Both the position numbers and the translations under genes were made by a program. Shown here in pieces: positions 1 to 64,000 of a stretch of DNA of 64,000 bases. The notes below the pieces were generated by a model, which ran no database searches, was not told the origin of the DNA, and saw only the letters and a program-made list of their open reading frames with translations. Position 1 is the stretch's first letter, and every line of letters starts with the position of its first letter. Location of the stretch: NCBI GenBank assembly GCA_020536535.1, contig JAHLWZ010000807.1:62001-126000 (forward strand). The letters run 5' to 3'. Source of the DNA: Pelomyxa schiedti. Its lineage: Eukaryota; Protista; Evosea.

Positions 1-3000
1 GTAGAGTGATTCCATAAGATTTTCCGAGTGAATCAAAACAACTGCGCGACCGTCCGCCATACATGCTTTGATACTAATAACATCAATGGTGGCTAATTTG
101 AGTAGTGCAGAAGAACCTTTGTACGTTTTGGCAAACTACCAAGTCTGATTGGTCAGCAGGAAAATCACTCCCAAATAGTACGACAGCTTTATCTAAATTG
201 ACAATTTCTCTTTCAAAGAGTATTTGAAGTGCCGAGTCATTTCTTGTTAGAAGCTGGTGAGAGTTAAAGGAAAAGGATATATCCTTCCAGCCAGATAGTA
301 CCATTAAGTGGCGTGCATTCCTGTCTGCTAAGTTGGATTTTATCAATTCAAGAACCATGGCATGCTGTGAACCAAAGTGGGCAAGTGCTGTGTGATAGTC
401 CAGGCCCACACGGGAGAAAAACTGACGTAAAATTGCCGGAAGTTCCTCAGTACGACCACCTGGCAGAGTTTAATGACGAAAATATAAGGATGGAAAAATG
501 GCTCACCAAAGTTACGGCAAATACCATGAAGGAGTAAATCTGTCAGATTATGTAAAGGGTGGGAAAAGAAGAGGGAGCATACCAGCAGTTACTGACTGGT
601 CCAAATTTCGGTGCAAAAATTTAATTAGAGAATAAAAATCTCTCAATCCAAAGAAATCTCTTGTGTTCTGCTTTTTGTAGACATTATAGTAGGACTCGGC
701 CAGGGCATGCAAGCTCGCCATCAGATGTTGGCTTGAAACAATACCTTGGGCAGTGACTCTTAAATCTTCAACTGTTGGCTCTGGGCGAGTGAGGGTGACC
801 TAGGAGATGATGAAAAAAGTCTCAACATGGTAACAGGCATACAGCTCGATTCATCTTGGCAAGGTCAAGGCACCAACTGCGCCGTGTGTTAGAATATAGA
901 ATAGGATTCATTTAAACATACTTGCTTATACCAACAACAGCCACCTCGGGTTCTTCTAATAGTTTATGGAGGACTTTCAGGGGCAGATGTGGGCTTTGTT
1001 CTGCTAGCCCAACCTCATCCAAAAGAACAACTACACAAGTGTTTGATGTACTATTTTGATACTTAATTGCATGTTGGAATGTCTGCTCGATGCCTGATCG
1101 TGGTGAGAAATGGCTGGAAAAAAATCCTTGGTGATGTGTTACCTTGAGGAGTACTCAAAGGGCTACACTGATATGAAAACACCTCAACCGCAGGGAAATC
1201 ATGGAAAAATGCTCTTGCTGATGTTTTTCCGTTCAGATTAGCAGCAATAAGTTCCATTGCGAGGGACTTCGAGCTCCCTGGTTTTCCAACCACCTTGAAA
1301 GAAAATCGATTAAAAAATCAGTCAAGTTCAGAGGACAGCTACATATATGGGAATCCGATTAAGGATGCAGACAAGGATCATGAAAATATTTTCACTTAAG
1401 TATGATCAGATATAAGGTTCAACAGCATTGAAAGCATACCACAGTGCTTCGTTGAGAGCAATTCCTTCTCCTGGGCACATTTGTTTCACGTAAAATTGTT
1501 GCTCAGCATTGAGGAACTGTGTAAATTCGTTTCTTGCAAGGCAAATTTCCCGTGGACCCATTTTATGCATGACTGAGGCAACCAGCTCACGATACTCTGC
1601 ACGTTTATCACTGTTTTTGTAGTCCAGTTGGTATTTCCACAAGTTAAAAGAAATTCACCTGAGACGAGAATGATAACAGTGAGCAAGGGATAGAACAAGA
1701 GAGCGGGTGATAATTTCTGGAACAGAAAGTTCTCTTCCTTGAGAAACTTTTTGTTGAAACAGACTTCGTTGGAACCTAGAGGTTGTCAGAGGAAAATTAA
1801 ACAGTGAATTCAACCAGCTATAGAGTTTGATGCAGCGAGTTACATCTCGCAGACTAACATTCCCATTTGGTCCTAGGTCACCATTTCTAATGAAGGACTG
1901 TGAAGCTGAAATCTAAAGAACTCAGCAGAGAAAGAACCAAAGTTATAGTACCAGCTCAGAAAAGAGCCTACAAACAGGAGGTGCTCTAAATTCTATACTC
2001 TGACTTTCACGGAGACCCTCCGCAACAGGAAGTCTGTAGGCTTCTGGTTCATTGTAGGGGGGAGGTAACTCAAGTTCACGGTTGAGAATAGCAAAGATAT
2101 AAAGCTTCTCCACCTGAAAAAGTGTCAATAACTTTCAGAAACCAAGATGGGTGTAATTCACCTCAGGGTGGAGACTTCCATAGTCAAAGACATAGTCAAC
2201 CATTGATTCAGGAAGGGGGTGCACACGATACACAAGATTTTTCAAAGGGTCAGGAATGATAGCCGCATCCTTTTGGTGGTACTCATATACAAGTCCAGAT
2301 TCCATGTCCTTGTTTATACTTGAGAAAAGTTCATCAAGAACTGTGGAACCTTGGAAGAAGTTGACTTGGGCATAAGTCGGTATGGATTGCATGCAGCAAT
2401 AAATTTAATATTTGAAGGCAGTTTTTGACCACACATGAAGCCATCGCAAATCATGTTTTTGAATAAAGGCATACAGTTACAAGTATTGATTTCATCAAAG
2501 AAAACATAACTAGGACAATTAATTAAATTTGGGTACAACTTAGGCAGTACTGACACGCTTGTCTCTGTAGATACGGACAAAGCCTTTGGGATAGGTCCAG
2601 TATTCATAAAAGTGATGATATCCAAGTCCTCTATGCCACCATGTACATTGAGAACGTACAGAGACACTCTCAACAGTGCACACATGAAGCGAATAAGAGC
2701 AGTTTTTCCTAAATAAATGTTGGAATCGAGGCGAAGGCACTAAACTGGAGTACCACATCCAGTTTCACCCATAATTATTACGGGAATAGAAGATCTTAGA
2801 AATTGTTATTACAAAGGGATTGCAAAAAAAAAGTACCTAATGCGGAGCTGAATGGCAAGGATTTTCATTACATTCTAAACAACTGGGTTAGAAATCAAAC
2901 AAAATCCGCAGGGTTGCATGCATCAATTGTCAAAACGTAAGAGGGGTTCGGATCTGGGAAATCAGCTGAAATACCAAGAATGGTAGACAAAAGAATAAGG

Positions 3001-6000
3001 CCCTCTGGTCTGGTCAGCTTAGTGTAATCTGGAAATTTTTTTTTTTTGGCCGGGAAAGTTGGCATGCAACAAGTAATACCTTTATTGAAGTCGAATCTAG
3101 CAGTGAATTAAAAAAATTCTCAAGATTGCACACCATACCCATTGAGGGTCAAGACTTGGTTGAGTTCACGTGATAGAACTTGCTCCCCAATGTTGGGGTT
3201 AAGACTAATAATACCAATCCCAAAAGGTAGAACACCATAGCTCATATCAGGGCCAGCTTGATTAAAGAAAACATAACTATACAAAGTGAAAAATAAAGAT
3301 AGACCACAGGAAAGTACGGGTGAGGAGAGTCCTTCCACTGTCTCATGACACTAAAACGCTCAGCAATACTTTTCATCTCATTTAACGTGGTGTCCTCTGT
3401 TTCAACAGCCGCCACAGCTCCCTCAACACTTGAACGATCAGCTGAAACACTCCTCGTAGAGAAGTCATAGGACGTTTGTATACTACAAGCAAGTTAGAAT
3501 TGGGAACTGAACACTTTTCTCAAGTGACCTGAAGTTCACAACAAAGTTCTTGAACTGCGGACATCCAAGGGCACCTAAACAATGGTTGTTGGTACAGAAA
3601 CAAAAAAAGAAAAATAGGCAAACCTGCTACAGCCATATTGGTCAGCAAATCGTAGTAAGATATTTGGAAGAATTGATTCACCATGAACTTTGGCCTTTGA
3701 GATACAACAAATGAAATAATAATCCTAATCACCTTTACAAAATTGGTCCACAGTGTGTATGAAGCGTCTTTGCTTGGGACTGCATATTCACTCAATAGAT
3801 CAAAGCATACAGGCCCAGTAAGGTCTTCAACAGCATCGGGATGGAAGTCAGGGTCTTCTGGCTGTTTTGTTTTTAGATTTCTTTCTTTTCTTTTTCTTGT
3901 TTTTTTTTTTTTTTTTTTGAGACCTTGAAATTCAAAAACTGTTTTTCCTTGTACGCCTGCAGATATTTGCACACAAATTGAAGCTCATAGTTTCGCATGA
4001 AGCCAATCTCAAGGTCTAAAAAATTTTAGAGTAGCACGGTTTATATGAAGGAGACATTCAGGAGATCCAGACAGTGGCTTTAAATCGTAATTATATAGGT
4101 CCAGTGCATCCTTGGCAACAAGAGATACTTCTTGTGGAAGCATGGAGCAGAAGTGCAACCTATTCAAAGTTTGATATAGGATTTATGGGTACCAAATCAC
4201 CTCTTGAAAGTAGAATTCTGATAACTGTTGGCAATTTCTATATAAAAACCATCTGTTTCTAAGCGGTGATAAATGGCACCTGTTAGAGGATCTTGAACAG
4301 TGCCAACGATAAGAAGCTGGAACAGTAATGAGTTCAGCTCTTGTACTGTGAGAAAAAAAAAAAAAGAAGACATATTGGTACCGTTGGTTGCTGTTGGTCC
4401 AACATCTACATGGTAGATGGACCTGGAACCATCTGATTGGCTTATGGTTCCTGTTCCCTTAAACAGCTCGATGAAAGTATTGGCAGCAACGAAGCCATTG
4501 ATTGGGATATGCTTATATCTCGCACCCCACCTGGAAAAATTTATCACATTTAGAAGGTAGAAAAAATTCCATACTTGGATCCCTTTCTTTTCACTGCATG
4601 TGTCTTGCCAGCACCTGCGATATCAGACACGAAAACACATGTATCCATTGTGTAAGAAGTGACAATGTTGGCATATATTGTCTTAAGAGTCCCCTCATCA
4701 AGGGGACTCACTTGTAGCTTACGGTGTGCAAGGGCAGAGACAAGATGCTAAAGAAAATGAATTGCAAGAAGAAACCTGAAAACATACCTGCCCTTCTGCC
4801 TCGGTGCTAATAAATATAAGCTGAGCACAATGAGACATAGGAAGTCCTAAAACAAGTTCCACCACCTAGTTCATGATTGGTGATTGAGGAATCTTATGTG
4901 CGAAACCTTGCTCTGGAGTGTGTATGATAAGGCATTTATGTTGGAGACACAATATAGCCTGTTTGTGTGACCTTGGGATCTTGAGTAACACCATCTTAGA
5001 AGCAGGATTTCAATTTCTTCAAGTGATGTGTGCTCGTCACACAGTAGAATCTAAGGTTTGTTGGGTTAGACCATTTGGATGCCGCACTGGAGTGGGTTAC
5101 CTCAGATGGCTCTGGGATTCGGCTATTCTGAATGTAAAGTGAAAGCACAAGATCAAAAATTTTACTGGCTGGTGTAATGACCACATAGTATCCTTGCATC
5201 CCTTCCTCAAAAACATACCTGTAAAAGTCAGAAGATAAAAACAATTTGGGTTAGACCTTGAACCACTTGGGACAATTGACTGTCCAACATTTCTGGATAT
5301 TGGAGTGTGCTTGGTGAAAAGATTGAGTAAGTTCCCCAAACTTTCTAGTCTGCTTGTTGATGTTCCGCCACTTGTCCATCCTGAAACTGCTGCAGTAACT
5401 TCAGCAGGAGTAAGGGTAGAATTGACATAGGATAAAATGCTATTCAAGGAGGTAATATGTGAGGATTTTTGTGTGGGGGTCAAGGTTGCTGAATCAAGGT
5501 GGGCAATGATGTTGAGTAGTTGAGCCATGGTGAAGAAGTTGAGGTAGTAGAATTGACTCCGCGCAACTTTCACGATTTCTTGCCATTCCTATTACTATGA
5601 GAACCAAAAAAAAAAAGGTTAATATCTCTTACTGATAGGACTTGCTGTAGTTGTTCAGCACGTTTCTTTAGAATTGTCAGAGTTGAGCTTGCAACAAACT
5701 AAGAGTGATAAGAGGCTATTAAAGTGTTGAAGTGATGTACTGTTTCCCGATGAATGTGAAAATCAAAGTGCCCACTGTTATGCAGATCGGCAAGGGTTTT
5801 ATTTATCTCGACAACCAATCGAAGTTGCTCAACAAATTCTGACATCATAAGTGGTATCATCTCAGTTTCTTTTTGGACTGGAATTTCAGCAAGCATCTGT
5901 TTAAATAAGTTAGGTGCTCCAGAATGCATTTGACTTACTAATCTATTTCGTAAATCAGTCAATTCGTCTAAAGTCAATGATACTCGTTTCCCTGAGTCTT

Positions 6001-9000
6001 CTGGGTAGTCCATAATCATATCTACTTTGTGATTCTCGACGGCCCACACATACTGGCCTGTTGTCATCAATTTTCGCAGTGTAAAACATGCTTGCATTCC
6101 TTTGTCTGGTTAAAGGAGGATAAAAGGGCAAAAAAAAAAAAACCAGGGCTGCAAGTCCTTTCAGTGAATATTTTCATCAGAAATTCGAATTGTTCATTTG
6201 CTGTATGTAGGTGGCTGACTTCATCAGGTGATGTGATAACAATTTGCTTGAAGACAGTAAGGAATTCCTCCAATGAGCTGCAGGGGTTAGCAGCAAGCAT
6301 TTTTTTGGATGTCACCATACCTGAAAGGTCTCTTTGGGTACAGAATGGGGGAGAGTAAGTTTCGAGATGAAAGCAGTGAAGCAATCGCACTATAAAAGTT
6401 ATTTTAAGGCTCAGGGGAAGACAAACAACCGTAAAGCAATGGGATCATCTGTATTCGATTTAGAAATGGAAATCAAGCGCTGGAACTCTTCAGTGTTTGC
6501 ATGTCCCTGCAAGGGATTAGTACAGAAAGTGCTTTAGTGAGACAGACCAAAAACCAAGTGACTAGTTCAGGGCTAGAGGTGAACTCATCAAGGTACAATA
6601 ATTGCAAATCACCAAACCCCTCAAAAATCTTTTTTTTTTTTTTTTTTTTTCACCTTAGCATTTGTAGCGACCTCTAGAGTGCTTACTCTTTTTACTGTCT
6701 CAACATAGGTTGTTGTATCCCTGAGCACAAGTGTAGTCCATCGCGCTTCAAGGGCAGAATGCACTGTAGAAAGACTTGCACATAAAGCATCATTCTTAAA
6801 GTCTGTGGCAAACAATGCTTTGAGGAATCTGCAGAATGGAATAAGAACAGAACAAAGAGATGATAACAGCACTTGAGTGAATTTAGAAGCAAAGCAAGTC
6901 TCTTGCGATGGTCCTCGAGTATCCTGAAATTCTCCATAAACACAACATGCTTTTTTGCCCAGGAGGAGGACTCTTTCTCTGTTAATTGACCACCAGACTT
7001 CCCAAGGATCTGAAGCTCCCGTTGGAGATGTTTGGTCTCCACAGGTTTGAAGGTTGTCGTAAGATCTGTCAAGATAATTGATACACATATTTCTTTTACA
7101 TGTGCTTGATACCTGTGAAAAGAATCGTGTAGTTATCCACAGACTGGAATAACTCCCGCCAAAATTTTTTTACTGCTGGTATAAGATTACTTGCCACATA
7201 GTCTAGATCAATTTGTGGAGCTTGTACTTCATCCTTGCTGCCATTAAAACAAAAAAAAAAAGTTTGTGAAAGATATACTTGTGTGGGTGCATGGCCTAAA
7301 AGTGCAGCTGCAGCTGCGGGGGGCGGGGGTGGCGGCGGCGGCGGCGGCGGGATTGGAGTTGCTGGTATAGCAGAGCCCACACTATATTTATTGAGAACAT
7401 AAAAACAGGAGATGAAAGTACTTCTTTTTAGCCAGAGCCGACCAAAGAGACAGGAATAAATCAGAACCTCGGTGATCATAAATCCAGCTCAATAAAGGTG
7501 TTACAGGTAAAGAATTAAATAACCCCTTAGTGAATAAGTGGTGAAGTAATTCAGCACATGGGTACCTTGACTTCAGACAGGATAAGACTGTCCCAGTTTT
7601 GACGGATATTAATGAGATCCTCTGATAATTTCCCAGAATTCAAATTAATTGACATTCCAAAAATGTTGATGAAGCACTGTAGATGTGTAACAACGGTCTC
7701 AAACTCAGACATTGTTGAATACTTGTAGGTAACTCAGAAATGGGTTTTTTTGTATTTAGAAGAGTACCCTCTCTTGGAACAGTGCTGCTGGAATTTTGGG
7801 TATATCACAAGATGTTAAGAGCTCAGCAGAGGCTTCTCTACGTTCTCTCAATAGCTGCACCTCTAGTAAGGTACACCGTTCTGCCATGAAATTCTGGGCC
7901 ACTGTGAGTAATTATGAAATACTTATTAACTGTACATCATAAGTTGTTCTAAGTGTAGCCTTGGCCTGGGTAAGAAGTTCAATAGTTGGTACTTTCTCTG
8001 GGAAATGTGTCCGGTCATCAACTTTCAAAACCTTTTTGAAAAAAATTAGATGATACAACATTTGACTCAAGGTTACAACATGTAAAGCTCGGACCCAGAG
8101 TCTATGCCACTTCAACAGAGTAGCTAAGTCGGCGGTTGGTTTCTCACTTGAGACAGTGAAATCTTGTCTGAAATATTCAAAAAAGTTACCTATTGGCTAG
8201 ATGAAGGAGGCAGTATAGCAATGTATAAACAAGGGGGCAAGGCTTTTGTCTGTGGAGACTATCATAAAGTTCAACCTGACCTGGATCCAACAATCAGACA
8301 GTGTGATGGAAATTTCTGTTACCTTCTTCTGTTTGGGCAAAGCTGGAGACTGCTCTTCGTGCTGTTCAATGTGAAAAAGAATCTAATGAGATAGCTGGCG
8401 TACCTCTTTCCTCAAATATCCTCAAAACCTCTTCTTTAAAAGGAATTGCCAAAGCTTGTGGCAGATCAGAAACTAAAATAGATCTATCATGCAACATATT
8501 CAAAAGGCTGTAAAGTGGAATCAGTTGTGATTCAAGTGTCTGACAGCCTACGTTCGAAGTGCTCGAGTTATGTGCTCCAAGTGTTTTGAAAAGACATCAA
8601 TTTTGCAAACATTATTAAATATTTGAAGGAGATTTGGAAGCTCAACAGAAACCTAGGTTCCTGAATTAGCGAACCATTAGCCATGGTTGACGAACTTTTC
8701 GCTCCGTCGTTGTGTGGTCGAATGTTACAGTACGGGTTTCTACAATAAAAGCACTTGTCAGCCATCTTTGAATGGCTTGGCTCAGCCTCAAGGATAGTTC
8801 ATCTGTGACAACAGAAAGGGTATTGATGTATTGTAAAACGGGAATGGCCTTAAGGGGGGTAAGTTAAATTTGTTGGAGTTCTGGCAGCTTACTTTCATAA
8901 TGTCAGTTATTTGAGTGAATTCATTGCTCTCAAGAGCTGCACAGACTATATTACAGGCATGCTGTGGAGGACAATTTTGAATTAACCTAAGTTCCTTGTT

Positions 9001-11169
9001 TAATGGTAATTTTATCCCTTCAATACATACTGTAGGAAGACATTGAGAGATTTTGCTTGTGATTTAGCTGATCTTGGCCATTCAAAAGTCCTCATGCGGG
9101 ATGTTAATGTATCCATGAAGACCTCAATCATAGGTGCAGAAGGATCAAGAACTAGTGGTTCAACTTCCATGAGCTGGAATAAGCAGTGCATACTGGGTAA
9201 AATGAGAAAATCCTCGATGGCATTGTGAAGAACCTGGGGGCAATTCTAATCATCGAGCACAATATCGGAAGCTTGCTTGTAATAAGAGGTGGTTGACAGA
9301 GGATGAGGTTTCCTTCGTGAAGTGTTTGCATTTCTGTCAGAAAGGCCTTATTTTTTTCCCTTCTAACCATCACAGCGGGTTCCACATAAACCACACCATA
9401 ATGTTTCCCAGCAACCTGAGAAACAACTTCAACAAGTGGAACAAGGGAAAGCCATAAAAACGATCCACATTTGTGCTCTTCCTGAGCAATAGACCGAATT
9501 CCCTTTATTATCCATTCCGCTTGGTCCTTTGTCACCAACTTTGAAATTTCTTAGATAGTTTCTCTAAGGGGAATAATACCTGGGAAAAGTCATACTCTGG
9601 GCTATACAATGAACTATGTGATAGCATCGCAATGAATTCTGGGGGGAAACAAGAAACCATTTTCATTGGAACCCAAGCACCATTAGACCATGTGGATCCA
9701 GTACTCCACCCGCTTCCTGACTCCCACCCAGAACTCCACCCCCCTGTTCCCCATCCAGAGCTCCAACCTGTACTTCTTCCACTAGAAAAATGTTACAAAT
9801 AAAGAAAAATCAGCTTAATGTGAAACCTGTAGGTATCTGTGCCCGATCCAGAGGTATAGACACCGCCACCTGTGTAGGCACCATTTCCCCATGTACTACC
9901 ACCAGTTCCCCAGGATCCTCCTGTTCCCCATGACCATGCCGCTGGCTTCCATACCCTTGAACGTATTACATGTACAACTTCAGCAGAACCTGGCCGCCAG
10001 TTGGAATTTTCTGACTATTTGGGAATTGTACCCCGAGCAAAGCAAAGCATCAAAGCGGCAAGTGGGGTCCACCTTCCTTTCATAGCTTTTATTTTCTCTT
10101 CAGCCCAGTCTTCAACTTCGCGTTGCCACAACTACAAAAAAGGGACAAAATGTTAATTAATTAGTAAGAAAGTAGGTTTGCGTACGTCATCTCGTTCAAC
10201 CAAGCAAGTGAAAGCACAAGAATAACGTTGCAAGAAAATACGGGCATTGGATTCACTGGGGTTCTGGTCAAACTGGTTCCACACCATATTGAGGAATCCC
10301 AAGGCAGCTTCCTTGTTATTCTTAAAGGTGAAATGGTAAAATGAAAGGCCACCTTTCGGTATGCTGAATTCCCACCCCAATAGAATGACCACCCATATGA
10401 TGGTGAGGCTTTGTAAATTGCATAAACTTCGGTTGTTTCTGCGGTTATCTCCCTTTGGTAGTATAAGTAAGATTTTGGCACTGCAACACTTTCACCTGGC
10501 ATCACCACTCTCAAGTTTGACATTGGTTCTGCTTTCAATAACAAACTTGTAATCAAATATTGACCCCTGCCACAAAGTTACCCAAGAACCATTGACGGGG
10601 GATGGTGTCAAACTTTTTGGTGTTTCACAGGGAATGAAATGGAGCCAGACCACAAGCGAAGGTCAGAAGGGTCTCTCTCCAAGTAAGACAAAATTGATGC
10701 AGCAGTAATAACCGGGGTTGTTGTTGTATACTGCATGCCATACATGCCAGCTGCATACTGCGTGACAGGGCGAGTATCTTCCCTCACTCCCACTCTGCCA
10801 TCTTCAAAATTGCCATAAGTTATACACAATCTCAGTAAGCAAACATCCAGGATAGTGATATGTTGAGGTTTTTTTTATTTTTTTTTTTTTAAAAAGCTTT
10901 TTTGTACCAGCGCCAAGTTCATCAGTAGGAACGAAAACGTGAAATGTCACCAGCACGTGATCTTTAACAACGACATCAGTTTGTTGGCTGGGCCTGGTTG
11001 CAGTTGCATTTGACGTCACCGAGGATGTTGGAATTGGCGGCGGGGGATACGACGGAGGCGGCACGGCTGCCCTGGTGGTGGCGCCAGGCACCACCTCAGT
11101 TATGGGAGGAGGAGGCTGAGATTGAGGGGGCCCGACGCCAACTCCTGAGGGTGGGGTTACTTGAGACAT
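1..11169 (-). CDS. RNF213: RNF213/mysterin-like giant AAA+ ATPase / E3 ligase (N-terminal region plus AAA core; 3' end lies beyond position 1), multi-exon
   Basis: Spliced exons give RNF213 signatures. Walker A is LRSSIPVIIMGETGCG|KTALIRF (~2690-2800). Walker B is VFFDEINT, followed by IIAACNPYR-like 'FIAACNPYRL' and 'LVYRVHPLPESMVDYVFDYGSL'. A second Walker A is 'VGKPGSSKSL...FSYQCSPLSTPQG', with Walker B 'VVLLDEVGLAEQSPHLPLKVLHKLL' (~960-1035). Also 'RDFFGLRDFYSLIK' and 'VLFGSDFPADQ'. Probable ATG at 11169 (MSQVTPPSG). Confidence 0.9.
9673..9951 (-). repeat. Coding Gly/Ser/Trp-rich GW/WG repeat tract inside the RNF213-like gene (split by a 45-nt intron at 9782-9826)
   Basis: Translation: WKPAAWSWGTGGSWGTGGSTWGNGAYTGGGVYTSGSGTDTY|SGRSTGWSSGWGTGGWSSGWESGSGWSTGSTWSNGAW. 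It has 12 Trp in ~78 aa, 8 of them in GW or WG context. Confidence 0.8.
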
Positions 11170-11407
11170 GTTGTTATCCGTTTGTTCTTGTTTTTTTGTT
11201 TGGTTTTGGTTACTGGTCAGGAATTTAAAGGAAACAGCAAGCGAGAGGAAATTGGTTTCGGTGATTGAGGAGACAGCTGAGGCCTCAGGAAGAGGGCACA
11301 ATGAAAACGAGAGATAAACCGGGTGATAGTGCGTTGATTTCCGTTTGAAGCTGTCACAGTTACTCTTCCTCGGATCTGGATCTGGCAATTTAATCTTATT
11401 GTTTGGG
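11170..11407. promoter_or_regulatory. Probable compact bidirectional promoter between the RNF213-like gene and UBA2
   Basis: Divergent ATGs at 11169 (-) and 11408 (+) are separated by only ~240 bp. No specific motif was identified. Confidence 0.45.
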
Positions 11408-13869
11408 ATGATGCACGGGGGTGATGGTGGCACCGGTGGCAGCGGCAGCGGAGACGTAAGTGTTGCGATGTCCAATTCTACGGCGGTTGGATCTGCGAGG
11501 GTTTTGGTGGTTGGTGCGGGGGGGATTGGCTGCGAGCTAGTTAAAGATCTGGCGCTGTGTGGGTTCAGGGGCGTAACTGTTGCTGATTTGGACACCATTG
11601 ACTTGAGCAACTTGAACCGGCAGTTTTTGTTTCGCAGAAACCACATCGGCTCGTCAAAGGCAAAGGTAAGCTTGTCCAAATTCAAAGGGTGGAAGCTCCA
11701 ATTTCCTTTCTTTTCTTAGGCATTCCGTCTCGCATTTTCCTGTTCTTTTTTTTCTTTTCTCCCTCTTTGTCTCAGTACTATTTCGCTTTAAGCTTTGTTT
11801 TAGAACATTTTTCTTTAAAATTCATTGGTTCCAGGTTGCGTGTGAGGCAGTGAATAAGATGAGACCCAGTGCAAATTTTGTACCACTTCACACAAACATC
11901 AAATCTCCTGACTTGGGTGCCAACTTCTTCCAAGAGTTTGACTTGGTGATCAACGCACTGGATAATCTTGGTTAGAATTACGTCTGTGTGCTTTGTTTTA
12001 TTCATCCAGTCAGATGCCAGAAGGCATGTCAACAGGTTGTGTGTGTCGCTTGGTAAACCCCTTATTGAAAGTGCCACTGAGGGTTACCTGGGACAGCTCA
12101 CGACAATCCTTCCAGTAATAAACTGCCTGCTCTCCCCGAGCTGATAGATTGTAGGGCGAGACTGAATGCTTTGAATGTCAACCCAAGCAAGCACCAAAGT
12201 CGTTTGCTGTTTGTACAATCCGTTCCAATCCTTCCGAACCAGTTCACTGCATACACTGGGCAAAAATGCTTTTTGGGTTAATTTTTTCCACCCTTGTGCA
12301 TTCGCTTATTCTTGTTAGCCATATTTGGGGTGTGCAAGATGACTCTAATGCTGTAACTGACCTTACAACCATTGTTTCACAACCTGGTCAGTCTCCTACT
12401 AATATGGCACTTGCTATATTTGACAAGGCAAGTTACTTTCGAATTATAGGTTTGCTAAACCGTTCTCCAAGGTATTTAACAAAGACATTGTGACTCTCGC
12501 CTCAATGGATAAACTGTGGACAGGACGGAAACCACCAACTCCTCTTGTTTTTGATGAGGTGGTATCAGCATCATCCACTAGTTCATCCTCTCCTACCGAT
12601 TTACAAGCAGTGTGGAGCATTGCTACGTGCTGTCACAAATTTGTGGAAAGGTTTTGCCTTGTACTCTTGGGGATTTCCACTAAGAAGTTCTAGTGTTGTG
12701 GAACTGGCGGCCTACAGTGCAACACTATCACAAAAACTAGTCTGGGACAAGGATCATCCAGCCTCACTTTGCTTTGTCACTTGTGCTGCCAATATAAGAG
12801 CTCACATCTTTGGCATCCCTATGCAGAGCCAGTTTGATGTCAAAGGTTGCCCCCACCCTCTTTCCTTATGGACCCATATTCTCTAGCTGTTGCTGGAAAT
12901 ATCATACCTGCCATTGCAACCAGCAATGCAATAGTAGCTGGAATGGTTGCGATTGAAGCCATGAAGGTTGTCACTGGTAACAAGGCTGCCTGTAAAATGG
13001 TAAGCCAAAGAAATCAAGGCTACTAAGTATACCAGTAAAATACATATTATCTCAGACTTTTGCTCTTCCCTCTCTGCCCTTTCCCTCATCCAAATTCTTT
13101 CCTAGCTTGGGAAGAATACCGTGGGGTGTTTATTAGAACCCCCAGGTCCACCCCCTCTTTCATAGAAAAAATACACTTTTAAACCTACAAATGAAGTTTT
13201 AACTCTTTGAAGGTTTTCCTTCGTAGATACCCTGCCAACAAACAATTCTTCCTTCCTTCACGGATTTCTCCTCCAAATCCGCGCTGCTTTGTATGCAGCC
13301 ACAAGTGTATTGACTTGCGCATTGACACGATTGCGTGCACACTTACACACTTTGCTGAAGCAGTTCTTAAGCGAATTTTATCATTCAACATGCCTTCTGT
13401 AATGAAAGAGAGCACGTGCGTTGTAGTATTTTTCAGCTTCTCCTCACCCTTTTTTCCCCAAGTATCATTTTTGAAACCGGGGACGATATGGACGAATATG
13501 AAGCTGCGAACTATGCAAGACAAAAAGTGAAGACACTTCATCAAGTTGGCATTGTGGACAACACCCTTCTAACCGTAGAAGACCTAACACAAGATTTTAC
13601 ACTCGATATCCACATTGTGCACACGTAAGCACAACAACTAAGCAACACAGTACCAATAATCAATTCCACAATACAGGAAGTTCGCACCAGTTGAGGGTGA
13701 GGATGACAAGCTGTTTGAAATTGATGCCGGACAGGTTCAAGTACCTGAAGCAAAACCAACAGCAGCAGCAACAACTCCCGCTGTTGCTCCCACTGTCTCA
13801 ACAACTACAGAGGCTGATGACGATGATGATTGTTGTGTTGTTGTTCTCCCACAAAAGAGGAAACATTGA
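11408..13869 (+). CDS. UBA2: SUMO-activating enzyme E1 subunit 2 (SAE2/UBA2), multi-exon
   Basis: '[20 protein letters not shown]...[17 protein letters not shown]', '[11 protein letters not shown]|[10 protein letters not shown]', '[12 protein letters not shown]', catalytic '[33 protein letters not shown]', '[14 protein letters not shown]', '[17 protein letters not shown]', zinc pair 'PNPRCFVCS', and a C-terminal '[17 protein letters not shown]'. Confidence 0.95.
12428..12471 (+). other. GC-AG intron in UBA2
   Basis: AAG|GCAAGT...CTCCAAG|GTA restores '[19 protein letters not shown]'. Unspliced 44 nt shifts the frame, and the nearby GT donor gives an immediate stop. Confidence 0.8.
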
Positions 13870-13905
13870 AATAAGAGAACCTTTACATTGCAACATTCAT
13901 TTTTT

Positions 13906-16083
13906 TTATTTTGTCTTTTTGTTTGTCCAGTAGCCAATGGGCAGGGTTGTGGAACTTGGGCGAATCGTCAGAGTTCCATCAGAGTTCGAGGTTAGAGTTC
14001 CGTAGATAGTGCCACTGTTGGAAAGGGTAGTGATGAGACTCTCGGCAGTTACAACCCAAGTGGAGCTGGTATCCACGGTCACAGTGATATTGTTGTACCC
14101 GTTGTAGTAGAGCTTGTTGGCCACTTGGGCAAGGCTAAAGTACTCATTTATCGTGAAGTATGTGTTCTGGTAGGAAACCCAGGATTCACTTGCTTTTACC
14201 TATGTGGCTCTGAGTGCGATGTGAAGTTTTCCTTATTGAGCATACTTGGGCGTTTTTAATTGCTAAGCTTCCTTCGTATGTAACATGAATTGTGGCAGTT
14301 GCAGCAATAGCAGCATTCAATGTTGCCCCGTTGGAGAGTGTTACTTCCAGTGAAGGAGCTTTCTGCCCATAGTAACCAGCACCGTGGTAGATATCACCAG
14401 TGACTGTAACGGCGTCAAGAGTGAGTGAGGCTTTGTTGTCAGATCCCGCGGAAGTTGGAGCCGGCCAACCAGCTGCCTCGGAATGGAAAGTGTTGAAGGT
14501 GATAGGACTTAGATTAGAAGTTCCTGTTGTAGTATCATCGTTGTCCATTACCTGCTCCCACTGGTCAGAAATATGAATGTGTGTAAAGATTTATTCCACC
14601 TGCATAAGAATGCCATTGCCAGAAGATATAACGGAGCCAGAGGTGACACTGTACGAAGCAGAACAGCCCGTCATTACCACGAAGGTTGTCCACCCAGTTG
14701 TAACCACAGTTCCTCTTTCAATTACAACTGATGAATTGAATTCATGCGCGGCGAATCCAAAGGTGTCAGACAGAAGTGTGCTGACTTTGCTTTCCGTTGC
14801 TGTGTAAGTCTTTGAAGCAGATCCATAGGCGTCGTAAAGAACATAAGTTTCTCCTGCTACGAGGTCTGTCCATGTGCACTTACCACCAGTTAATACAGCG
14901 CACTGTGTGCCAACGCTTAAGGTTACTCCGTACCAATGAGTTATTGCATCTCCAATGAGGTATGTGCCATAGCCAGAACGGTTTGTATAGGGATTTGGGG
15001 TTTGAAAAGGAACAGTCCCGTCTGAATTGGCCTGTTGCATAGGATAATCTGCCCCCAAGAGTGTAATCTTAGTATTTACGACATTCATCACGGGGTTTTC
15101 TGGAAGGTCGATTGACAGAACTGCCCACTGTGCAGCAGCCACTTCTGAATCTATCATATGCAGTGTTGGATAATCTCCTAGCAACAATACAGTTCGACTA
15201 GTCCCCATGACACCTTAACATTTGGTTGGTGTGCACAACGAAAGAAGGGAAAGAATAAAAACCTAGAGTCCAGGGAGCAGCGACCATAGAAGATTCTCCT
15301 GCATTGTTTACATAATCGCTGTATAAGGTTCCACCCCAGCTGGTAATCTTGCTTTTTTCTACAGAAACTATGCCCCCTGAGTCCACAAATATAGCAGATT
15401 TCGCAACTCCTCGCGTATAGATTGTAGTGTTTGTTATGGAGAGCTTTGTTCCTCCAAACACAGCTATTCCTGCTCCGAGACCAGTGAAGTCACTCGTATC
15501 CTTTCCGTCAGCAGTTGTCACGTCTTCAATTACCGCATTGGAAAGGCTGTAAGCGGCTCCAGAATTCAATATGACAGAGTTGAAACCACTAAACTCGGAG
15601 TAGAGGTCGACGGTAGAGCTTCGCTTGATACAATCAAAAACAGACTTGGCTTTCACACACCCGGTGGAATCAAAGTAGTAACCAGGGCGGTATGCATAAA
15701 CATCCCTTGTCGCTGACTGCTCCAACTCAGTAAGGGAGCCAATTGTGCCAACTGCTGAAGTAGTCACACTTGTTACTTTGCCGGTTGTACAAGCAGAGCC
15801 ATCAGTGGAGCTGATTGGAACTCCGCTGCATAGATATGTGATATATGATGTAGGTGGTGTATATAAGGTGGAATTTGTTCTTTCTGGCACCAAGGAAGAA
15901 TTATAATGCCGTCTCACCTGGAAAGTGAGGTTGGTCTGTCACTAAGAAATGAAACCATTATTACGTGGCAATGAGAGGGGAAAATACATGTGAGGAGGAC
16001 TCTGAGAGAAAGCATAGAGACAACAGAAAGAACAAGGAAAGGTGAATGTTGTGAATGACAGCTCTCGCCACGACGTGTCTCAT
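13906..16083 (-). CDS. Secreted bacterial-type right-handed beta-helix-like protein of unknown function, multi-exon
   Basis: Signal-peptide-like start MRHVVARAVIHNIHLSLFFLLSLCFLSESS. Long T/S/G/V-rich beta-strand exons: 'SDFTGLGAGIAVFGGTKLSITNTTIYTRGVAKSAIFVDSGG', 'MVAAPWTLG|GTSRTVLLLG', 'AAAQWAVLSID', 'NPYTNRSGYGTYLIGDA', 'DTSSTWVVTAESLITTL'. The product assignment comes from pattern recall, not a search. Confidence 0.7.
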
Positions 16084-16853
16084 TGCAATGCCAATGCCTA
16101 GGGGATATTCTGGTATTTCTTTATCTTTGTTTGCTTATTTGGGGCACCACTCCCCCACTCTTTACATTCATTTCCGGAGATCGCAACGCATGTTCAGCAT
16201 TGTGTGTCAGTTCCGGTCATTTTCTACTTTTTTTTTACCAAATGAGGAACGCAGGTACACCTGTTTCCGTAGGTTTCCGTAGTCTCACTAATGTCACGAA
16301 ATTGCACACAACGTGTCCGAAATGCCTTTCGCTAACGTGAGGCTTATTGATGACACAATTCCAGCAGTGGTGTCGTGCTCGAACAGTCTTCAAAGGTGAT
16401 AGATTCCTTCCTCTTCTGGTGACACGAGCGGAGGATAAGACACCACAATATCCTTCCTCATAGTACGTAGTAAAAAATGCTGGTTCCTTTCTGATTTGTG
16501 GTAACAGAAAAAGGAGCACACAACAAAAAGTTTCAATCACAAGACTGTTTGTGGTGTGGGGTAGAGTTTTGTTGGCAGTTTTGGAAGTAATGACTGCAGT
16601 CTGGACAAGGTTCCATCCAGGAGATATCCCCGAAAAACTCGCTATCTCCCACGCTGCTACGCCGACAATGTGCACACGTCCCCAGCACATTATTGTGTTT
16701 TTCGTTTGTTAGCAACACGAGAAATTTTCTGTGCTCCTGGGCAAAACTAGGAGATCCGATGTAGAATCTGCTTAAGTTGTGGTACTTGGAGGACTCTGTG
16801 AGGCGTGATAACATTGATGAAGAAAAATTGCCTGTTCTTTTTAATAAACAACC

Positions 16854-19800
16854 TCAAACAATAATACATAGGGCCAAAACGAATAGTAACAGAATGGGGA
16901 GTGTGGAAGCAGCCTTTGGGGCAGAGTTGGAATTGGAGCCAGACAGTACCACTACATCCACAACAATGCAGGAATCTGGGTCAGTGTGCTGTGTGACCTT
17001 TTTGGTAATTGTAATTACTTTTGTATGCTTGTTGTGAATTAACATACATTGCCTTGGTATAGATCGCTGTTCTCATCAATAACAATATCCTCCATAATGA
17101 GTATTACTTCATCTGTTGTGAAATCCACACAAATAATTGTGAAATTGACTGAGACATCAGTCATTATCACAGTTATTGCTGATGTGCCAGTTTCCCTCTT
17201 CTCACCGGTGCATGAGGAATCCATTCTCAATGAAATAGAGTTCACATAAACATAGTCTGAGCTAGTTCCCAAAGCAGAAGCTATGTCTTGGGAAAACTGA
17301 GAACCAAAGGTAGATGGCAAGGTGGATATGCACTCTGTATTATGTTAGCGTTCCGTGGGGTGGCCAAAACTGCTCACCAGAGAAGACCAATTGAAGGCCA
17401 AAGGTGACTCTTGGTTCATCTGAGAGCGTTACATTCCCTCAAGAAAGACACTAGTAAATACCTGGTTGCTTTACACTGCTACACACGTCAGACCAAATCA
17501 ATGCACTAGTGCCGGGGAAACACCCCCGGGCACAGTCCCGCGATGGTGGCGGAATGCCGGGTCCATAGCAAACAGTGTCTATATAGCATGAGCCGGCGCT
17601 CACACAAGAGCAAACTGCCGCGGGTTTTGGGTCAATCCTGTTACAAATACAATTGGTAGGAACTGTAGCACAATCGACGCAAGCGTCAGTTAAGGTACTT
17701 TTTGTTGGTAAGTAAATTGTGAAAGGGTGTTACAGGAACAATACCAGTACGGAATCGTAGAAAGCTTGCTTGTTTCCCCGTACACATAGGTTGCTTCTAG
17801 ATTTCTATTGTTACAGGTTAATTGTTATTAAGCAGTAGTTGAATTAAAAAATTACAGGGTTTGTAAGTAACCAAGAGCGGACAAAGAAGAAGGGATTGTG
17901 CCTCCAATATCAGTATTACGAAGTGAACTGCACAAGTAAAGTTACTTTACTTGCTTAAGTGAAGAGAAATACAGATCACGCAATGATGATAAGTTCCCAA
18001 AAGTTTCTGGTATTGTGCCAGAAATATCGTTCTGCTGGAGATGACTAGAAAAATCAGCCAAAGTTATAATTGTATGTTGGTTACAGAATTTGTAGTTTAC
18101 TCATGTTCCCAATCTCCAAGGGTATTGTGCCTTGCAGACTATTGTCATTGAGATAAAGTGCTGTTAGTGATGACAAAGAGGAAAAGCAGGCAGGTATTCC
18201 TCCTGTGATATTGTTTACTGAGACATCTCTAACACTGTAAGACTAAACAATAATTTTTCAAAAATACAGGTTCTGTAGCATTTGAAGCAAGCAGAATGTT
18301 GTAGGTATTTGGCTATCAAAGTGATTCCCTCCAAGGTATCTTCAGAAAAATTAGGGAAAGAAAAGGAAATGCAATACTACAAAGAATTAATCTGTGTAAG
18401 GCTAGACAAAGCTGGCAGAGAGCCAGAAAATGAGTTTTCTCCAAGATTTCTTGTTCAATTAAATAAAAAAAGAAAAAAAAATAGCTATTTACATGTATGT
18501 GAGGCTTGACATTGAAGAGAGGGATGCAGGGATTGTGCCACGAATCTCGTTTTGAAAAATAGACCTTTGTTGCATGAGCACGAATGGGGGACTAAAGTCC
18601 TTACAGGGTAACTAGATTTGACAGGTTTGAGATAGATTCTGGCAGGCTGGTCAATCCATTATAATCGATTACTCTTTTGTTTTTTTTTTGTTTGGAAAAA
18701 AATCACTGGAGTGAAAATCGTACAAGGTTCTCAGCCCTGTGTTCACCACAGTGACGTTAGGAAATGGCCCAGAGAACGAGTTCGTGCTAAGGAGACTGAA
18801 AAAGAATTAAAAAGAGGGATAGAGGTCTTTTCAGAGAAACATTTCATTTGCAGGAAGACGAAACAGGCTGGAAGGTATAGTTCCCGTAAAGTTATTTTCC
18901 CGCAAGTCTCTGGCACACCTTAGCGCATACATGATGTTGTGAAGATAACATACAAAAACCAAAGGCTTTGTGCATTTCCAAAGGATGTTGGGATTGAACC
19001 ATGGATTTTGTTTGATTGCAAATCTCTGAAAAAAAAAATGGTTACATTGCCAGTGCATTAGAATGGACATGCGTACAGATCAATGAGTGACCCAATAAAA
19101 TGGAAATCTGGCATGGTTCCTGTTATCGCGTTGTGACACAAAGAACTACTCAATAATGAGCTTTCAAACGTATTGAACAACATACATGCGCTGAAGGAAC
19201 GGAAGGGGCGCCAGTGTATCGAGTGTACCTCCAATCCAGTTGTCATTGAGAGCTCTAGAGATTATCAGTAATAAAATTGATTTCAATGTGCACACAATGT
19301 CCGTAGGTTCACAAGCTGTGATAACGTAGTAGGAATTGTACCCGAAAGAGCACTGTTACTTATCCGCCTTTGTAAGAGACTGCATTTAGAACAAGGAGAA
19401 AACGAAGTTGGCCATACAGCAGTTGAAGGGTGGTGAGATTCCCCAGGGAGTCTGGAAGCGGACCAGTAATGCCACAAGCAAAAAAGACCCTGACAAGAAT
19501 GAGAGGAGTTCCAAAACCAGAGGGAATCAGACATTTCTGTGATGTTTCCAAAAGCTGACACACATGACGGCAGTGATCCCACCATGGGTTCATAAGATAA
19601 CTCCCTAAATTAAACACGCAGGGGTGTGAGTTTCATTACATAATCATTCTGAAATAATTCAACTCCATAAGCAACACATTATTTAGAACAGAATAGAATA
19701 GAATACACACAGTTTCATCAGATGATAGTCACTCCAACAAGTCACCCCTTTTAGGGGCATATCACACGCAGTTGAAAATGTACAGGGATTAACAGAAACA

Positions 19801-19964
19801 TTCCCCCAGCCGGTCACACCCATAAGCTTCATTTGGCAAAGGCAGTCCGCCTCCATTTGCCACGAGTCCCTTTTGGCCAAAATTGCGCTGCAGCATTGAG
19901 CCCCGAGCACGACGGCAACGGCTACTACAACGGCTGCAGCAATCCCACAACGCGCACACGGCAT
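16854..19964 (-). CDS. Cell-surface extracellular LRR protein with Cys-rich and SEA-like stalk and probable GPI-anchor signal, many small exons
   Basis: Signal peptide (MPCARCGIAAAVVVAVAVVLGAQCC) and an LRRNT-like cap 'CLCQMKLMGVTGWG...NPC...GVTCW'. Plant-type LRRs: 'ITGPLPDSLGNLTTLQLL', 'NSALSGTIPTTLSQLVNLRTL', 'ENNFTGTIPSSLFRL'. Cys-rich segment ~17500-17640. C-terminus 'SGSNSNSAPKAASTLPILLLFVLALCIIV*'. Confidence 0.8.
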
Positions 19965-20445
19965 CACGTGCTTGGTGTTTTTATATTAGTTAGTAATTTG
20001 TGGCCAAGGGGCACACTATGAGTGATTCCCTTTTTCGATTTTCCGTTTGGCGACTTCGAAGGCACGCCCTACTGCGATCTATTACCATCTAGTGATATTA
20101 CCGGCTCTTGCACGTCCCTTAGGTGCAATTCTTTGATCGTTACACTAACGGAGATGAGGCTCACTAGTGTCCCTTCCGATCTGGGCGAAGAAGATCATTG
20201 CTGCGTGAGGGTGGCCGTTTTATGCCGTGGAGAAGTGCAGTTTCGTTACGGCATTTGTTGTTACATAAAATCAAAATTTGGTGTCTGCCGGCAAGGGACG
20301 GCACGGAGTGTCGTTGCCGGAATCTGCGCATGTGCCTTCGCTACAAATAAGCATGCGGCATGCTGTGCAACAAAGAATTGTGGTTCCGGCTGTGCAAGAA
20401 TTGTTAAAGTTCCATATAGGGCATAAAGTGAATTTGAATTTGGGC

Positions 20446-23400
20446 TTAAGTACCTTTCATGAGAGCACTGCATATAGCACAAGGAATGTCATTGTCTGTA
20501 GTGGATGGAATGAAGTTGTGTGATTTGTTTTCATTGGTATGGGCTGTGGCTGCTGTAATAGTTGCTGTGTTGCTGTGGGAATGCACGTGGGCGTGGACGT
20601 GGCTGTGGCTGTGAGTGCGGCTGTGACTGTGACTGTGACTATTGCTGCGGTTGCGTGTTGTGCCCTGCAAAAGCACCGAGGATGAAGCGCTTGGTCGTAG
20701 CTTTTGGAACGCTTCGTGAGTTGGGGATGTGTCTTGATCACTGAGAGCTCCGGGATCCATATCCTCGGACTTGGCGCTTGCGGTGGAGTTGCGCCTTCCG
20801 CTTGTTTTTGATCCGCGTTCACTAGAAGATGCATCTTCAGTTGAACGCGGGGTGACTCTTGGTGATTCCCTTTCCATTTCCGGTATGTTCAGCGCTGGAA
20901 TATTTAGTGGAGGGCCACCCTCTTTGTCTCTCCGTTGTTTTCTTTCTTCTCTTGCTTTCTTTCTCTCTTCTCTTGACTTCCTTAGTTCTCCAGTTGGTCG
21001 AAATTCCCCTTCGACGTCTTGGCCTGGGCTTCTGCTCTCAAATGATTCCTGCAGTCCCTCAACTCTCTCTACTTGTCCAGTACTGAGTCTTCTTTCAGAT
21101 CCCCCAATGGCTCTTTCAATTTCTTCTGCTTTTCTTCTAGCATCTTCTAGGCGGTTGTGCTCCCCTGTCATATCTTTGCCTGATGTGGAGAGCGGATTGT
21201 GTATATCCAAAGTTGACTCGTCTTTGTGTTCAGTTTTTATAATGTCAATTTCGTGCTTTGAGTGACTTCGGCTCCTTTTTTCCTTTTTAAGTTCCGGTTC
21301 AGGGGAAGTATCCGGTGTTCCATGAGCCTCGGGAGGGACAAACGCAGGGACAGGATTTAATTCTCGGTCATCACCGTCTTTATGGGTTTCAGTAGCGCAC
21401 GAAGGGTCACTCTTCCTGTCACTGGGTGGAGGTGTTTTCTTCCTCGAGAGTAGTAAAAACGAACCTCCTCCAACGGAAGTTTGGTTCCTAGACTTCGAAC
21501 TACTGAGGCTAGGAGAGCTTTGAGACGGAGTTAACTGGGAGATGTGTGACCGAGAAAGCTTCGGGGATTGGGTCCCAGTCTGTTCTGGCGGGGTATCGGT
21601 GTTCCTGGGGGATAGGGAGGAGCTAGTTGATGGCGGTGGTGCCAGAGAGTTTGAAGGTGGTGCTGCTGGGCCTGATACCGACATACTTTTACTGTGCCCA
21701 TGTCGAAGTGAAAGAAATGTTGCAGCACGACGAACTTGTGATAATGACGAAGGTGATGAAGCAGAGGGTGATGTAGGCGAACTAGAAAGTGATGCATAGC
21801 TAAGACTAGGGGCTGTGAGCCCATTGAGTAATGCTTGGGCCTCAGGACTTAGTGGGAGGGGTTGTTTTACATGCTCACGTGGGGAGGTAGGCGGGGATAT
21901 TCGAAATCGGATGCCGCTATCCTCCTTTACACAAGAAGTAATGTTTTCGGCAGAAGGTGCTCTCCGTCGAGTGGGTGTTTCAACTGCAGCCACTACTGGG
22001 GCGGATTTAACATCCTCTTCTGGAAAAGCTTGTATACTTTATTAGGAGTAAGATAAGGGGAGGGGCTAACGTGGGGGTTCTCCAAAGGCATAGCAGCCAA
22101 TTCCAGATTTGGGATGAACGAATGTATAAAACAAAAGTCTTCTGTATGTCACCAAAAAAGTAACAGTACGGAAAGTGTTACCTTGAAAAATAAAACATCC
22201 TCGTAATAAAATAGCCTTTGAGAGAGATTGTCTTCACGGAAGTAAAGTTCACTGGGTGCCAAATGATAATTGAACCTTCTTGGTCACATGAACACATATA
22301 ACTACGGAGAACAATGTAATAGGCTTCTTTTAATCAGTGGGACTACCTTTCACATGGTGTAAGCCAGGTGATGTCCGCATCATGGCCTACAAGAGTAGCA
22401 ACTATATTCTACAAAGAGTCAATAGGCACTGTAAACAACTCCCTTACTTTTTTATCGCAATCAAACACTAATATCTTTGCTTTACTAGCTGCCCATACAC
22501 GCTTATTAAGATAAATGCATGATGAAAACCGAGCGGCAATATCTGCCAATACTATAGACAAAGAGCAGGGAGGAAGTAAAAATAACCTGTTATCGATCTC
22601 TGAGTAGTCATAGTTAAAGCATCCAGAATAACAACTTTATTCCAACATCCGACCCATACAGTGTCGTCACAGTCACATAAAACCATGAAGTTAATGTTTA
22701 CGGTTTTGTCAAATGTGACACGGTTAACAACTTCACGCGTCTGAGGTACGTTATTTGGCATTCACATGGTTTTGAGATACCGAAGGATCAACTGAAACAA
22801 TTGTATATTCAGTTGGGCAGGAACTCCAAACTCGTATGGTGTCCTTTGCCGTTACTAACAGAAGTTGGGCTATAGATTGTTTGAACCCATGGAGAGGAAG
22901 TTCTTCTTTTTTTGTCATAGTCTGAAAGAGATGAATTTGAAAAGAGTGAAAATGAGGCGGACCTGTAAGTCGAATACTATTACAATACCCAATTCAGAAC
23001 TGGCCCAAAGTTCGTCCTTTACAAAAATTATGCTATATATCCTTGTTTTATGTTCCAAATCTAGATTTGGCCCTAGGGAAGAGCCTTTACTTTTTGTTAA
23101 GTGCCGCACAGTCCCATCTGCAAAAGAAAACTGGAAGAAATTAGTACAAAGACAAATAGAGGGAAACAACCCACAATGCACCCGCATTTTCAGTGATGCA
23201 CCAGGACTTAGCTTCATCATAGACTTGCCACAAAGATGAAACCTCTGGCAACTCGGGAAGCTCAACACCTAGTTTGGCAGAAAGATTCAGTACCCTGTGA
23301 GAAGGTTTAAAACGAACGTGGTTCCTCTTCTTTTTCTTCCATCGGTCTGTGAGGCAGCTCCAGCATGTCCTCAAGCTCAGAAGTCAGGCTTTCAGCTGAA

Positions 23401-26400
23401 GGTCTCAAATTTGGAACCCGGTTCCAGCAATTATGCATCATTTTTGCCAACTTTCTAAAATTCGAATGTTACATATGACTAAGCTACTGGGACTAACTTG
23501 GGACAATTATCTGGGATGGTGGGGCGAAGATCCTCTTGAGAGATCGCAATTTTAATATTTTGTTCCCGCCACTCTACACTAGTTCCTTTTTTCCGTGAGT
23601 ATTTCGGATTCTCGGCATATTCTGGGATCAATGTTAAACAAATCCTAAAATGTGACCTGGTACCGTCGTATGGATACATCCTTGTAACAAGTTCATAATA
23701 TACAATTCCAAGGCTGAAGATATCAGATTTTTCATCGTACTCTTCAGAGTGACAATCAATTACTTCTGGAGCTAACCACTAAAATAGTAAACAAAATATT
23801 ATTGGTATTATGGTTTGGATACCTGCCACGTGCTTAGGTTCCCGGCGACTTTTCCTGCCGCTCTAACACTAAGTCCAACTGTGGGCAAGTTAAGAAAACA
23901 ACCAAAGAATCTTATTGTGTTTCATTTATAACCCAAGCAAGTTGAGTTGAAGGATACAATCTGCAACTTTAGCTCTTACAGGTGCTTTAGGGTCAAAACA
24001 AAGCATCTGAAATTGTAAAGGGATAAAATGAAAACTACTCTACAAACAAATATGTTGGGACTCCGTAGATCTCTGTGGACGACTGGGGGCTTAAGTGTAT
24101 GCAAGTAGTACATTCCTATGGTGATGTCCAAGGCAAGAAGGAGTCGGAACCGCCAACTAAATTCCCGTTATGTTAACTAATTATGCATAGAATGTGAAAT
24201 AAACTTCATAGGGAAATTGTATGCTTCTTCTCCATTTGGGTAATCATCCAAAGCAGTTGTAAATGGTGGGGGAATGAAATCTTGGAATTATGAGTCGATG
24301 AATAAAAGTGGAGGATACCTTCTTGAGAATTAGCCGATTTGTGGAGGAGATCAAAAAGAGTGCCACAAGGAATGAATTCCATCACCATCATCGGAGGCGA
24401 CATACATACACCCAGGAGCTGTACAACATATGGGTTATCAAGGGCACTTGAAATATGTTAGGTGAATTTGAGACAACAACATTGTAACCTCATTAGCATA
24501 GCCTCCTTTCTAAATTCGGCAAATTTTTCTTTCGGATCATCACCCTCATGAAAGAGAAGCTCTTTGACGGCAACAACTTGCCCACTCAATTCCCCTTTTG
24601 CGAAAGATTGGTATTGCCGCCACTTACCCTCTTAGAAAACCTTTATAAACTTTTCCAAATCCTCCAGACGCGATCAAAGTGAGATTTGTCAAACTTTCTC
24701 TGCTAATTTGACCTTTTTGCCCAAGAGTAAGCTCTGGGGCAAGTTTGTCCAGTCTCAGTGGAATATTTTCGTTCTAAGGGGGTTACTGATTATTATAATG
24801 TTGTAGACGCACTTTGCAGATCAATGATTTATGAGATGATATGGATTCAACAACTTCATCCAACGTGAACTGGTGTGGTTGTGGTGTTGCTGGGTTGAGG
24901 GGGAGTGGACAATGGTTGCAAGTTATCAATCTTTGTAGCTCTAGCTGCACGGACCTTGGAATTATTAATCTAGTTTGCTGAAATGTATGCGCTTACTTGT
25001 AGAAGCATTCAACGGTAGTGTCCACACATTCCATGGTGTCAGTTAGGACATCTGGTCTCTTGTGAAAGTTAAACACAAGTCCTAGAATGTATCTACACAC
25101 AATATCTTGGTGTGCTCGAACTCTGACAAATAAACTAGGGTTGTTTCCTGATGTGCAATCAAAATAGATATATAAGGTCTGGCATCTGGCATCTTCAAAG
25201 AAATTTGTAAGCACTCTCTAAGGAGGAATCCCATACCAAAGGGAGTGAGAACCTCTAATCTAATATTGTTTTTCCAAAAAGCTTTTCTTCCAATGCCATG
25301 AAAATGAAGAATACGAACAAGAAGTCTTCCAAACAAGCCCATGGGCAAGCAAGGAAAGACAAACACCCTTTCTGCCCCAATAAACACTCAGGCAATATAT
25401 AAAATATACAAACCATATTGTATGAACTTGTCAAGAGGCGAGGCAGGCCAAATTTTTGCAGCATCTGGCGGTTCGTCATCAGGGAGAGCACTGATTTGCG
25501 TCAAACAAAAAAAAGGAGAAAAAACAAAGAAAACCAGGGTACAAGGAACCCCTCGCGACCATCACTCAAGGCTATTGGATGAATAATCAGGTACAGGGAC
25601 AAAAGATCTGTTGAAAGTTTAGCACTAAAAACGTGAAACTGATGACCTATTAAAGAATTGTGATCTCTGACATCATATTTGCCCCATATGTGGAGCAAAC
25701 AATCTCGAGCTATAAACCCATTTATAATCATCGTTGTCTTATTGTGTTGGCTATTACTCTATGTAAACAAACTACCTTGAATGTAATCATGGTGCACATC
25801 AAATCTTTGAAGTGGTATATCGAATTTATGTTAGTTATAATGGCCCCAAATAGGAAGAACTATGCCTGCCAAGTACTGGGGGTTCAGTACAACAAGTTTA
25901 CCAAGTTCTGAGTAACTGTTTTCATAAAAAATGATGGAACCAACAGAGTGGAGGAACTGTGCTGCCTTGTTTCTGGTGAGGCACATAAATTATTCCTGTT
26001 CCTTACTTGTTTGATTTTACTCTCATCCTCAATTTGGACTTGGTTAGCCAGTTCAACAAATTCATTCCAGTGGAGAGTATTAGAAGTTAACCGTTTGCGT
26101 GTTATTTCTTTGTCAAGGAGGATCCAGCTTCCAGGCACCTAAGACCTCTTAAAAGAATGATTTGGTGAATTCACGTCATACCCTCTCTCGAAGGACCATT
26201 TGCTTTGAAATGGAAGTTTTGATGATACAATTCTGCAAATCCCCAATTTTACCCTCCAAAGTACTAACAGGGATGCAGTCCACTAAAGACCCTATGCAGC
26301 GGAAAAATTTGAAGATGGACTGGCATGCAGCACGTGCGGAGTCTTCAGTGCAAAGGTCTGCATGTGTTCCAACTAGAATAACTGGAGGGGATGGAGGTTG

Positions 26401-28890
26401 CTTAACAGTGCGGGCGATTTGTCTGTAAGAGAAATTAGAATATGATTTCTGCGTTTCTGTCCAGTAACCTTAACCAATACTCTATTCTTAGAGTGTCTGG
26501 ATTTTGTATATTGAATAGAACAAGATAAAGTGCACGTCCAGTAAGGAAAAACTTGTGAAGAAATTAGCATATGAATGTTATGGAAGAATCAACTTGATGT
26601 GTTGGTAAAAAAACGCTTTGGCCTAACAATGGGTGTGTGTATTAGTTTCTGGGAAGATGAGATCAAATGTAGTACCTCCCAAGTCTGTTGAAAACAACAT
26701 TCAGTAAACGTAAGTTAAGAAAGATTATAAAGAAGCTACCCCAAACAGTAAATGTAACATCTTTAATCTGGAGATCTGTTATTTCAATTCCATCTGTTCT
26801 GAAGTGAGAGTTCTTCTGCTTTATTTATTATAGTACCTGTGGAAATTCCATTGTGTGTCAAGCCTTGAAACTTCTTTGTCAAAGTGGTTTTACCAACATT
26901 TTCCTTCATCAGAGTGAGCACATAACTGTTATATTGCCTTGCATACATACAGATCCAACAATCATCAACCTGACCCTATTCCAGCGAGTAATGCCGCTCA
27001 ATGCAAGTTCATCCAGGTAATCAGCCATTTCTTCTGATGAATTGCACTTTCGCATGTTTTCAAGTGGATTTGGCAAGTAGTGTAGTTTGTGATACCGGAC
27101 ATGACCAGCAAGGGTGAAGGGCAGAGCAGATAACTAGAGTTTGCAAAAAGGGAAGAAAGGCTTCTTATCAAAACCGGTACAAACTTTATTGTGTCCACAT
27201 GACAGTGTCATTTGTAGACAGTCACCCAGAGATTCGGGCAGACTTGTAAGATCATTATGTTCAAGCTTTGCATAATTAGGGCAATTGAGAAATTAGCCAA
27301 CATTTAGCTCAGTGAGCTCCAGGCACTTGGAAATTGTATCAGAGAGTGCAATCAACTTATTCCCTGTAGGGACGAAATGAGAAATCAAAAAGAAGAAAAA
27401 ATAACAAGAAAGCACACATGATAGGTCCAAAACTTTAAGGCATTTCGTTTCTTGGAAAAAGTTGTGGGGAACTTGTGATATTCTGTTATGTGACAGATTT
27501 AAAGTTGTTATTTGAGCGCCAAAGAGTTGCTCTAAGATGAATTGAGGGACCATATGAATCAAAGTGGTCATACCCACAGGTACCCCGGAGAGAAGGAGAA
27601 AAGGCATTGAGACATCTGGGGGAACTTTGGAAAACTGAGGCACACTTTCTGTTAGTAAATAAGTTCTCACTCCAATGCGGAAATGCTAACCTTGAGCCCA
27701 ATCAAATGCAGATTTTACAATATTGTTCTGGTACATAAACTGATAGGTGGGGTGTTGAATAAGTCCCCAATCTTGTACATGCGGATAATGACTGAATAGA
27801 TAAACAAAGGACTTCCGATCAAGCTTTTTGACTGTAATGACACTATGAAAACGAATTCCGCAGTAGTTGAAGGAAAACTTGTGAATAGGAGCATAATATC
27901 ATTCAATTTGATGTGTACATCAGCAAGTGTTTCATGTATCAGTTTATCAAGTTCTTCATAATGACTAGCATGTGATTTATGTCTTAGAAGAGCATTAATT
28001 TTTTCAGAGAAGACTGGTAAGGGCTCTTTAAGCAGGCCCGGCAATGAAGTTTTCCATGGTCGCCTTTTTCTCCTTAGACAGAAGGGGGTTGGGGAATCAC
28101 TACTTTTTGGGCATTTTCGAAACGTAATATACATCCTCAAAAAATTCCGTGACTGTGGTCTTGTCATCAATATTGAAACACCTCAACATATTGCACGTTT
28201 GATTATCCAAGGAATCTAAGATGTCCTTGAGGTCATTCCAGGCACTGCCATCCCCTTTTCCACCAACACCCACACATGGAAATGTTGTATCAGAAGTCCT
28301 AGGTGCTCTGGGGGTTGAAGGAACTGGCACTGCAGGGCGAAAATCAAGGCCACACAAAACCAATTTGCATTTTGAAGGTGTTGAATCTTCCAACTGTTGC
28401 ATTCTGTGATCTAGTGCGGCAACACCAGCAGGTTCACTCAAATGTGCCAAGTTAAATGCAAACACCACCACTTGCACACCACGAAATATGGATGATGAAC
28501 GCAGTGCAGAAGTTGATGGTTGAATTGATTCCACACTGGAACGTGGTGTTGTGGGAAGAACAGCATCAGGGGGCAGTGGCCCCATTTCAGTTGGTGCGTG
28601 GTGCATATATACAGTCATAGTGAAAGGTGCCTCCCCCTCAACAGTCATCTGCTTTGACACCCAACTCACATCTTACAAACCATAGTGTTAGGAAGTAATA
28701 GTAGTAAAAAGAAGAAATAAGTACAATAAAAAACAGAAACAACAAAAAAAAACCCCAGGTTGCACAGAAAAAGAATTTGTTCTGGATAAACCTGGGTTGA
28801 TAGTCCCGAAAGCGGAAACGAGTGACCTAACGGTTTCCTTGTCATCCCCGATTATGGTTACAATGATGTCCTCGGGTTTACGGGACTAAC
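20446..28890 (-). CDS. ROCO-family kinase (degenerate Ras-like domain - LRR - Roc - COR - TKL kinase - WD40-like - Ser/His-rich tail); 5' start approximate
   Basis: LRRs 'ITTLNLSHNRISQVP..LKVLDLS'. Roc P-loop after splicing 'RVRLMIVGS|ENVGKTTL' and 'ISTDGIEI'. COR motifs 'SWILLDKEI', 'FPCLPMGLFGRLLVRIL'. Kinase: 'VAVKEL', 'EFRKEAMLM', 'MVMEFIPCGTLFDLL', 'HRDLRSPN', 'RAKVADFGLS', 'WLAPE', 'SDIFSLGIV'. Large terminal exon 20446-~21990. Confidence 0.9.
23879..23957 (-). other. Putative U12-type (minor spliceosome) GT-AG intron in the ROCO kinase
   Basis: 5' splice site GTATCCTTC and branch-like TTTTCTTAAC followed by 10 nt to AG (TTGCCCACAG). Removal restores D-F-G (GAT T|TT GGA). At 79 nt it is longer than most neighbouring introns. 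Confidence 0.75.
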
Positions 28891-29339
28891 CAAGAGGTGT
28901 AAGTGTCAATCAAAATCATTTTGGTTTTTTGTTGTTGTCAAAGGGGAAGAAGGTTAAGGATTGGAGTGGTGTGGGGAAAAAAAAAACCAAAACAATGAAT
29001 AAAAAGTCGTAGTCGTAGAGGCAACACGCGCACCATTTTGTTTCGTGCACTTCGGCGCGTGAAAATTTTGTTTCCTTTATCTGTACTGCGAGTTTCGGGC
29101 CAACCTCTGAACCGCTGAATCTCATTGCTAGATTGAAGATCTTTGTTGGAATGCCAAACACAACGGTGCACAGCAATACGTGAGGGAGTGGGAATGTTGT
29201 TTTCAGAGTCTTGGATGAGAAAGTGACACAACTTCAAGGTCGTTAATTTGGCTTTCGAGTAAGAGCAATTCCCGGTCGATCAAACCGGCACACAAAACGA
29301 AAACACCAGCTTTTTTTTCCGCCCTCGCGATCAACGCTC

Positions 29340-32300
29340 ATGAGCAGCGACCAGGCTAGCGAATCTACGCCAAAAAGCGACAGTGAAGATACCGACGAAA
29401 GCAGCGGAAGCAGGACCGCAAGTAGATCTCATTCGCCAGCCTGTACTGTAACTGGCAGATCTGACGCTGTTCCGTTGGCCACTGAAAACGACGAAGATGT
29501 GCCTTGTACCGCCGTAGTCACTACTGCGGCAATTGCTACCGTAACGGTGATCGCGACTACTCCCGACCCGGAAGTGCTTACTCCAAAAGAACCGGTCGCC
29601 GTGGTGCCTGAAACACAAGAGCCAGTTCCCTCTGAAAGTACTGTTCAAAAGGAAGCTGAGAGCCCAACACAGAAAACAACCGACAACCACACGAGATCAC
29701 ACAGGCACCGGGCGTCACACACGGGACATCACAGGGAGCGAGAAACAAAAGAAGCTGAAACTAAAGATGGAGAGAAGGATGGAAACGGTGACCACTCCAA
29801 GGATCATGACACAAAACATCATAGGGACCATGACAGACACCACGGCGAGTCGCACAGTCGACGAAGAAACAGGAGATACAGTGGAGGTGGTGATGCCGAA
29901 AAGCCTCGTGCATGTCAGTCTCCTCCCGTACCTTTAGATGCCACACTGGTCGCGCATCAAACGAGGTCTAGAGCATCAACTTATGCTGGTGAAGATTTAG
30001 CAGCGGAACTGCAGATGATTGCAACCTCGGGATCTTCTCTAAAAGATGGCAATGAGCCAATAGAGCAAGTAGATGGCTCACATCTGGCAACATTAGATGT
30101 GGATGTAAATGCGAGCTCATCAACGGCTGCATCCACTGCTCCCACTTCTAGCGCAGCGGAGAATTTGCCAGATCCCACTGACAAAACTTCAGTCATTCCT
30201 CAAATCAACGTCACCTCAGAGCCGCTGGCATCCACTGATAGCAACTCAAGCTCACTTTCGTCATTGTCAACTGCCGCCGCTCCTTCCACTGGTGGATCCA
30301 GTACAAAGCCAACTTTGCAAGGTTTTCTTTTTTCCTTCTCGCAATACAAATCCCAACTGCTAGAAAAACAGGTACCGGGCTTTCTCTCCCACGCAGTGCA
30401 AATCAAGGATTTCTCCTTAGCTATTTTGGGAAGTCTGAACCGGGTGCTCATAACATTGATATAGAAAATGTTGTGCAAATTGCAGCTCACGCTACTAGGG
30501 CCGCCGTGAGTTTATTGAGTGCCCCTTCTTTATAACTTACTCTACTACTACCAAAACGTAAGGTTTTACTCCTCAGTGATGGAACCGTAGTATGTCTTCC
30601 TAATGGTCCCCCAGCTTGTGAAATCGGTAAAAACCAAAGCCGATTTCTTGTCAATATTCCTGCGCCGGAACCGATAACTCAAATTGCCTGCTCCACAGCT
30701 TATGTGTGTGCAATTGGAGCCAGTGGGAAGTTATACTTTTGTGAAGACTTGATGGCTCCCGCACCTGCCTTTTCATTCATCAATTTAACTGACGTAGTGG
30801 AAGTTCACGTTGGAAGTTATGGGCTGTTCGCTGCTGCGCTTCAGCAAGATGGGACGTTGTGGACTTGGGGTGCAGATCCACCTCCCCTTGGGGCGCCAAC
30901 TCCAAAGCGAGTGGAAGTGTTTTACCCTGCTGTCTCGAAATCAAAAGTAGATCCCCCACCTCCCCAAGAACAAGTTATCTTCAAGACTTTCGATTGTGGA
31001 GACAAGCATATAGCAGCTGTATCGGACAAAGGCGATGTCTGGATATGGGGAAGCAATCCTCACTCATGTTTGATAAAAGAGTGTCAGGATCCAATTATAT
31101 CCACTCCCCAGCTAGCACTTGACAAGCACAAGATTGCCCACATCTCATGTGGTCGTAATGTAACGTTTGCTTCCGGAGAAGATGGTAAAATCTGGTTCTG
31201 GGGTGATCCAGGCAATCACATTCTCCATCCACTACTTGCAAATGCAGGCTATCTAGGGTACCAGAAGCCTGTTGTACTAGGCTACCTTCCAGGTGGTGTG
31301 CGGATAAGCTGCGGAGTTAACCATTATGCTGCACTTAGTGAAACCGGGGATTTGTGGACATGGGGAAGCAGTGACCGAGCGCAATTAGGCTACATAACAC
31401 AAGCCGTTGTCACGGATTCTTTCGTTCAGGACAATCCACCGCAGTGTGTGGCCATACAAGTGAAACAAGTAGTTTGTGGTAGTTCATATACACTCATGCT
31501 TAGATACCCTCTAAAGCATTCCATGGACGTTTTAAGTGCTGTTACATTTGCAGCACATATGAGATCATCCTCTAATCTTAAGGATAGTCGGAGATCCGCC
31601 CCACCCATTCTGAATTCTTTAGTACAACCCACAACAACGTCGACACTGTCTCTCGCAGTGTCGCAGCTCGCTTCAACCTGTGCCCTGGCCACAACCCTCC
31701 ATATTAAGTCCACCACCACACCAGTCAATAATGCCCCCATGTCTGAGGAAGTGATATCCCTCTTTAAAACATCGCCATCCAAGGCAATCAAAAAGTTACT
31801 GGAACTGGGACTAATCACGAATGCTCCTCGGACACTTGCAACCTACCTCTTCAGTAACTGCGACCTTCTTTCTCCATCATCACTTGCCGATTTTCTCGGA
31901 TCGGAAGGCAGTGAACAAGTCTTGTCTGAATTCACTAATCTCATCAACCTCAGCCATTTGAATTTTGAAATGGCTCTCAGACGATTTATGTGGATCGCGC
32001 ATTTGCCTGGCGAGGCTCAGAAAATCGATAGGATGATGTCCTGTTTTGCAAGACATTACCTGGAAGTCGCAAGCGAAACTGGAATGTTCAAGAATAGCGA
32101 CGCTATATACATTCTTGCAGTAACGTTCCATTATCCCCCGCTGTTGAATTGTCAGTCCACTAACCCTTGCATACTTACTCTTTGACAGTTTTCCTGTATA
32201 ATGCTGACGACGTCTTTCACAAAACAACAATGCGGGTATCCACCTCCCACAATGGACAAATGGATAAGCGGAAATAACGATACCGAAGCAGCCGGTCTTC

Positions 32301-32711
32301 CAAGGTAGCGAGCCCTTTTCAATAACTCTCAGGATTGAACTGAACTTTCCAAGGGACTTCCAAGAGCACCTCTACAACCAAATAGCGGACACCCCATTCG
32401 ATGCCGGCACTCCCTCCAGCAAATTCCTAGTGATGCAAGGGATTCTGTCCCAGCCTCAGCGAGTCTTCCTCAAGACCACGTCCTGCCACCTCAACCACAA
32501 CAACTTCTACCAAGGAGACACCAAAATACCACTCTCCACCATCATAGCCATCAAGCAAGCCGGGGCCACATTCACCATCAAGCTTGCCGACGGCAAGGAT
32601 AGGGTGTTTGAGGCCAAGACAGTTTACACCGCCAACACCTGGATCAACGCCTTCCGCACCGTTTGCTCCAAAACAACTGCGATTACCACCCTCCCAGCCT
32701 CAGGCCCTTGA
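29340..32711 (+). CDS. ArfGEF with RCC1 repeats, Sec7 domain and C-terminal PH-like domain; long low-complexity N-terminus
   Basis: RCC1 repeats: 'FDCGDKHIAAVSDKGDVWIWGSN', 'ISCGRNVTFASGEDGKIWFWG', 'ISCGVNHYAALSETGDLWTWGSSDRAQLG', 'VVCGSSYTL'. Sec7 'ALRRFMWIAHLPGEAQKIDRMMSCFARHY...DAIYILA' with the catalytic Glu intact. PH-like 'IPLSTIIAIK..FTIKLADGKDRVFEAKTVYTANTWINAF'. Confidence 0.88.
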
Positions 32712-32977
32712 CCTCACATTCACTTCATACCATGCCCATACTGTACCCTTTAAGTTTTTTTTTATTTTTCAACTCGTTTCTGTTCCTGTGGTGCAGGGGA
32801 AAATGCTAAGAACTTCATTACACCACGCCACACATTTTTTTTTGTGGCAAACAATTTCCAACTTGGTTCTCAACATGTCATTTGGGTAAACGAGCTTGCC
32901 CCAAATTTCCGGCAACAAAAAGGCCAGCGATCGAAAAGTAATCAGAAAAAGAAAAAAAAAAACCGTAAAACACAAAG

Positions 32978-34805
32978 ATGATAGGGTCGACAGCCGTATT
33001 ACCAAGTGAGCATTGTGTTTGTTGAATGGTTTTTGTTATTAATTTTGTGGTTGGGTAGTTCCTGCTACATCCGGAATTGCGAGCGGGGCGAGTTACGCAG
33101 ATGCTGTAAATGCACTGGAACAACTGGACAAGATTGTGGACTCTCTGTTTGGTCACCTCTCACAAAAGGTTACCGAACAGAGCAACAGGCTTGGCTCGGC
33201 TGCTTCCAGGATAATATCCATGAAGGTCCCTTTTTCACCCTTTGATTTTATTTTTTTTTTTTGCTCAATTGGTTGTTGTGGTTGTTCTTTTTGACGCTGT
33301 TATTGTATGCATTGAGATAAACTTACATGTCTTCGTTTCAGAATAGAATCACTCGTTTGTCGGAAGAAAAGGATCGCGCTGTTGTTGTACGCTCGCCTGC
33401 AACACACCCGAATCCTCACCCTGAGGGGTTATTGCCTTCACTGTTCTCTGGCTATGTCCCACCACCTGTGACGCGCTGTGCGAAATTTCCTCACAGGCAG
33501 CAGGTTATTGTAAGTTGTCCTTCTAAAAAAGCCAATGCACTTACATGAGGTTTAGGTAGATAGAATAGACGAGGATCCCATTACCTCCAGTCAACGTATT
33601 GCCCCTCTTTTGTATGAAATTCAGCAGGCAGCCATTGGTGCTCCAGTATCGGATGGCCTTGGTATTTTCTTCTCTTCTCTTCATTTCTTTCCTAATTTCC
33701 CGAAATTAGGCGCCGTCAGTGAGGCAACTACCTCGATCTCCAGCCTGGTGCTGTTCAACTCTTCTATTACGCCAAATACAAACAACGCCTCCTGTGACAA
33801 CTTGCGTACGAGATTCTCCAAAGAGGTTCGCCCTATGCTAAAAGTACCAACTCCTCAAATTCCTCCTGCCCCATCCAGTTTGTTGACTGAAATGGTATGA
33901 ATCTTTGTGTTTTCGGTTAACTGACATGAATCCAGAAAGAATTCCACTCCCGGTATATCGTGGAATTACCACCAGCTGAAAAAGCCCCCAAATTGTTATT
34001 ACCAGACATGCTAGGCCTCACCAATGCCGCTAAAGTTTGTGATTTTGGAGAAGGTATGTCTCATCCTGAGGCGTGGACAACTTGTTCATCCAAAAATCCA
34101 GATGAGGATGCCTCTGAGGATTCCCAAGTCCAAATTCCTCCTCCTGAGGAAGCTCTCCCAGTTCCCAATAAACCAACTGTTACCCCACAACCAGCAACAT
34201 ATACTGAAAAGGTAGTGATTCCACCACCTGTGGCAACGAAGGCAACTTTACCTGTCCCACCAGCTGTTCCTCAGCCCCAACCAACACCAGGTTTCAAGGC
34301 AACCCCCCCACAGAAGCAAATCCCGCCCCCTACAGCCACGCCCCCGCAGAGCACCCCCTCCCGCCTTGTCCCACCTCTCGCTCCTTTCTCCGCCGCGCCC
34401 GCCAGTTCCGCCGCGGCCACTGCAGGCCCTCGCCCTTTGGCCTCCGCCTCGGGGCCCACCGGCACTGCCGCTTATGTGATTCCTGCAGCCCCTCCACCTC
34501 CCAAGAAGTGGCCCCTGTCTCGTGAACTCCTGCAGCCTGCCGCTGCACCCCCACAAAGCTTCCAGCAGCAGTTGGCAGACAAAATAGCACTGAGGCAACA
34601 CCACAAGGATGTAGCCCCCCCTCTGGAATCGCCCCCATCACAGCAACAGCAACGCCAACGGCAGCAGCAGCAGCAACAACAGGAGCAACAAACAGTGAAG
34701 GCTCCCCCTTCAATGACAGGCACCTGGGCCCAAATATCTGCCAAAATCATCCCCCGCAGAGAAGCCGTTGCTGATTCTGATGACGAGCAGGACGACGATT
34801 TCTAA
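32978..34805 (+). CDS. WASHC1: WASH complex subunit 1 (WASP-family nucleation-promoting factor)
   Basis: WAHD-type N-terminus 'NALEQLDKIVDSLFGHLSQKVTEQSNRL...AVVVRSPATHP', 'DGLG|AVSEATTSISSLVLFNSSITP', 'LLLPDMLGL'. Pro-rich middle. WH2-like 'FQQQLADKIALR' and C/A-like end 'WAQISAKIIPRREAVADSDDEQDDDF*'. Confidence 0.85.
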
Positions 34806-35064
34806 ATAGTAATGAAACGAAAAAAAATCAATGATTTAAGGGCCTCTATGTGCCAACCCATGATGATCCTCTTTAATCTACTTTTTTGGCTGGAAGACAA
34901 GTTGCCACTAAGAGGCCCTTGAAGAGAAGTACAGCTGCACCAGGAGAAAAGTTTTAATGGGAGGTTGTACTGTTGGGAGTTTCATCAAATTTGTTTTCCT
35001 GCAACAAAGTTTCTACTGAAAGTCAAGGTATTTTATTTTACATGGCTGGTTACAAGTGCCAGCT

Positions 35065-36700
35065 TCAGTCACCGTAATAGGGTATAAAACGGCCTGTTCG
35101 ACGGTATCCAATAACACCACCAATTGCAGCCAAAGTCAGAAGTGCTGCGAAGCAGAGGCCAACTACAATCATTTTCTTTGGGTAGCCCTTGGCAAGCATT
35201 GCAATCAGAATTCCAACTGCCGGAATCACAAAGGTAATGTGGAAGGCCAAAGTGCCACTGAAGGGAGCAATATGCACGTCGTTCACAGTGATTCCAAAGA
35301 TTATGAAAAAAACAAACAAGAATGCGTAGAGAAACAGAGACACCCATGCTGTCATTGTGTGTGATGTGAACACAGTGTACTAGTTACCGTGAGGTAAGTT
35401 TATGTGAAACAAGTGGAGAAGAAAAAGTACCTTTGGAACAGGGACAACAGTGTCGTGTGACATGCTCCAAAGTAGTCTGCACACATTCGCGATGTAAATC
35501 GTGCTCAGTATCATGTAAGCAATTTGCAAAAAGCACCAGCAGTACAAGTACCAGTACCAAATTTCGTTTCGGCTGTGCGGTTCCACCATCATATCCAGGC
35601 AAAACCCAGAGGCCAGGTCCAGGCACCCCCAAATCGCGAAGGCAAGAGCACTTCCTGTGCGGGAGATGTAAATCAACTGGGTTAGGGATAAAAAGAGATG
35701 AAACCGGAAAGATGTTCATTCTTCCACGTGAATAGTACATAATGCCAGAAACAATGCAAGTATATGGCAATTGCAAAAGTGAATACCCCCATCAAGCTAG
35801 TTGTCCAATTGGCCATTGACGCAATCTGATTGAGGAATGTGAATGGCAAAGGAAGTAAACTGCATCATTATTACCGAGATAGCCAAGTTGGCAATGAGCA
35901 GGAAAACCCAGAGTGCGAGTGTCTTCCGCCTCTTCTGCTGTGACTCACACAACATTGACAATGTCGATGATCCTCTGAAACCGCTGTGCGTTCACTTCAG
36001 TAAAAAATTACAGTGACCCACACCCTAAATGATGGCAAACGAACATACGTTTCAATGTATTCCTTGACAGAGCAACATCTTGGCAGCATTGACTTGTTTT
36101 GAGGGAACAAAGCACAGCCCAATGCAAACCCCTTGAGGCTCATCGCTTTCCCGTTCTTTTCTTGTTCCACAATGCCCGTGATGCTGTTAATTTCAAACCG
36201 CGACGCTTCTTCATGGTCATGCTTCCACTGTTTCTTCACATCCTCAACTGATACGAGGTGGTTGTCTGTTGATTCTCCTGTTTGTACAATCACACTTAAA
36301 ACAAGTTGGAGGTCCATCACACACCTATCGGAGTGGTTGCTGGGAGGGCACAGAAGACGGAGGCACACTGTTCCCACAGGTGCAACGGAATCAAAGAGGA
36401 TTCAGGCAGTGGTTCTTTCTTCACCAACTCAACACCCTCTGGTGGTTTTTTCTCTTCGTCATCTACAACGACCTCCTTGAGCTCAATGTGCTTCAGCTCT
36501 GGCGTTTTCGACTTCATTGGTGTGGTTTGAATTGAATTTTGGTGTTTGGTGTTACCCACTGTAACTTGGATGTGGAGGAGTGGGACTTACATTTCTCTAT
36601 AATAAGCGATGTCCATGTTCTGTTTCTGGAACAAAATCCCTAAGGATCACCCACTGCAACTTGGATGTGGATGAGTGAGAGGGAGGTTTAAGTTAACAAA
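35065..36700 (-). CDS. Orphan multi-pass (~7 TM) membrane protein with soluble N-terminal region; 5' end uncertain (may reach 36984)
   Basis: Successive hydrophobic helices after splicing: 'TLALWVFLLIANLAISVIMMQF', 'LLQLPYTCIVSGIMYY', 'SALAFAIWGCLDLASGFCL', 'IWYWYLYCWCFLQIAYMILSTIYIANV', 'AWVSLFLYAFLFVFFIIFGITV', 'LAFHITFVIPAVGILIAML', 'MIVVGLCFAALLTLAAIGGVIGY'. Confidence 0.55.
36554..36677. repeat. 29-nt direct repeat pair (2 mismatches), 95 bp apart
   Basis: ACCCACTGTAACTTGGATGTGGAGGAGTG at 36554 and ACCCACTGCAACTTGGATGTGGATGAGTG at 36649. On the minus strand both look like intron 3' end plus exon start. Confidence 0.7.
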
Positions 36701-36987
36701 CGGTTGCAAACTGGCTGAATAAAATAATCAACAGACCGGAAGGCTGTAAATTTCGTAGTCATCGGAGGTTTTTTTTTATTCGGCCAACAATCGACACACA
36801 AATGGGCTCCCAGTCGATTGTGATGAACATTTTCGTGGGGCTCTTTGCTGGCAAGAGGCTGCTCCAGAGGAATTATTGTACGTTTCAGTGTGAATCCTTC
36901 GTTGAGATCTCCTGGGAGTTGCGGGGTTTTCTGAAACTGAAGGATTCCCGGCCTAACTTGGTTAGCTTCCATCAAGTTTTTCATTGA

Positions 36988-38301
<1,314 letters not shown>

Positions 38302-38665
38302 GTCACAGTTCAGACAATGACCAGAGGTTGAAGCTGGAACTTTCATTGAGCAGCGATTGAAACGAACAGAAAGGCTGGGAGTCTTGTAGAATGTGGAACA
38401 CAGGTCCTATGCTTCCATCCTCTCGTTCCATGTGTGCCACTGGTTTGGCCACCATGCAATCAGATGGAGTTGGTGCAAAGGCACCTTTTTCCTGCCAACA
38501 CACACCCTTTTCTGGCTCCTGAATTTCCTGTTTTCTCTGGTTATTGACGGACAAATTGACAATAAAAATCTCAGTTTGTGGTTAATTCTTCTGTCTCCCT
38601 TTACTGTTATTTTGGACTGTTACTTCCAGCTCTTAGGTATTTGGCAGTAACAACAGCAGCCGCAT

Positions 38666-39943
38666 GTGCCAAGTTTCAACTTCAAGGAACCGCGCTCCCA
38701 GATGCTAACGGCGCGGGCTCAGTTGGCAGCTCTGGTCACGTCGTCGCACCGCCGTTGTGGAGCCAGCAGCCCCGCGGCCCCTGTGTGTTCCAACACGGCC
38801 CTGATGTCCTCGTGGTGGCGCGGCACCATCCTGCGCACAGCCTCCCGCGTCGTCCTGGTCCTGAGCCCCACCGGCTTCGACTCCAACGGCTCCTACACCT
38901 TCCGGACCCCCGCTCTCTCCCTCGGAGTGTCCCCGCTGCTCCACAGCCTCACCCACACAGTCTCGAAGCGGGACAGCAACGAATGCAGGTGGCTGTCCCC
39001 GAACACGGGCGTGCAGAGGGACCGCAGCAGTGTGCCGACGGCGTGCGAGCTGCACCTTGTGGGCTATGGCGGCGGTGATGGCAACCCCGCTCAGTTGGGA
39101 CGTGAGGCCGTGCGTGTGCTGGCTAATTTTGGGGTGGTGTCAGATCGGCACCTGGCTGAGGCATTCAACGAAAAATGGGCAATAACGTGTGATAGCGCGT
39201 GGCCAAGCTTGGGGGCAACAATGACCATCAGGAGTATACTGCGGCATGACTTGTGCATGGACTCATCAAAGGTACTGTCGGAGGAGATCCTCCATCCCGT
39301 GACATTACTCGTTCCTGGGGTTGGCAAACTAAGGCGCCTCGATGCTAAAGTGGAAATTAGTTTCAATATGACAGTCCCAGATGAGGCCCTGATGGTGCTC
39401 GTCAACTATTCTAGCTGCACCTGCACGTACCATTTGTTTGATGTTCAGCACACGCACGAATCCAAGGGAATTGCATTTGTGAGTACCACGACCACAAACC
39501 TACAGTATAGGCCGGATTTCTCATTGATAATGAGGCGAACCAGTGGTGATGTTGTTTTCATAGCAAAGACGGATCGTCGCCTCTCATACCGTTATCAAAG
39601 CAACGTCTTTCGAGTTGAAGTGGCCACTGGGAATTTCAAGCGGATCAGGGAAAGGTGTACAGCCCTGACACAGCTCAGTTCCTCTGTGTTCTGTGTCTGG
39701 TCACTCAATGACCTGACATATGAATTATGGGACTGCAACAACACTGACAGGCCACTCGTTGTTGTACCCCAAAACGATGGTGGCTGCACACAGGTTGTTG
39801 GGGGGAGGAGATTTTTGTTTGGAGTCACAAGGAACGGGGAGATAGCGGTGATTGACCCGTCATCAGGCTTGATTGTACTCACTTTGGGCGATCTTCCAGC
39901 CAACCCCCCTTTTGAAATCCTCCTGCGTGATTCCTTTTTGTAA
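38666..39943 (+). CDS. Intronless orphan protein (425 aa), probable member of a lineage-expanded family
   Basis: A single 425-aa ORF in an otherwise intron-dense region. N-terminal motif 'TARAQLAALVTSSHRRCGASSPA'. The C-terminal half is beta-rich with propeller-like repeats ('YELWDCNNTDRPLVVV', 'FLFGVTRNGEIAVIDPSSGLIVLTL'). Confidence 0.75.
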   Translation: MPSFNFKEPRSQMLTARAQLAALVTSSHRRCGASSPAAPVCSNTALMSSWWRGTILRTASRVVLVLSPTGFDSNGSYTFRTPALSLGVSPLLHSLTHTVSKRDSNECRWLSPNTGVQRDRSSVPTACELHLVGYGGGDGNPAQLGREAVRVLANFGVVSDRHLAEAFNEKWAITCDSAWPSLGATMTIRSILRHDLCMDSSKVLSEEILHPVTLLVPGVGKLRRLDAKVEISFNMTVPDEALMVLVNYSSCTCTYHLFDVQHTHESKGIAFVSTTTTNLQYRPDFSLIMRRTSGDVVFIAKTDRRLSYRYQSNVFRVEVATGNFKRIRERCTALTQLSSSVFCVWSLNDLTYELWDCNNTDRPLVVVPQNDGGCTQVVGGRRFLFGVTRNGEIAVIDPSSGLIVLTLGDLPANPPFEILLRDSFL

Positions 39944-40069
39944 GACCATTTTCTACAACCAACCCCTGTTTTTATCTGAAACATTCCTATGGTTCTCGTG
40001 ATTGGCCGTTGAGGCAATTGTTGAAAAGAAAATTCCAAACAGCACAAAAAACCTTTGAGTAAAGTATGT

Positions 40070-42642
40070 TCAATCATTGGCTTGCGTGAGTGGCTTTTTT
40101 TGTGAGAGTAGAGGCTCGTCGGCAGTGGCTCGTGTGACTCTGAAGAGCTTGTACCCCAACAGTATGCTCACAACTATAAGCACCAGGCAGACCAAACCCA
40201 AAAATGCAACTCCAACAAGCAGTTCTATCTCCTCTTCATTCACTTCCTCCGGTAATTCGCAATATTCAGAGTACAGGGGTCCAGCTTCACTTATTCCACG
40301 CCTTACAGCAAGGCAACGGAATCTATCAGTTCTAACCTGCATTAATTGTGAGGTGCCGGTGTGTTATACTCAATGACAATCGTACTTCCAACCAATTCCG
40401 GTCTACAACAGAGGATGCACTCCATAATCTTTCAGCAACCTGTATTCAACTGAGCTGAGGAAAATAATGAGAAGGAACACACTGCAGGGCTCCTTGTAAG
40501 CCCACGCTGATCCCATGAAAGGATATCAACGCTCTCCCCCCATGTTGCAGCTTCCCCGCCGAGTACATGTGCTTCATCAGCAGATGTGAGATTTTTACCG
40601 AGTACTGGGTCATTGCTATGGAATCAGGTCTTGCTTTAAACAATACAGCCACATACTTGTACATGTCAACATAAGTCCATACCCACAGCCAATGGGTGCT
40701 GCATTCAGGGCACCCATATGTAGTGCAAAGAGGAGCCTGCATATCTTGGTACCACCCTAGCACACGTTAACACACTAAAGGGTGAAACTGTAATGACACC
40801 ATAAAGCTGAATTGCGTCATAACCAGCTTTGACGGCATCTCTCAAAGTGGTGTTGGTCCTCCAAGCGGCAACAATGGTGTTGGGGAGTACACTTCCATGA
40901 TAGAAGGCTTCCTCCCACACAATGGGCATCTTGGAATTCCTGAACCCCACTAAGTACGACATAAAAAAACCAGGAGCAGACTTGGTGACAGAGTTTTGTG
41001 CATATAGTGTCATGTATTCCTCAAGTTCATCCCAGTCCGATATTCCATTTTGAGACATCCAATATAGAATACTGTCTCTCTCCACGCTGTTATCCCAGCA
41101 ATCAGTGTGAACTATGGAAAGTTGGTTACTTTATTGCGTGCATTGATATTCTTTTTCTTCTTAATCATAGCTATGTAGCGGTGCTCTACCTTCATCTCCG
41201 CCCACATGAACGTAGTCACTACTGAATACAGACAAAGAATCTTTAATAAGACTATCAATAATGTTGAAAGTAAGATTATTTGCAGGATTCAGAGGAATGC
41301 TAGAGGATAATTATAAGCCTATCTGATAAGTGGGAATTGTAACCGGTTTTCGGGGTAAGTAGTTTGTGCATCAAGGAGATAATCCCAGCAGTCTGCAGTT
41401 ATGCCGGGATAGCCCAAGCCCCATGAGGCTGTATGTCCCTTGTTTTTTGTTTGCATTTGCCTTATGATCGGTTTCATACCGGCATATCAAACTCTGGGAT
41501 AACTATTACACCAAGAGATTTGGCATGAGATACCAAATCCTCCAAGTCATCATGAGAAAAATATGCGTCGTCATCAAACTTTCCTTTTTCCGAGAGTTCT
41601 TCATACTCCGGATTCTCATAAGGAAAGGATTGGGAATCGGTGAGATGAATGTGTAAAACATTCATCTTCATGGCAGCTATCCCCTCAATAATTTGTTTTA
41701 TCTGTGTCTTACTTAGCAATGACATAGTGGGGACCTATACTTTTGAGATTGGTAAGAAGTGCCTCGAGGTATCGATCATCATTCCACGCCATCTGAATCT
41801 GGGCCAGTCTTCAATAACAAGGGGTGTGTGTTGAACTGTGAAAGCAGTCCCGTTCCACTCAAGGAGTTGCGCAACTGTCTCAAAAGCTAGAACCCGTGAG
41901 TCTGGAGTTTGTGTTGAAATCTCGTAGCCTCAACCTCTGAGAGTGCCCCATACATTCGCTGCTACGATATAAATTTTGTCTGACACGTGAATGGAGTATG
42001 TTTCATTGACCTCTATATCCAAATCAGGGAATGTATTGTGACTCTCCATTTGCACTAAAATCTCAGAAATCTTATAGGGACGTAAGAGGGCAAATGAGAA
42101 GGGATAAAAAAAACAAAAAAAGAAGACGAAGAGGGCACCGTATCCTGTGCAGGTATGGTGTTGTTCAATTGAACCGAAATCTGCTGGTGCAGTGATAATA
42201 TCCAAGGTGAAACCTTCATCTGTTGTTCTATTGGTACTGTAACGCACCTCGAGAACGCACTCTCAATAATCTGCACGAAATTGAGTGAGTCTGCTCGTAC
42301 TTTTTTTTTTTTTGTGTGTGTGTGTACTAGTACAGGGGGCGGGGGATAAACATTAAACACCCCAATGGGAATGAAAGAATGAAAGAGAATGAATGAGAAT
42401 GGCCAGACCTGGTTTGCGTCGTGGTCCAAGTCGCCGTCGAGGGTTGTGATGGACAGAGACGGCGTCTGAGCCACGGCCACGGCGCCCATGCCGCACGTGG
42501 CGTGCTGCGGCTGCGGAAACACGAGCAGGCTGTCGCTCCCGACCACGCCGCCCGCCGCAACGCCAGCCCAGCTCATCGCGACGGTGCATGTGACCCACAC
42601 TGCAACTGCCGAAACGGCGATGGCCCACTTGCCCTGCTTCAT
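40070..42642 (-). CDS. Beta-N-acetylhexosaminidase (GH20) with C-terminal TM helix and cytosolic tail
   Basis: Signal peptide, 'LLVFPQPQ', '[20 protein letters not shown]', '[20 protein letters not shown]', '[17 protein letters not shown]', '[10 protein letters not shown]', 'HVGGDE', 'PIVWEE', 'GGEAATWGE', 'VAERLWS'. It ends in TM '[24 protein letters not shown]' and tail 'ADEPLL'. Confidence 0.93.
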
Positions 42643-42982
42643 TGGGGCTGCCTTTGGTTTTTTTTGTTTTTTTTTCTCTTGTTACAACCCTTCGAAGAAG
42701 GAAGGCGATCTTGCCCACTGGGTGGGAGTCTCACCACTGAAGTGTATACTCAACACCAGATGGGGATGTGTTGTGCGAGAGCATTCTGGTTCTCAATCTA
42801 TAGGGCTGGGTGATGAGGACCACTCCAGTTCACTAATTTAGAGGGAGTGCACTGAAGCTGTTTCCTGGAAACGATCGAGTTTCAGGAAAACTCTGAGATG
42901 CCACAGAACAACAAAAAAAACCAACCTTGCGCTTGTTTTCTTAGTTCTGTGCTGTTGGTGGTGTGCCTACAAAAACGCACAA

Positions 42983-44911
42983 ATGACCGAGAGAGATGGC
43001 ACGCAAGATCTGCGGCAGTCTGGTGGTCCCACGTACGTTCTCGACAAAGTCGCACCGCAGTCTTCGTCATCGCCTTCGGCGTCGCGTGTGAAGGAAGATC
43101 TGATTGGCGGAGAGGGTGACTCCTCGTCACCTCCCGTTTCGGAAAGCAATAACCCGCTGTTACGATGCATGTTTCCTGTTGTTACTGACGAGGAAGACCG
43201 ACAAATGGCAACTGGTTGCAGGAGCAACAAATTTTATGTCTTGACAGTTCTCAGTGTGGCAAACGCCATTTCGTTTTGTGTGAGAATGTTACCTTCCTCA
43301 ATGAAGGACATGATGAAAGATGATTTAAGTCTAACAGACACTGAGACAGGTTTTTTCCTTCTCTCATCACTAAAAGTTTCATTGGCTCATCTTTGAATAG
43401 GACTGGTCTACACAGCGTTTTTGATTGCCTTTGTGATTTTTTCACCAGTTTTTGGCACTTTTGTTGATAAGGGAATGTCGAGAAAGGTTTTGTGATTCAT
43501 AACGTTATTTGTTTTAAATGCCGCACAGTGGATGATTGTTATTGGTATTTTTATATTTTCTGTGGGATCTTGCGTTACTGCTTTCTCTGAGAGTTTCTGG
43601 TTTCTCCTTTTACCGAGGGTATTTGTTGGCATTGGGTCAGGTTTTCGCTCACTTCCCTTTTGGTCCATATCTTACACAAAATAGCTGCTTTTTCCGCTGT
43701 CGCACCTTCACTTTTGTGCGATTTCTTCCCCCCTGATAGAGTATCTAAAGCTATGTCATTATTTTTCGCAATGATTCCTGTGGGCACTGCTTTTGCATTT
43801 ATTATTGGTGGCTTTCTGGGGGATACGATTGGTTGAAGGGTCACCTTTGCAGGCAGTGCGGTATTCGTTGCTGTGATATTTGCTATTCTTCCTTTGAAGG
43901 AACCAAAGAAAGGAAGATACGATGTTACCAAGAACTCTCCTTCTCCAGGAATACTACAAGGCTTGAAGGTATAGGAAGCGAATGTTTACATCTCCTTAAC
44001 GTAATAAAGGTACTCTTCACTAATCCAGCATATCTCTTTGTTGTAATTGGTCAGACACCTCTTGCTGGAGGCCTCACAGCCATGGCTGACTGGTTACCTG
44101 CATATTTTTCTCGGTACCTTTTTTTTTGTTGTTATTTTGACATAAATTTTCATATTTTCACATTTATAACTTAATCCAGCCTTTTAATATAGAACATATG
44201 ATATGTCAGCAACACTTGCAGGTTTACTTGTGGGTGGAATTGTTGTAGTTGGAGCGGTAGCCGGAACATTTTTGGGAGCTGTACTTGGTGATTTATCCAA
44301 AAGATTTACAAAGCAGCCTTATTTCTTTGTCTCATACATGGGACTCATATTGGCCACACCTCTCACTATCGCTATCCTCTTGATGAATATTAAGTACCTC
44401 GCATGTAGTTTAATTTTCGTATCTGTATCTGCCGTGTATATATACGTAGGTAGTATCTCTTCTCCCTTGTATATCTCTGAGGGTCTTTAAGGTCCAATCA
44501 ATGCTGTTCTCAACAACAGTGTCGATGCCAACTCACGGAGTAGAGCCATGAGGTACAATTCTCATATGCTCTATAAATATTTGACCAATTTCCAGCCTTA
44601 ACCTACTAATTGTAAACTCCTGTGGGTCTTCATATAGCTCTGCTGTTGTGGTATCAACCACTTGCAGTGTTTACAACACTTTAATTCACCTGCAACAGGG
44701 AGCAATCTCCGATTCTACCGGGAAACTCGACATGGCCCTTTTAGTTGTACCGATTATGTTCTTCCTGGCCTGTGTGATATGGATTGTAGCATGGCTTGTG
44801 GTGAAACAATCCACAGCTGGGGAGGTAGCACCCACAGTCCTAGGAGACCCACCATTGCCCTCCGAGGGATCAGTTTCCCCCAATGTGGAATTGGATTCGA
44901 ACACCCTGTAA
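42983..44911 (+). CDS. Spinster-like MFS transporter carrying an in-frame TGA at 43834-43836
   Basis: 'FYVLTVLSVANAISFCVRMLPSSMKDMMKDDLSLTDTETG', 'PRVFVGIGS|AAFSAVAPSLLCDFFP', 'FFAMIPVGTAFAFIIGG', 'EPKKGRYD', 'AMADWLPAYFSR', 'GTFLGAVLGD', 'GPINAVLNNSV', 'GAISDSTG'. Confidence 0.85.
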
Positions 44912-45753
44912 ATTGAACATCACCAATTTGGTCGCTACCAATTTTCGTAGATTCTGAAGATCAACGGCAGTGGAGCAAAGGTGCACACACCAAAAGGGAA
45001 ACAAAATCCCACAATTCCGCTCTCTGTTGTGGGGGTGTCGTGCGAGGGTGCCGAAAAGAAAACAAATCTCCAAGAAAAAAATGGCCATTTCTTTCTTCAG
45101 TCTTTTGGACCTTCGTGGTCCCAGTCTTTGGCACCTTTTTGGTGTCTGTGTCGGCGCTGTAGAACCATGCACACTGGCACTTTTTTTAAAAAAAAAAAAA
45201 AAAGGGGGACATCGATGTGATGCGGTGTTAATGTCTATGTAATGTTTGAAGCAACAAAAAAGAAAAACTCACGGAGAGGGTGCGGACAGCTACGTAACTT
45301 GCGGTGGGAAGGAACGGTGTCGTGTCGCTCGCGTGTTGTGCGGGCGAAGATCCCAATCAATACAACTGACTCAGATCCATTCTGGGGGGTATTGTAGCTG
45401 GGCTGCTTCACGGTGTATATACCCAACGGTATTTTTATTTTTCTTTACTCCACTTCATGGTGTTTTTTTTTTTTCCCCTAGGAATTGTTGGCGGTGTGAA
45501 ACGCATTCGTTTGGCACTCGGCGTTTGTATTTGTGTTGCGAATTTAAGGAACTAGTTTGACTGTTGCCAGGCTGTTGCGTTCATCTCTGTCCCGACTGCC
45601 GGCTGATCTATGCTTTGTATCTGGGAGCATGATTCTTCTAGGATTGGAATTTCCCATTACGGGAGCAACAGGGTGTGTAATTCCCAAGCTCCTCCCTCCC
45701 TCTCAGCCAAACTGAGTTTGAGGTATCTATTGCTTCCTTCCTTCCTTGTGATT

Positions 45754-45886
45754 TTCTGTTGTTTCTTATGACATGACAAGATTAGGATGTTTTTAATTAA
45801 ACACCACTAGTGTGCCCTCTCCTAAGAGCTGAATTCGAGGTAACTAGTAATCCTCATTTCTGTTGTTCTAATGACAAGATTAGGAT
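45754..45886. repeat. Short duplicated acceptor-like unit (identical core ATGACAAGATTAGGAT)
   Basis: The 16-nt core occurs at 45773-45788 and 45871-45886, and each copy is preceded by TTCTGTTGTT. Confidence 0.7.
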
Positions 45887-46889
45887 TTGCACCGTGTCAA
45901 TAAAGCCTACCTATTCTCATTGGACCGTGACGTGATAAGTTCTCACTACTCCTCCCCTTTGTAATTTTTTTGTAAAAATAAAACACAACACTGTTCTTCC
46001 GGCTTTAGTTCATTGAAAAATAATTCGGTTTTTTCAGTTAAAAGGAAACAAAAAAGTGGCCAATTATTTATTTATTTTATTATGCAACTACTCAAAATAT
46101 TCTAGAGAAACGACATTCATTCATGGTGTGGTGGTGACTGGTGGTGAGTGGATTCATGGAATTCTGCTGGCCTCTCAATTGGGGTTGAGAGGGCAGTAGC
46201 AGTCGAAAATACTACTGGACCAATTCCACTTAGCAGGGTTCATATCTATAATTTTGTTAGAAGCAAGAACTCTAGGGAAAACCAGTGACAAGCATGGCTC
46301 CAACGCGTAGCAGACCTAGAAAAAACGGACCCGCCAAAGAAAAGAAAATAGGTTCACAAGGAGCGGAAAGCACACCTCAAAGAGCAAGTGTAACCGGATC
46401 AGAACGAGTAAGTCCCCACTGTGTTACAATTTGTATTTCGTAGTAAATTAATTAGTTAATAAATTAATTTACTGTCCAAACCCAAGGTTAACGAGGGGAA
46501 AAATAGCTTACGACGGACACGCACGAATGAATCGCAAATTGCCAGCAAACAGTGCAGCAACCGCGGAGATCACAACAGTCACATGGCAAAACGGCTGCGG
46601 ACCCGGCCGCACGCCATGCACCACCGCACGCACCAGAGCCCCACCGACGAACAACAGCCGCGCATCGCCTTCGTGTTTTATTTTATTTTGTTGTATCGGA
46701 TCTTGGGGAAAGGGTCTGAATGAGCCTGATACCAGAGATGTAGGTGCAGACACATCAACCAGGACATCAACCAAACCCGCGTCCCTGTACGCTGTTCAAG
46801 ATCCCTCTTTTCGCTTTTTATTGTTCACCCGTGTAGCTCGTTCGTTCTTTCTTTTTGTGACAACGAAAAATCAAAAAAAAATACTTCGG

Positions 46890-47813
46890 ATGAGCCATTC
46901 GCCTGCGGATCCAGCTGAGATCTTGCCCGTGTGTGCTGAAACGCGACCTTTTGGACACACATTTGCTGATGCAAATACTACCGACACACTCTCGTAGCAG
47001 AGATTTTTATAACAACCGATCTAACGACACGACGCACACCGCGTGGTTTCAGGGACGACTGTGGCTGGGAAGTGCACTAGTTGCGTGCAATCGCGATTGT
47101 CTCGTATCGCATGGCACTTTTTACGTGCTCAACGCGACGTCTGAAGTCCCCAATTTCTTCGACGGCGATACACGCTTCACATACTGCAGGCTTGGTCTCG
47201 ATGACTCGTACGACGAGGACCTCTTGTGCCACGCTGACACAATATGCAATTTTATCAGTGCGTTTGGCCTTACCCCCACTTTTGTGATGAAATCCTCGCA
47301 CAACTTTAACTACCTTTCTTTCAGACACTGCCAAGGCAAATAATGGCGCTGTTCTCGTTCATTGTCAAGCAGGCAAGCGGCCTCGAATTTTTAACAATTG
47401 ATAAAATTCAACTAATTGCTTTAATTAGGGATATCCAGATCCGCGTCTGGTTCATTGCTCAAACATTCCCTACGAAGCATAACTCAGTTACAGCTGTTCT
47501 CATTTACCTCATGAAACAGGAGAGAATGACACTCAAAGCTGCCCATGCTAAGGTTCAGGCAGCAAGGTGTAACATTGGTCCAAACATAGGTCACCTGCTT
47601 TCCTCTGCTTTTCTCTGATATTGTGCAGGTTACTATGGACAGTTGATCCGCATGGAAAAGGAATTGTTTGGGTCCAACACAGTTTCTGAGGGGGGTTACA
47701 TGTTGGACCAGCTCGTAGCAATGGGATTTAACCCTGAACAAGCAAGAAGAGCCCTTGAAAACAGCCACAATAGATTGAATGAGGCAATAACTTTCCTAAT
47801 CACCAATGTCTGA
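46890..47813 (+). CDS. Dual-specificity protein phosphatase with C-terminal UBA domain, multi-exon
   Basis: 'RLWLGS', 'YVLNATSEVPNFF', 'LGLDDSYDEDLL'. Active site 'VLVHCQAG|ISRSAS' and 'IGPNI|GYYGQL'. UBA 'LDQLVAMGFNPEQARRALENSHNRLNEAITFL'. Confidence 0.88.
47373..47428 (+). other. GC-AG intron splitting the phosphatase HCxAGxSRS loop
   Basis: GCA G|GCAAGC...TTAATTAG|GG ATA TCC AGA TCC is the only splice that rebuilds HCQAGISRS. Confidence 0.85.
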
Positions 47814-47936
47814 GCCTCATTGAATCTCGCCATAGGTTTTAAATAAAAATTTCCAACAAGATATGCATAGGCAATTACCCAAGAATATTTATATGTGCAA
47901 AATGGATTATTTTTTCTTTACATCTTTACAAATCGA

Positions 47937-50900
47937 TTATTCATTCCTGTGCTTCTTTTCCTTCTCCCTGAGTTTGTTCCACTTCTTCTGTTTTGTAGTG
48001 TACAAGGCAAATCCATCTTCCAATACATGCAGAGCTTCATAACAAGTTGGCCTTGAATAAGGTACTGCACTCCAACACGTTTGCAGGAATGAGGACAAGA
48101 CCTGAGGGCATGAACTTGGTATAGTTGGCCTTATGCGTTTCTGTGCCACTTGTACAAGTATTTGAAATTCGGCCTGAATCATTGTGTATTCACTGTAAGG
48201 CCGCACATGCTCACCCTAAAAGTTTTTTTAAAAAGTTGACTATCATGTGTTTTAGTACCTTTAGACATCTGACAACCATCTACATAAAAACGAATCAGAA
48301 TTATAAGGAAAATAGTCCTTTTGTGGGAAAAACGTTTACCTCCCACAGAATAATCGAGAAACTGTATATATCAGACTTGTCTGTGTGAATTCCACCAGTG
48401 AAGACCTCCTAAGGTCCATTGGTTTTGTTGTGGTGTTTGAAGAGACATACAGGACAGCTATAGGCATATGTACCTCTGACTTTATACAGTGTTTCAGAGT
48501 CATCATTTATTCGCGTAGTGCCGAAATCGCTTGTTGTGTAATTTTTAAGAACATATGTGGGGGTATATGAATTTTACCATAACTTGGCGGAACCGTTATC
48601 AGCAATTAGAATGTTGGATGATTTTAAATCCCTGTGGAGAAGCTGGGGTACCCATGAATGAAGGCACGATAGTCCTCTCAGTGTGTCACAGGCGTACATG
48701 AAAACATTTTCCCATGTGAAGGCGGTGTCACTCTTCATGACTCTGGAGGACGGTGTTAATAAGACCGTTGTTGGAACTTATGGGAAAGATTGGCAGGTAC
48801 GTTTCTAGGCTGCCTCTTGAGCAATACTCCAAAACGAGGCAAATGCGAGGTTCTAACACAGCCCCGTAAAAATATACAATATTCGGAGATCGCAGTTCAC
48901 TGAAACGGTTAGTTATTCACAAAGAGAACTCGGTGTCGTTTCAATACCTCAAGAGGGAGAACTCCTTTTTGAAGTCCTGTATTGCACGGCTGTCAGGTTT
49001 TTCTTTCAGTACTTTGACAGCCACATACTGATTACGCCAGACTCCTTTGTACCTGTTGAGAGGAAGGTAAGTATATTAGAAGGATTTTTGAGAACGCACA
49101 GTTTGGCAAAACTTCCAGCCCCGAAAGGCTGCTTCTCTATGTGTTGCTTGATTTCACTCCATTGGATAGCCCACTGTTGTGCGTCCTCTTTTGTATTGTA
49201 ATTGTGAGAATTGGGGTAAATAAGTTCATATGACAACTCATTGGTGATGACTTTCTGGAAGGAGAAGGGGAGTGGGACTCCCTTCTTTCAGATCTTGAAG
49301 AAGCGTTTCGTTCAGATCTCGAAGAAGAGTGTGGAACTGGGTGCGTTCTTTCCGGGGCAGATGTCTACACACAAGTTAAATTAATGGTTAGTAGCAGGTG
49401 AATAACTTTCAGAGAAGGGGGAGACTCTCGAAGGGATGTGCCTGTGACTGGTGCCGATGCTGTCAATGAACCCTGCTCGATACTGGGGGAGGGGGTACTC
49501 TCTCCTGAAGATTGAAGAGATTTGCTTGGAGGTAAGCAATCTACGGGACCAGTATTTTCGTGAAAAGGTGGGCTATGGCCACAATTCTGGCAGAGTCCAC
49601 CTACAGGAAGGTGTCTGGGCCATAAAAATTGCACAAAAACAAGTACCATAATTGGTCCCATAGTATTGATCACATTCACAATTTTCTGTTGTACACGCAC
49701 CTCGTTTGATGGAACCCACACCAGTTGTATCTTGATTTGTTGGGAAATGAGTTAGTAATGGGCGTTATACCTGGTGAGATTATGAGAATTTTCTGTGTTT
49801 TTGCAAGATGGATTCTAGTACGAGGAGACACATCCTAAATTGAAAAAAAGAATTAACAACCATTTTGGAGTGAACAAGCAACTACAGCAAAATCGGAATT
49901 GCCTGACTCTGGCAGTGCCACTCTATCATTTTATTAGGTTTTCTTTCTCCCAGTTTGGGTACCTTTCTTCAGTAAAAGAATTGTGTTGTTCACCACTTGT
50001 AACTAAACTGTACAACGTTGAGAGTTATTTCCCTTGTCGGCTCTATACCTTTGTGATGCATCTTCGACTGAAGAAGGTCCATTTCCATACTCTGCCTAGG
50101 TGAGAGGATTATATTTTGAGTACAATCTTGAGAGCCATTAGTACCTGAGGAGTAAAAACGGGATATGCCTGGAAAAAACTATTTAGACTTTCAGTATCCA
50201 TGATTTCGAGAGCCAAAACAAAGCTTTTCTGAGTACAATTGAAAAAGAAAAAATGGAGGAGAGAAAGTACCACAGCAACATTCACATTTTCTTGGTTTTC
50301 TAGAACTTTCTGCCTCAGTGGCAAGGACAGCTGGTTTTCATAACGGTAGTATACCTCTTCAAGTGCATGTGGACAGTAACGACTGTACTCGTTGCTTGCC
50401 GTATGGGAATTGGGGGTGAAGGGAGCTTCAATTGTGGTGTTTGTCGAACTTGCAGGGGGAATTGAAGTGGGGTTGCAGGAGGGATTGCATGTGTGAGAAG
50501 CTAATGCTGAAGCACATTCATGTGCAAAAGATGCATCACATACAGCGTCAAGATGTGGTTCACGCTTTTCAATGTGATATCGTAGACATGGCCAGGCATA
50601 TTTATCACAAAGAAGGATCAACAGAGTATCATATTGAATAGTAGGTGCTGAAGTCACGGCAGTTTGTAAAATCAACGGAGGGGGTGATTCACAAGGGCTG
50701 TCTGGGATATCTGAAGATGAGCGTTGCCTTGTTCGGTCCTTTCTTCCAAAAAGTTTCTGGAAAAATCCTGTAGTGGCACAAAGTTAGACCACCCCATTAC
50801 CCAAAGGTACAAGTCACACCTGGGGATGGTGTTACAGCAGAACAAGAGGATGAATATTTCCTTGTTTTAGGTGGCGATGAAGGTGCTGCAATCGCCTGCT

Positions 50901-52140
50901 GTGATGTCGGCGGTGTAACAAGCACTGTAGCTGGCAGCACTTGAGCCTGGGGAATAGGAGGAGGGATTGGTGGGTTCTGAGTCGCGGGAGGGAGGAACAT
51001 GTACGAAATCAACGGAGATGCCGCCGGGGATAGCTGTGGTGACACCAGCGGGGATTGAGAAGGCGAAGCACTGCACGAGGAAGAGCCTCCCTCGCCCTTC
51101 AGCTGCCACTGATGATTCTGACTGTGATTCGGAGCCTGGAACATGTTAGAACTGCCCCCACGCGCGGGAGAGCAAGAGGAGGATTGGTTCTGCAGAAACG
51201 GAGGAGGCGGTGGGATTGCACTATGGTGCGAGTGCGACGATGGCGGCGGCATGGAGCTAGATGACGCCCCCGTCCTATGGTGAGGCTGCTGTTGTTGGTG
51301 GTGCTGTAGCCTGAGTGGCATGTGTTGGTTATATTGATTCGTACTTGTAGTAGTAGTAGTATTAGTAGTAGTAGTACTAGTGGGGTTTGTATTTGCATTT
51401 GTATTTGCATGGTTCTGGTTGTGCAGTTTGTGCCCAGACTGTGAACGTGGGACACCCCCACCATTGCCATTACCATTACCACTACCACTACCACTACCAC
51501 TTCCATTGGTGTTGTTGTAGTTGGAGGAGCGGGACGGCGAGGGCGAAGGGTGCAGCACAGAAGGGCAGTCCGTGACGTAGTGGGGGTAAGGGGGGGGCGG
51601 GATCCCCTGGTGCAGGGCGCCCGAGTGCGAGGGCGGCGAGGGAGGCGGCAGGGGCGCCGGGGACATGGGGGGCGACAGGGAGCCCGGGGCGCCCAGCACC
51701 GAGTCGTCGCTGCTGCTGGTGCGGATGCGGTACAGGCGCGGGGGCGCCGCGGGGGGCCCGGCCGACGGCGGGAGCGGGAGCAGCGGGCCCGAGGCGTAGG
51801 TGGCCACGGTGCCCAGCGCCACCCCGCCGTAGTAGCTGCCGCTGCCGCTGCCGCCGCCGGGCTGAAGAGGCGGCGCAGGAGGCGGCGGAATGGGGGGCAG
51901 CCCCGAGAACATCTGCGGGGCCGACGTGGACAGCGGCGCCTTGCGTATGGGGAACGGCGGCGGCGTGGTGCTGTTGGGCCACGGCGTGTCCGTGTTCCGC
52001 GGGGAAACCAGGGCGGCGGTTGGCGGGGCAGGGGGAGGAGGCGGGGGGATGTGGTAGTGTGTCAGCGGGGATATTGCCTGCTGCAGCGGCGGGGGGGGCG
52101 GCGGCCCGTCCGGCCAGCTGCTTCCTTTGTTCCCGTGCAT
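47937..52140 (-). CDS. TKL-group protein kinase with long Pro/Ser/Gly-rich N-terminus and uncharacterised middle domain
   Basis: 'IQWSEIKQHIEKQPFGAGSFAK', 'VWRNQYVAVKVL', 'LRSPNIVYFYGAVLEPRICLVLEYCSRGSL', 'LHRDLKSSNIL', 'DFGTTR', 'SDIYSFSIILWE', 'IRPTIPSSCP..CWSAVPYSRP'. Probable ATG at 52140 (MHGNKGSSW). Confidence 0.85.
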
Positions 52141-52326
52141 CAAGCGGTGTTCGTGCTGGGGTGAGCGCGCGCGTTTGATCACGAAACAAACCAAAAAAAA
52201 AGAGGGGAAAAAAAACGGGCTGGGGAAGACGTTTGATTGATCAATGGCTTCACTTCCATGTTTGAACCGAGCGAACATTTCGTAGATGAAAGTTTCAGGG
52301 AGGCTTGGTCACTTGCGTTACCAGAA

Positions 52327-55032
52327 TTACCTCACGTAGGTGTTCCTACCTCCGTGGTGGTGAACAAATGAAAGGTATGAGCGTGCAGAGTCGAGCACTT
52401 GCTGGTTTGTAAGTATTGCTGCCCCGGGTTCACTGTAGAGAGAGGGAAATATAAGGTGACGGTGTGATGCTGAATGTGTGTCGTTTTGCGTTGTGGTTTG
52501 TTTGCTTACCTTTCGGGTGTGTATTGGGGGTAGTGCAGTGTCATGGTCGCGAACACAGCAGCCGCTCTGTCATAGAACTGGAAAGAATGCAGGCGGGCGG
52601 GAGTAAGTAGTGGTTATAATAAGGGGGCAAAAGGTATACCAGTTTGGCGGTGTCGGTGCACAGGAACTCGGGTATTTGGTGCTCAGTTACAAGTTGAGTG
52701 GCACCACCTGGGCGAACTCCACGGAAGAAGAAGTCGGTTGTGGAATTCCACGTTGAAGAGAAGGCGTTATAAGCCTGATCCATTTGCGTCCACATTTCAT
52801 CTTGAGCTTTGAGGCTTGAAGTCCGACTGATGGGAAAATGAATGAGAAATGTAGAAAAAATTGGAAGCTGACTGTTCTCGCTCAGACATCAGTGTGCCTG
52901 TTCCTTGTATCCTCGGGTCTTGCAACATAAAAATAACCGCCTTTATGCCGGCCATGACAAGCTTGCCTGCGCATTGATGGCACGGTTCGAGACTTGTATA
53001 AACTGTTACTTCGCGAAGAAATGATTGTTTCCATGATGCAGATGCACTGTCTAGAGTAACACTCATGTTGTGTGGATGCCTGGCAAATTTGTTAACCAAA
53101 AAGAAAAATACGGTATATAAGATCACCTGAAAAGGGTATCTACCAAGCGTTCTTCAGCATGTTCAGTGGTGCTCTCAAAAATTTTATTGTGGTTGAATGC
53201 GTGCAATATTATACTCCCATCTGCAAAGAGAATGCACTTAATTTTGCCTCAAACACGATTGTCCTGAGAAACCTTTACGGACAGCAAAACATGCTATGTT
53301 ATGCCCAACATAGGTTGGTCTGTCAATTTGATAAACCCACTGCCCTCTAATCGCACAGGGTGTATTGCTAGCTTCCATCTCCCTTTGCACTAAAAAAATG
53401 TAGTGAGGAACGTGTTGTCTCTAAGTTTGTATGATTTTATTCCCCCCAGTAAGGGAAATACTTATTCTTTAACTCACTTGCACGGTGAGGATATGTCCCA
53501 AGTAAGCCATACATATTTCCATTAAATTGATCAGCAAGTATTGAGGCCAGACATAAGCAATATATCTTATTAAGATAAGGAGGGAACGTGAACGAAATGA
53601 GGAAATGCGTACTTGCTGCCTTTCCGCTTCAAAGGGTGTGAGTCTCGGCTGAGCTTCAATGATTAGTGAAGGATCACAAAGGTAGGCTTTTCCTGTCATG
53701 GAAGTCCACATTTGGAAAACGCTAACAGTACAATAAGAACGTGATAAAAAAAACAGAATTAAGATCAGTGAACCTTTGGGTATCTTGCTTCGCCTGAGTC
53801 ACTTGAAGATGTAGTGCAATCATTCTACATATTGGAAGAATCAAGTCCACATTAGCCGCACCTGCAACATAATTCGCGGTGAGTAGAGAACTTAATCAAA
53901 AGAGCCAAAGGGGAAGCAACTTGGAGTAGCGAAATGGGTTACAAAAGCATCTTCACGTGCCGTTTCAGATTCAAAGCAAGACTGTAAGGTTCTACAAATT
54001 TTAAGGGTGGCGACAATAGCCTCACTTGGAGCAGATTGAAATTCGTTCATGAACCTCGTAAGTGCTTCGTTTTTCATTTGCTCTAAGAATTTACAAAAAT
54101 ATGAAGTTAGACAATAGAAAGAATGTGTGGTTGTGGGGTATTGTAGAACGTTGAAAAGCACCAGTTGCAGTGAAAGGCTCCCTTTTACTGTGATACAGCT
54201 TCTCCAATGTATTTTCAACCACGATGGCCTCCCGTTTCAATAGACCAACTACAACTTCGCAGATACTAGGATTTGACGCCATCACCGAAGAAGACATTAC
54301 TTGAGAAGAAGCACCCATCAATTCAGGTGTTGTTGTTGCAGTTGTTGTTGCAGTTGCAGTTGCTGCTGAAGAGGTGCTAGTAAACAGAACGCTTGAAGTT
54401 GTAGGCATAGAGGTCAGCAATGGCATCACAACAGCCCCAGTCGGCGATGTTACATGCGTAGTTACCAACATTGTGGGAGCCGCCGCGGCCGCCGCCGCCG
54501 CTGCGGCAGCGCGCTTGGATGCGCCGCGACCTTTGGTGGTCTCACGGGGCGGTGGGGCTGTGATTGAAACCCCGGTCGTTCTCGAGATTGCGGTCAATGC
54601 TGAACGAATGACAGCTTGGTATAACTTACAGAACTTGAGTTGTTGCTTCGAGAACTCCTTGATGGAGCGAACGGTATGTTTCGGCGACAGAATAGAGGAA
54701 AGCCCGAGCACACTGGACGAAGAACAGCATGCTGAAGAAGAGATGCTGCTCGAGACAACTACGGAAGTAGAACAAGCAATTGGTGCCGGAGTCGTCGTCG
54801 GGGGAGGAGGCGTGGAGCAGGGCGTGGTAATGGTGCTATTAATAGCACTGGCAGTGGCTGTGGTGCCAGGTTGGTTCTGAATGGGATTTGGTGTTGTGGG
54901 AGTGGGCTGGGGTGTATCAACAGGGAGAAGGCCAAATGCGGTCTTGTTCACTTTGGTGCCGAAGGGTGTCACAAATGACAAGAGCGACTCGTCCCCAACT
55001 CCACCTCGTTTGCTCCCTCTTCTAGTTGCCAT
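52327..55032 (-). CDS. Zinc-dependent nucleic-acid/nucleotide deaminase (HAE...PCxxC), predicted fused to a Thr/Ser-rich and helical N-terminal region
   Basis: Spliced exons: 'FEAERQQ|IYCLCLASILADQFNGNMYGLLGTYPHRA', 'YVGHNIACFAVRK|DGSIILHAFNHNKIFESTTEHAEERLVDTLF', 'VTVYTSLEPCHQCAGKLVMAGIKAVIFMLQDP', 'IPEFLCTDTAKL|FYDRAA', 'ILTNQQVLDSARSYL'. Canonical GT-AG splices join it in frame to upstream exons starting MATRRGSK (55032). Confidence 0.75.
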
Positions 55033-55219
55033 CACGGAACGAAACCGCCTGGGTTGTGTTTTTTTTTCTTCTTAGTCGGCAACTTTGATGATTCTTTTCG
55101 CTCCCTTCTCCACACGTAAAAATTATTGTTTTCGCGTATGAACGAGGGAGCTCTTCCTTCGGAAGGCCTTAACGTCAAACAAACTATTTTTACCTTTTCC
55201 TTGCTGGTACTCCTGTGAG

Positions 55220-56115
55220 TTACAGGGGTGTGAAGGAAAATCTTGAGAGCTTTGCATAGGTGGTCTTTTGAGCTGGAGTCAAGCCTGACATCATCCAGAA
55301 GTTAATGTGCACCACCAGCTCATCAGAGGATTGTGGGATTGGGGGCACGGAAGAAGACCAGCTGTGCACAGTGGTCCCTGTGGAATCATCAGTTGCCACC
55401 CAACTTATCTTGTTTGAAGTCCATGTGAATTCATGTGTAGAGTTTGCTACACCCCGTGTCATTTTCCACATTTCTATCTGGCCTGAGTGTGTTTGTTTTG
55501 GTCATTATGGTTTGTCTATTACAATGTTTGGGTTGTGGGAGATAACCTGTCCCTCCTGGTTGGTTCACATAGTCCGCATTGTTTGCTGATGGTGACACAG
55601 CGCCCCACCTGGCAAATTCAATATCAATCTCCAAGGTGTCGTTCTTGTATAGAAAGAGTCCCAAAACAATATTACGGTCAACATCTGAATCATAAGACAA
55701 ATTCAAGGTGTTAATGCCCGCTCCTACTCCCGCAGTGTAACTATTACTTGAATTACTAATTACTTAAACATATGTGAGTCGCAAAGAACCGACCAGTGAA
55801 CTCTTCCACAGCGCCATTGACACCAAACGAGTAAGTTCCGTATCCCAAAGCATTTGACAGGTACACCTCAGAACAGCAGTAAGGCCTGGAAGTCGGGTCG
55901 CTTGGGTCCGGGGCCACCGACATCACCAGGTCGCCCTCTGTTCCCGACTCGACGTACGCATTGGCCGCACAGAAGTAGTTTGGCCCGGGCCCTGACTTCA
56001 CTCCGTGGGTGTCTCTTTGCGTCCATGCGTATCCACTCCACGCCAGGCTAGAAGCCCACACGCACGACAAGTACGCCAACACGACGACGACTACGACTGT
56101 TGAACGGACGCTCAT
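55220..56115 (-). CDS. Secreted GH16-like (ConA-like fold) glycoside hydrolase of bacterial type
   Basis: Signal peptide, 'LAWSGYAWTQR..SGPGPNYF', 'CSEVYLSNALGYGTYSF', 'NIVLGLFLY', catalytic-type ExDxE 'LEIDIEFARWG', 'HEFTWTSNKISW', 'VHINFWM'. Two introns. Confidence 0.8.
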
Positions 56116-56661
56116 CGGTTTTTTTTTATCTCTTGATTATGGGGAAAGGAAAGGAAGACAAGTTGTTGGAGGAGGGGAAAATGTTTTTTTATTTGTATTT
56201 CATTGGGCTTGGGGGGATTTGTTTTTGTGGTTGTGCACTCCAACCTGAGGAAGAGAGACGTAAGCAGTCAGTTCAGTGTAGCCAAAGAGCAGAGTGAGTG
56301 TGTCACAGACAAAACAGCAGTCACAGGGCGCGAGTTATAATATTTAACTAGTACGCATTGTAATTAGTTTGGGTTTGTGTGTTTTTTGTTTCAGGCTCGG
56401 AGTATGTCTCGGTAGAAGCTTGTGTAGCCACGGCACGTAACAGAAGATAAACACAGAAAAAGAAGGCAAGGGAGCATGTAAAAAAAAGCAGAGGGCCCAA
56501 AGTGTGTGTGAGGAGCACCAAAAAAGAGAGAAGCCAAGCCGGGCTTAAAGGAGAGAAGGAGGGAGGATACTTGTTTTATTAAGTTTGGTGTACAATACAA
56601 ACAGTAAAACAAGGCACGGGTAACATAAGGGAAAGGAGAACACATACCAACACTAAAAGTT

Positions 56662-57521
56662 TCATTGTCCTCCAACTTCATTTCCATCAGAAGCGGGTGG
56701 TGCCGTTACATTGTCCGCAGAAGTAGCTGAAGTCTCCTCAGTCTTCGGAGCATCATCAACCTTGACATCTCCATGATCCCTATCGCGGTCACGATCACGG
56801 TCACGGTCGCGATCCCTGTCCCTATCTCTTTCCCTTTCTCTATGGGAACTATGCGAGTCACGATGGGTGCTGTGGGAACTATGATGCCTGTCGCGATCCC
56901 TTGAGTGAGATTTTGAGCGCTCACGAGAGCGGTCGCGGGAACGATCACGGGAGTGATGATGATGGTGGTGATCACGTCTTGGAGAGCGGGAGTGAGATCT
57001 AGAGCGAGATGAGCGCCTTGGAGATGGAGACCTGCGTCCTCGGCTGTTGGGTTTAACGGAGTCAGAATCATTACGGAAATAACTATTATTACTACACAAT
57101 ATTAGTGAACTATACAAACGACCTTTCAGGACAATCACGAGCCCAATGTCCCCAGGCGGAACAGTTGAAGCACTTTCCTTCCCCAGGTACACGAGAGCGT
57201 CCACCAGTGGAGAACTCCACAATTAAACGAGAACCATCAAGATCCTAGGAAATAGGTAAAAAACAGTGGAAATACTTCAATAATGAATATTGAGACCTTG
57301 CCGTCCATTCCGGAAATTGCGTCCTCAGCGTCACGAGGGTCGTCGTACTCCTTCGCGACGTAAAAAAATACAATAATTTGAGCAAAACTACATACCACAA
57401 AAGCGTATCCGAACTTAAGGTCACATCTCACGATTTTACCATAGTGCGAGAACTTGGACTCCAGATCCGATTGTCGCGTTCGTTGGTTTAGGTTACCAAC
57501 GTATACTCGCGTGTTCGGCAT
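56662..57521 (-). CDS. SR splicing factor: RRM + CCHC zinc knuckle + RS/RD repeats (SRSF7/RS2Z-like)
   Basis: '[34 protein letters not shown]|[12 protein letters not shown]', knuckle '[17 protein letters not shown]', followed by RS/RD dipeptide tracts. Confidence 0.9.
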
Positions 57522-57715
57522 CACCGCTCGGCTCTTGGTTTTTGAAAAAAAAAAGGATCCAACTTAAAGCAAAAAAGCGGGTGATGCAAAACAAAAAACG
57601 CAGTTGTTTACAAAATCGACGGTTCTATTCTAATACAACTGCGACTTTCTTTTCTAAGCAAAAAAAAAAAAGGGAAACGATTCCGTTTAAACACACTGTA
57701 TGTAAGTGGCTGTTG

Positions 57716-59225
57716 TCACTGACGGACTAGTTTTATGGTTGCGCCGGGGCCGGCACGTTCTATTATGAGACTAGCCATCTGGATTTGTAATTAAGGCAAT
57801 AGAAGATGTGAATTTGGTGTACCTCTGAGGCCTGTGGCGTCTCTATGTATTCTGGATAGTGACGATTTCCTACAAATCTGAGGTGGTTGTTGGCACTGGG
57901 GGCTATTGGTGGGGTTTTTTTTTTTTACTTGATTACTACGTGTCTCTCGTCGGAGATAGTAATTTGCTCGACTTCGCGATAGTTGAAGGTTTCTCGTACT
58001 TCAAAAGATTCCGGGTCCAGTCGGAAGAAGTTATCTAACCTGTTGTGACTAAATCCAAAGCAACGCCATCAAAAATACACACGACAAACGGAATATTCTT
58101 TTTTGGTCTAGAAGGAGGGGAAAAAATCAGTAAAAGATACCAAATACTCAGGGTTGCTTACGTCTCCAATACCAGTTGGTCCTGAGGACAACAAAATCTA
58201 CATCCAAAGGCGTTTTTTTCTCTTGCCTTTGTTTAAGAGCATCCTATTTTGATGAGGGTTTGTCATTGATTGCACACTTCACACCTCTCTTGTGGGATCC
58301 TCTTTTACTCCTCCAAATGCATGAGCTAATCCCCGTAGTAACCACTCAGCCCCATCAATCCATCTGTCAGTAAGGGTTGTGGGAAATTCAGGAGGGTGGA
58401 CCATTGGCGATGTGGAGAGAATTGAGGCTGGGGTGGGAGAAGTAGAGACAGAAGTACTGGTCGAGGTTGCGGACCCAGGGATGGGTATTGGGGCCGATGT
58501 TGCAGTGGTCGTAGCTGCTGCAGTGGAAGTTGTAGTGGCAGAAGCGCTTGGGGCTTCTACAGATGAAGTAGTAACTACTGTGGATGTCTTAACTGGAGTA
58601 GCTGTAGAATAAATGGTGTGGTGTTATCAACTAAGTTTTTCCTTTTTACAATTTTATAGGTCACTATTCTTACTTGGTTTCTCAACTGCAGGGGGTTTGG
58701 CAAGCATCTGTTTCAGCTTCCCAGAGGAAAAAAGTGTATTCAACTCAGAAACAGTGCCGACCTTTTGACCGAAAATCTTTGACAAACGTGAGTAAAAAAG
58801 AAGAGGGACCTGTAACTGCGTACATAAATTTGTGGGAAAACCACACTTCCGCCGTTCTGATTAAGAAGAAACAAGAACAATGGTTGGTCAAGTGCACAGT
58901 CGTATATCTTAACGTCCTTTTTGGTCACTCCACAATCCGATAATATTCCGATGACTGAGAGTAAAAAGTCAGGGAGTGCAAAACACGCAGTTGTATTTAC
59001 TTTCTTCATTTAATTTAAATTGTAAGGTTTTTCTTCTTGCTTGTCCACTAGTTGGTTTTTACTTTCGTTAGTGTCTTCGTACTGCCGCTGCGCGCCGTAG
59101 TCACGATTTACGTAAACCGCGATTCTGGGAGTTCTGGCAGTTGTTGCAGTTCCGTTGGTTGCCGTAGATTTGCTCATGCTTCCTCTTCTAGGGGGAGATC
59201 CGAATGCCGGTGTCTCCTGGTGCAT
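57716..59225 (-). CDS. Glutaredoxin/SH3BGR-like domain + Thr/Ser linker + PH-like domain protein (start 59225 or 59177)
   Basis: 'RIAVYVNRDY...ILSDCGVTKKDVKIYDCALDQPLFLFLLNQNGGSVVFPQIYV...ELNTLFSSGKLKQML' is thioredoxin-fold-like with no CxxC. The C-terminal 'FVVLRTNWYWR|HQKRIFRL..FRLDPESFEVRETFNYREVEQITISDERHVVI' is PH-like. Confidence 0.6.
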
Positions 59226-59669
59226 CACACACCAATGATACTTTGGTTTTTTCTTTTTTTTTTTTTTTTTCTTTCCTTCCCTCTTCCACGTTTCGTAGTC
59301 AATCAGCGAAATGTCAAAGCACAAAGTGATCGGTTTCGTCCTGCCCGAGTGTTACCACTGAGGTACAGAACCTGAAATTTCCCCTGCCAAAGTACACTGT
59401 TGTTGGCACATTTTTCCGTAGACAACAGGTACAGGGGTCGTCCAGTTAACAAAAGATCCACAAGGAAGATTGGGAACCCAAGATGGAACGAAGCACACGT
59501 CAACTGTCAAGTGTAATTTTATTTCCTACCGAGTGTAAGTCTGTTTCACTTAACCGTGCTAAGTTCCCATGCCGCAGAAATTACCACATTTCCCAAATCA
59601 CAATTCCGTGTACTGTTTTCCAAACAAAACAACGCAACAACAAAAACCCCAAACGAGCCTCCAGGGCAA

Positions 59670-62600
59670 ATGTCATCATCCTCGTCACCCTCTTCCTCGT
59701 CGTCATCGTCCTCACAAGAACACCATCATCACACACGGCATACTGGTAAACACAGAAACCACGAGCACCACAGCCGTCACGATCACAAACACAACGAAAT
59801 AGCACCAGAGAACAACCGGGAGAACTCTTCTTCTAGAAGCAGGCACGAAAAGGACGAAGAGCAGGGGAGTAAAACCACCACAGACATCATGATTGCTGAC
59901 GAACAGAGCGCTAAATCTGCTGACGGGAATGAGACTGAGAACCCATCTCAGTCTTCAGTCTCTGTGGAGGGGACTGAAAAGCTGCCGTGGAGTATGAGAC
60001 TGAAGAAGTTTTTCTATGGGGTTTTCAGAGAGGCCCTGTTGGCAAAGCTTCTGGCTGCCCTGCTTGCCAAATTGGGCAGATTCAATTCCAGGCACCCTTT
60101 TTTGGTGATTGGAATAGGTTCCACTATCGCTATAGGGCTTGCCTTTGGATTATTTGCCGCTGAGGTAGAAAGCAGGCCTGTGGCTCTATGGGTTCCGGCT
60201 CACATCAGGAGCAATGAGGAAAGAAAGTTCTATGATAAAACATTCAGCCCATTTTTCCGCATTGAGCAGATTATTACTACTGCCCCTGCGGAGGGTGATA
60301 ATGCCCTAGAGACGGACACACTACTGGAAATGCTCGAGCTAGAAAACCTCGTTTATAATATAAGTGTAATGCACCAGGGCAGAAGTTACACACTGAATGA
60401 CATATGCTATCGGCCTACTTCTTTTGCCCCATGTGTGGCCCAGACAGTGCTGGACTATTGGTATGATAAGCCAACACAGAAGCACAGTGCTCAGAAAATT
60501 GAAGATGATACCGACCTGTTTTACACCGTGGCCCACGCTGCAAAGACTCCGCTTGGGAACCCAATAATGAGAGACAATGTTGTGTCACCGATTCTTAATG
60601 ATATCAACCCCACATTAAAACCTTGCTTTCTGACAACTTACCTGGTGCGGAACACTGATGAGCTAAGGGGGGCAGCGGAAACCTGGGAGAGGGAGTGGCT
60701 GAAAGTGTTGGAAGCGAAACAACCACTACTGAACCGATCAAGCATCTGGTATGCCGCAGAGGTGCGAATATCCCCACTTTATCATCCAAATATCCCATAG
60801 AAATATAAAGAAATTGATTCCCAAATAACGGAGTAAATCACTGAGTTCATGGAGAAAAGGTTTCAATTCAAGACGAACTGAAAAAAGAGATCTCTGCCGA
60901 TTCATATGTCATTGCATCTAGCTATATAATTATGTTTATTTACGTTGGGATCACGCTTGGCAAATTGAATCCAGTTCACTCCAAATTCATAATTGGATTT
61001 GCAGGAGTCTTTATAATCGTTATAGCAATTGTTTCAGCGTTTGGTTTTTCGTCTCTCATCAGCATACCTTTTTCTCCAATAAGGTTTGAATGAACTTTCA
61101 TCGTAATGTTTGTTTGACCTGTTAATGCAGTGCCCAAGTTGTACCTTTTCTTGTACTAGCTACAGGAATTGATGACATGTTCATAATTGTGAATGGCTAT
61201 CATGAACTGGAGGAAAATGAGCGGGCTGCAGAAGAAGGTACTATTTAGCATAATTAATATTTGAAATTAATTGCCTTTCAAGGGGAGAATGAAAGTGAAG
61301 AGGAAAAAGCCGAAAGGGCGAGAAAAGAAAGGAAACGACTCAAATCAATGTCCTCAAAAGAGTTGTGGGCAGTTGTGGAAGAGAAAATGGGAAGAACTCT
61401 TGCCCATATTGGTCCCAGCCTCACATTATCACAAGGCTCCAATTTTATTGGAATGATGGTTGGCAGGTTTGTAAATATCCAAAACCTTCAATGATAACAA
61501 GGCTAGTGTTACAGGAATGCCCGCCATGAATATGTTTTGCTGGCAAGCTGGCTTTGCCGTCATTATGGTACTATTTCTTGAGTTGACTGTATTCTGTAGT
61601 TTTGTAGCTCTGGACGCTTTCAGAGAGTTGGTTGATACCCTTTATCCTCTATCCTTCATGACAGTATTCAGTCTTACCGTGTGGACCTTTTGTGCTGCAT
61701 CAAACTTGACCCTGAAAAATATGAAAGCAAGAGTGTGGCTTGTGATTGCAAGTGCAAAAAATGGCTGCAAATGGGAATAGTTCGCAAGTTTATCTCGGAC
61801 TACTTGACACCTTTTATCCTTCATAAATATTTCCGCTGGGGAGTTGTAAGTAAACCTCGTTCCTCGTAGTTTTGGCCTTTGAACCTTTTTATCAGATTGG
61901 AGTCTTTTTAGCTTTATTTGGTGTAAGCATCTGGGGTACTACGACAGCTGAAATGGGCCTTGGCGTGAACGACGTCATGCCTAGGGGCTCCTATGTTGTC
62001 CCTTTCAATGACCATCGTGAGGATTACTTTGGACACCTCGGTTGATATTCCGAGTATTGGCATTTTGTGACCGTTTCTAGGTCCCCCTGTGTATCTTGTT
62101 TTTGGAGAGCATGCCTACGAAACAAACGAAATTCAAGATGAAATAACTTCCTTGGAGGATAGTCTTGCTGCCAGTGAATATACGCAAGATAAAATACTTT
62201 CTTGGTTAGATGACTACATGTATGTAATGCTAACTTGTTACCTTGAATAATGTGCATCAAGAGTCTGGTGCGTATCCATGCACGGGAAAAACATGACTAT
62301 TGACCCCATTAACCCCACTAAACGGCGTATACCTCCTGCCGATTTTCTGCCTTGGCTTCATGACTTTCTCAGTGATAATGTGACCACAATGTCGCCCCTT
62401 GGTCTTAATATCCTTCTTTCTCCTTCATATCTTAGTAACAGTTAAAATAGGTCCTTCTCATAAAGAGGATATTACATTCGACCCAGTAACTGGGAATATT
62501 ACTGCCAGTAGGGTTTTTGGTTACTACATTGGTCTAACAAGTTCCCAAAGTAATCTCCAGGTTGTAATTCTCTTTACCAAAATCACTACAGTGTATGTCG

Positions 62601-63482
62601 ATGCGATGAATGAAGTTAGGGATAGAACGGATCCATCTCCTCTTCACCCTGATAAAGTTGGGAAGCCCCTATTTCCGTATTCTGTTTACTATGTATTCTT
62701 TGAGCAGTACAACATTCTGTGGTTTGAACTACTTCAAAATTTCTTGATTACCCTTGGTGTGACTGCTGGTTGATCCCCTTCGCCATTTAGTCATCGTAAT
62801 TACAGTTATCATTTTTGTTGTTTGCCTTCTTCTACTTGGCTCATGGATTGGAACTACCATTGTCATAGTTTTGCTTATTCTCGAACAGGTTGATATTCTA
62901 GGTCTAGGTGAGCTACCAAATCTTTACACCCTGAACCTAACTGTGATATTTTCCAGCCACTTTATGGGGAATAAATATGAATCCCGTAGTTGTGTGCAAT
63001 ATGGTATGCGGAAAGTCAACTCAAATTAATAAAAAGGCTAATCCTAAAAAATCCAGTGCATGGTCACAGGTATATGTGTGGAATTTACCCCACACATTGT
63101 ATGGGCAGCCGGAACCCGAGAACTGAAAGGCAAATCCGCCAAAGAGAAGACCAGATATGCACTCAGGGAAATGGGTCCCAATGTCACACAAGGAGCCTTT
63201 TCCACACTGCTTGGAATCATTGTTCTGAGCTTTGCTAAATACGAACTGTTCCGGTATGAATACTCTACCAATAATTCTTTTCACTGACAATATTTTTACT
63301 TCAGAACACTCTTTTTCCGCTTGTACCTTCTGTCTCTCGGAATTGCTTTTCTTCACGCCGTCGTTTTACTGCCAGTTGTAATGTCTATATTCTTACGGTC
63401 TCCAAAGACCTGGTGCAAAAGTGGTTCTGAAAAAAATGATGCAGTTATGGTAGAACTGGAGACCAAACCCTCTTCACAATGA
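59670..63482 (+). CDS. NPC1: Niemann-Pick C1-like sterol-sensing RND transporter lacking the N-terminal luminal sterol-binding domain
   Basis: 'LGRFNSRHPFLVI..ESRPVALWVP..RKFYDKTFSPFFRIEQII', 'LNDICYRP', SSD 'SYIIMFIYVGITLG..SKFIIGFAG', 'QVVPFLVLATGIDDMFII', 'IGPSLTLS', 'MPAMNMFC', 'GPPVYLV', 'FPYSVYYVFFEQY', 'GICVEFTPHI', 'GIIVLSFAK', 'HAVVLLPVVMS'. Confidence 0.92.
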
Positions 63483-63564
63483 CACAAAAACCAAGAAGTA
63501 ATAGTAACAATAAAAAAAGTTTTGTGTAATACTTTGGATTGAAATGCAAGGAGGTTTTAAAAGG

Positions 63565-64000
63565 TTAAGGGTTACTACTTCCAGTTTTACAGACGAGAGC
63601 AAGAACTTCCGCAACAGTTTCCATTATGCTGCTGTTTTTTATTGCTGTTGGGAATTGTTCAAGGAGTGCAGCCAGAACATCAGAACCCTCTTTGACCAAC
63701 AAAGGGTGTTCACTTCGGGCAAGGAACAGTGCACTGTCAATTGCACCACCTCCCACATTGACAAGGTTGTCAATAAGTTCGGCGTGGACTGTTCCTGGTT
63801 GCATTAGAACGCCCAGAATCTTCACCATAATGCGGCAGGATTCGAACTGAACCCTGATGTCACGTGGCTTTTTGCTTGTTGCGGGGGTGCTGGTTGTGGA
63901 TTCCGCTCTAGGTGAAGATGTAGAGGAAGATGTGGTTGTGGATGTGGATGTAGTTGTGGATGTAGCTGTTGTTGCCTCGTCTTCTGGTTTGTTGTCTTCC
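63565..64000 (-). CDS. 3' end of an uncharacterised protein (Thr/Ser-rich linker followed by ARM/HEAT-like helices); truncated at the window edge
   Basis: Open frame from 64000 to the stop at 63565: '..DIRVQFESCRIMVKILGVL..LIDNLVNVGGGAIDSALFLARSEHPLLVKEGSDVLAALL..'. Confidence 0.55.
   Translation of the reverse strand, partial: EDNKPEDEATTATSTTTSTSTTTSSSTSSPRAESTTSTPATSKKPRDIRVQFESCRIMVKILGVLMQPGTVHAELIDNLVNVGGGAIDSALFLARSEHPLLVKEGSDVLAALLEQFPTAIKNSSIMETVAEVLALVCKTGSSNP

What the first reader, a model, noticed from the sequence alone, without database searches (positions are those of the whole stretch)
9673..9951. GW/WG (Argonaute-hook-like) repeat insert inside an RNF213-like E3 ligase
Seen: in the N-terminal stalk of the RNF213-like protein, two in-frame exons encode ~78 aa with 12 Trp, 8 in GW/WG context, in a G/S/T background (WSWGTGGSWGTGGSTWG...GWSSGWGTGGWSSGWESGSGW). 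The frame joins helical coding sequence on both sides through a 42-nt upstream intron and a 45-nt internal intron. Established: GW/WG tracts are the Argonaute-binding platforms of GW182/TNRC6, Tas3, NRPE1 and SPT5L. Animal RNF213 is an antimicrobial sensor and E3 ligase, and I know of no such tract in it. Inference: this could couple a cell-autonomous-immunity AAA+/E3 machine to Argonaute or small-RNA complexes, or act as a Trp-based glycan-binding or condensate module. It is my best candidate for an undescribed system in this window.
Basis: partly seen in the sequence, partly recalled or inferred. Interest (0 to 1): 0.85.

Follow-up and report, generated by a model that had tools for sequence, protein, structure and literature searches.

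The report
Trp-rich disordered loop in amoebal RNF213
The Trp/Gly/Ser/Thr tract is real, coding and under selection, but it is the enlarged, tryptophan-based version of a floppy aromatic-rich surface loop found next to the sugar-binding domain in many protist relatives of the immune E3 ligase RNF213, and nothing yet links it to Argonaute.

Summary
Observation confirmed exactly. On the minus strand, 9951..9673 encodes 78 aa with 12 Trp (8 next to Gly) in a G/S/T background, split by a 45-nt intron and joined upstream by a 42-nt intron. The window is Pelomyxa schiedti (Archamoebae), and the gene is RNF213-like. Two rival models (a 393-nt intron; an alternative frame that my own codon-trained parser preferred) are rejected. 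A 31%-identical metagenomic orthologue carries SSGWSSGWGSSSGWGWG... at the same position in one uninterrupted ORF, and the BLASTP alignment crosses the Pelomyxa splice junction in the GW frame. Repeat units within the tract also differ almost only at third codon positions (10 of 12, P = 5e-4). AlphaFold (pLDDT 77.6) folds the flanking helices confidently and leaves only the tract disordered. The tract lies about 100 residues after a CBM20 domain, the region under positive selection in primate RNF213. Across relatives the same loop is low-complexity and variable in length: Trp-based in the Pelomyxa clade (12, 8, 4, 3 and 2 W) and Tyr-based in the sister clade. The tract is nearly uncharged. This favours a generic aromatic "sticker" loop for surface contact or self-association over an Argonaute hook, which stays possible but untested (about 0.1).

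The parts
9673..9951 (-). Core Trp tract (78 aa, residues ~291-368 of the predicted protein), interrupted by intron 2
   Evidence: 12 W, 8 next to G; G+S+T make up 51 of 78 residues; charged fraction 0.05.
9827..9989 (-). Tract exon 1 (163 nt): GSAEVVHVIRSRV + WKPAAWSWGTGGSWGTGGSTWGNGAYTGGGVYTSGSGTDTY
   Evidence: Its GSAEVV start matches GSANEVV (L002), GSSAEL (L009) and GSSAEI (P0165). GC is 0.53 against 0.36 for introns. The repeated peptide SWGTGGS occurs twice with only synonymous differences.
9782..9826 (-). Intron 2 (45 nt, GT..AG, in-frame TAA, 24% GC)
   Evidence: The BLASTP alignment to the intron-less orthologue P0003 crosses this junction in frame.
9580..9781 (-). Tract exon 2 (202 nt): SGRSTGWSSGWGTGGWSSGWESGSGWSTGSTWSNGAW + VPMKMVSCFPPEFIAMLSHSSLYSPEYDFSQ
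   Evidence: Its tail IAMLSHSSLYSPEYDF matches L009 IAKLSHPSLYDGDLEF. GWSSGW occurs twice with synonymous-only differences.
9990..10031 (-). Intron 1 (42 nt, GT..AG, in-frame TAG)
9539..9579 (-). Intron 3 (41 nt, GT..AG)
10032..10131 (-). Upstream stalk-helix exon (LWQREVEDWAEEKIKAMKGRWTPLAALMLCFAR-G)
   Evidence: Aligns with the helix before the loop in L006, L009, L014, P0165 and others. It corresponds to H42-63 of the AF2 model.
9234..9538 (-). Downstream conserved helical stalk exon (…WIIKGIRSIAQEEHKCGSFLWLSLVP…EP..M…IRIAP)
   Evidence: This exon was the query and is 30-34% identical to P0002 and P0003. The region is folded at pLDDT 80-92 in the AF2 model.
10496..10975 (-). CBM20-like domain exons (residues ~65-200; exons about 10908-10975, 10614-10801 and 10496-10566)
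   Evidence: Scores 47 bits against a profile of the relatives' CBM20 regions; pairwise E = 1e-5 to 9e-9. The L006 copy passes the Pfam CBM_20 cutoff (25.4 vs 23.3).
10908..11169 (-). First coding exon, with the predicted start codon (ATG at 11169) and a Pro-rich N-terminus
   Evidence: The choice of start codon is inferred, not verified.
1..9233 (-). Rest of the RNF213-like gene (stalk, linker, first AAA modules), which runs off the left end of the window
   Evidence: Collinear tblastn hits to the L001 RNF213-like gene. The Walker B exon 915-1154 and exon 2317-2739 hit PDB RNF213.

Best explanation
The tract is a translated, intrinsically disordered, almost uncharged Trp/Gly/Ser/Thr loop. It is inserted between two helices of the N-terminal stalk of the Pelomyxa schiedti RNF213-like E3 ligase, about 100 residues after its CBM20 domain. 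It is the largest known version of a loop found at this exact position throughout one branch of protist RNF213-like proteins. That loop is always low-complexity, always carries aromatic residues among small residues, and varies in length. The aromatic residue is Trp in the Pelomyxa clade and Tyr in the sister clade. SHOWN: the coding status, the frame, the position, the predicted disorder, the clade distribution, and selection on the peptide repeat. INFERRED: I propose it acts as a multivalent aromatic 'sticker-and-spacer' element at the target-recognition end of the molecule. Many weak Trp contacts would add avidity, either to a target surface (glycan or lipid, alongside CBM20) or between neighbouring ligase molecules as they assemble a coat. 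It would not act as a specific docking motif for one partner.
For: Coding status and frame:
- One BLASTP HSP (E = 4e-9) to the intron-less orthologue P0003 runs through the tract and across the intron-2 junction.
- Repeated peptides occur only in the GW frame, and 10 of 12 DNA mismatches between unit copies fall at third codon positions (P = 5e-4), plus one TCC/AGT serine switch.
- The tract exons are 53% GC, against 36 +/- 6% for 26 clean introns of 36-81 nt.

Disorder:
- In the AF2 model of P0003 built on 18 rows (pLDDT 77.6, pTM 0.74), the only segment below pLDDT 50 is residues 66-102, which is the tract.

Conserved position and variable content:
- Searches place the loop at the same site in each relative.
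- Loop W counts are 12, 8, 4, 3 and 2 in Pelomyxa, L002, L006, L009 and P0165. Loops in P0128, P0129, P0133 and P0184 are Tyr/Gly-rich.

Clade structure:
- The W-loop proteins group at 97/92 and are split from the Y-loop proteins by a 98/95 branch.

Location:
- Human CBM20 (residues 378-515) plus the adjacent stalk is the positive-selection hotspot and the proposed ligand-recognition surface. RNF213 forms cooperative coats on pathogens (PMC11549300).

Composition:
- Charged fraction 0.05, 15 of 78 residues aromatic, mean hydropathy -0.74.
Against: - No functional data exist for any protist RNF213-like protein.
- The sticker mechanism is inferred from composition, position and analogy (FG-nucleoporin and FUS-type low-complexity domains, recalled from general knowledge and not tested here).
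- CBM20 point mutants of human RNF213 did not affect recruitment (PMC11549300), so even the neighbouring domain's role is unproven.
- The segment could not be mapped onto a solved RNF213 stalk by sequence profile or by fold.
- Splicing in Pelomyxa is inferred from homology, not from RNA reads.
- Loop length varies from about 35 to 100 aa, which is also what a merely tolerated linker would show.
Confidence: 0.45

Rival explanations
1. Argonaute hook: the GW/WG tract binds the Trp pockets of a PIWI domain and recruits Argonaute-small-RNA complexes to the E3 ligase, or the ligase to Argonaute.
For: - Composition matches the core definition: many W flanked by G/S/T in a disordered, low-hydropathy, hypervariable region (definition from PMC4615383).
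- The L002 tract SSGWSSGWGSSSGWGWG looks strongly GW182-like.
- Argonautes are functional in the related archamoebid Entamoeba, and no GW partner has been found there (PMC8546589), so the niche is open.
- Trp is kept as Trp across four sampled lineages of the clade.
Against: - The homologous loop in the sister subfamily uses Tyr, which cannot fill Ago Trp pockets. The loop therefore predates any Ago role.
- The tract lacks the high net charge described for Ago-binding regions (charged fraction 0.05, net charge 0).
- Clade members L009 and P0165 have only 2-3 W.
- No RNF213-Argonaute link appears in the searched literature.
- No Argonaute gene is in the window, and the rest of the genome could not be searched.
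Confidence: 0.1
2. Tolerated low-complexity expansion: the loop is only a flexible linker at a permissive site. The Trp-rich composition in Pelomyxa is a by-product of repeat expansion with no function of its own.
For: Loop length and content vary greatly between relatives, from about 35 to 100 aa. The first half of the Pelomyxa tract has no counterpart in L002. Most RNF213-like proteins lack any such tract. The loop is predicted to be disordered.
Against: There is no DNA tandem repeat. Repeat units have diverged at synonymous sites while keeping identical peptides, which indicates purifying selection on the peptide. Trp, normally the rarest residue, recurs at this site in at least five lineages. 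Aromatic residues among small residues are conserved across both subfamilies.
Confidence: 0.3
3. Not translated as described: the tract is intronic (a single 393-nt intron, 10031..9639) or is read in the alternative E/Q/V-rich frame.
For: Both alternatives keep the downstream frame. The acceptor TTTCCCCCCAG at 9639 is plausible. My codon-trained parser chose the alternative frame. Splice signals in this genome are weak.
Against: - Homology to P0003 runs through the tract in the GW frame and across the junction.
- The conserved GSAEVV and IAMLSHSSLY motifs would be lost or disconnected.
- Peptide repeats and the third-position mismatch bias exist only in the GW frame.
- A 393-nt intron at 49% GC would be about five times longer than any of the 26 clean introns, and its GC content is exon-like.
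Confidence: 0.03

Closest known systems
Human/mouse RNF213 N-terminal region (CBM20 domain at residues 378-515 plus adjacent stalk; PDB 8S24; PMC11549300)
   Same: Same family: the AAA exons match solved RNF213 and the relatives carry the RZ finger. Same order of CBM20 followed by helical stalk. The tract sits in the part of the protein that is the positive-selection hotspot and proposed recognition surface in primates.
   Different: No Trp-rich tract occurs in any metazoan RNF213-like protein sampled. The protist stalk segment could not be aligned to the solved structures by profile or by fold, so the exact equivalent human residues are unknown.
GW/WG Argonaute-binding domains (GW182/TNRC6, NRPE1, SPT5L, Tas3)
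   Same: Multiple Trp flanked by Gly/Ser/Thr in a hypervariable, disordered, low-hydropathy region (PMC4615383).
   Different: The tract is nearly uncharged. Within each block the Trp are only 2-7 residues apart. The tract is a loop inside a folded helical arm, not a long free region. The homologous loops in the sister clade are Tyr-based. No Argonaute interaction is known or tested.
Aromatic sticker / small-residue spacer low-complexity domains (FG-nucleoporin repeats; FUS-type [G/S]Y[G/S] domains). Comparison from general knowledge, not tested here.
   Same: Regularly spaced aromatic residues in an uncharged G/S/T(/N) background and predicted disorder. Interchange of aromatic type (W or Y) between lineages fits a generic sticker role.
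   Different: It is much shorter (about 35-100 aa against hundreds), uses Trp rather than Phe or Tyr in this clade, and is embedded in an enzyme's stalk. No phase-separation or cohesion data exist.

Membership tests
RNF213 family (giant AAA+/RZ-finger E3 ligases) | Dynein-like AAA core with RNF213-type Walker A/B modules | tested here: met
   Exons 2317-2739 and 915-1154 hit solved RNF213 at human residues 2522-2569 and 2839-2906 (E = 5e-5 and 8e-8). GKPGSSKS and VVVLLDEVGLAE are present. The gene is collinear with the L001 RNF213-like gene.
RNF213 family (giant AAA+/RZ-finger E3 ligases) | RZ-type zinc finger / E3 module at the C-terminus | not testable with these tools
   The gene runs off the left end of the window before the E3 module. 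The orthologue-bearing contig L001 has PF20173 ZnF_RZ-type downstream, as do most relatives.
RNF213 family (giant AAA+/RZ-finger E3 ligases) | CBM20 domain in the N-terminal region, ahead of the stalk | tested here: met
   The L006 relative passes the Pfam CBM_20 cutoff (25.4 vs 23.3). The Pelomyxa segment scores 47 bits against a profile of the relatives' CBM20 regions. Single Pelomyxa exons alone give no Pfam hit.
GW/WG Argonaute-hook regions | Several Trp flanked by Gly or small polar residues | tested here: met
   12 W in 78 aa, 8 next to G; G+S+T make up 65%.
GW/WG Argonaute-hook regions | Embedded in an intrinsically disordered, hypervariable low-complexity region | tested here: met
   In the AF2 model of orthologue P0003 only the tract is below pLDDT 50. 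Loop length and sequence vary between relatives. For Pelomyxa itself this is inferred by homology.
GW/WG Argonaute-hook regions | Low hydropathy together with high net charge (PMC4615383) | tested here: not met
   Hydropathy is -0.74 (met), but the charged fraction is 0.05 and net charge per residue is 0.00.
GW/WG Argonaute-hook regions | Trp specifically required and conserved as Trp among homologues | tested here: inconclusive
   Trp is kept within the Pelomyxa clade (12, 8, 4, 3 and 2 W), but the homologous loop is Tyr-based in the sister clade.
GW/WG Argonaute-hook regions | W-dependent physical binding to the PIWI-domain Trp pockets of a co-occurring Argonaute | not testable with these tools
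   No Argonaute is in the window and the P. schiedti proteome could not be queried. Argonautes exist in the related Entamoeba (PMC8546589).
Aromatic sticker/spacer low-complexity domains (FG-repeat or FUS-LC type) | Regularly spaced aromatic residues in an uncharged small-residue spacer, disordered | tested here: met
   15 of 78 residues are aromatic, W spacing is 2-7 residues within each block, the charged fraction is 0.05, and the tract is disordered in the AF2 model.
Aromatic sticker/spacer low-complexity domains (FG-repeat or FUS-LC type) | Aromatic-dependent self-association, or multivalent binding to a surface or receptor | not testable with these tools
   This needs biochemistry.

The most novel reading that the evidence does not exclude
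In Archamoebae and their uncultured relatives, the Trp tract is a true Argonaute hook that evolved from an ancestral Tyr/Gly loop. It would physically couple an RNF213-type AAA+/E3 immune machine to Argonaute-small-RNA complexes, giving a direct ubiquitin-RNAi link in cell-autonomous defence and supplying the missing GW partner of archamoebid Argonautes.
Probability: 0.08. Interest if true: 0.85.

Novelty: new variant of a known kind. Interest (0 to 1): 0.45.

Why it matters
How RNF213 recognises very different targets (bacteria, parasite vacuoles, lipid droplets) is an open question. In primates, adaptive change concentrates on the CBM20 domain and the neighbouring stalk (PMC11549300). This work shows that protist relatives carry, in that same region, a conserved insertion point holding a disordered aromatic-rich loop whose chemistry (Trp or Tyr) and length change by lineage. 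That gives a concrete, mutable element to test for roles in surface recognition or coat assembly. The host is also of interest, because P. schiedti lives permanently with intracellular bacteria and archaea (PMC10579272). There is a practical point too: ordinary codon-based gene finders are likely to mis-frame this tract, so it may be missing from existing annotations.

Tried and rejected
- Pfam on single exons: no hits. This is uninformative because the exons are short.
- Tandem Repeats Finder on the tract: nothing, so it is not a microsatellite.
- My first DP gene parser over-spliced. The second chose the alternative frame across the tract. I rejected that frame on homology and codon-position evidence.
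- The 393-nt single-intron model was rejected on length, GC content and loss of conserved motifs.
- Exhaustive phmmer with the downstream exon gave only 3 hits, one spurious (P0001, a repeat protein). The window's own annotated protein was not recovered.
- Word-indexed search with P0003 returned only itself.
- The first metagenome scan found nothing. The second gave 51 RNF213-like loci, but only L009/L010 and L014 retain the homologous N-arm.
- Profile search of the stalk segment against PDB sequences: no hit.
- Foldseek of the good AF2 model against the PDB: only generic helical repeats, best E = 0.2, so there is no mapping onto human RNF213.
- The first AF2 run, on 3 rows, was poor (pLDDT 48) and was superseded.
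- Literature: no paper links RNF213 with Amoebozoa or mechanistically with Argonaute, and none covers Mastigamoeba Argonaute.
- C-mannosylation-type WxxW motifs and kinesin W-acidic motifs were considered and dropped. The protein is cytosolic by family, and the tract lacks acidic flanks.
- I could not obtain RNA-seq or transcript evidence, the NCBI gene model, or the identity of the organisms behind L001-L014 and P0165.
Full report
**1. What is in the sequence**

The finding lies on the minus strand. In one frame the region reads ...LMLCFARG | SAEVVHVIRSRVWKPAAWSWGTGGSWGTGGSTWGNGAYTGGGVYTSGSGTDTY | SGRSTGWSSGWGTGGWSSGWESGSGWSTGSTWSNGAWVPMKMVSCFPPEFIAMLSHSSLYSPEYDFSQ | LVTKDQAEW.... The bars are GT..AG introns of 42 nt (10031..9990), 45 nt (9826..9782) and 41 nt (9579..9539). 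The two introns whose length is a multiple of three each contain an in-frame stop.

The core tract, 9951..9673, is 78 aa with 12 Trp, 8 of them next to Gly, and with G 24, S 16 and T 11. Tandem Repeats Finder reports no DNA repeat. No other place in the window shows this combination in any frame.

**2. Organism and gene**

An actin exon at 37303-38301 is 100% identical to "actin, cytoplasmic 2 [Pelomyxa schiedti]" and 91% identical to P. palustris actin. The window therefore comes from this anaerobic archamoebid. Its genome is intron-dense (7.43 introns per gene, 98.4% GT-AG; PMC8887013).

The gene is RNF213-like:
- Exon 2317-2739 matches solved RNF213 at human residues 2522-2569, and exon 915-1154 matches 2839-2906.
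- The whole minus-strand stretch from about 11169 to position 1 is collinear with an intron-poor metagenomic RNF213-like gene, L001, which carries AAA_5 and RZ-finger ORFs.

My N-terminal model starts at the ATG at 11169. It has a Pro-rich head, a CBM20-like domain at residues ~65-200 and the tract at residues 291-368.

**3. Is the tract really translated in this frame?**

Two rival models had to be excluded. A single 393-nt intron (10031..9639, ending in the acceptor TTTCCCCCCAG) also keeps the frame. My own codon-trained dynamic-programming parser chose an alternative E/Q/V-rich frame across the tract. Splice signals here are too weak to decide. Three independent lines favour the GW frame.

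(a) Homology. An exhaustive search with the downstream exon found P0003, a 256-aa protein encoded in one uninterrupted ORF of the RNF213-like gene on contigs L001-L005. It carries SSGWSSGWGSSSGWGWGNSGGSSWSGKWW directly upstream of the conserved helices. A single BLASTP alignment (E = 4e-9, composition-corrected, 31% identity over 185 columns) runs from the tract into the helical domain. It pairs Pelomyxa YTSGSGTDTY|SGRSTGWSSGWG with YSDGS-TDAATSTSSGWSSGWG, so it crosses the predicted intron-2 junction in frame. The exon-1 start GSAEVV matches GSANEVV, GSSAEL and GSSAEI in relatives. The exon-2 tail IAMLSHSSLYSPEYDF matches IAKLSHPSLYDGDLEF.

(b) Codon pattern. Repeated peptides (SWGTGGS twice, GWSSGW twice, WGTGG three times) exist only in the GW frame. 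Between unit copies, 10 of 12 DNA mismatches fall on third codon positions (P = 5e-4), and one serine is encoded by TCC in one copy and AGT in the other. This also indicates purifying selection on the peptide, not recent slippage.

(c) Composition. The tract exons are 53% GC, against 36 +/- 6% for 26 clean introns of 36-81 nt (median 44). The 45-nt spacer is 24% GC. A 393-nt intron at 49% GC would be an outlier on both counts.

Direct RNA evidence could not be obtained with these tools.

**4. Structure**

With an 18-row alignment, AlphaFold2 models P0003 at mean pLDDT 77.6 and pTM 0.74. The only segment below pLDDT 50 is residues 66-102, the tract, drawn as coil between helices 42-63 and 107-118. 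An earlier 3-row run was poor. The tract is therefore a disordered loop within a folded helical stalk segment. Neither a sequence profile nor Foldseek could map this segment onto solved RNF213.

**5. Comparative anatomy of the loop**

A second metagenome scan and a search seeded with a 2,932-aa ORF gave 51 loci and 120 RNF213-like proteins from across eukaryotes. None of the 120, including the cnidarian and amphioxus proteins, has a comparable Trp tract in the N-arm.

About a dozen sequences retain the homologous stalk helices. All share the scaffold helix - G..SS.E/GS(S)AE - variable low-complexity loop - (P.P.PWC) - helix - GSF.WL..P. The loop contents fall into two groups:
- Trp-based: Pelomyxa (12 W), L002 (8), L006 (4), L009 (3, GGGGGGGWW) and P0165 (2, KWGNSTNSNFFW).
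- Tyr/Gly-based: P0128 (TTYSMGGATNYGNGGYY), P0129, P0133 and P0184, with mixed content in L014 and Thecamonas P0126.

In a maximum-likelihood tree of the AAA region, the Trp-loop proteins group together (97/92). A 98/95 branch separates them from the Tyr-loop proteins, and in the unrooted tree they lie next to metazoan RNF213. The Pelomyxa tract is therefore the extreme, Trp-based state of an older aromatic/small-residue loop. Its first half (WKPAAW...GGGV) has no counterpart in L002.

**6. Context from the literature**

Human RNF213 has a CBM20 domain at residues 378-515. That domain and the adjacent stalk hold a cluster of 23 positively selected sites in simians and are proposed as the ligand-recognition surface. 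RNF213 forms cooperative coats on bacteria and parasite vacuoles. A deletion removing CBM20 and the adjacent stalk abolishes recruitment, though with aggregation, and CBM20 point mutants had no effect (PMC11549300).

Ago-binding W motifs are described as multiple Trp in hypervariable, disordered regions of low hydropathy and high net charge (PMC4615383). Entamoeba, a related archamoebid, has functional Argonautes, and no GW182-type partner was found there (PMC8546589). No paper links RNF213 mechanistically to Argonaute. P. schiedti is an obligate consortium with intracellular bacteria and archaea (PMC10579272).

**7. Interpretation**

Shown:
- The tract is a translated, selected, disordered Trp-rich loop at a conserved insertion point beside CBM20.
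- It is restricted to one clade and is largest in Pelomyxa.

Inferred: its function. Four observations guide the inference. The aromatic type switches between Trp and Tyr across clades. The loop is nearly uncharged (charged fraction 0.05). It lies in the region thought to contact targets. RNF213 action is cooperative.

From these I favour a multivalent aromatic sticker-and-spacer element that adds avidity for a target surface (glycan or lipid, alongside CBM20) and/or for neighbouring ligase molecules (confidence about 0.45).

The rivals rank as follows:
- A purely tolerated linker is the main rival (0.3). The synonymous-only divergence of the repeat units and the recurrence of Trp argue against it.
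- The Argonaute-hook reading fits on composition. It is weakened by the Tyr-based homologues and the lack of charge, and no supporting data exist. It remains possible as a clade-specific gain (about 0.1).
- Non-translation is unlikely (0.03).

**8. Verdict**

This is a new variant of a known kind: an RNF213-family ligase with a previously undescribed aromatic low-complexity loop. Interest is moderate. It offers a testable handle on RNF213 target recognition and a caution for annotation, but it is not yet evidence for a new system.

Noticed in passing
window 9681-9955 (minus): A codon-usage-trained exon parser prefers an alternative E/Q/V-rich frame across the tract. Automated annotations of this gene may therefore mis-frame or skip the Trp tract.
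   Followed up: yes
window ~10360-10407 (minus); L006:119-640; L009:685-2766; P0165 N-terminus: A second aromatic/Gly motif sits directly after the CBM20 domain in the same clade: Pelomyxa SPSYGWSFYWGGNSAY, L006 RYLSGWGNN, P0165 GGGMSGGGMTGGGMTGGAYSGWSSNYYYN and L009 GGYGGYGGYGGGYGYGGYGGYGY. The recognition end of the protein thus carries two aromatic low-complexity elements.
   Followed up: partly
AAA-region tree of RNF213-like proteins: The Trp-loop clade (Pelomyxa, L001, L009, P0165) is adjacent to metazoan RNF213 (cnidarian, amphioxus). A 98/95 branch separates it from the Thecamonas, dinoflagellate and heterolobosean groups. The tree is unrooted, so direction is unknown.
   Followed up: partly
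window ~3800-3900 and ~7300-7380 (minus), same gene: There is a Lys-rich stretch (KKKKKKTRKRKERNLKTKQPEDPD) and a poly-Pro/poly-Ala stretch in open frames of the RNF213-like gene. Whether each is exonic was not resolved.
   Followed up: no
window 14189-15938 (minus): Three adjacent long ORFs rich in T/S/G/V. One has a weak right-handed beta-helix match (Pfam Beta_helix, E = 0.0025, below the cutoff). This may be an adhesin-like or carbohydrate-active protein.
   Followed up: partly
window ~17900-19600 and ~23300-24170 (minus): A gene with plant-type leucine-rich repeats (LRR_1/LRR_8 hits) and a protein kinase gene lie upstream of the RNF213-like gene.
   Followed up: partly
window 20449-22038 (minus): A 530-aa Ser/Pro-rich open frame with no Pfam match, in a region of unusual composition (GC 0.49, AT skew -0.225).
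   Followed up: no
window 30704-32185 (+), 37303-38301 (+), 59556-60800 (+): RCC1-repeat + Sec7 domain exon, actin (100% identical to P. schiedti actin) and an NPC1 middle-luminal-domain exon.
   Followed up: partly
organism level: P. schiedti lives as an obligate consortium with intracellular bacteria and methanogenic archaea (PMC10579272), yet keeps an RNF213-type gene, a family that in mammals coats cytosolic bacteria. Whether the ligase tolerates, polices or ignores the symbionts is unknown.
   Followed up: no

Follow-up and report, generated by a model that had tools for sequence, protein, structure and literature searches.

A zinc deaminase of a largely bacterial family joined to a lineage-specific front part in the amoeba Pelomyxa schiedti

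Deaminases of the CDA/TadA/APOBEC fold have moved repeatedly from bacteria to eukaryotes, where they became editors or mutators, as in the case of ADAT, ADAR, APOBEC and DYW. Two of the described groups can be recognized by short structural signatures: TadA and ADAT2 carry a Glu before strand 1, an Asn in strand 2, an EPCxMC motif and a basic residue after strand 4, while the Bd3614-like clade has a HAExN motif and has lost the terminal strand 5 (Iyer et al. 2011, PMC3239186). Here, we report on Pelo_11023, a gene found in a window of 64 kb (the whole stretch of P. schiedti DNA that was analyzed), for which an original prediction had proposed a bacterial-type zinc deaminase with introns, fused to a long upstream sequence. 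We consider it probable (roughly 0.7) that this is a native, expressed nuclear gene encoding a complete zinc deaminase of a bacterial family together with a lineage-specific front part, and that a base in RNA is the likeliest substrate.

Gene structure and RNA support

The gene lies on the minus strand, and its eleven exons join into a single frame of 698 aa, separated by ten GT..AG introns of 46-88 nt, compared with a genome mean of 7.4 introns per gene in P. schiedti (PMC8887013). Its features, in coordinates of the window, are as follows.

52327..55032, minus strand: whole coding region (Pelo_11023), 11 exons, 698 codons plus stop, with a spliced translation equal to P0001
54162..55032, minus strand: exon 1, aa 1-290, with a basic start (MATRRGSKR), T/S/A/P-rich low-complexity parts and the onset of a helical region
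53921..54082, minus strand: exon 2, aa 291-344, helical region, conserved with Mastigella
53774..53861, minus strand: exon 3, aa 345-373, conserved with Mastigella isoform P0108 (LPICRMIALHLQVTQAKQDT versus IPMLRIVAMQGLISREKQDT)
53613..53721, minus strand: exon 4, aa 374-410, with Met382 (53699..53697) and the start of the bacterial-type module
53478..53565, minus strand: exon 5, aa 411-439, with RNA joints at either end; encodes helix 1 of the fold (IYCLCLASILADQF) and the NGN motif peculiar to the family
53273..53389, minus strand: exon 6, aa 440-478, remainder of the insert and GHNIA at strand 1; RNA joints
53127..53220, minus strand: exon 7, aa 479-509, strand 2 (AFNHN) and the zinc-binding/catalytic motif H499-A-E501; RNA joints
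52873..53079, minus strand: exon 8, aa 510-578, PCHQC with the predicted zinc ligands C543 and C546, then LQDP following strand 4; RNA joints
52640..52826, minus strand: exon 9, aa 579-641, FLCTD helix in the C-terminal extension that is specific to the family; RNA joints
52510..52577, minus strand: exon 10, aa 642-663, continuation of the C-terminal extension, with RNA joints at either end
52327..52432, minus strand: coding part of exon 11, aa 664-698 and stop, last helix and conserved tail …GGRNTYVR, aligned with bacterial …RGTPH
52220..52326, minus strand: 3' untranslated region, minimum extent, from an RNA contig (X2, record 3) continuous from 52432 to 52220

The deaminase core and the motifs on which the original prediction was built are all present on this strand: MATRRGSKR (start at 55032), AERQQIYCL (from 53624), FNGN (53526..53515), GHNIAC (53306..53289), AFNHN (53200..53186), EHAEERL (53161..53144), PCHQC of YTSLEPCHQC (52985..52971), QDP (52925..52914) and EFLCTD.AK (52666..52652), followed by the stop at 52327. 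The canonical in-frame splices that it had drawn to upstream sequence hold as well, and the spliced product is identical to a public protein (P0001, 'hypothetical protein Pelo_11023 [Pelomyxa schiedti]'). An alternative donor for intron 1, 27 nt earlier than the public one, was dropped, because the public donor gives the better match to the Mastigella orthologue (FTATE/FNATE). An in-frame stop lies 14 codons 5' of the ATG, the GC content is 48.7% in exons and 37.9% in introns, and no second copy of the gene was found within the 64-kb window.

RNA contigs from P. schiedti confirm introns 4-10 exactly (joints 52432/52510, 52577/52640, 52826/52873, 53078-9/53126-7, 53220/53273, 53389/53478 and 53565/53613), and a contig (X1) with a 14-nt overhang across 53721/53774 supports intron 3. 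Eight of the ten introns are thus seen spliced, with introns 1 and 2 outside RNA coverage, and exons 3-11 are expressed. For the two junction regions that had been proposed as checks on the fusion, this means that the one at 53720-53775 is borne out, joining exon 3 to exon 4, and that intron 2, around 53860-53910, lies beyond the reach of the P. schiedti RNA. A 151-nt contig from an RNA library also spans 54406-54556, inside exon 1. A second allele carries four SNPs in the exons, all synonymous, and one in-frame 3-nt deletion, of which two SNPs and the deletion fall in exon 1; its introns carry three SNPs and a 1-nt insertion. The gene is under purifying selection. Neither of two differences between DNA and RNA contigs counts as evidence of RNA editing: an A>G at 52377 in one contig has a depth of 4 and is absent from the other run, and a T>C at 53150 is an allele that is also present in the DNA.

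The front part and its fusion to the deaminase

The sequence upstream of the deaminase measures about 380 aa in Pelomyxa and about 240 aa in Mastigella, and is lineage-specific. T, S, A and P make up 54% of aa 1-264; exon 1 shares two short motifs with Mastigella (LSFVTPFGT and IKEFSKQQLKFCKLYQAVIRSALTA), after which the helical region begins. Across the junctions of exons 1-4, residues 265-413 of P0001 align with residues 108-270 of P0108 at 37% identity (E 1e-31). A word search for relatives of the front part found Mastigella alone, Pfam returned only sub-threshold matches to UME and DUF3825, and a feature search of the ESM Atlas gave nothing usable. Its AF2 model is helical with low confidence (pLDDT 40-66), with neither a Pfam match nor a confident fold. 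As modeled here, the front part would combine disordered T/S/P/A-rich stretches with a helical region, and would position or regulate the enzyme.

Could the fusion be an artefact of annotation, with two genes at this locus, or a deaminase-only gene starting in exon 3 or 4? The RNA gap over introns 1 and 2 would permit this, and a Mastigella isoform (P0109) encodes the 317-aa module alone, starting at a conserved Met with which both Met382 and the start Met of the bacterial proteins align. We nonetheless regard it as very unlikely: three Mastigella eilhardi sequences (P0002, P0108 and P0110) are single transcripts in which front part and deaminase share one frame, exon 3, which lies 5' of Met382, is spliced to exon 4 in RNA, the allelic changes in exon 1 are limited to synonymous SNPs and an in-frame indel, and the frame stays open from 55032 to 52327 via canonical splices of typical intron size. 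The Mastigella transcripts, the exon 3-exon 4 RNA and the open frame together uphold the proposed fusion, in one gene, to some 380 aa of lineage-specific upstream sequence. In both amoebae, the front part would have been gained 5' of the old start codon, which remains in frame, and a deaminase-only product starting at Met382, as with P0109, is possible.

The deaminase module, its family and its origin

The last 317 residues (382-698) are a full-length copy of an uncharacterized family of 320-350-aa zinc deaminases, which has no model of its own in Pfam, NCBIfam or PADLOC and no member with a solved structure. Two of the three Pfam profiles suggested as checks score above their cut-offs, dCMP_cyt_deam_1 with 43.1 bits (cut-off 25) and MafB19-deam with 41.8 bits (cut-off 27), so that, by sequence profile, the deaminase match is far above chance level. 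When the exons were scanned one by one against Pfam, exon 8 alone gave matches (35 bits to MafB19-deam and 29.3 bits to dCMP_cyt_deam_1). The LmjF36.5940, DYW and OTT_1508 models were not among the Pfam hits for P0001, and NCBIfam and PADLOC scans gave no score near a cut-off; the NCBIfam TadA model reached 25.5 bits against a cut-off of 150, in agreement with the proposal that the protein is not ADAT2/3, CDA or dCMP deaminase. Membership in the CDA/TadA/APOBEC superfamily follows from the H(A/C)E and PCxxC motifs, the above-gathering score for dCMP_cyt_deam_1 and the fold match. H499-A-E501 and P542-C543-H-Q-C546 are present, and the equivalent columns are invariant in 57 family members; the residues invariant in the family alignment (A3) are Y87, G89, H90, N91, I92, N109, S116, H120, A121, E122, R124, L161, C164, Q166, C167 and G169.

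AF2 models residues 380-698 as one compact domain (pLDDT 88.9, pTM 0.89), in which residues 203-206 of the module form a fifth strand. In a profile search against solved structures, TadA was the best match (E 2e-9), with cytosine and guanine deaminases at E 3e-3 to 8e-3. In the fold search, TadA, ADAT2/3 and Msmeg3575 all matched at Z around 13 over about 140 residues (TadA/ADAT2 12.7-13.2, Msmeg3575 12.9), followed by guanosine deaminase (11.7), yeast cytosine deaminase (yCD, 11.0) and, much lower, APOBEC and toxin folds (3.8-5.8); RNA-acting TadA/ADAT and free-base/nucleoside enzymes thus lie within 1-2 Z units and are not separated by fold scores. The core is TadA/ADAT2-like, with His499, Cys543 and Cys546 as predicted zinc ligands and Glu501 as the putative proton shuttle, and the enzyme is predicted to be active. 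Between helix 1 and strand 1 sits an insert of about 50 aa with the NGN motif, and after the core an extension of about 110 aa with the FLCTD helix and a conserved Arg-containing tail. What had been read as an N-terminal helical extension consists largely of helix 1, a canonical part of the fold, and then of this insert.

Relatives occur in at least 553 bacterial species genomes, with 26-40% identity among the 80 best matches, most of which span residues 14-316 (approximately) of 319. The full-length matches, at 28-35% identity, bear out the view that the module has its own N- and C-terminal additions, of mostly bacterial type. The family shares a set of motifs (NGN, GHNI, FNHN, S..EHAE.RL, LE(P/S)C.QC.G, LQ.DP, FLCTD and a C-terminal R-G-x-x-H/R tail), all of which are found in P0001; the family HMM gives P0001 308 bits and full-length members more than 200. 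The bacterial members, from soil and water bacteria, are stand-alone proteins of 320-350 aa that begin a few residues before the module. Judging from their N-termini, which do not resemble signal peptides, these single-domain proteins appear cytosolic, and the family is easy to test for these two reasons. No viral members were found in a scan of IMG/VR.

In the tree, a single, strongly supported branch (UFBoot 100, SH-aLRT 98) separates nine eukaryote-like rows from the 59 bacterial ones; the tree is unrooted, for want of a reliable outgroup, and does not give the direction of transfer. One clade member (L084) has an intron of its own, another (L085) carries a Ty3-type retrotransposon, and one family member lies on a giant-virus-like contig (L081). 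We therefore see a small, divergent clade of the family in eukaryotes, including the Pelomyxa and Mastigella genes and possibly a giant virus. The gene had been called an orphan, which is apt within known Amoebozoa only; beyond them, it has many bacterial and some eukaryote-like relatives. It had also been suggested to be laterally acquired, of which the mostly bacterial character of the family remains and a direct or recent entry into Pelomyxa does not: any transfer would be old, and not directly into Pelomyxa, because of the eukaryote-like clade, the ten introns and the shared Mastigella gene. A recent transfer from a bacterium, for example an endosymbiont, or bacterial contamination of the assembly can be given almost no weight. 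It is true that the family is overwhelmingly bacterial and that P. schiedti is described as harboring bacterial symbionts (PMC10579272). The introns (ten spliceosomal introns, eight of them seen spliced) and the tree contradict this reading, and further points against it are the position of the gene on a 130-kb contig amid eukaryotic genes, the low identity to any bacterial sequence (about 36% at most) and the Mastigella orthologue. On the sequence data, recent transfer into Pelomyxa is not supported, and a bacterial donor cannot be named.

Candidate substrates and comparison with known deaminases

The likeliest substrate is predicted to be an RNA base, adenine or cytosine, away from the TadA site. 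This is a weak preference, which we hold at a little under even odds, and it stems from the likeness to TadA and from an RRM insert that one clade member carries. The insert, in P0028/P0111, is RRM/qRRM-like, with hnRNP H/F qRRMs as best PDB matches, and its RRM_1 score of 21.3 bits lies at the threshold (cut-off 20.7) in one lineage only. The bacteria that carry the family are large-genome soil and water taxa, which would be expected to possess their own TadA.

A metabolic role, in which the module would deaminate a free base, nucleoside, nucleotide or other small amine and the front part would affect only location or stability, is a serious contender, if one that we tend to doubt. Msmeg3575, guanosine deaminase and yCD tie with TadA in the fold search, and in the model the roughly 170 extra residues and the nearly invariant C-terminal tail appear to pack on the core. 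In yCD and guanine deaminase, such a C-terminal tail shuts a small pocket. A small-molecule substrate is further favored because of the bacterial neighbors: among the 80 best bacterial loci, the only conserved neighbors are small-molecule redox enzymes, namely a trio of a lipoprotein, a small protein and a GMC flavoprotein (14-15 of 80) and a gene for a haem-oxygenase-like protein nearby (4 of 80, and L088), with oxidases adjoining about a quarter of the loci in gene orders that vary across phyla. No RNA-modification genes were found near the members in these 80 loci. Against a metabolic role, the majority of the loci have no conserved neighbor, TadA is the best match by profile (E 2e-9, versus 3e-3 or worse for cytosine and guanine deaminases), one clade member has the RRM-like insert, and long disordered fusions would be unusual in metabolic enzymes. 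No GMC gene is present in the Pelomyxa window, and a GMC oxidoreductase on the giant-virus-like contig was rejected as kin of the bacterial neighbor, since only its Rossmann start matches.

A role in defence or as a toxin, in which the enzyme would mutate foreign DNA or RNA as APOBEC or the polymorphic-toxin deaminases do, is improbable in our estimation. The MafB19-deam score above cut-off, the patchy spread and the member on a giant-virus-like contig are in its favor; the Pfam match alone is no proof of toxin kinship, because dCMP_cyt_deam_1 scores equal or higher for most of the proteins. MafB19 toxins have delivery domains upstream and an immunity gene downstream, whereas the bacterial members at the 80 loci are stand-alone: none carries toxin-delivery domains, and no small gene was found to be conserved downstream. 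PADLOC matches reach only 15-22 bits over 33-123 residues around the zinc motif, to a dCTPase model, APOBEC and toxin folds score far lower than TadA, and the IMG/VR scan was blank. Membership in the Bd3614-like clade, which the original prediction had favored, is rarer still among the outcomes we would expect. It draws on a recurring sub-threshold Pfam match across the family (17-27 bits), on the LEPCHQCAG and N/QDP motifs (the latter after strand 4) that a true member (P0107) also has, and on the fact that both are TadA-related branches with extra N-terminal sequence (PMC3239186). The resemblance breaks down on closer comparison: Pfam Bd3614-deam gives P0001 17.7 bits and the Mastigella protein 17.5 bits, whereas P0107, the positive control, scores 47 (cut-off 38.5); the motif is HAEERL rather than HAExN, and strand 5 is retained in the AF2 model. 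Conversely, the family HMM gives P0107 49.5 bits, as for ordinary small TadA-like proteins, and an Atlas cluster of Bdellovibrionota NUDIX+deaminase proteins reaches TM 0.42, versus 0.79 for the family's own cluster.

What does seem clear is that a large bacterial family now has a small eukaryotic branch, which has been joined in Pelomyxidae to a new front part. Activity on RNA would mean an additional editing system in Archamoebae, to which free-living kin of Entamoeba belong, and a new enzyme scaffold; activity on small molecules would point to an unknown bacterial metabolic step tied to GMC and haem-oxygenase-like oxidases. A bolder and rather unlikely reading holds that the Pelomyxa/Mastigella protein, with its eukaryote-like relatives, gives a first view of a new class of RNA-editing deaminases, working in anaerobic amoebae and other protists at sites other than tRNA A34. 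The class would descend from a bacterial enzyme of wide distribution, and added parts particular to each lineage would direct it to its targets. Were this true, it would provide a compact new base-editing scaffold.

Among known systems, Msmeg3575, guanine/guanosine deaminase and yeast cytosine deaminase resemble the family in fold (Z 11-12.9) and in its small-molecule redox neighbors, but these enzymes have 150-190 aa, lack the NGN insert and the FLCTD extension, and give far weaker profile matches (E 3e-3 to 8e-3). With the Bd3614-like proteins (PF14439), the family has in common a TadA-related branch, added N-terminal sequence and a patchy spread over bacteria and eukaryotes (PMC3239186), but no rRNA-methylase was among the conserved neighbor-gene clusters of its 80 bacterial loci. 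The likeness to TadA and ADAT2 comprises the HAE motif, the (P/S)CxxC helix reading LEPC…CAG, the Asn in strand 2, all five strands and the helices of the 'helix-4' division, with TadA as the best profile match and among the top fold matches. Members of the family are nevertheless twice as large, with an NGN insert of 50 aa and a C-terminal extension of 110 aa, and have GHN for the Glu before strand 1, CxQC for CxMC, with the Q of CHQC invariant, and Q-x-D-P for the basic residue after strand 4, so that the TadA/ADAT2 signature survives in no more than the Asn (N488, in AFNHN) and the LEPC Glu.

Structure and expression of the fused gene

The gene Pelo_11023 forms a single open frame after removal of ten GT..AG introns of 46-88 nt each, and its spliced 698-aa product corresponds residue for residue to P0001, "hypothetical protein Pelo_11023 [Pelomyxa schiedti]" (public contig of 130 kb), which assigns the window to this anaerobic archamoeba. 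The protein consists of a front part (residues 1-381) and a deaminase module that starts at Met382. All motifs read in the original prediction are present where it placed them, and its observation was right, as was most of its anatomy. An in-frame stop lies 14 codons 5' of the ATG, GC content is 48.7% in exons and 37.9% in introns, and the ten introns are in keeping with the P. schiedti genome mean of 7.4 per gene (PMC8887013). The gene and two other frames of the window are:

55032-52327, minus strand: Pelo_11023
52278-50797, minus strand: next gene downstream, a long low-complexity frame rich in P/Q/H/N/T (GC 54%), with ~60 nt or less between its upstream end and the deaminase gene 3' UTR
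59556-60800, plus strand: open frame matching the NPC1 middle luminal domain (PF22314, 64 bits)

RNA evidence consists of contigs assembled from two single-cell libraries produced in one study. Introns 4 to 10 are precisely absent from these contigs, one of which reaches 52220, so that the 3' UTR measures 107 nt or more. Regarding the junctions proposed for checking the fusion by RNA, exon 3/4 is supported by one contig that extends beyond exon 4 by a 14-nt overhang matching the 3' end of exon 3; introns 1 and 2 lie outside P. schiedti RNA coverage, with only one unspliced 151-nt contig over exon 1. One RNA contig (depth 4) has G for A at window 52377, which would give Y683H. This G is absent from the other RNA run and from both DNA runs; the difference is neither A-to-I nor C-to-U on the sense strand, and is probably an allele or error.

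The predicted fusion is independently supported by the sister genus, as the assembled Mastigella eilhardi transcripts P0002, P0108 and P0110 encode front part and deaminase in one frame. P0108:108-270 aligns with P0001:265-413 (37% identity, E 1e-31) across the exon 1/2, 2/3 and 3/4 junctions, and two shorter motifs close to the N-terminus are also common to the proteins of both genera. One DNA run contains a second allele, with four exon SNPs (P41, E285, L363, E502) and an in-frame 3-nt deletion within a Pro run, besides three SNPs and a 1-nt insertion in introns; because all four exon SNPs are synonymous and the deletion keeps the frame, the entire frame, including exon 1, is under purifying selection.

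In alignment, Met382 falls on the initiator Met of the bacterial family proteins; the front part was therefore added ahead of a complete reading frame of bacterial type. The four Mastigella isoforms (P0002, P0108, P0109, P0110) vary in the region corresponding to Pelomyxa exon 3 and in their 3' ends; since one of them, P0109 (317 aa), is the module only, starting at the Met equivalent to Met382 and matching the bacterial start, a deaminase-only product is also possible in Pelomyxa. Threonine, serine, alanine and proline make up 54% of residues 1-264, and P0001 has no signal-peptide-like start. Residues 1-381, predicted by AlphaFold2 as low-confidence helices, returned no Pfam family, no ESM Atlas look-alike and, in a word search, no relative outside Mastigella; they may serve in placement, partner binding or regulation.

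A TadA-related family with a eukaryotic branch

Relatives were collected by an exon-8 search of 1.84 billion representatives, followed by word searches, and are 310-370-aa proteins matching the last 320 residues of P0001 end to end. A 564-aa tandem-repeat protein (P0003, E 1.7e-12 in the exon-8 search) was discarded as an artefact of its eight 'TCT(L/Q)CAGAH' repeats; it is not a deaminase. Scanning prokaryotes with one genome for each species revealed relatives in at least 553 bacterial species, with carriers including Acidobacteriota, Planctomycetota, Bradyrhizobium, Streptomyces, Nitrospira, Myxococcota, Bacteroidota and Verrucomicrobiota. Identity to bacterial relatives is 26-40%, with residues ~14-316 of 319 covered in most of the 80 best. 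The family signature comprises NGN, GHNI, FNHN, S..EHAE.RL, LE(P/S)C.QC.G, LQ.DP, FLCTD and a C-terminal R-G-x-x-H/R tail.

Residues ~466-573 match dCMP_cyt_deam_1 (43.1 bits) and MafB19-deam (41.8 bits) in Pfam. AlphaFold2, given a 57-sequence alignment, models the module as one compact domain (pLDDT 88.9, pTM 0.89) with all five strands. The N-terminal extension of the original prediction is indeed helical, but it corresponds to the deaminase fold's own helix 1, followed by a ~50-aa insert and strand 1; the ~110 residues after the core fold into a hairpin, then the FLCTD helix and finally a long helix. With Foldseek and VIA-align, TadA, ADAT2/3, Msmeg3575, guanosine deaminase, dCMP deaminases and yeast cytosine deaminase score Z 11-13 over ~140 of 319 residues, and the insert and C-terminal addition match no solved structure. 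By sequence profile, the nearest solved relative is TadA (E 2e-9), with cytosine/guanine deaminases at 3e-3 or worse. In the ESM Atlas, bacterial members form a cluster of their own (TM 0.79, labelled 'hypothetical protein'), and neither PADLOC nor NCBIfam has a model for the family. We treat the family as an unnamed, uncharacterised clade of the TadA-like division.

Pelomyxa and Mastigella belong to one sequence group, defined by shared HAEERL..D.LF and LEPCHQCAGKL, with these further members:

L084:794-2074: 2-kb eukaryotic Logan contig, nearest relative of the Pelomyxidae genes
P0005: 1.2-kb transcript-like contig
P0038, P0114, P0115: contig of 63% GC that also carries a Ty3-type retrotransposon
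P0073: 39.9-kb metagenome contig (L081:1-12936; L082 near-identical)
P0007, P0010 and P0015
P0028

The L084 flanks are rich in poly-Q/N, its front part is HEAT-like, and an intron separates CAGKL from KMAGVK, where Pelomyxa has none. The P0073 contig encodes a ribonucleotide reductase small subunit and large-subunit fragment, an HNH protein, a Vps4-like AAA ATPase, a GMC oxidoreductase and many ORFans, and may come from a giant virus or from a protist with a compact genome; no relative turned up in IMG/VR. Among other Amoebozoa, the databases searched gave no family member.

In a maximum-likelihood tree (P0095, the truncated L084 product, left out; P0114 representing its cluster), one branch splits nine eukaryote-like sequences from 59 bacterial rows (UFBoot 100 / SH-aLRT 98). 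Breadth on the bacterial side points to a bacterial origin without proving it, since the tree is unrooted and its eukaryote-like rows are long; no donor lineage can be named from it. The introns, the Mastigella orthologue and the tree rule out both symbiont contamination and recent transfer into Pelomyxa, so that the proposed lateral acquisition holds only in that any transfer would be old. Pelo_11023 is a member of an uncharacterised TadA-related family with a eukaryotic branch, carrying a Pelomyxidae-specific fusion.

Candidate substrates and bacterial neighbourhoods

Because the catalytic residues are all retained and do not vary across the family, the module is expected to be an active hydrolytic deaminase. 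Two lines of evidence on its substrate pull apart. RNA, to which we assign a probability of about 45%, is suggested by TadA being the nearest characterised relative, by the long non-enzymatic front parts added in the amoebae and L084, and by an RRM/qRRM-like domain (ILIEGL … GRAFVQF) in one member of the eukaryote-like clade, P0028/P0111 (P0028:395-500 and P0111:70-175; loci L086 and L087). This domain sits in a surface loop of the deaminase C-terminal extension; RRM_1 scores 21.3 bits on P0111, at the threshold of 20.7, and 16.1 bits on P0028, and its six best PDB matches are all hnRNP H/F qRRMs.

A small-molecule substrate is a serious contender, only slightly less probable than RNA: in the fold searches free-base enzymes score level with TadA, and the only conserved bacterial neighbours are a GMC-flavoprotein trio and a haem-oxygenase-like iron enzyme, at these loci:

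L001:1861-5864; also L004, L013, L015, L017-L019, L023, L025, L026, L033, L037, L052, L055: trio
L088:6027-10335; L032:4067-5746; L051:3099-4898; L010:8610-10289: Haem_oxygenas_2 (PF14518)

The trio adjoins the deaminase in 14-15 of 80 bacterial loci. It consists of a lipoprotein-like protein of ~490 aa that ends in a CxxCH-bearing C-terminal part, a ~195-aa protein that matches no Pfam family and a GMC flavoprotein of ~620 aa. It occurs in three arrangements (upstream same strand, downstream same strand, convergent) across Acidobacteriota, Alphaproteobacteria and Gemmatimonadota. The iron enzyme (560-600 aa) adjoins the deaminase in four of the 80 loci and in L088, where it lies 55 bp downstream of the deaminase, forms a fusion with LodA_N/LodA_C (lysine-oxidase type) and precedes a LodB-like flavoprotein. 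Most of the 80 loci have no conserved neighbour. A DNA substrate or a defence role appears improbable; nothing at the 80 loci suggests a toxin-immunity pair. Our preference for RNA is a weak one.

Comparison with TadA/ADAT2 and Bd3614-like deaminases

The original assignment to the Bd3614-like clade was wrong: Bd3614-deam scores 17.7 bits on P0001 against a cut-off of 38.5, whereas P0107, a true member used as control, passes at 47 bits. The family HMM gives P0107 49.5 bits, no better than ordinary small TadA-like proteins, compared with >200 bits for full-length members. The Pelomyxa module has HAEER where Bd3614-like proteins have HAExN, and strand 5 is present in its model. TadA/ADAT2 identity was likewise rejected (NCBIfam model, 25.5 bits versus 150). 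TadA is characterised by a Glu before strand 1, CxMC and a basic residue after strand 4 (PMC3239186); in their stead, the family has GHN, CxQC and Q-x-D-P, respectively.
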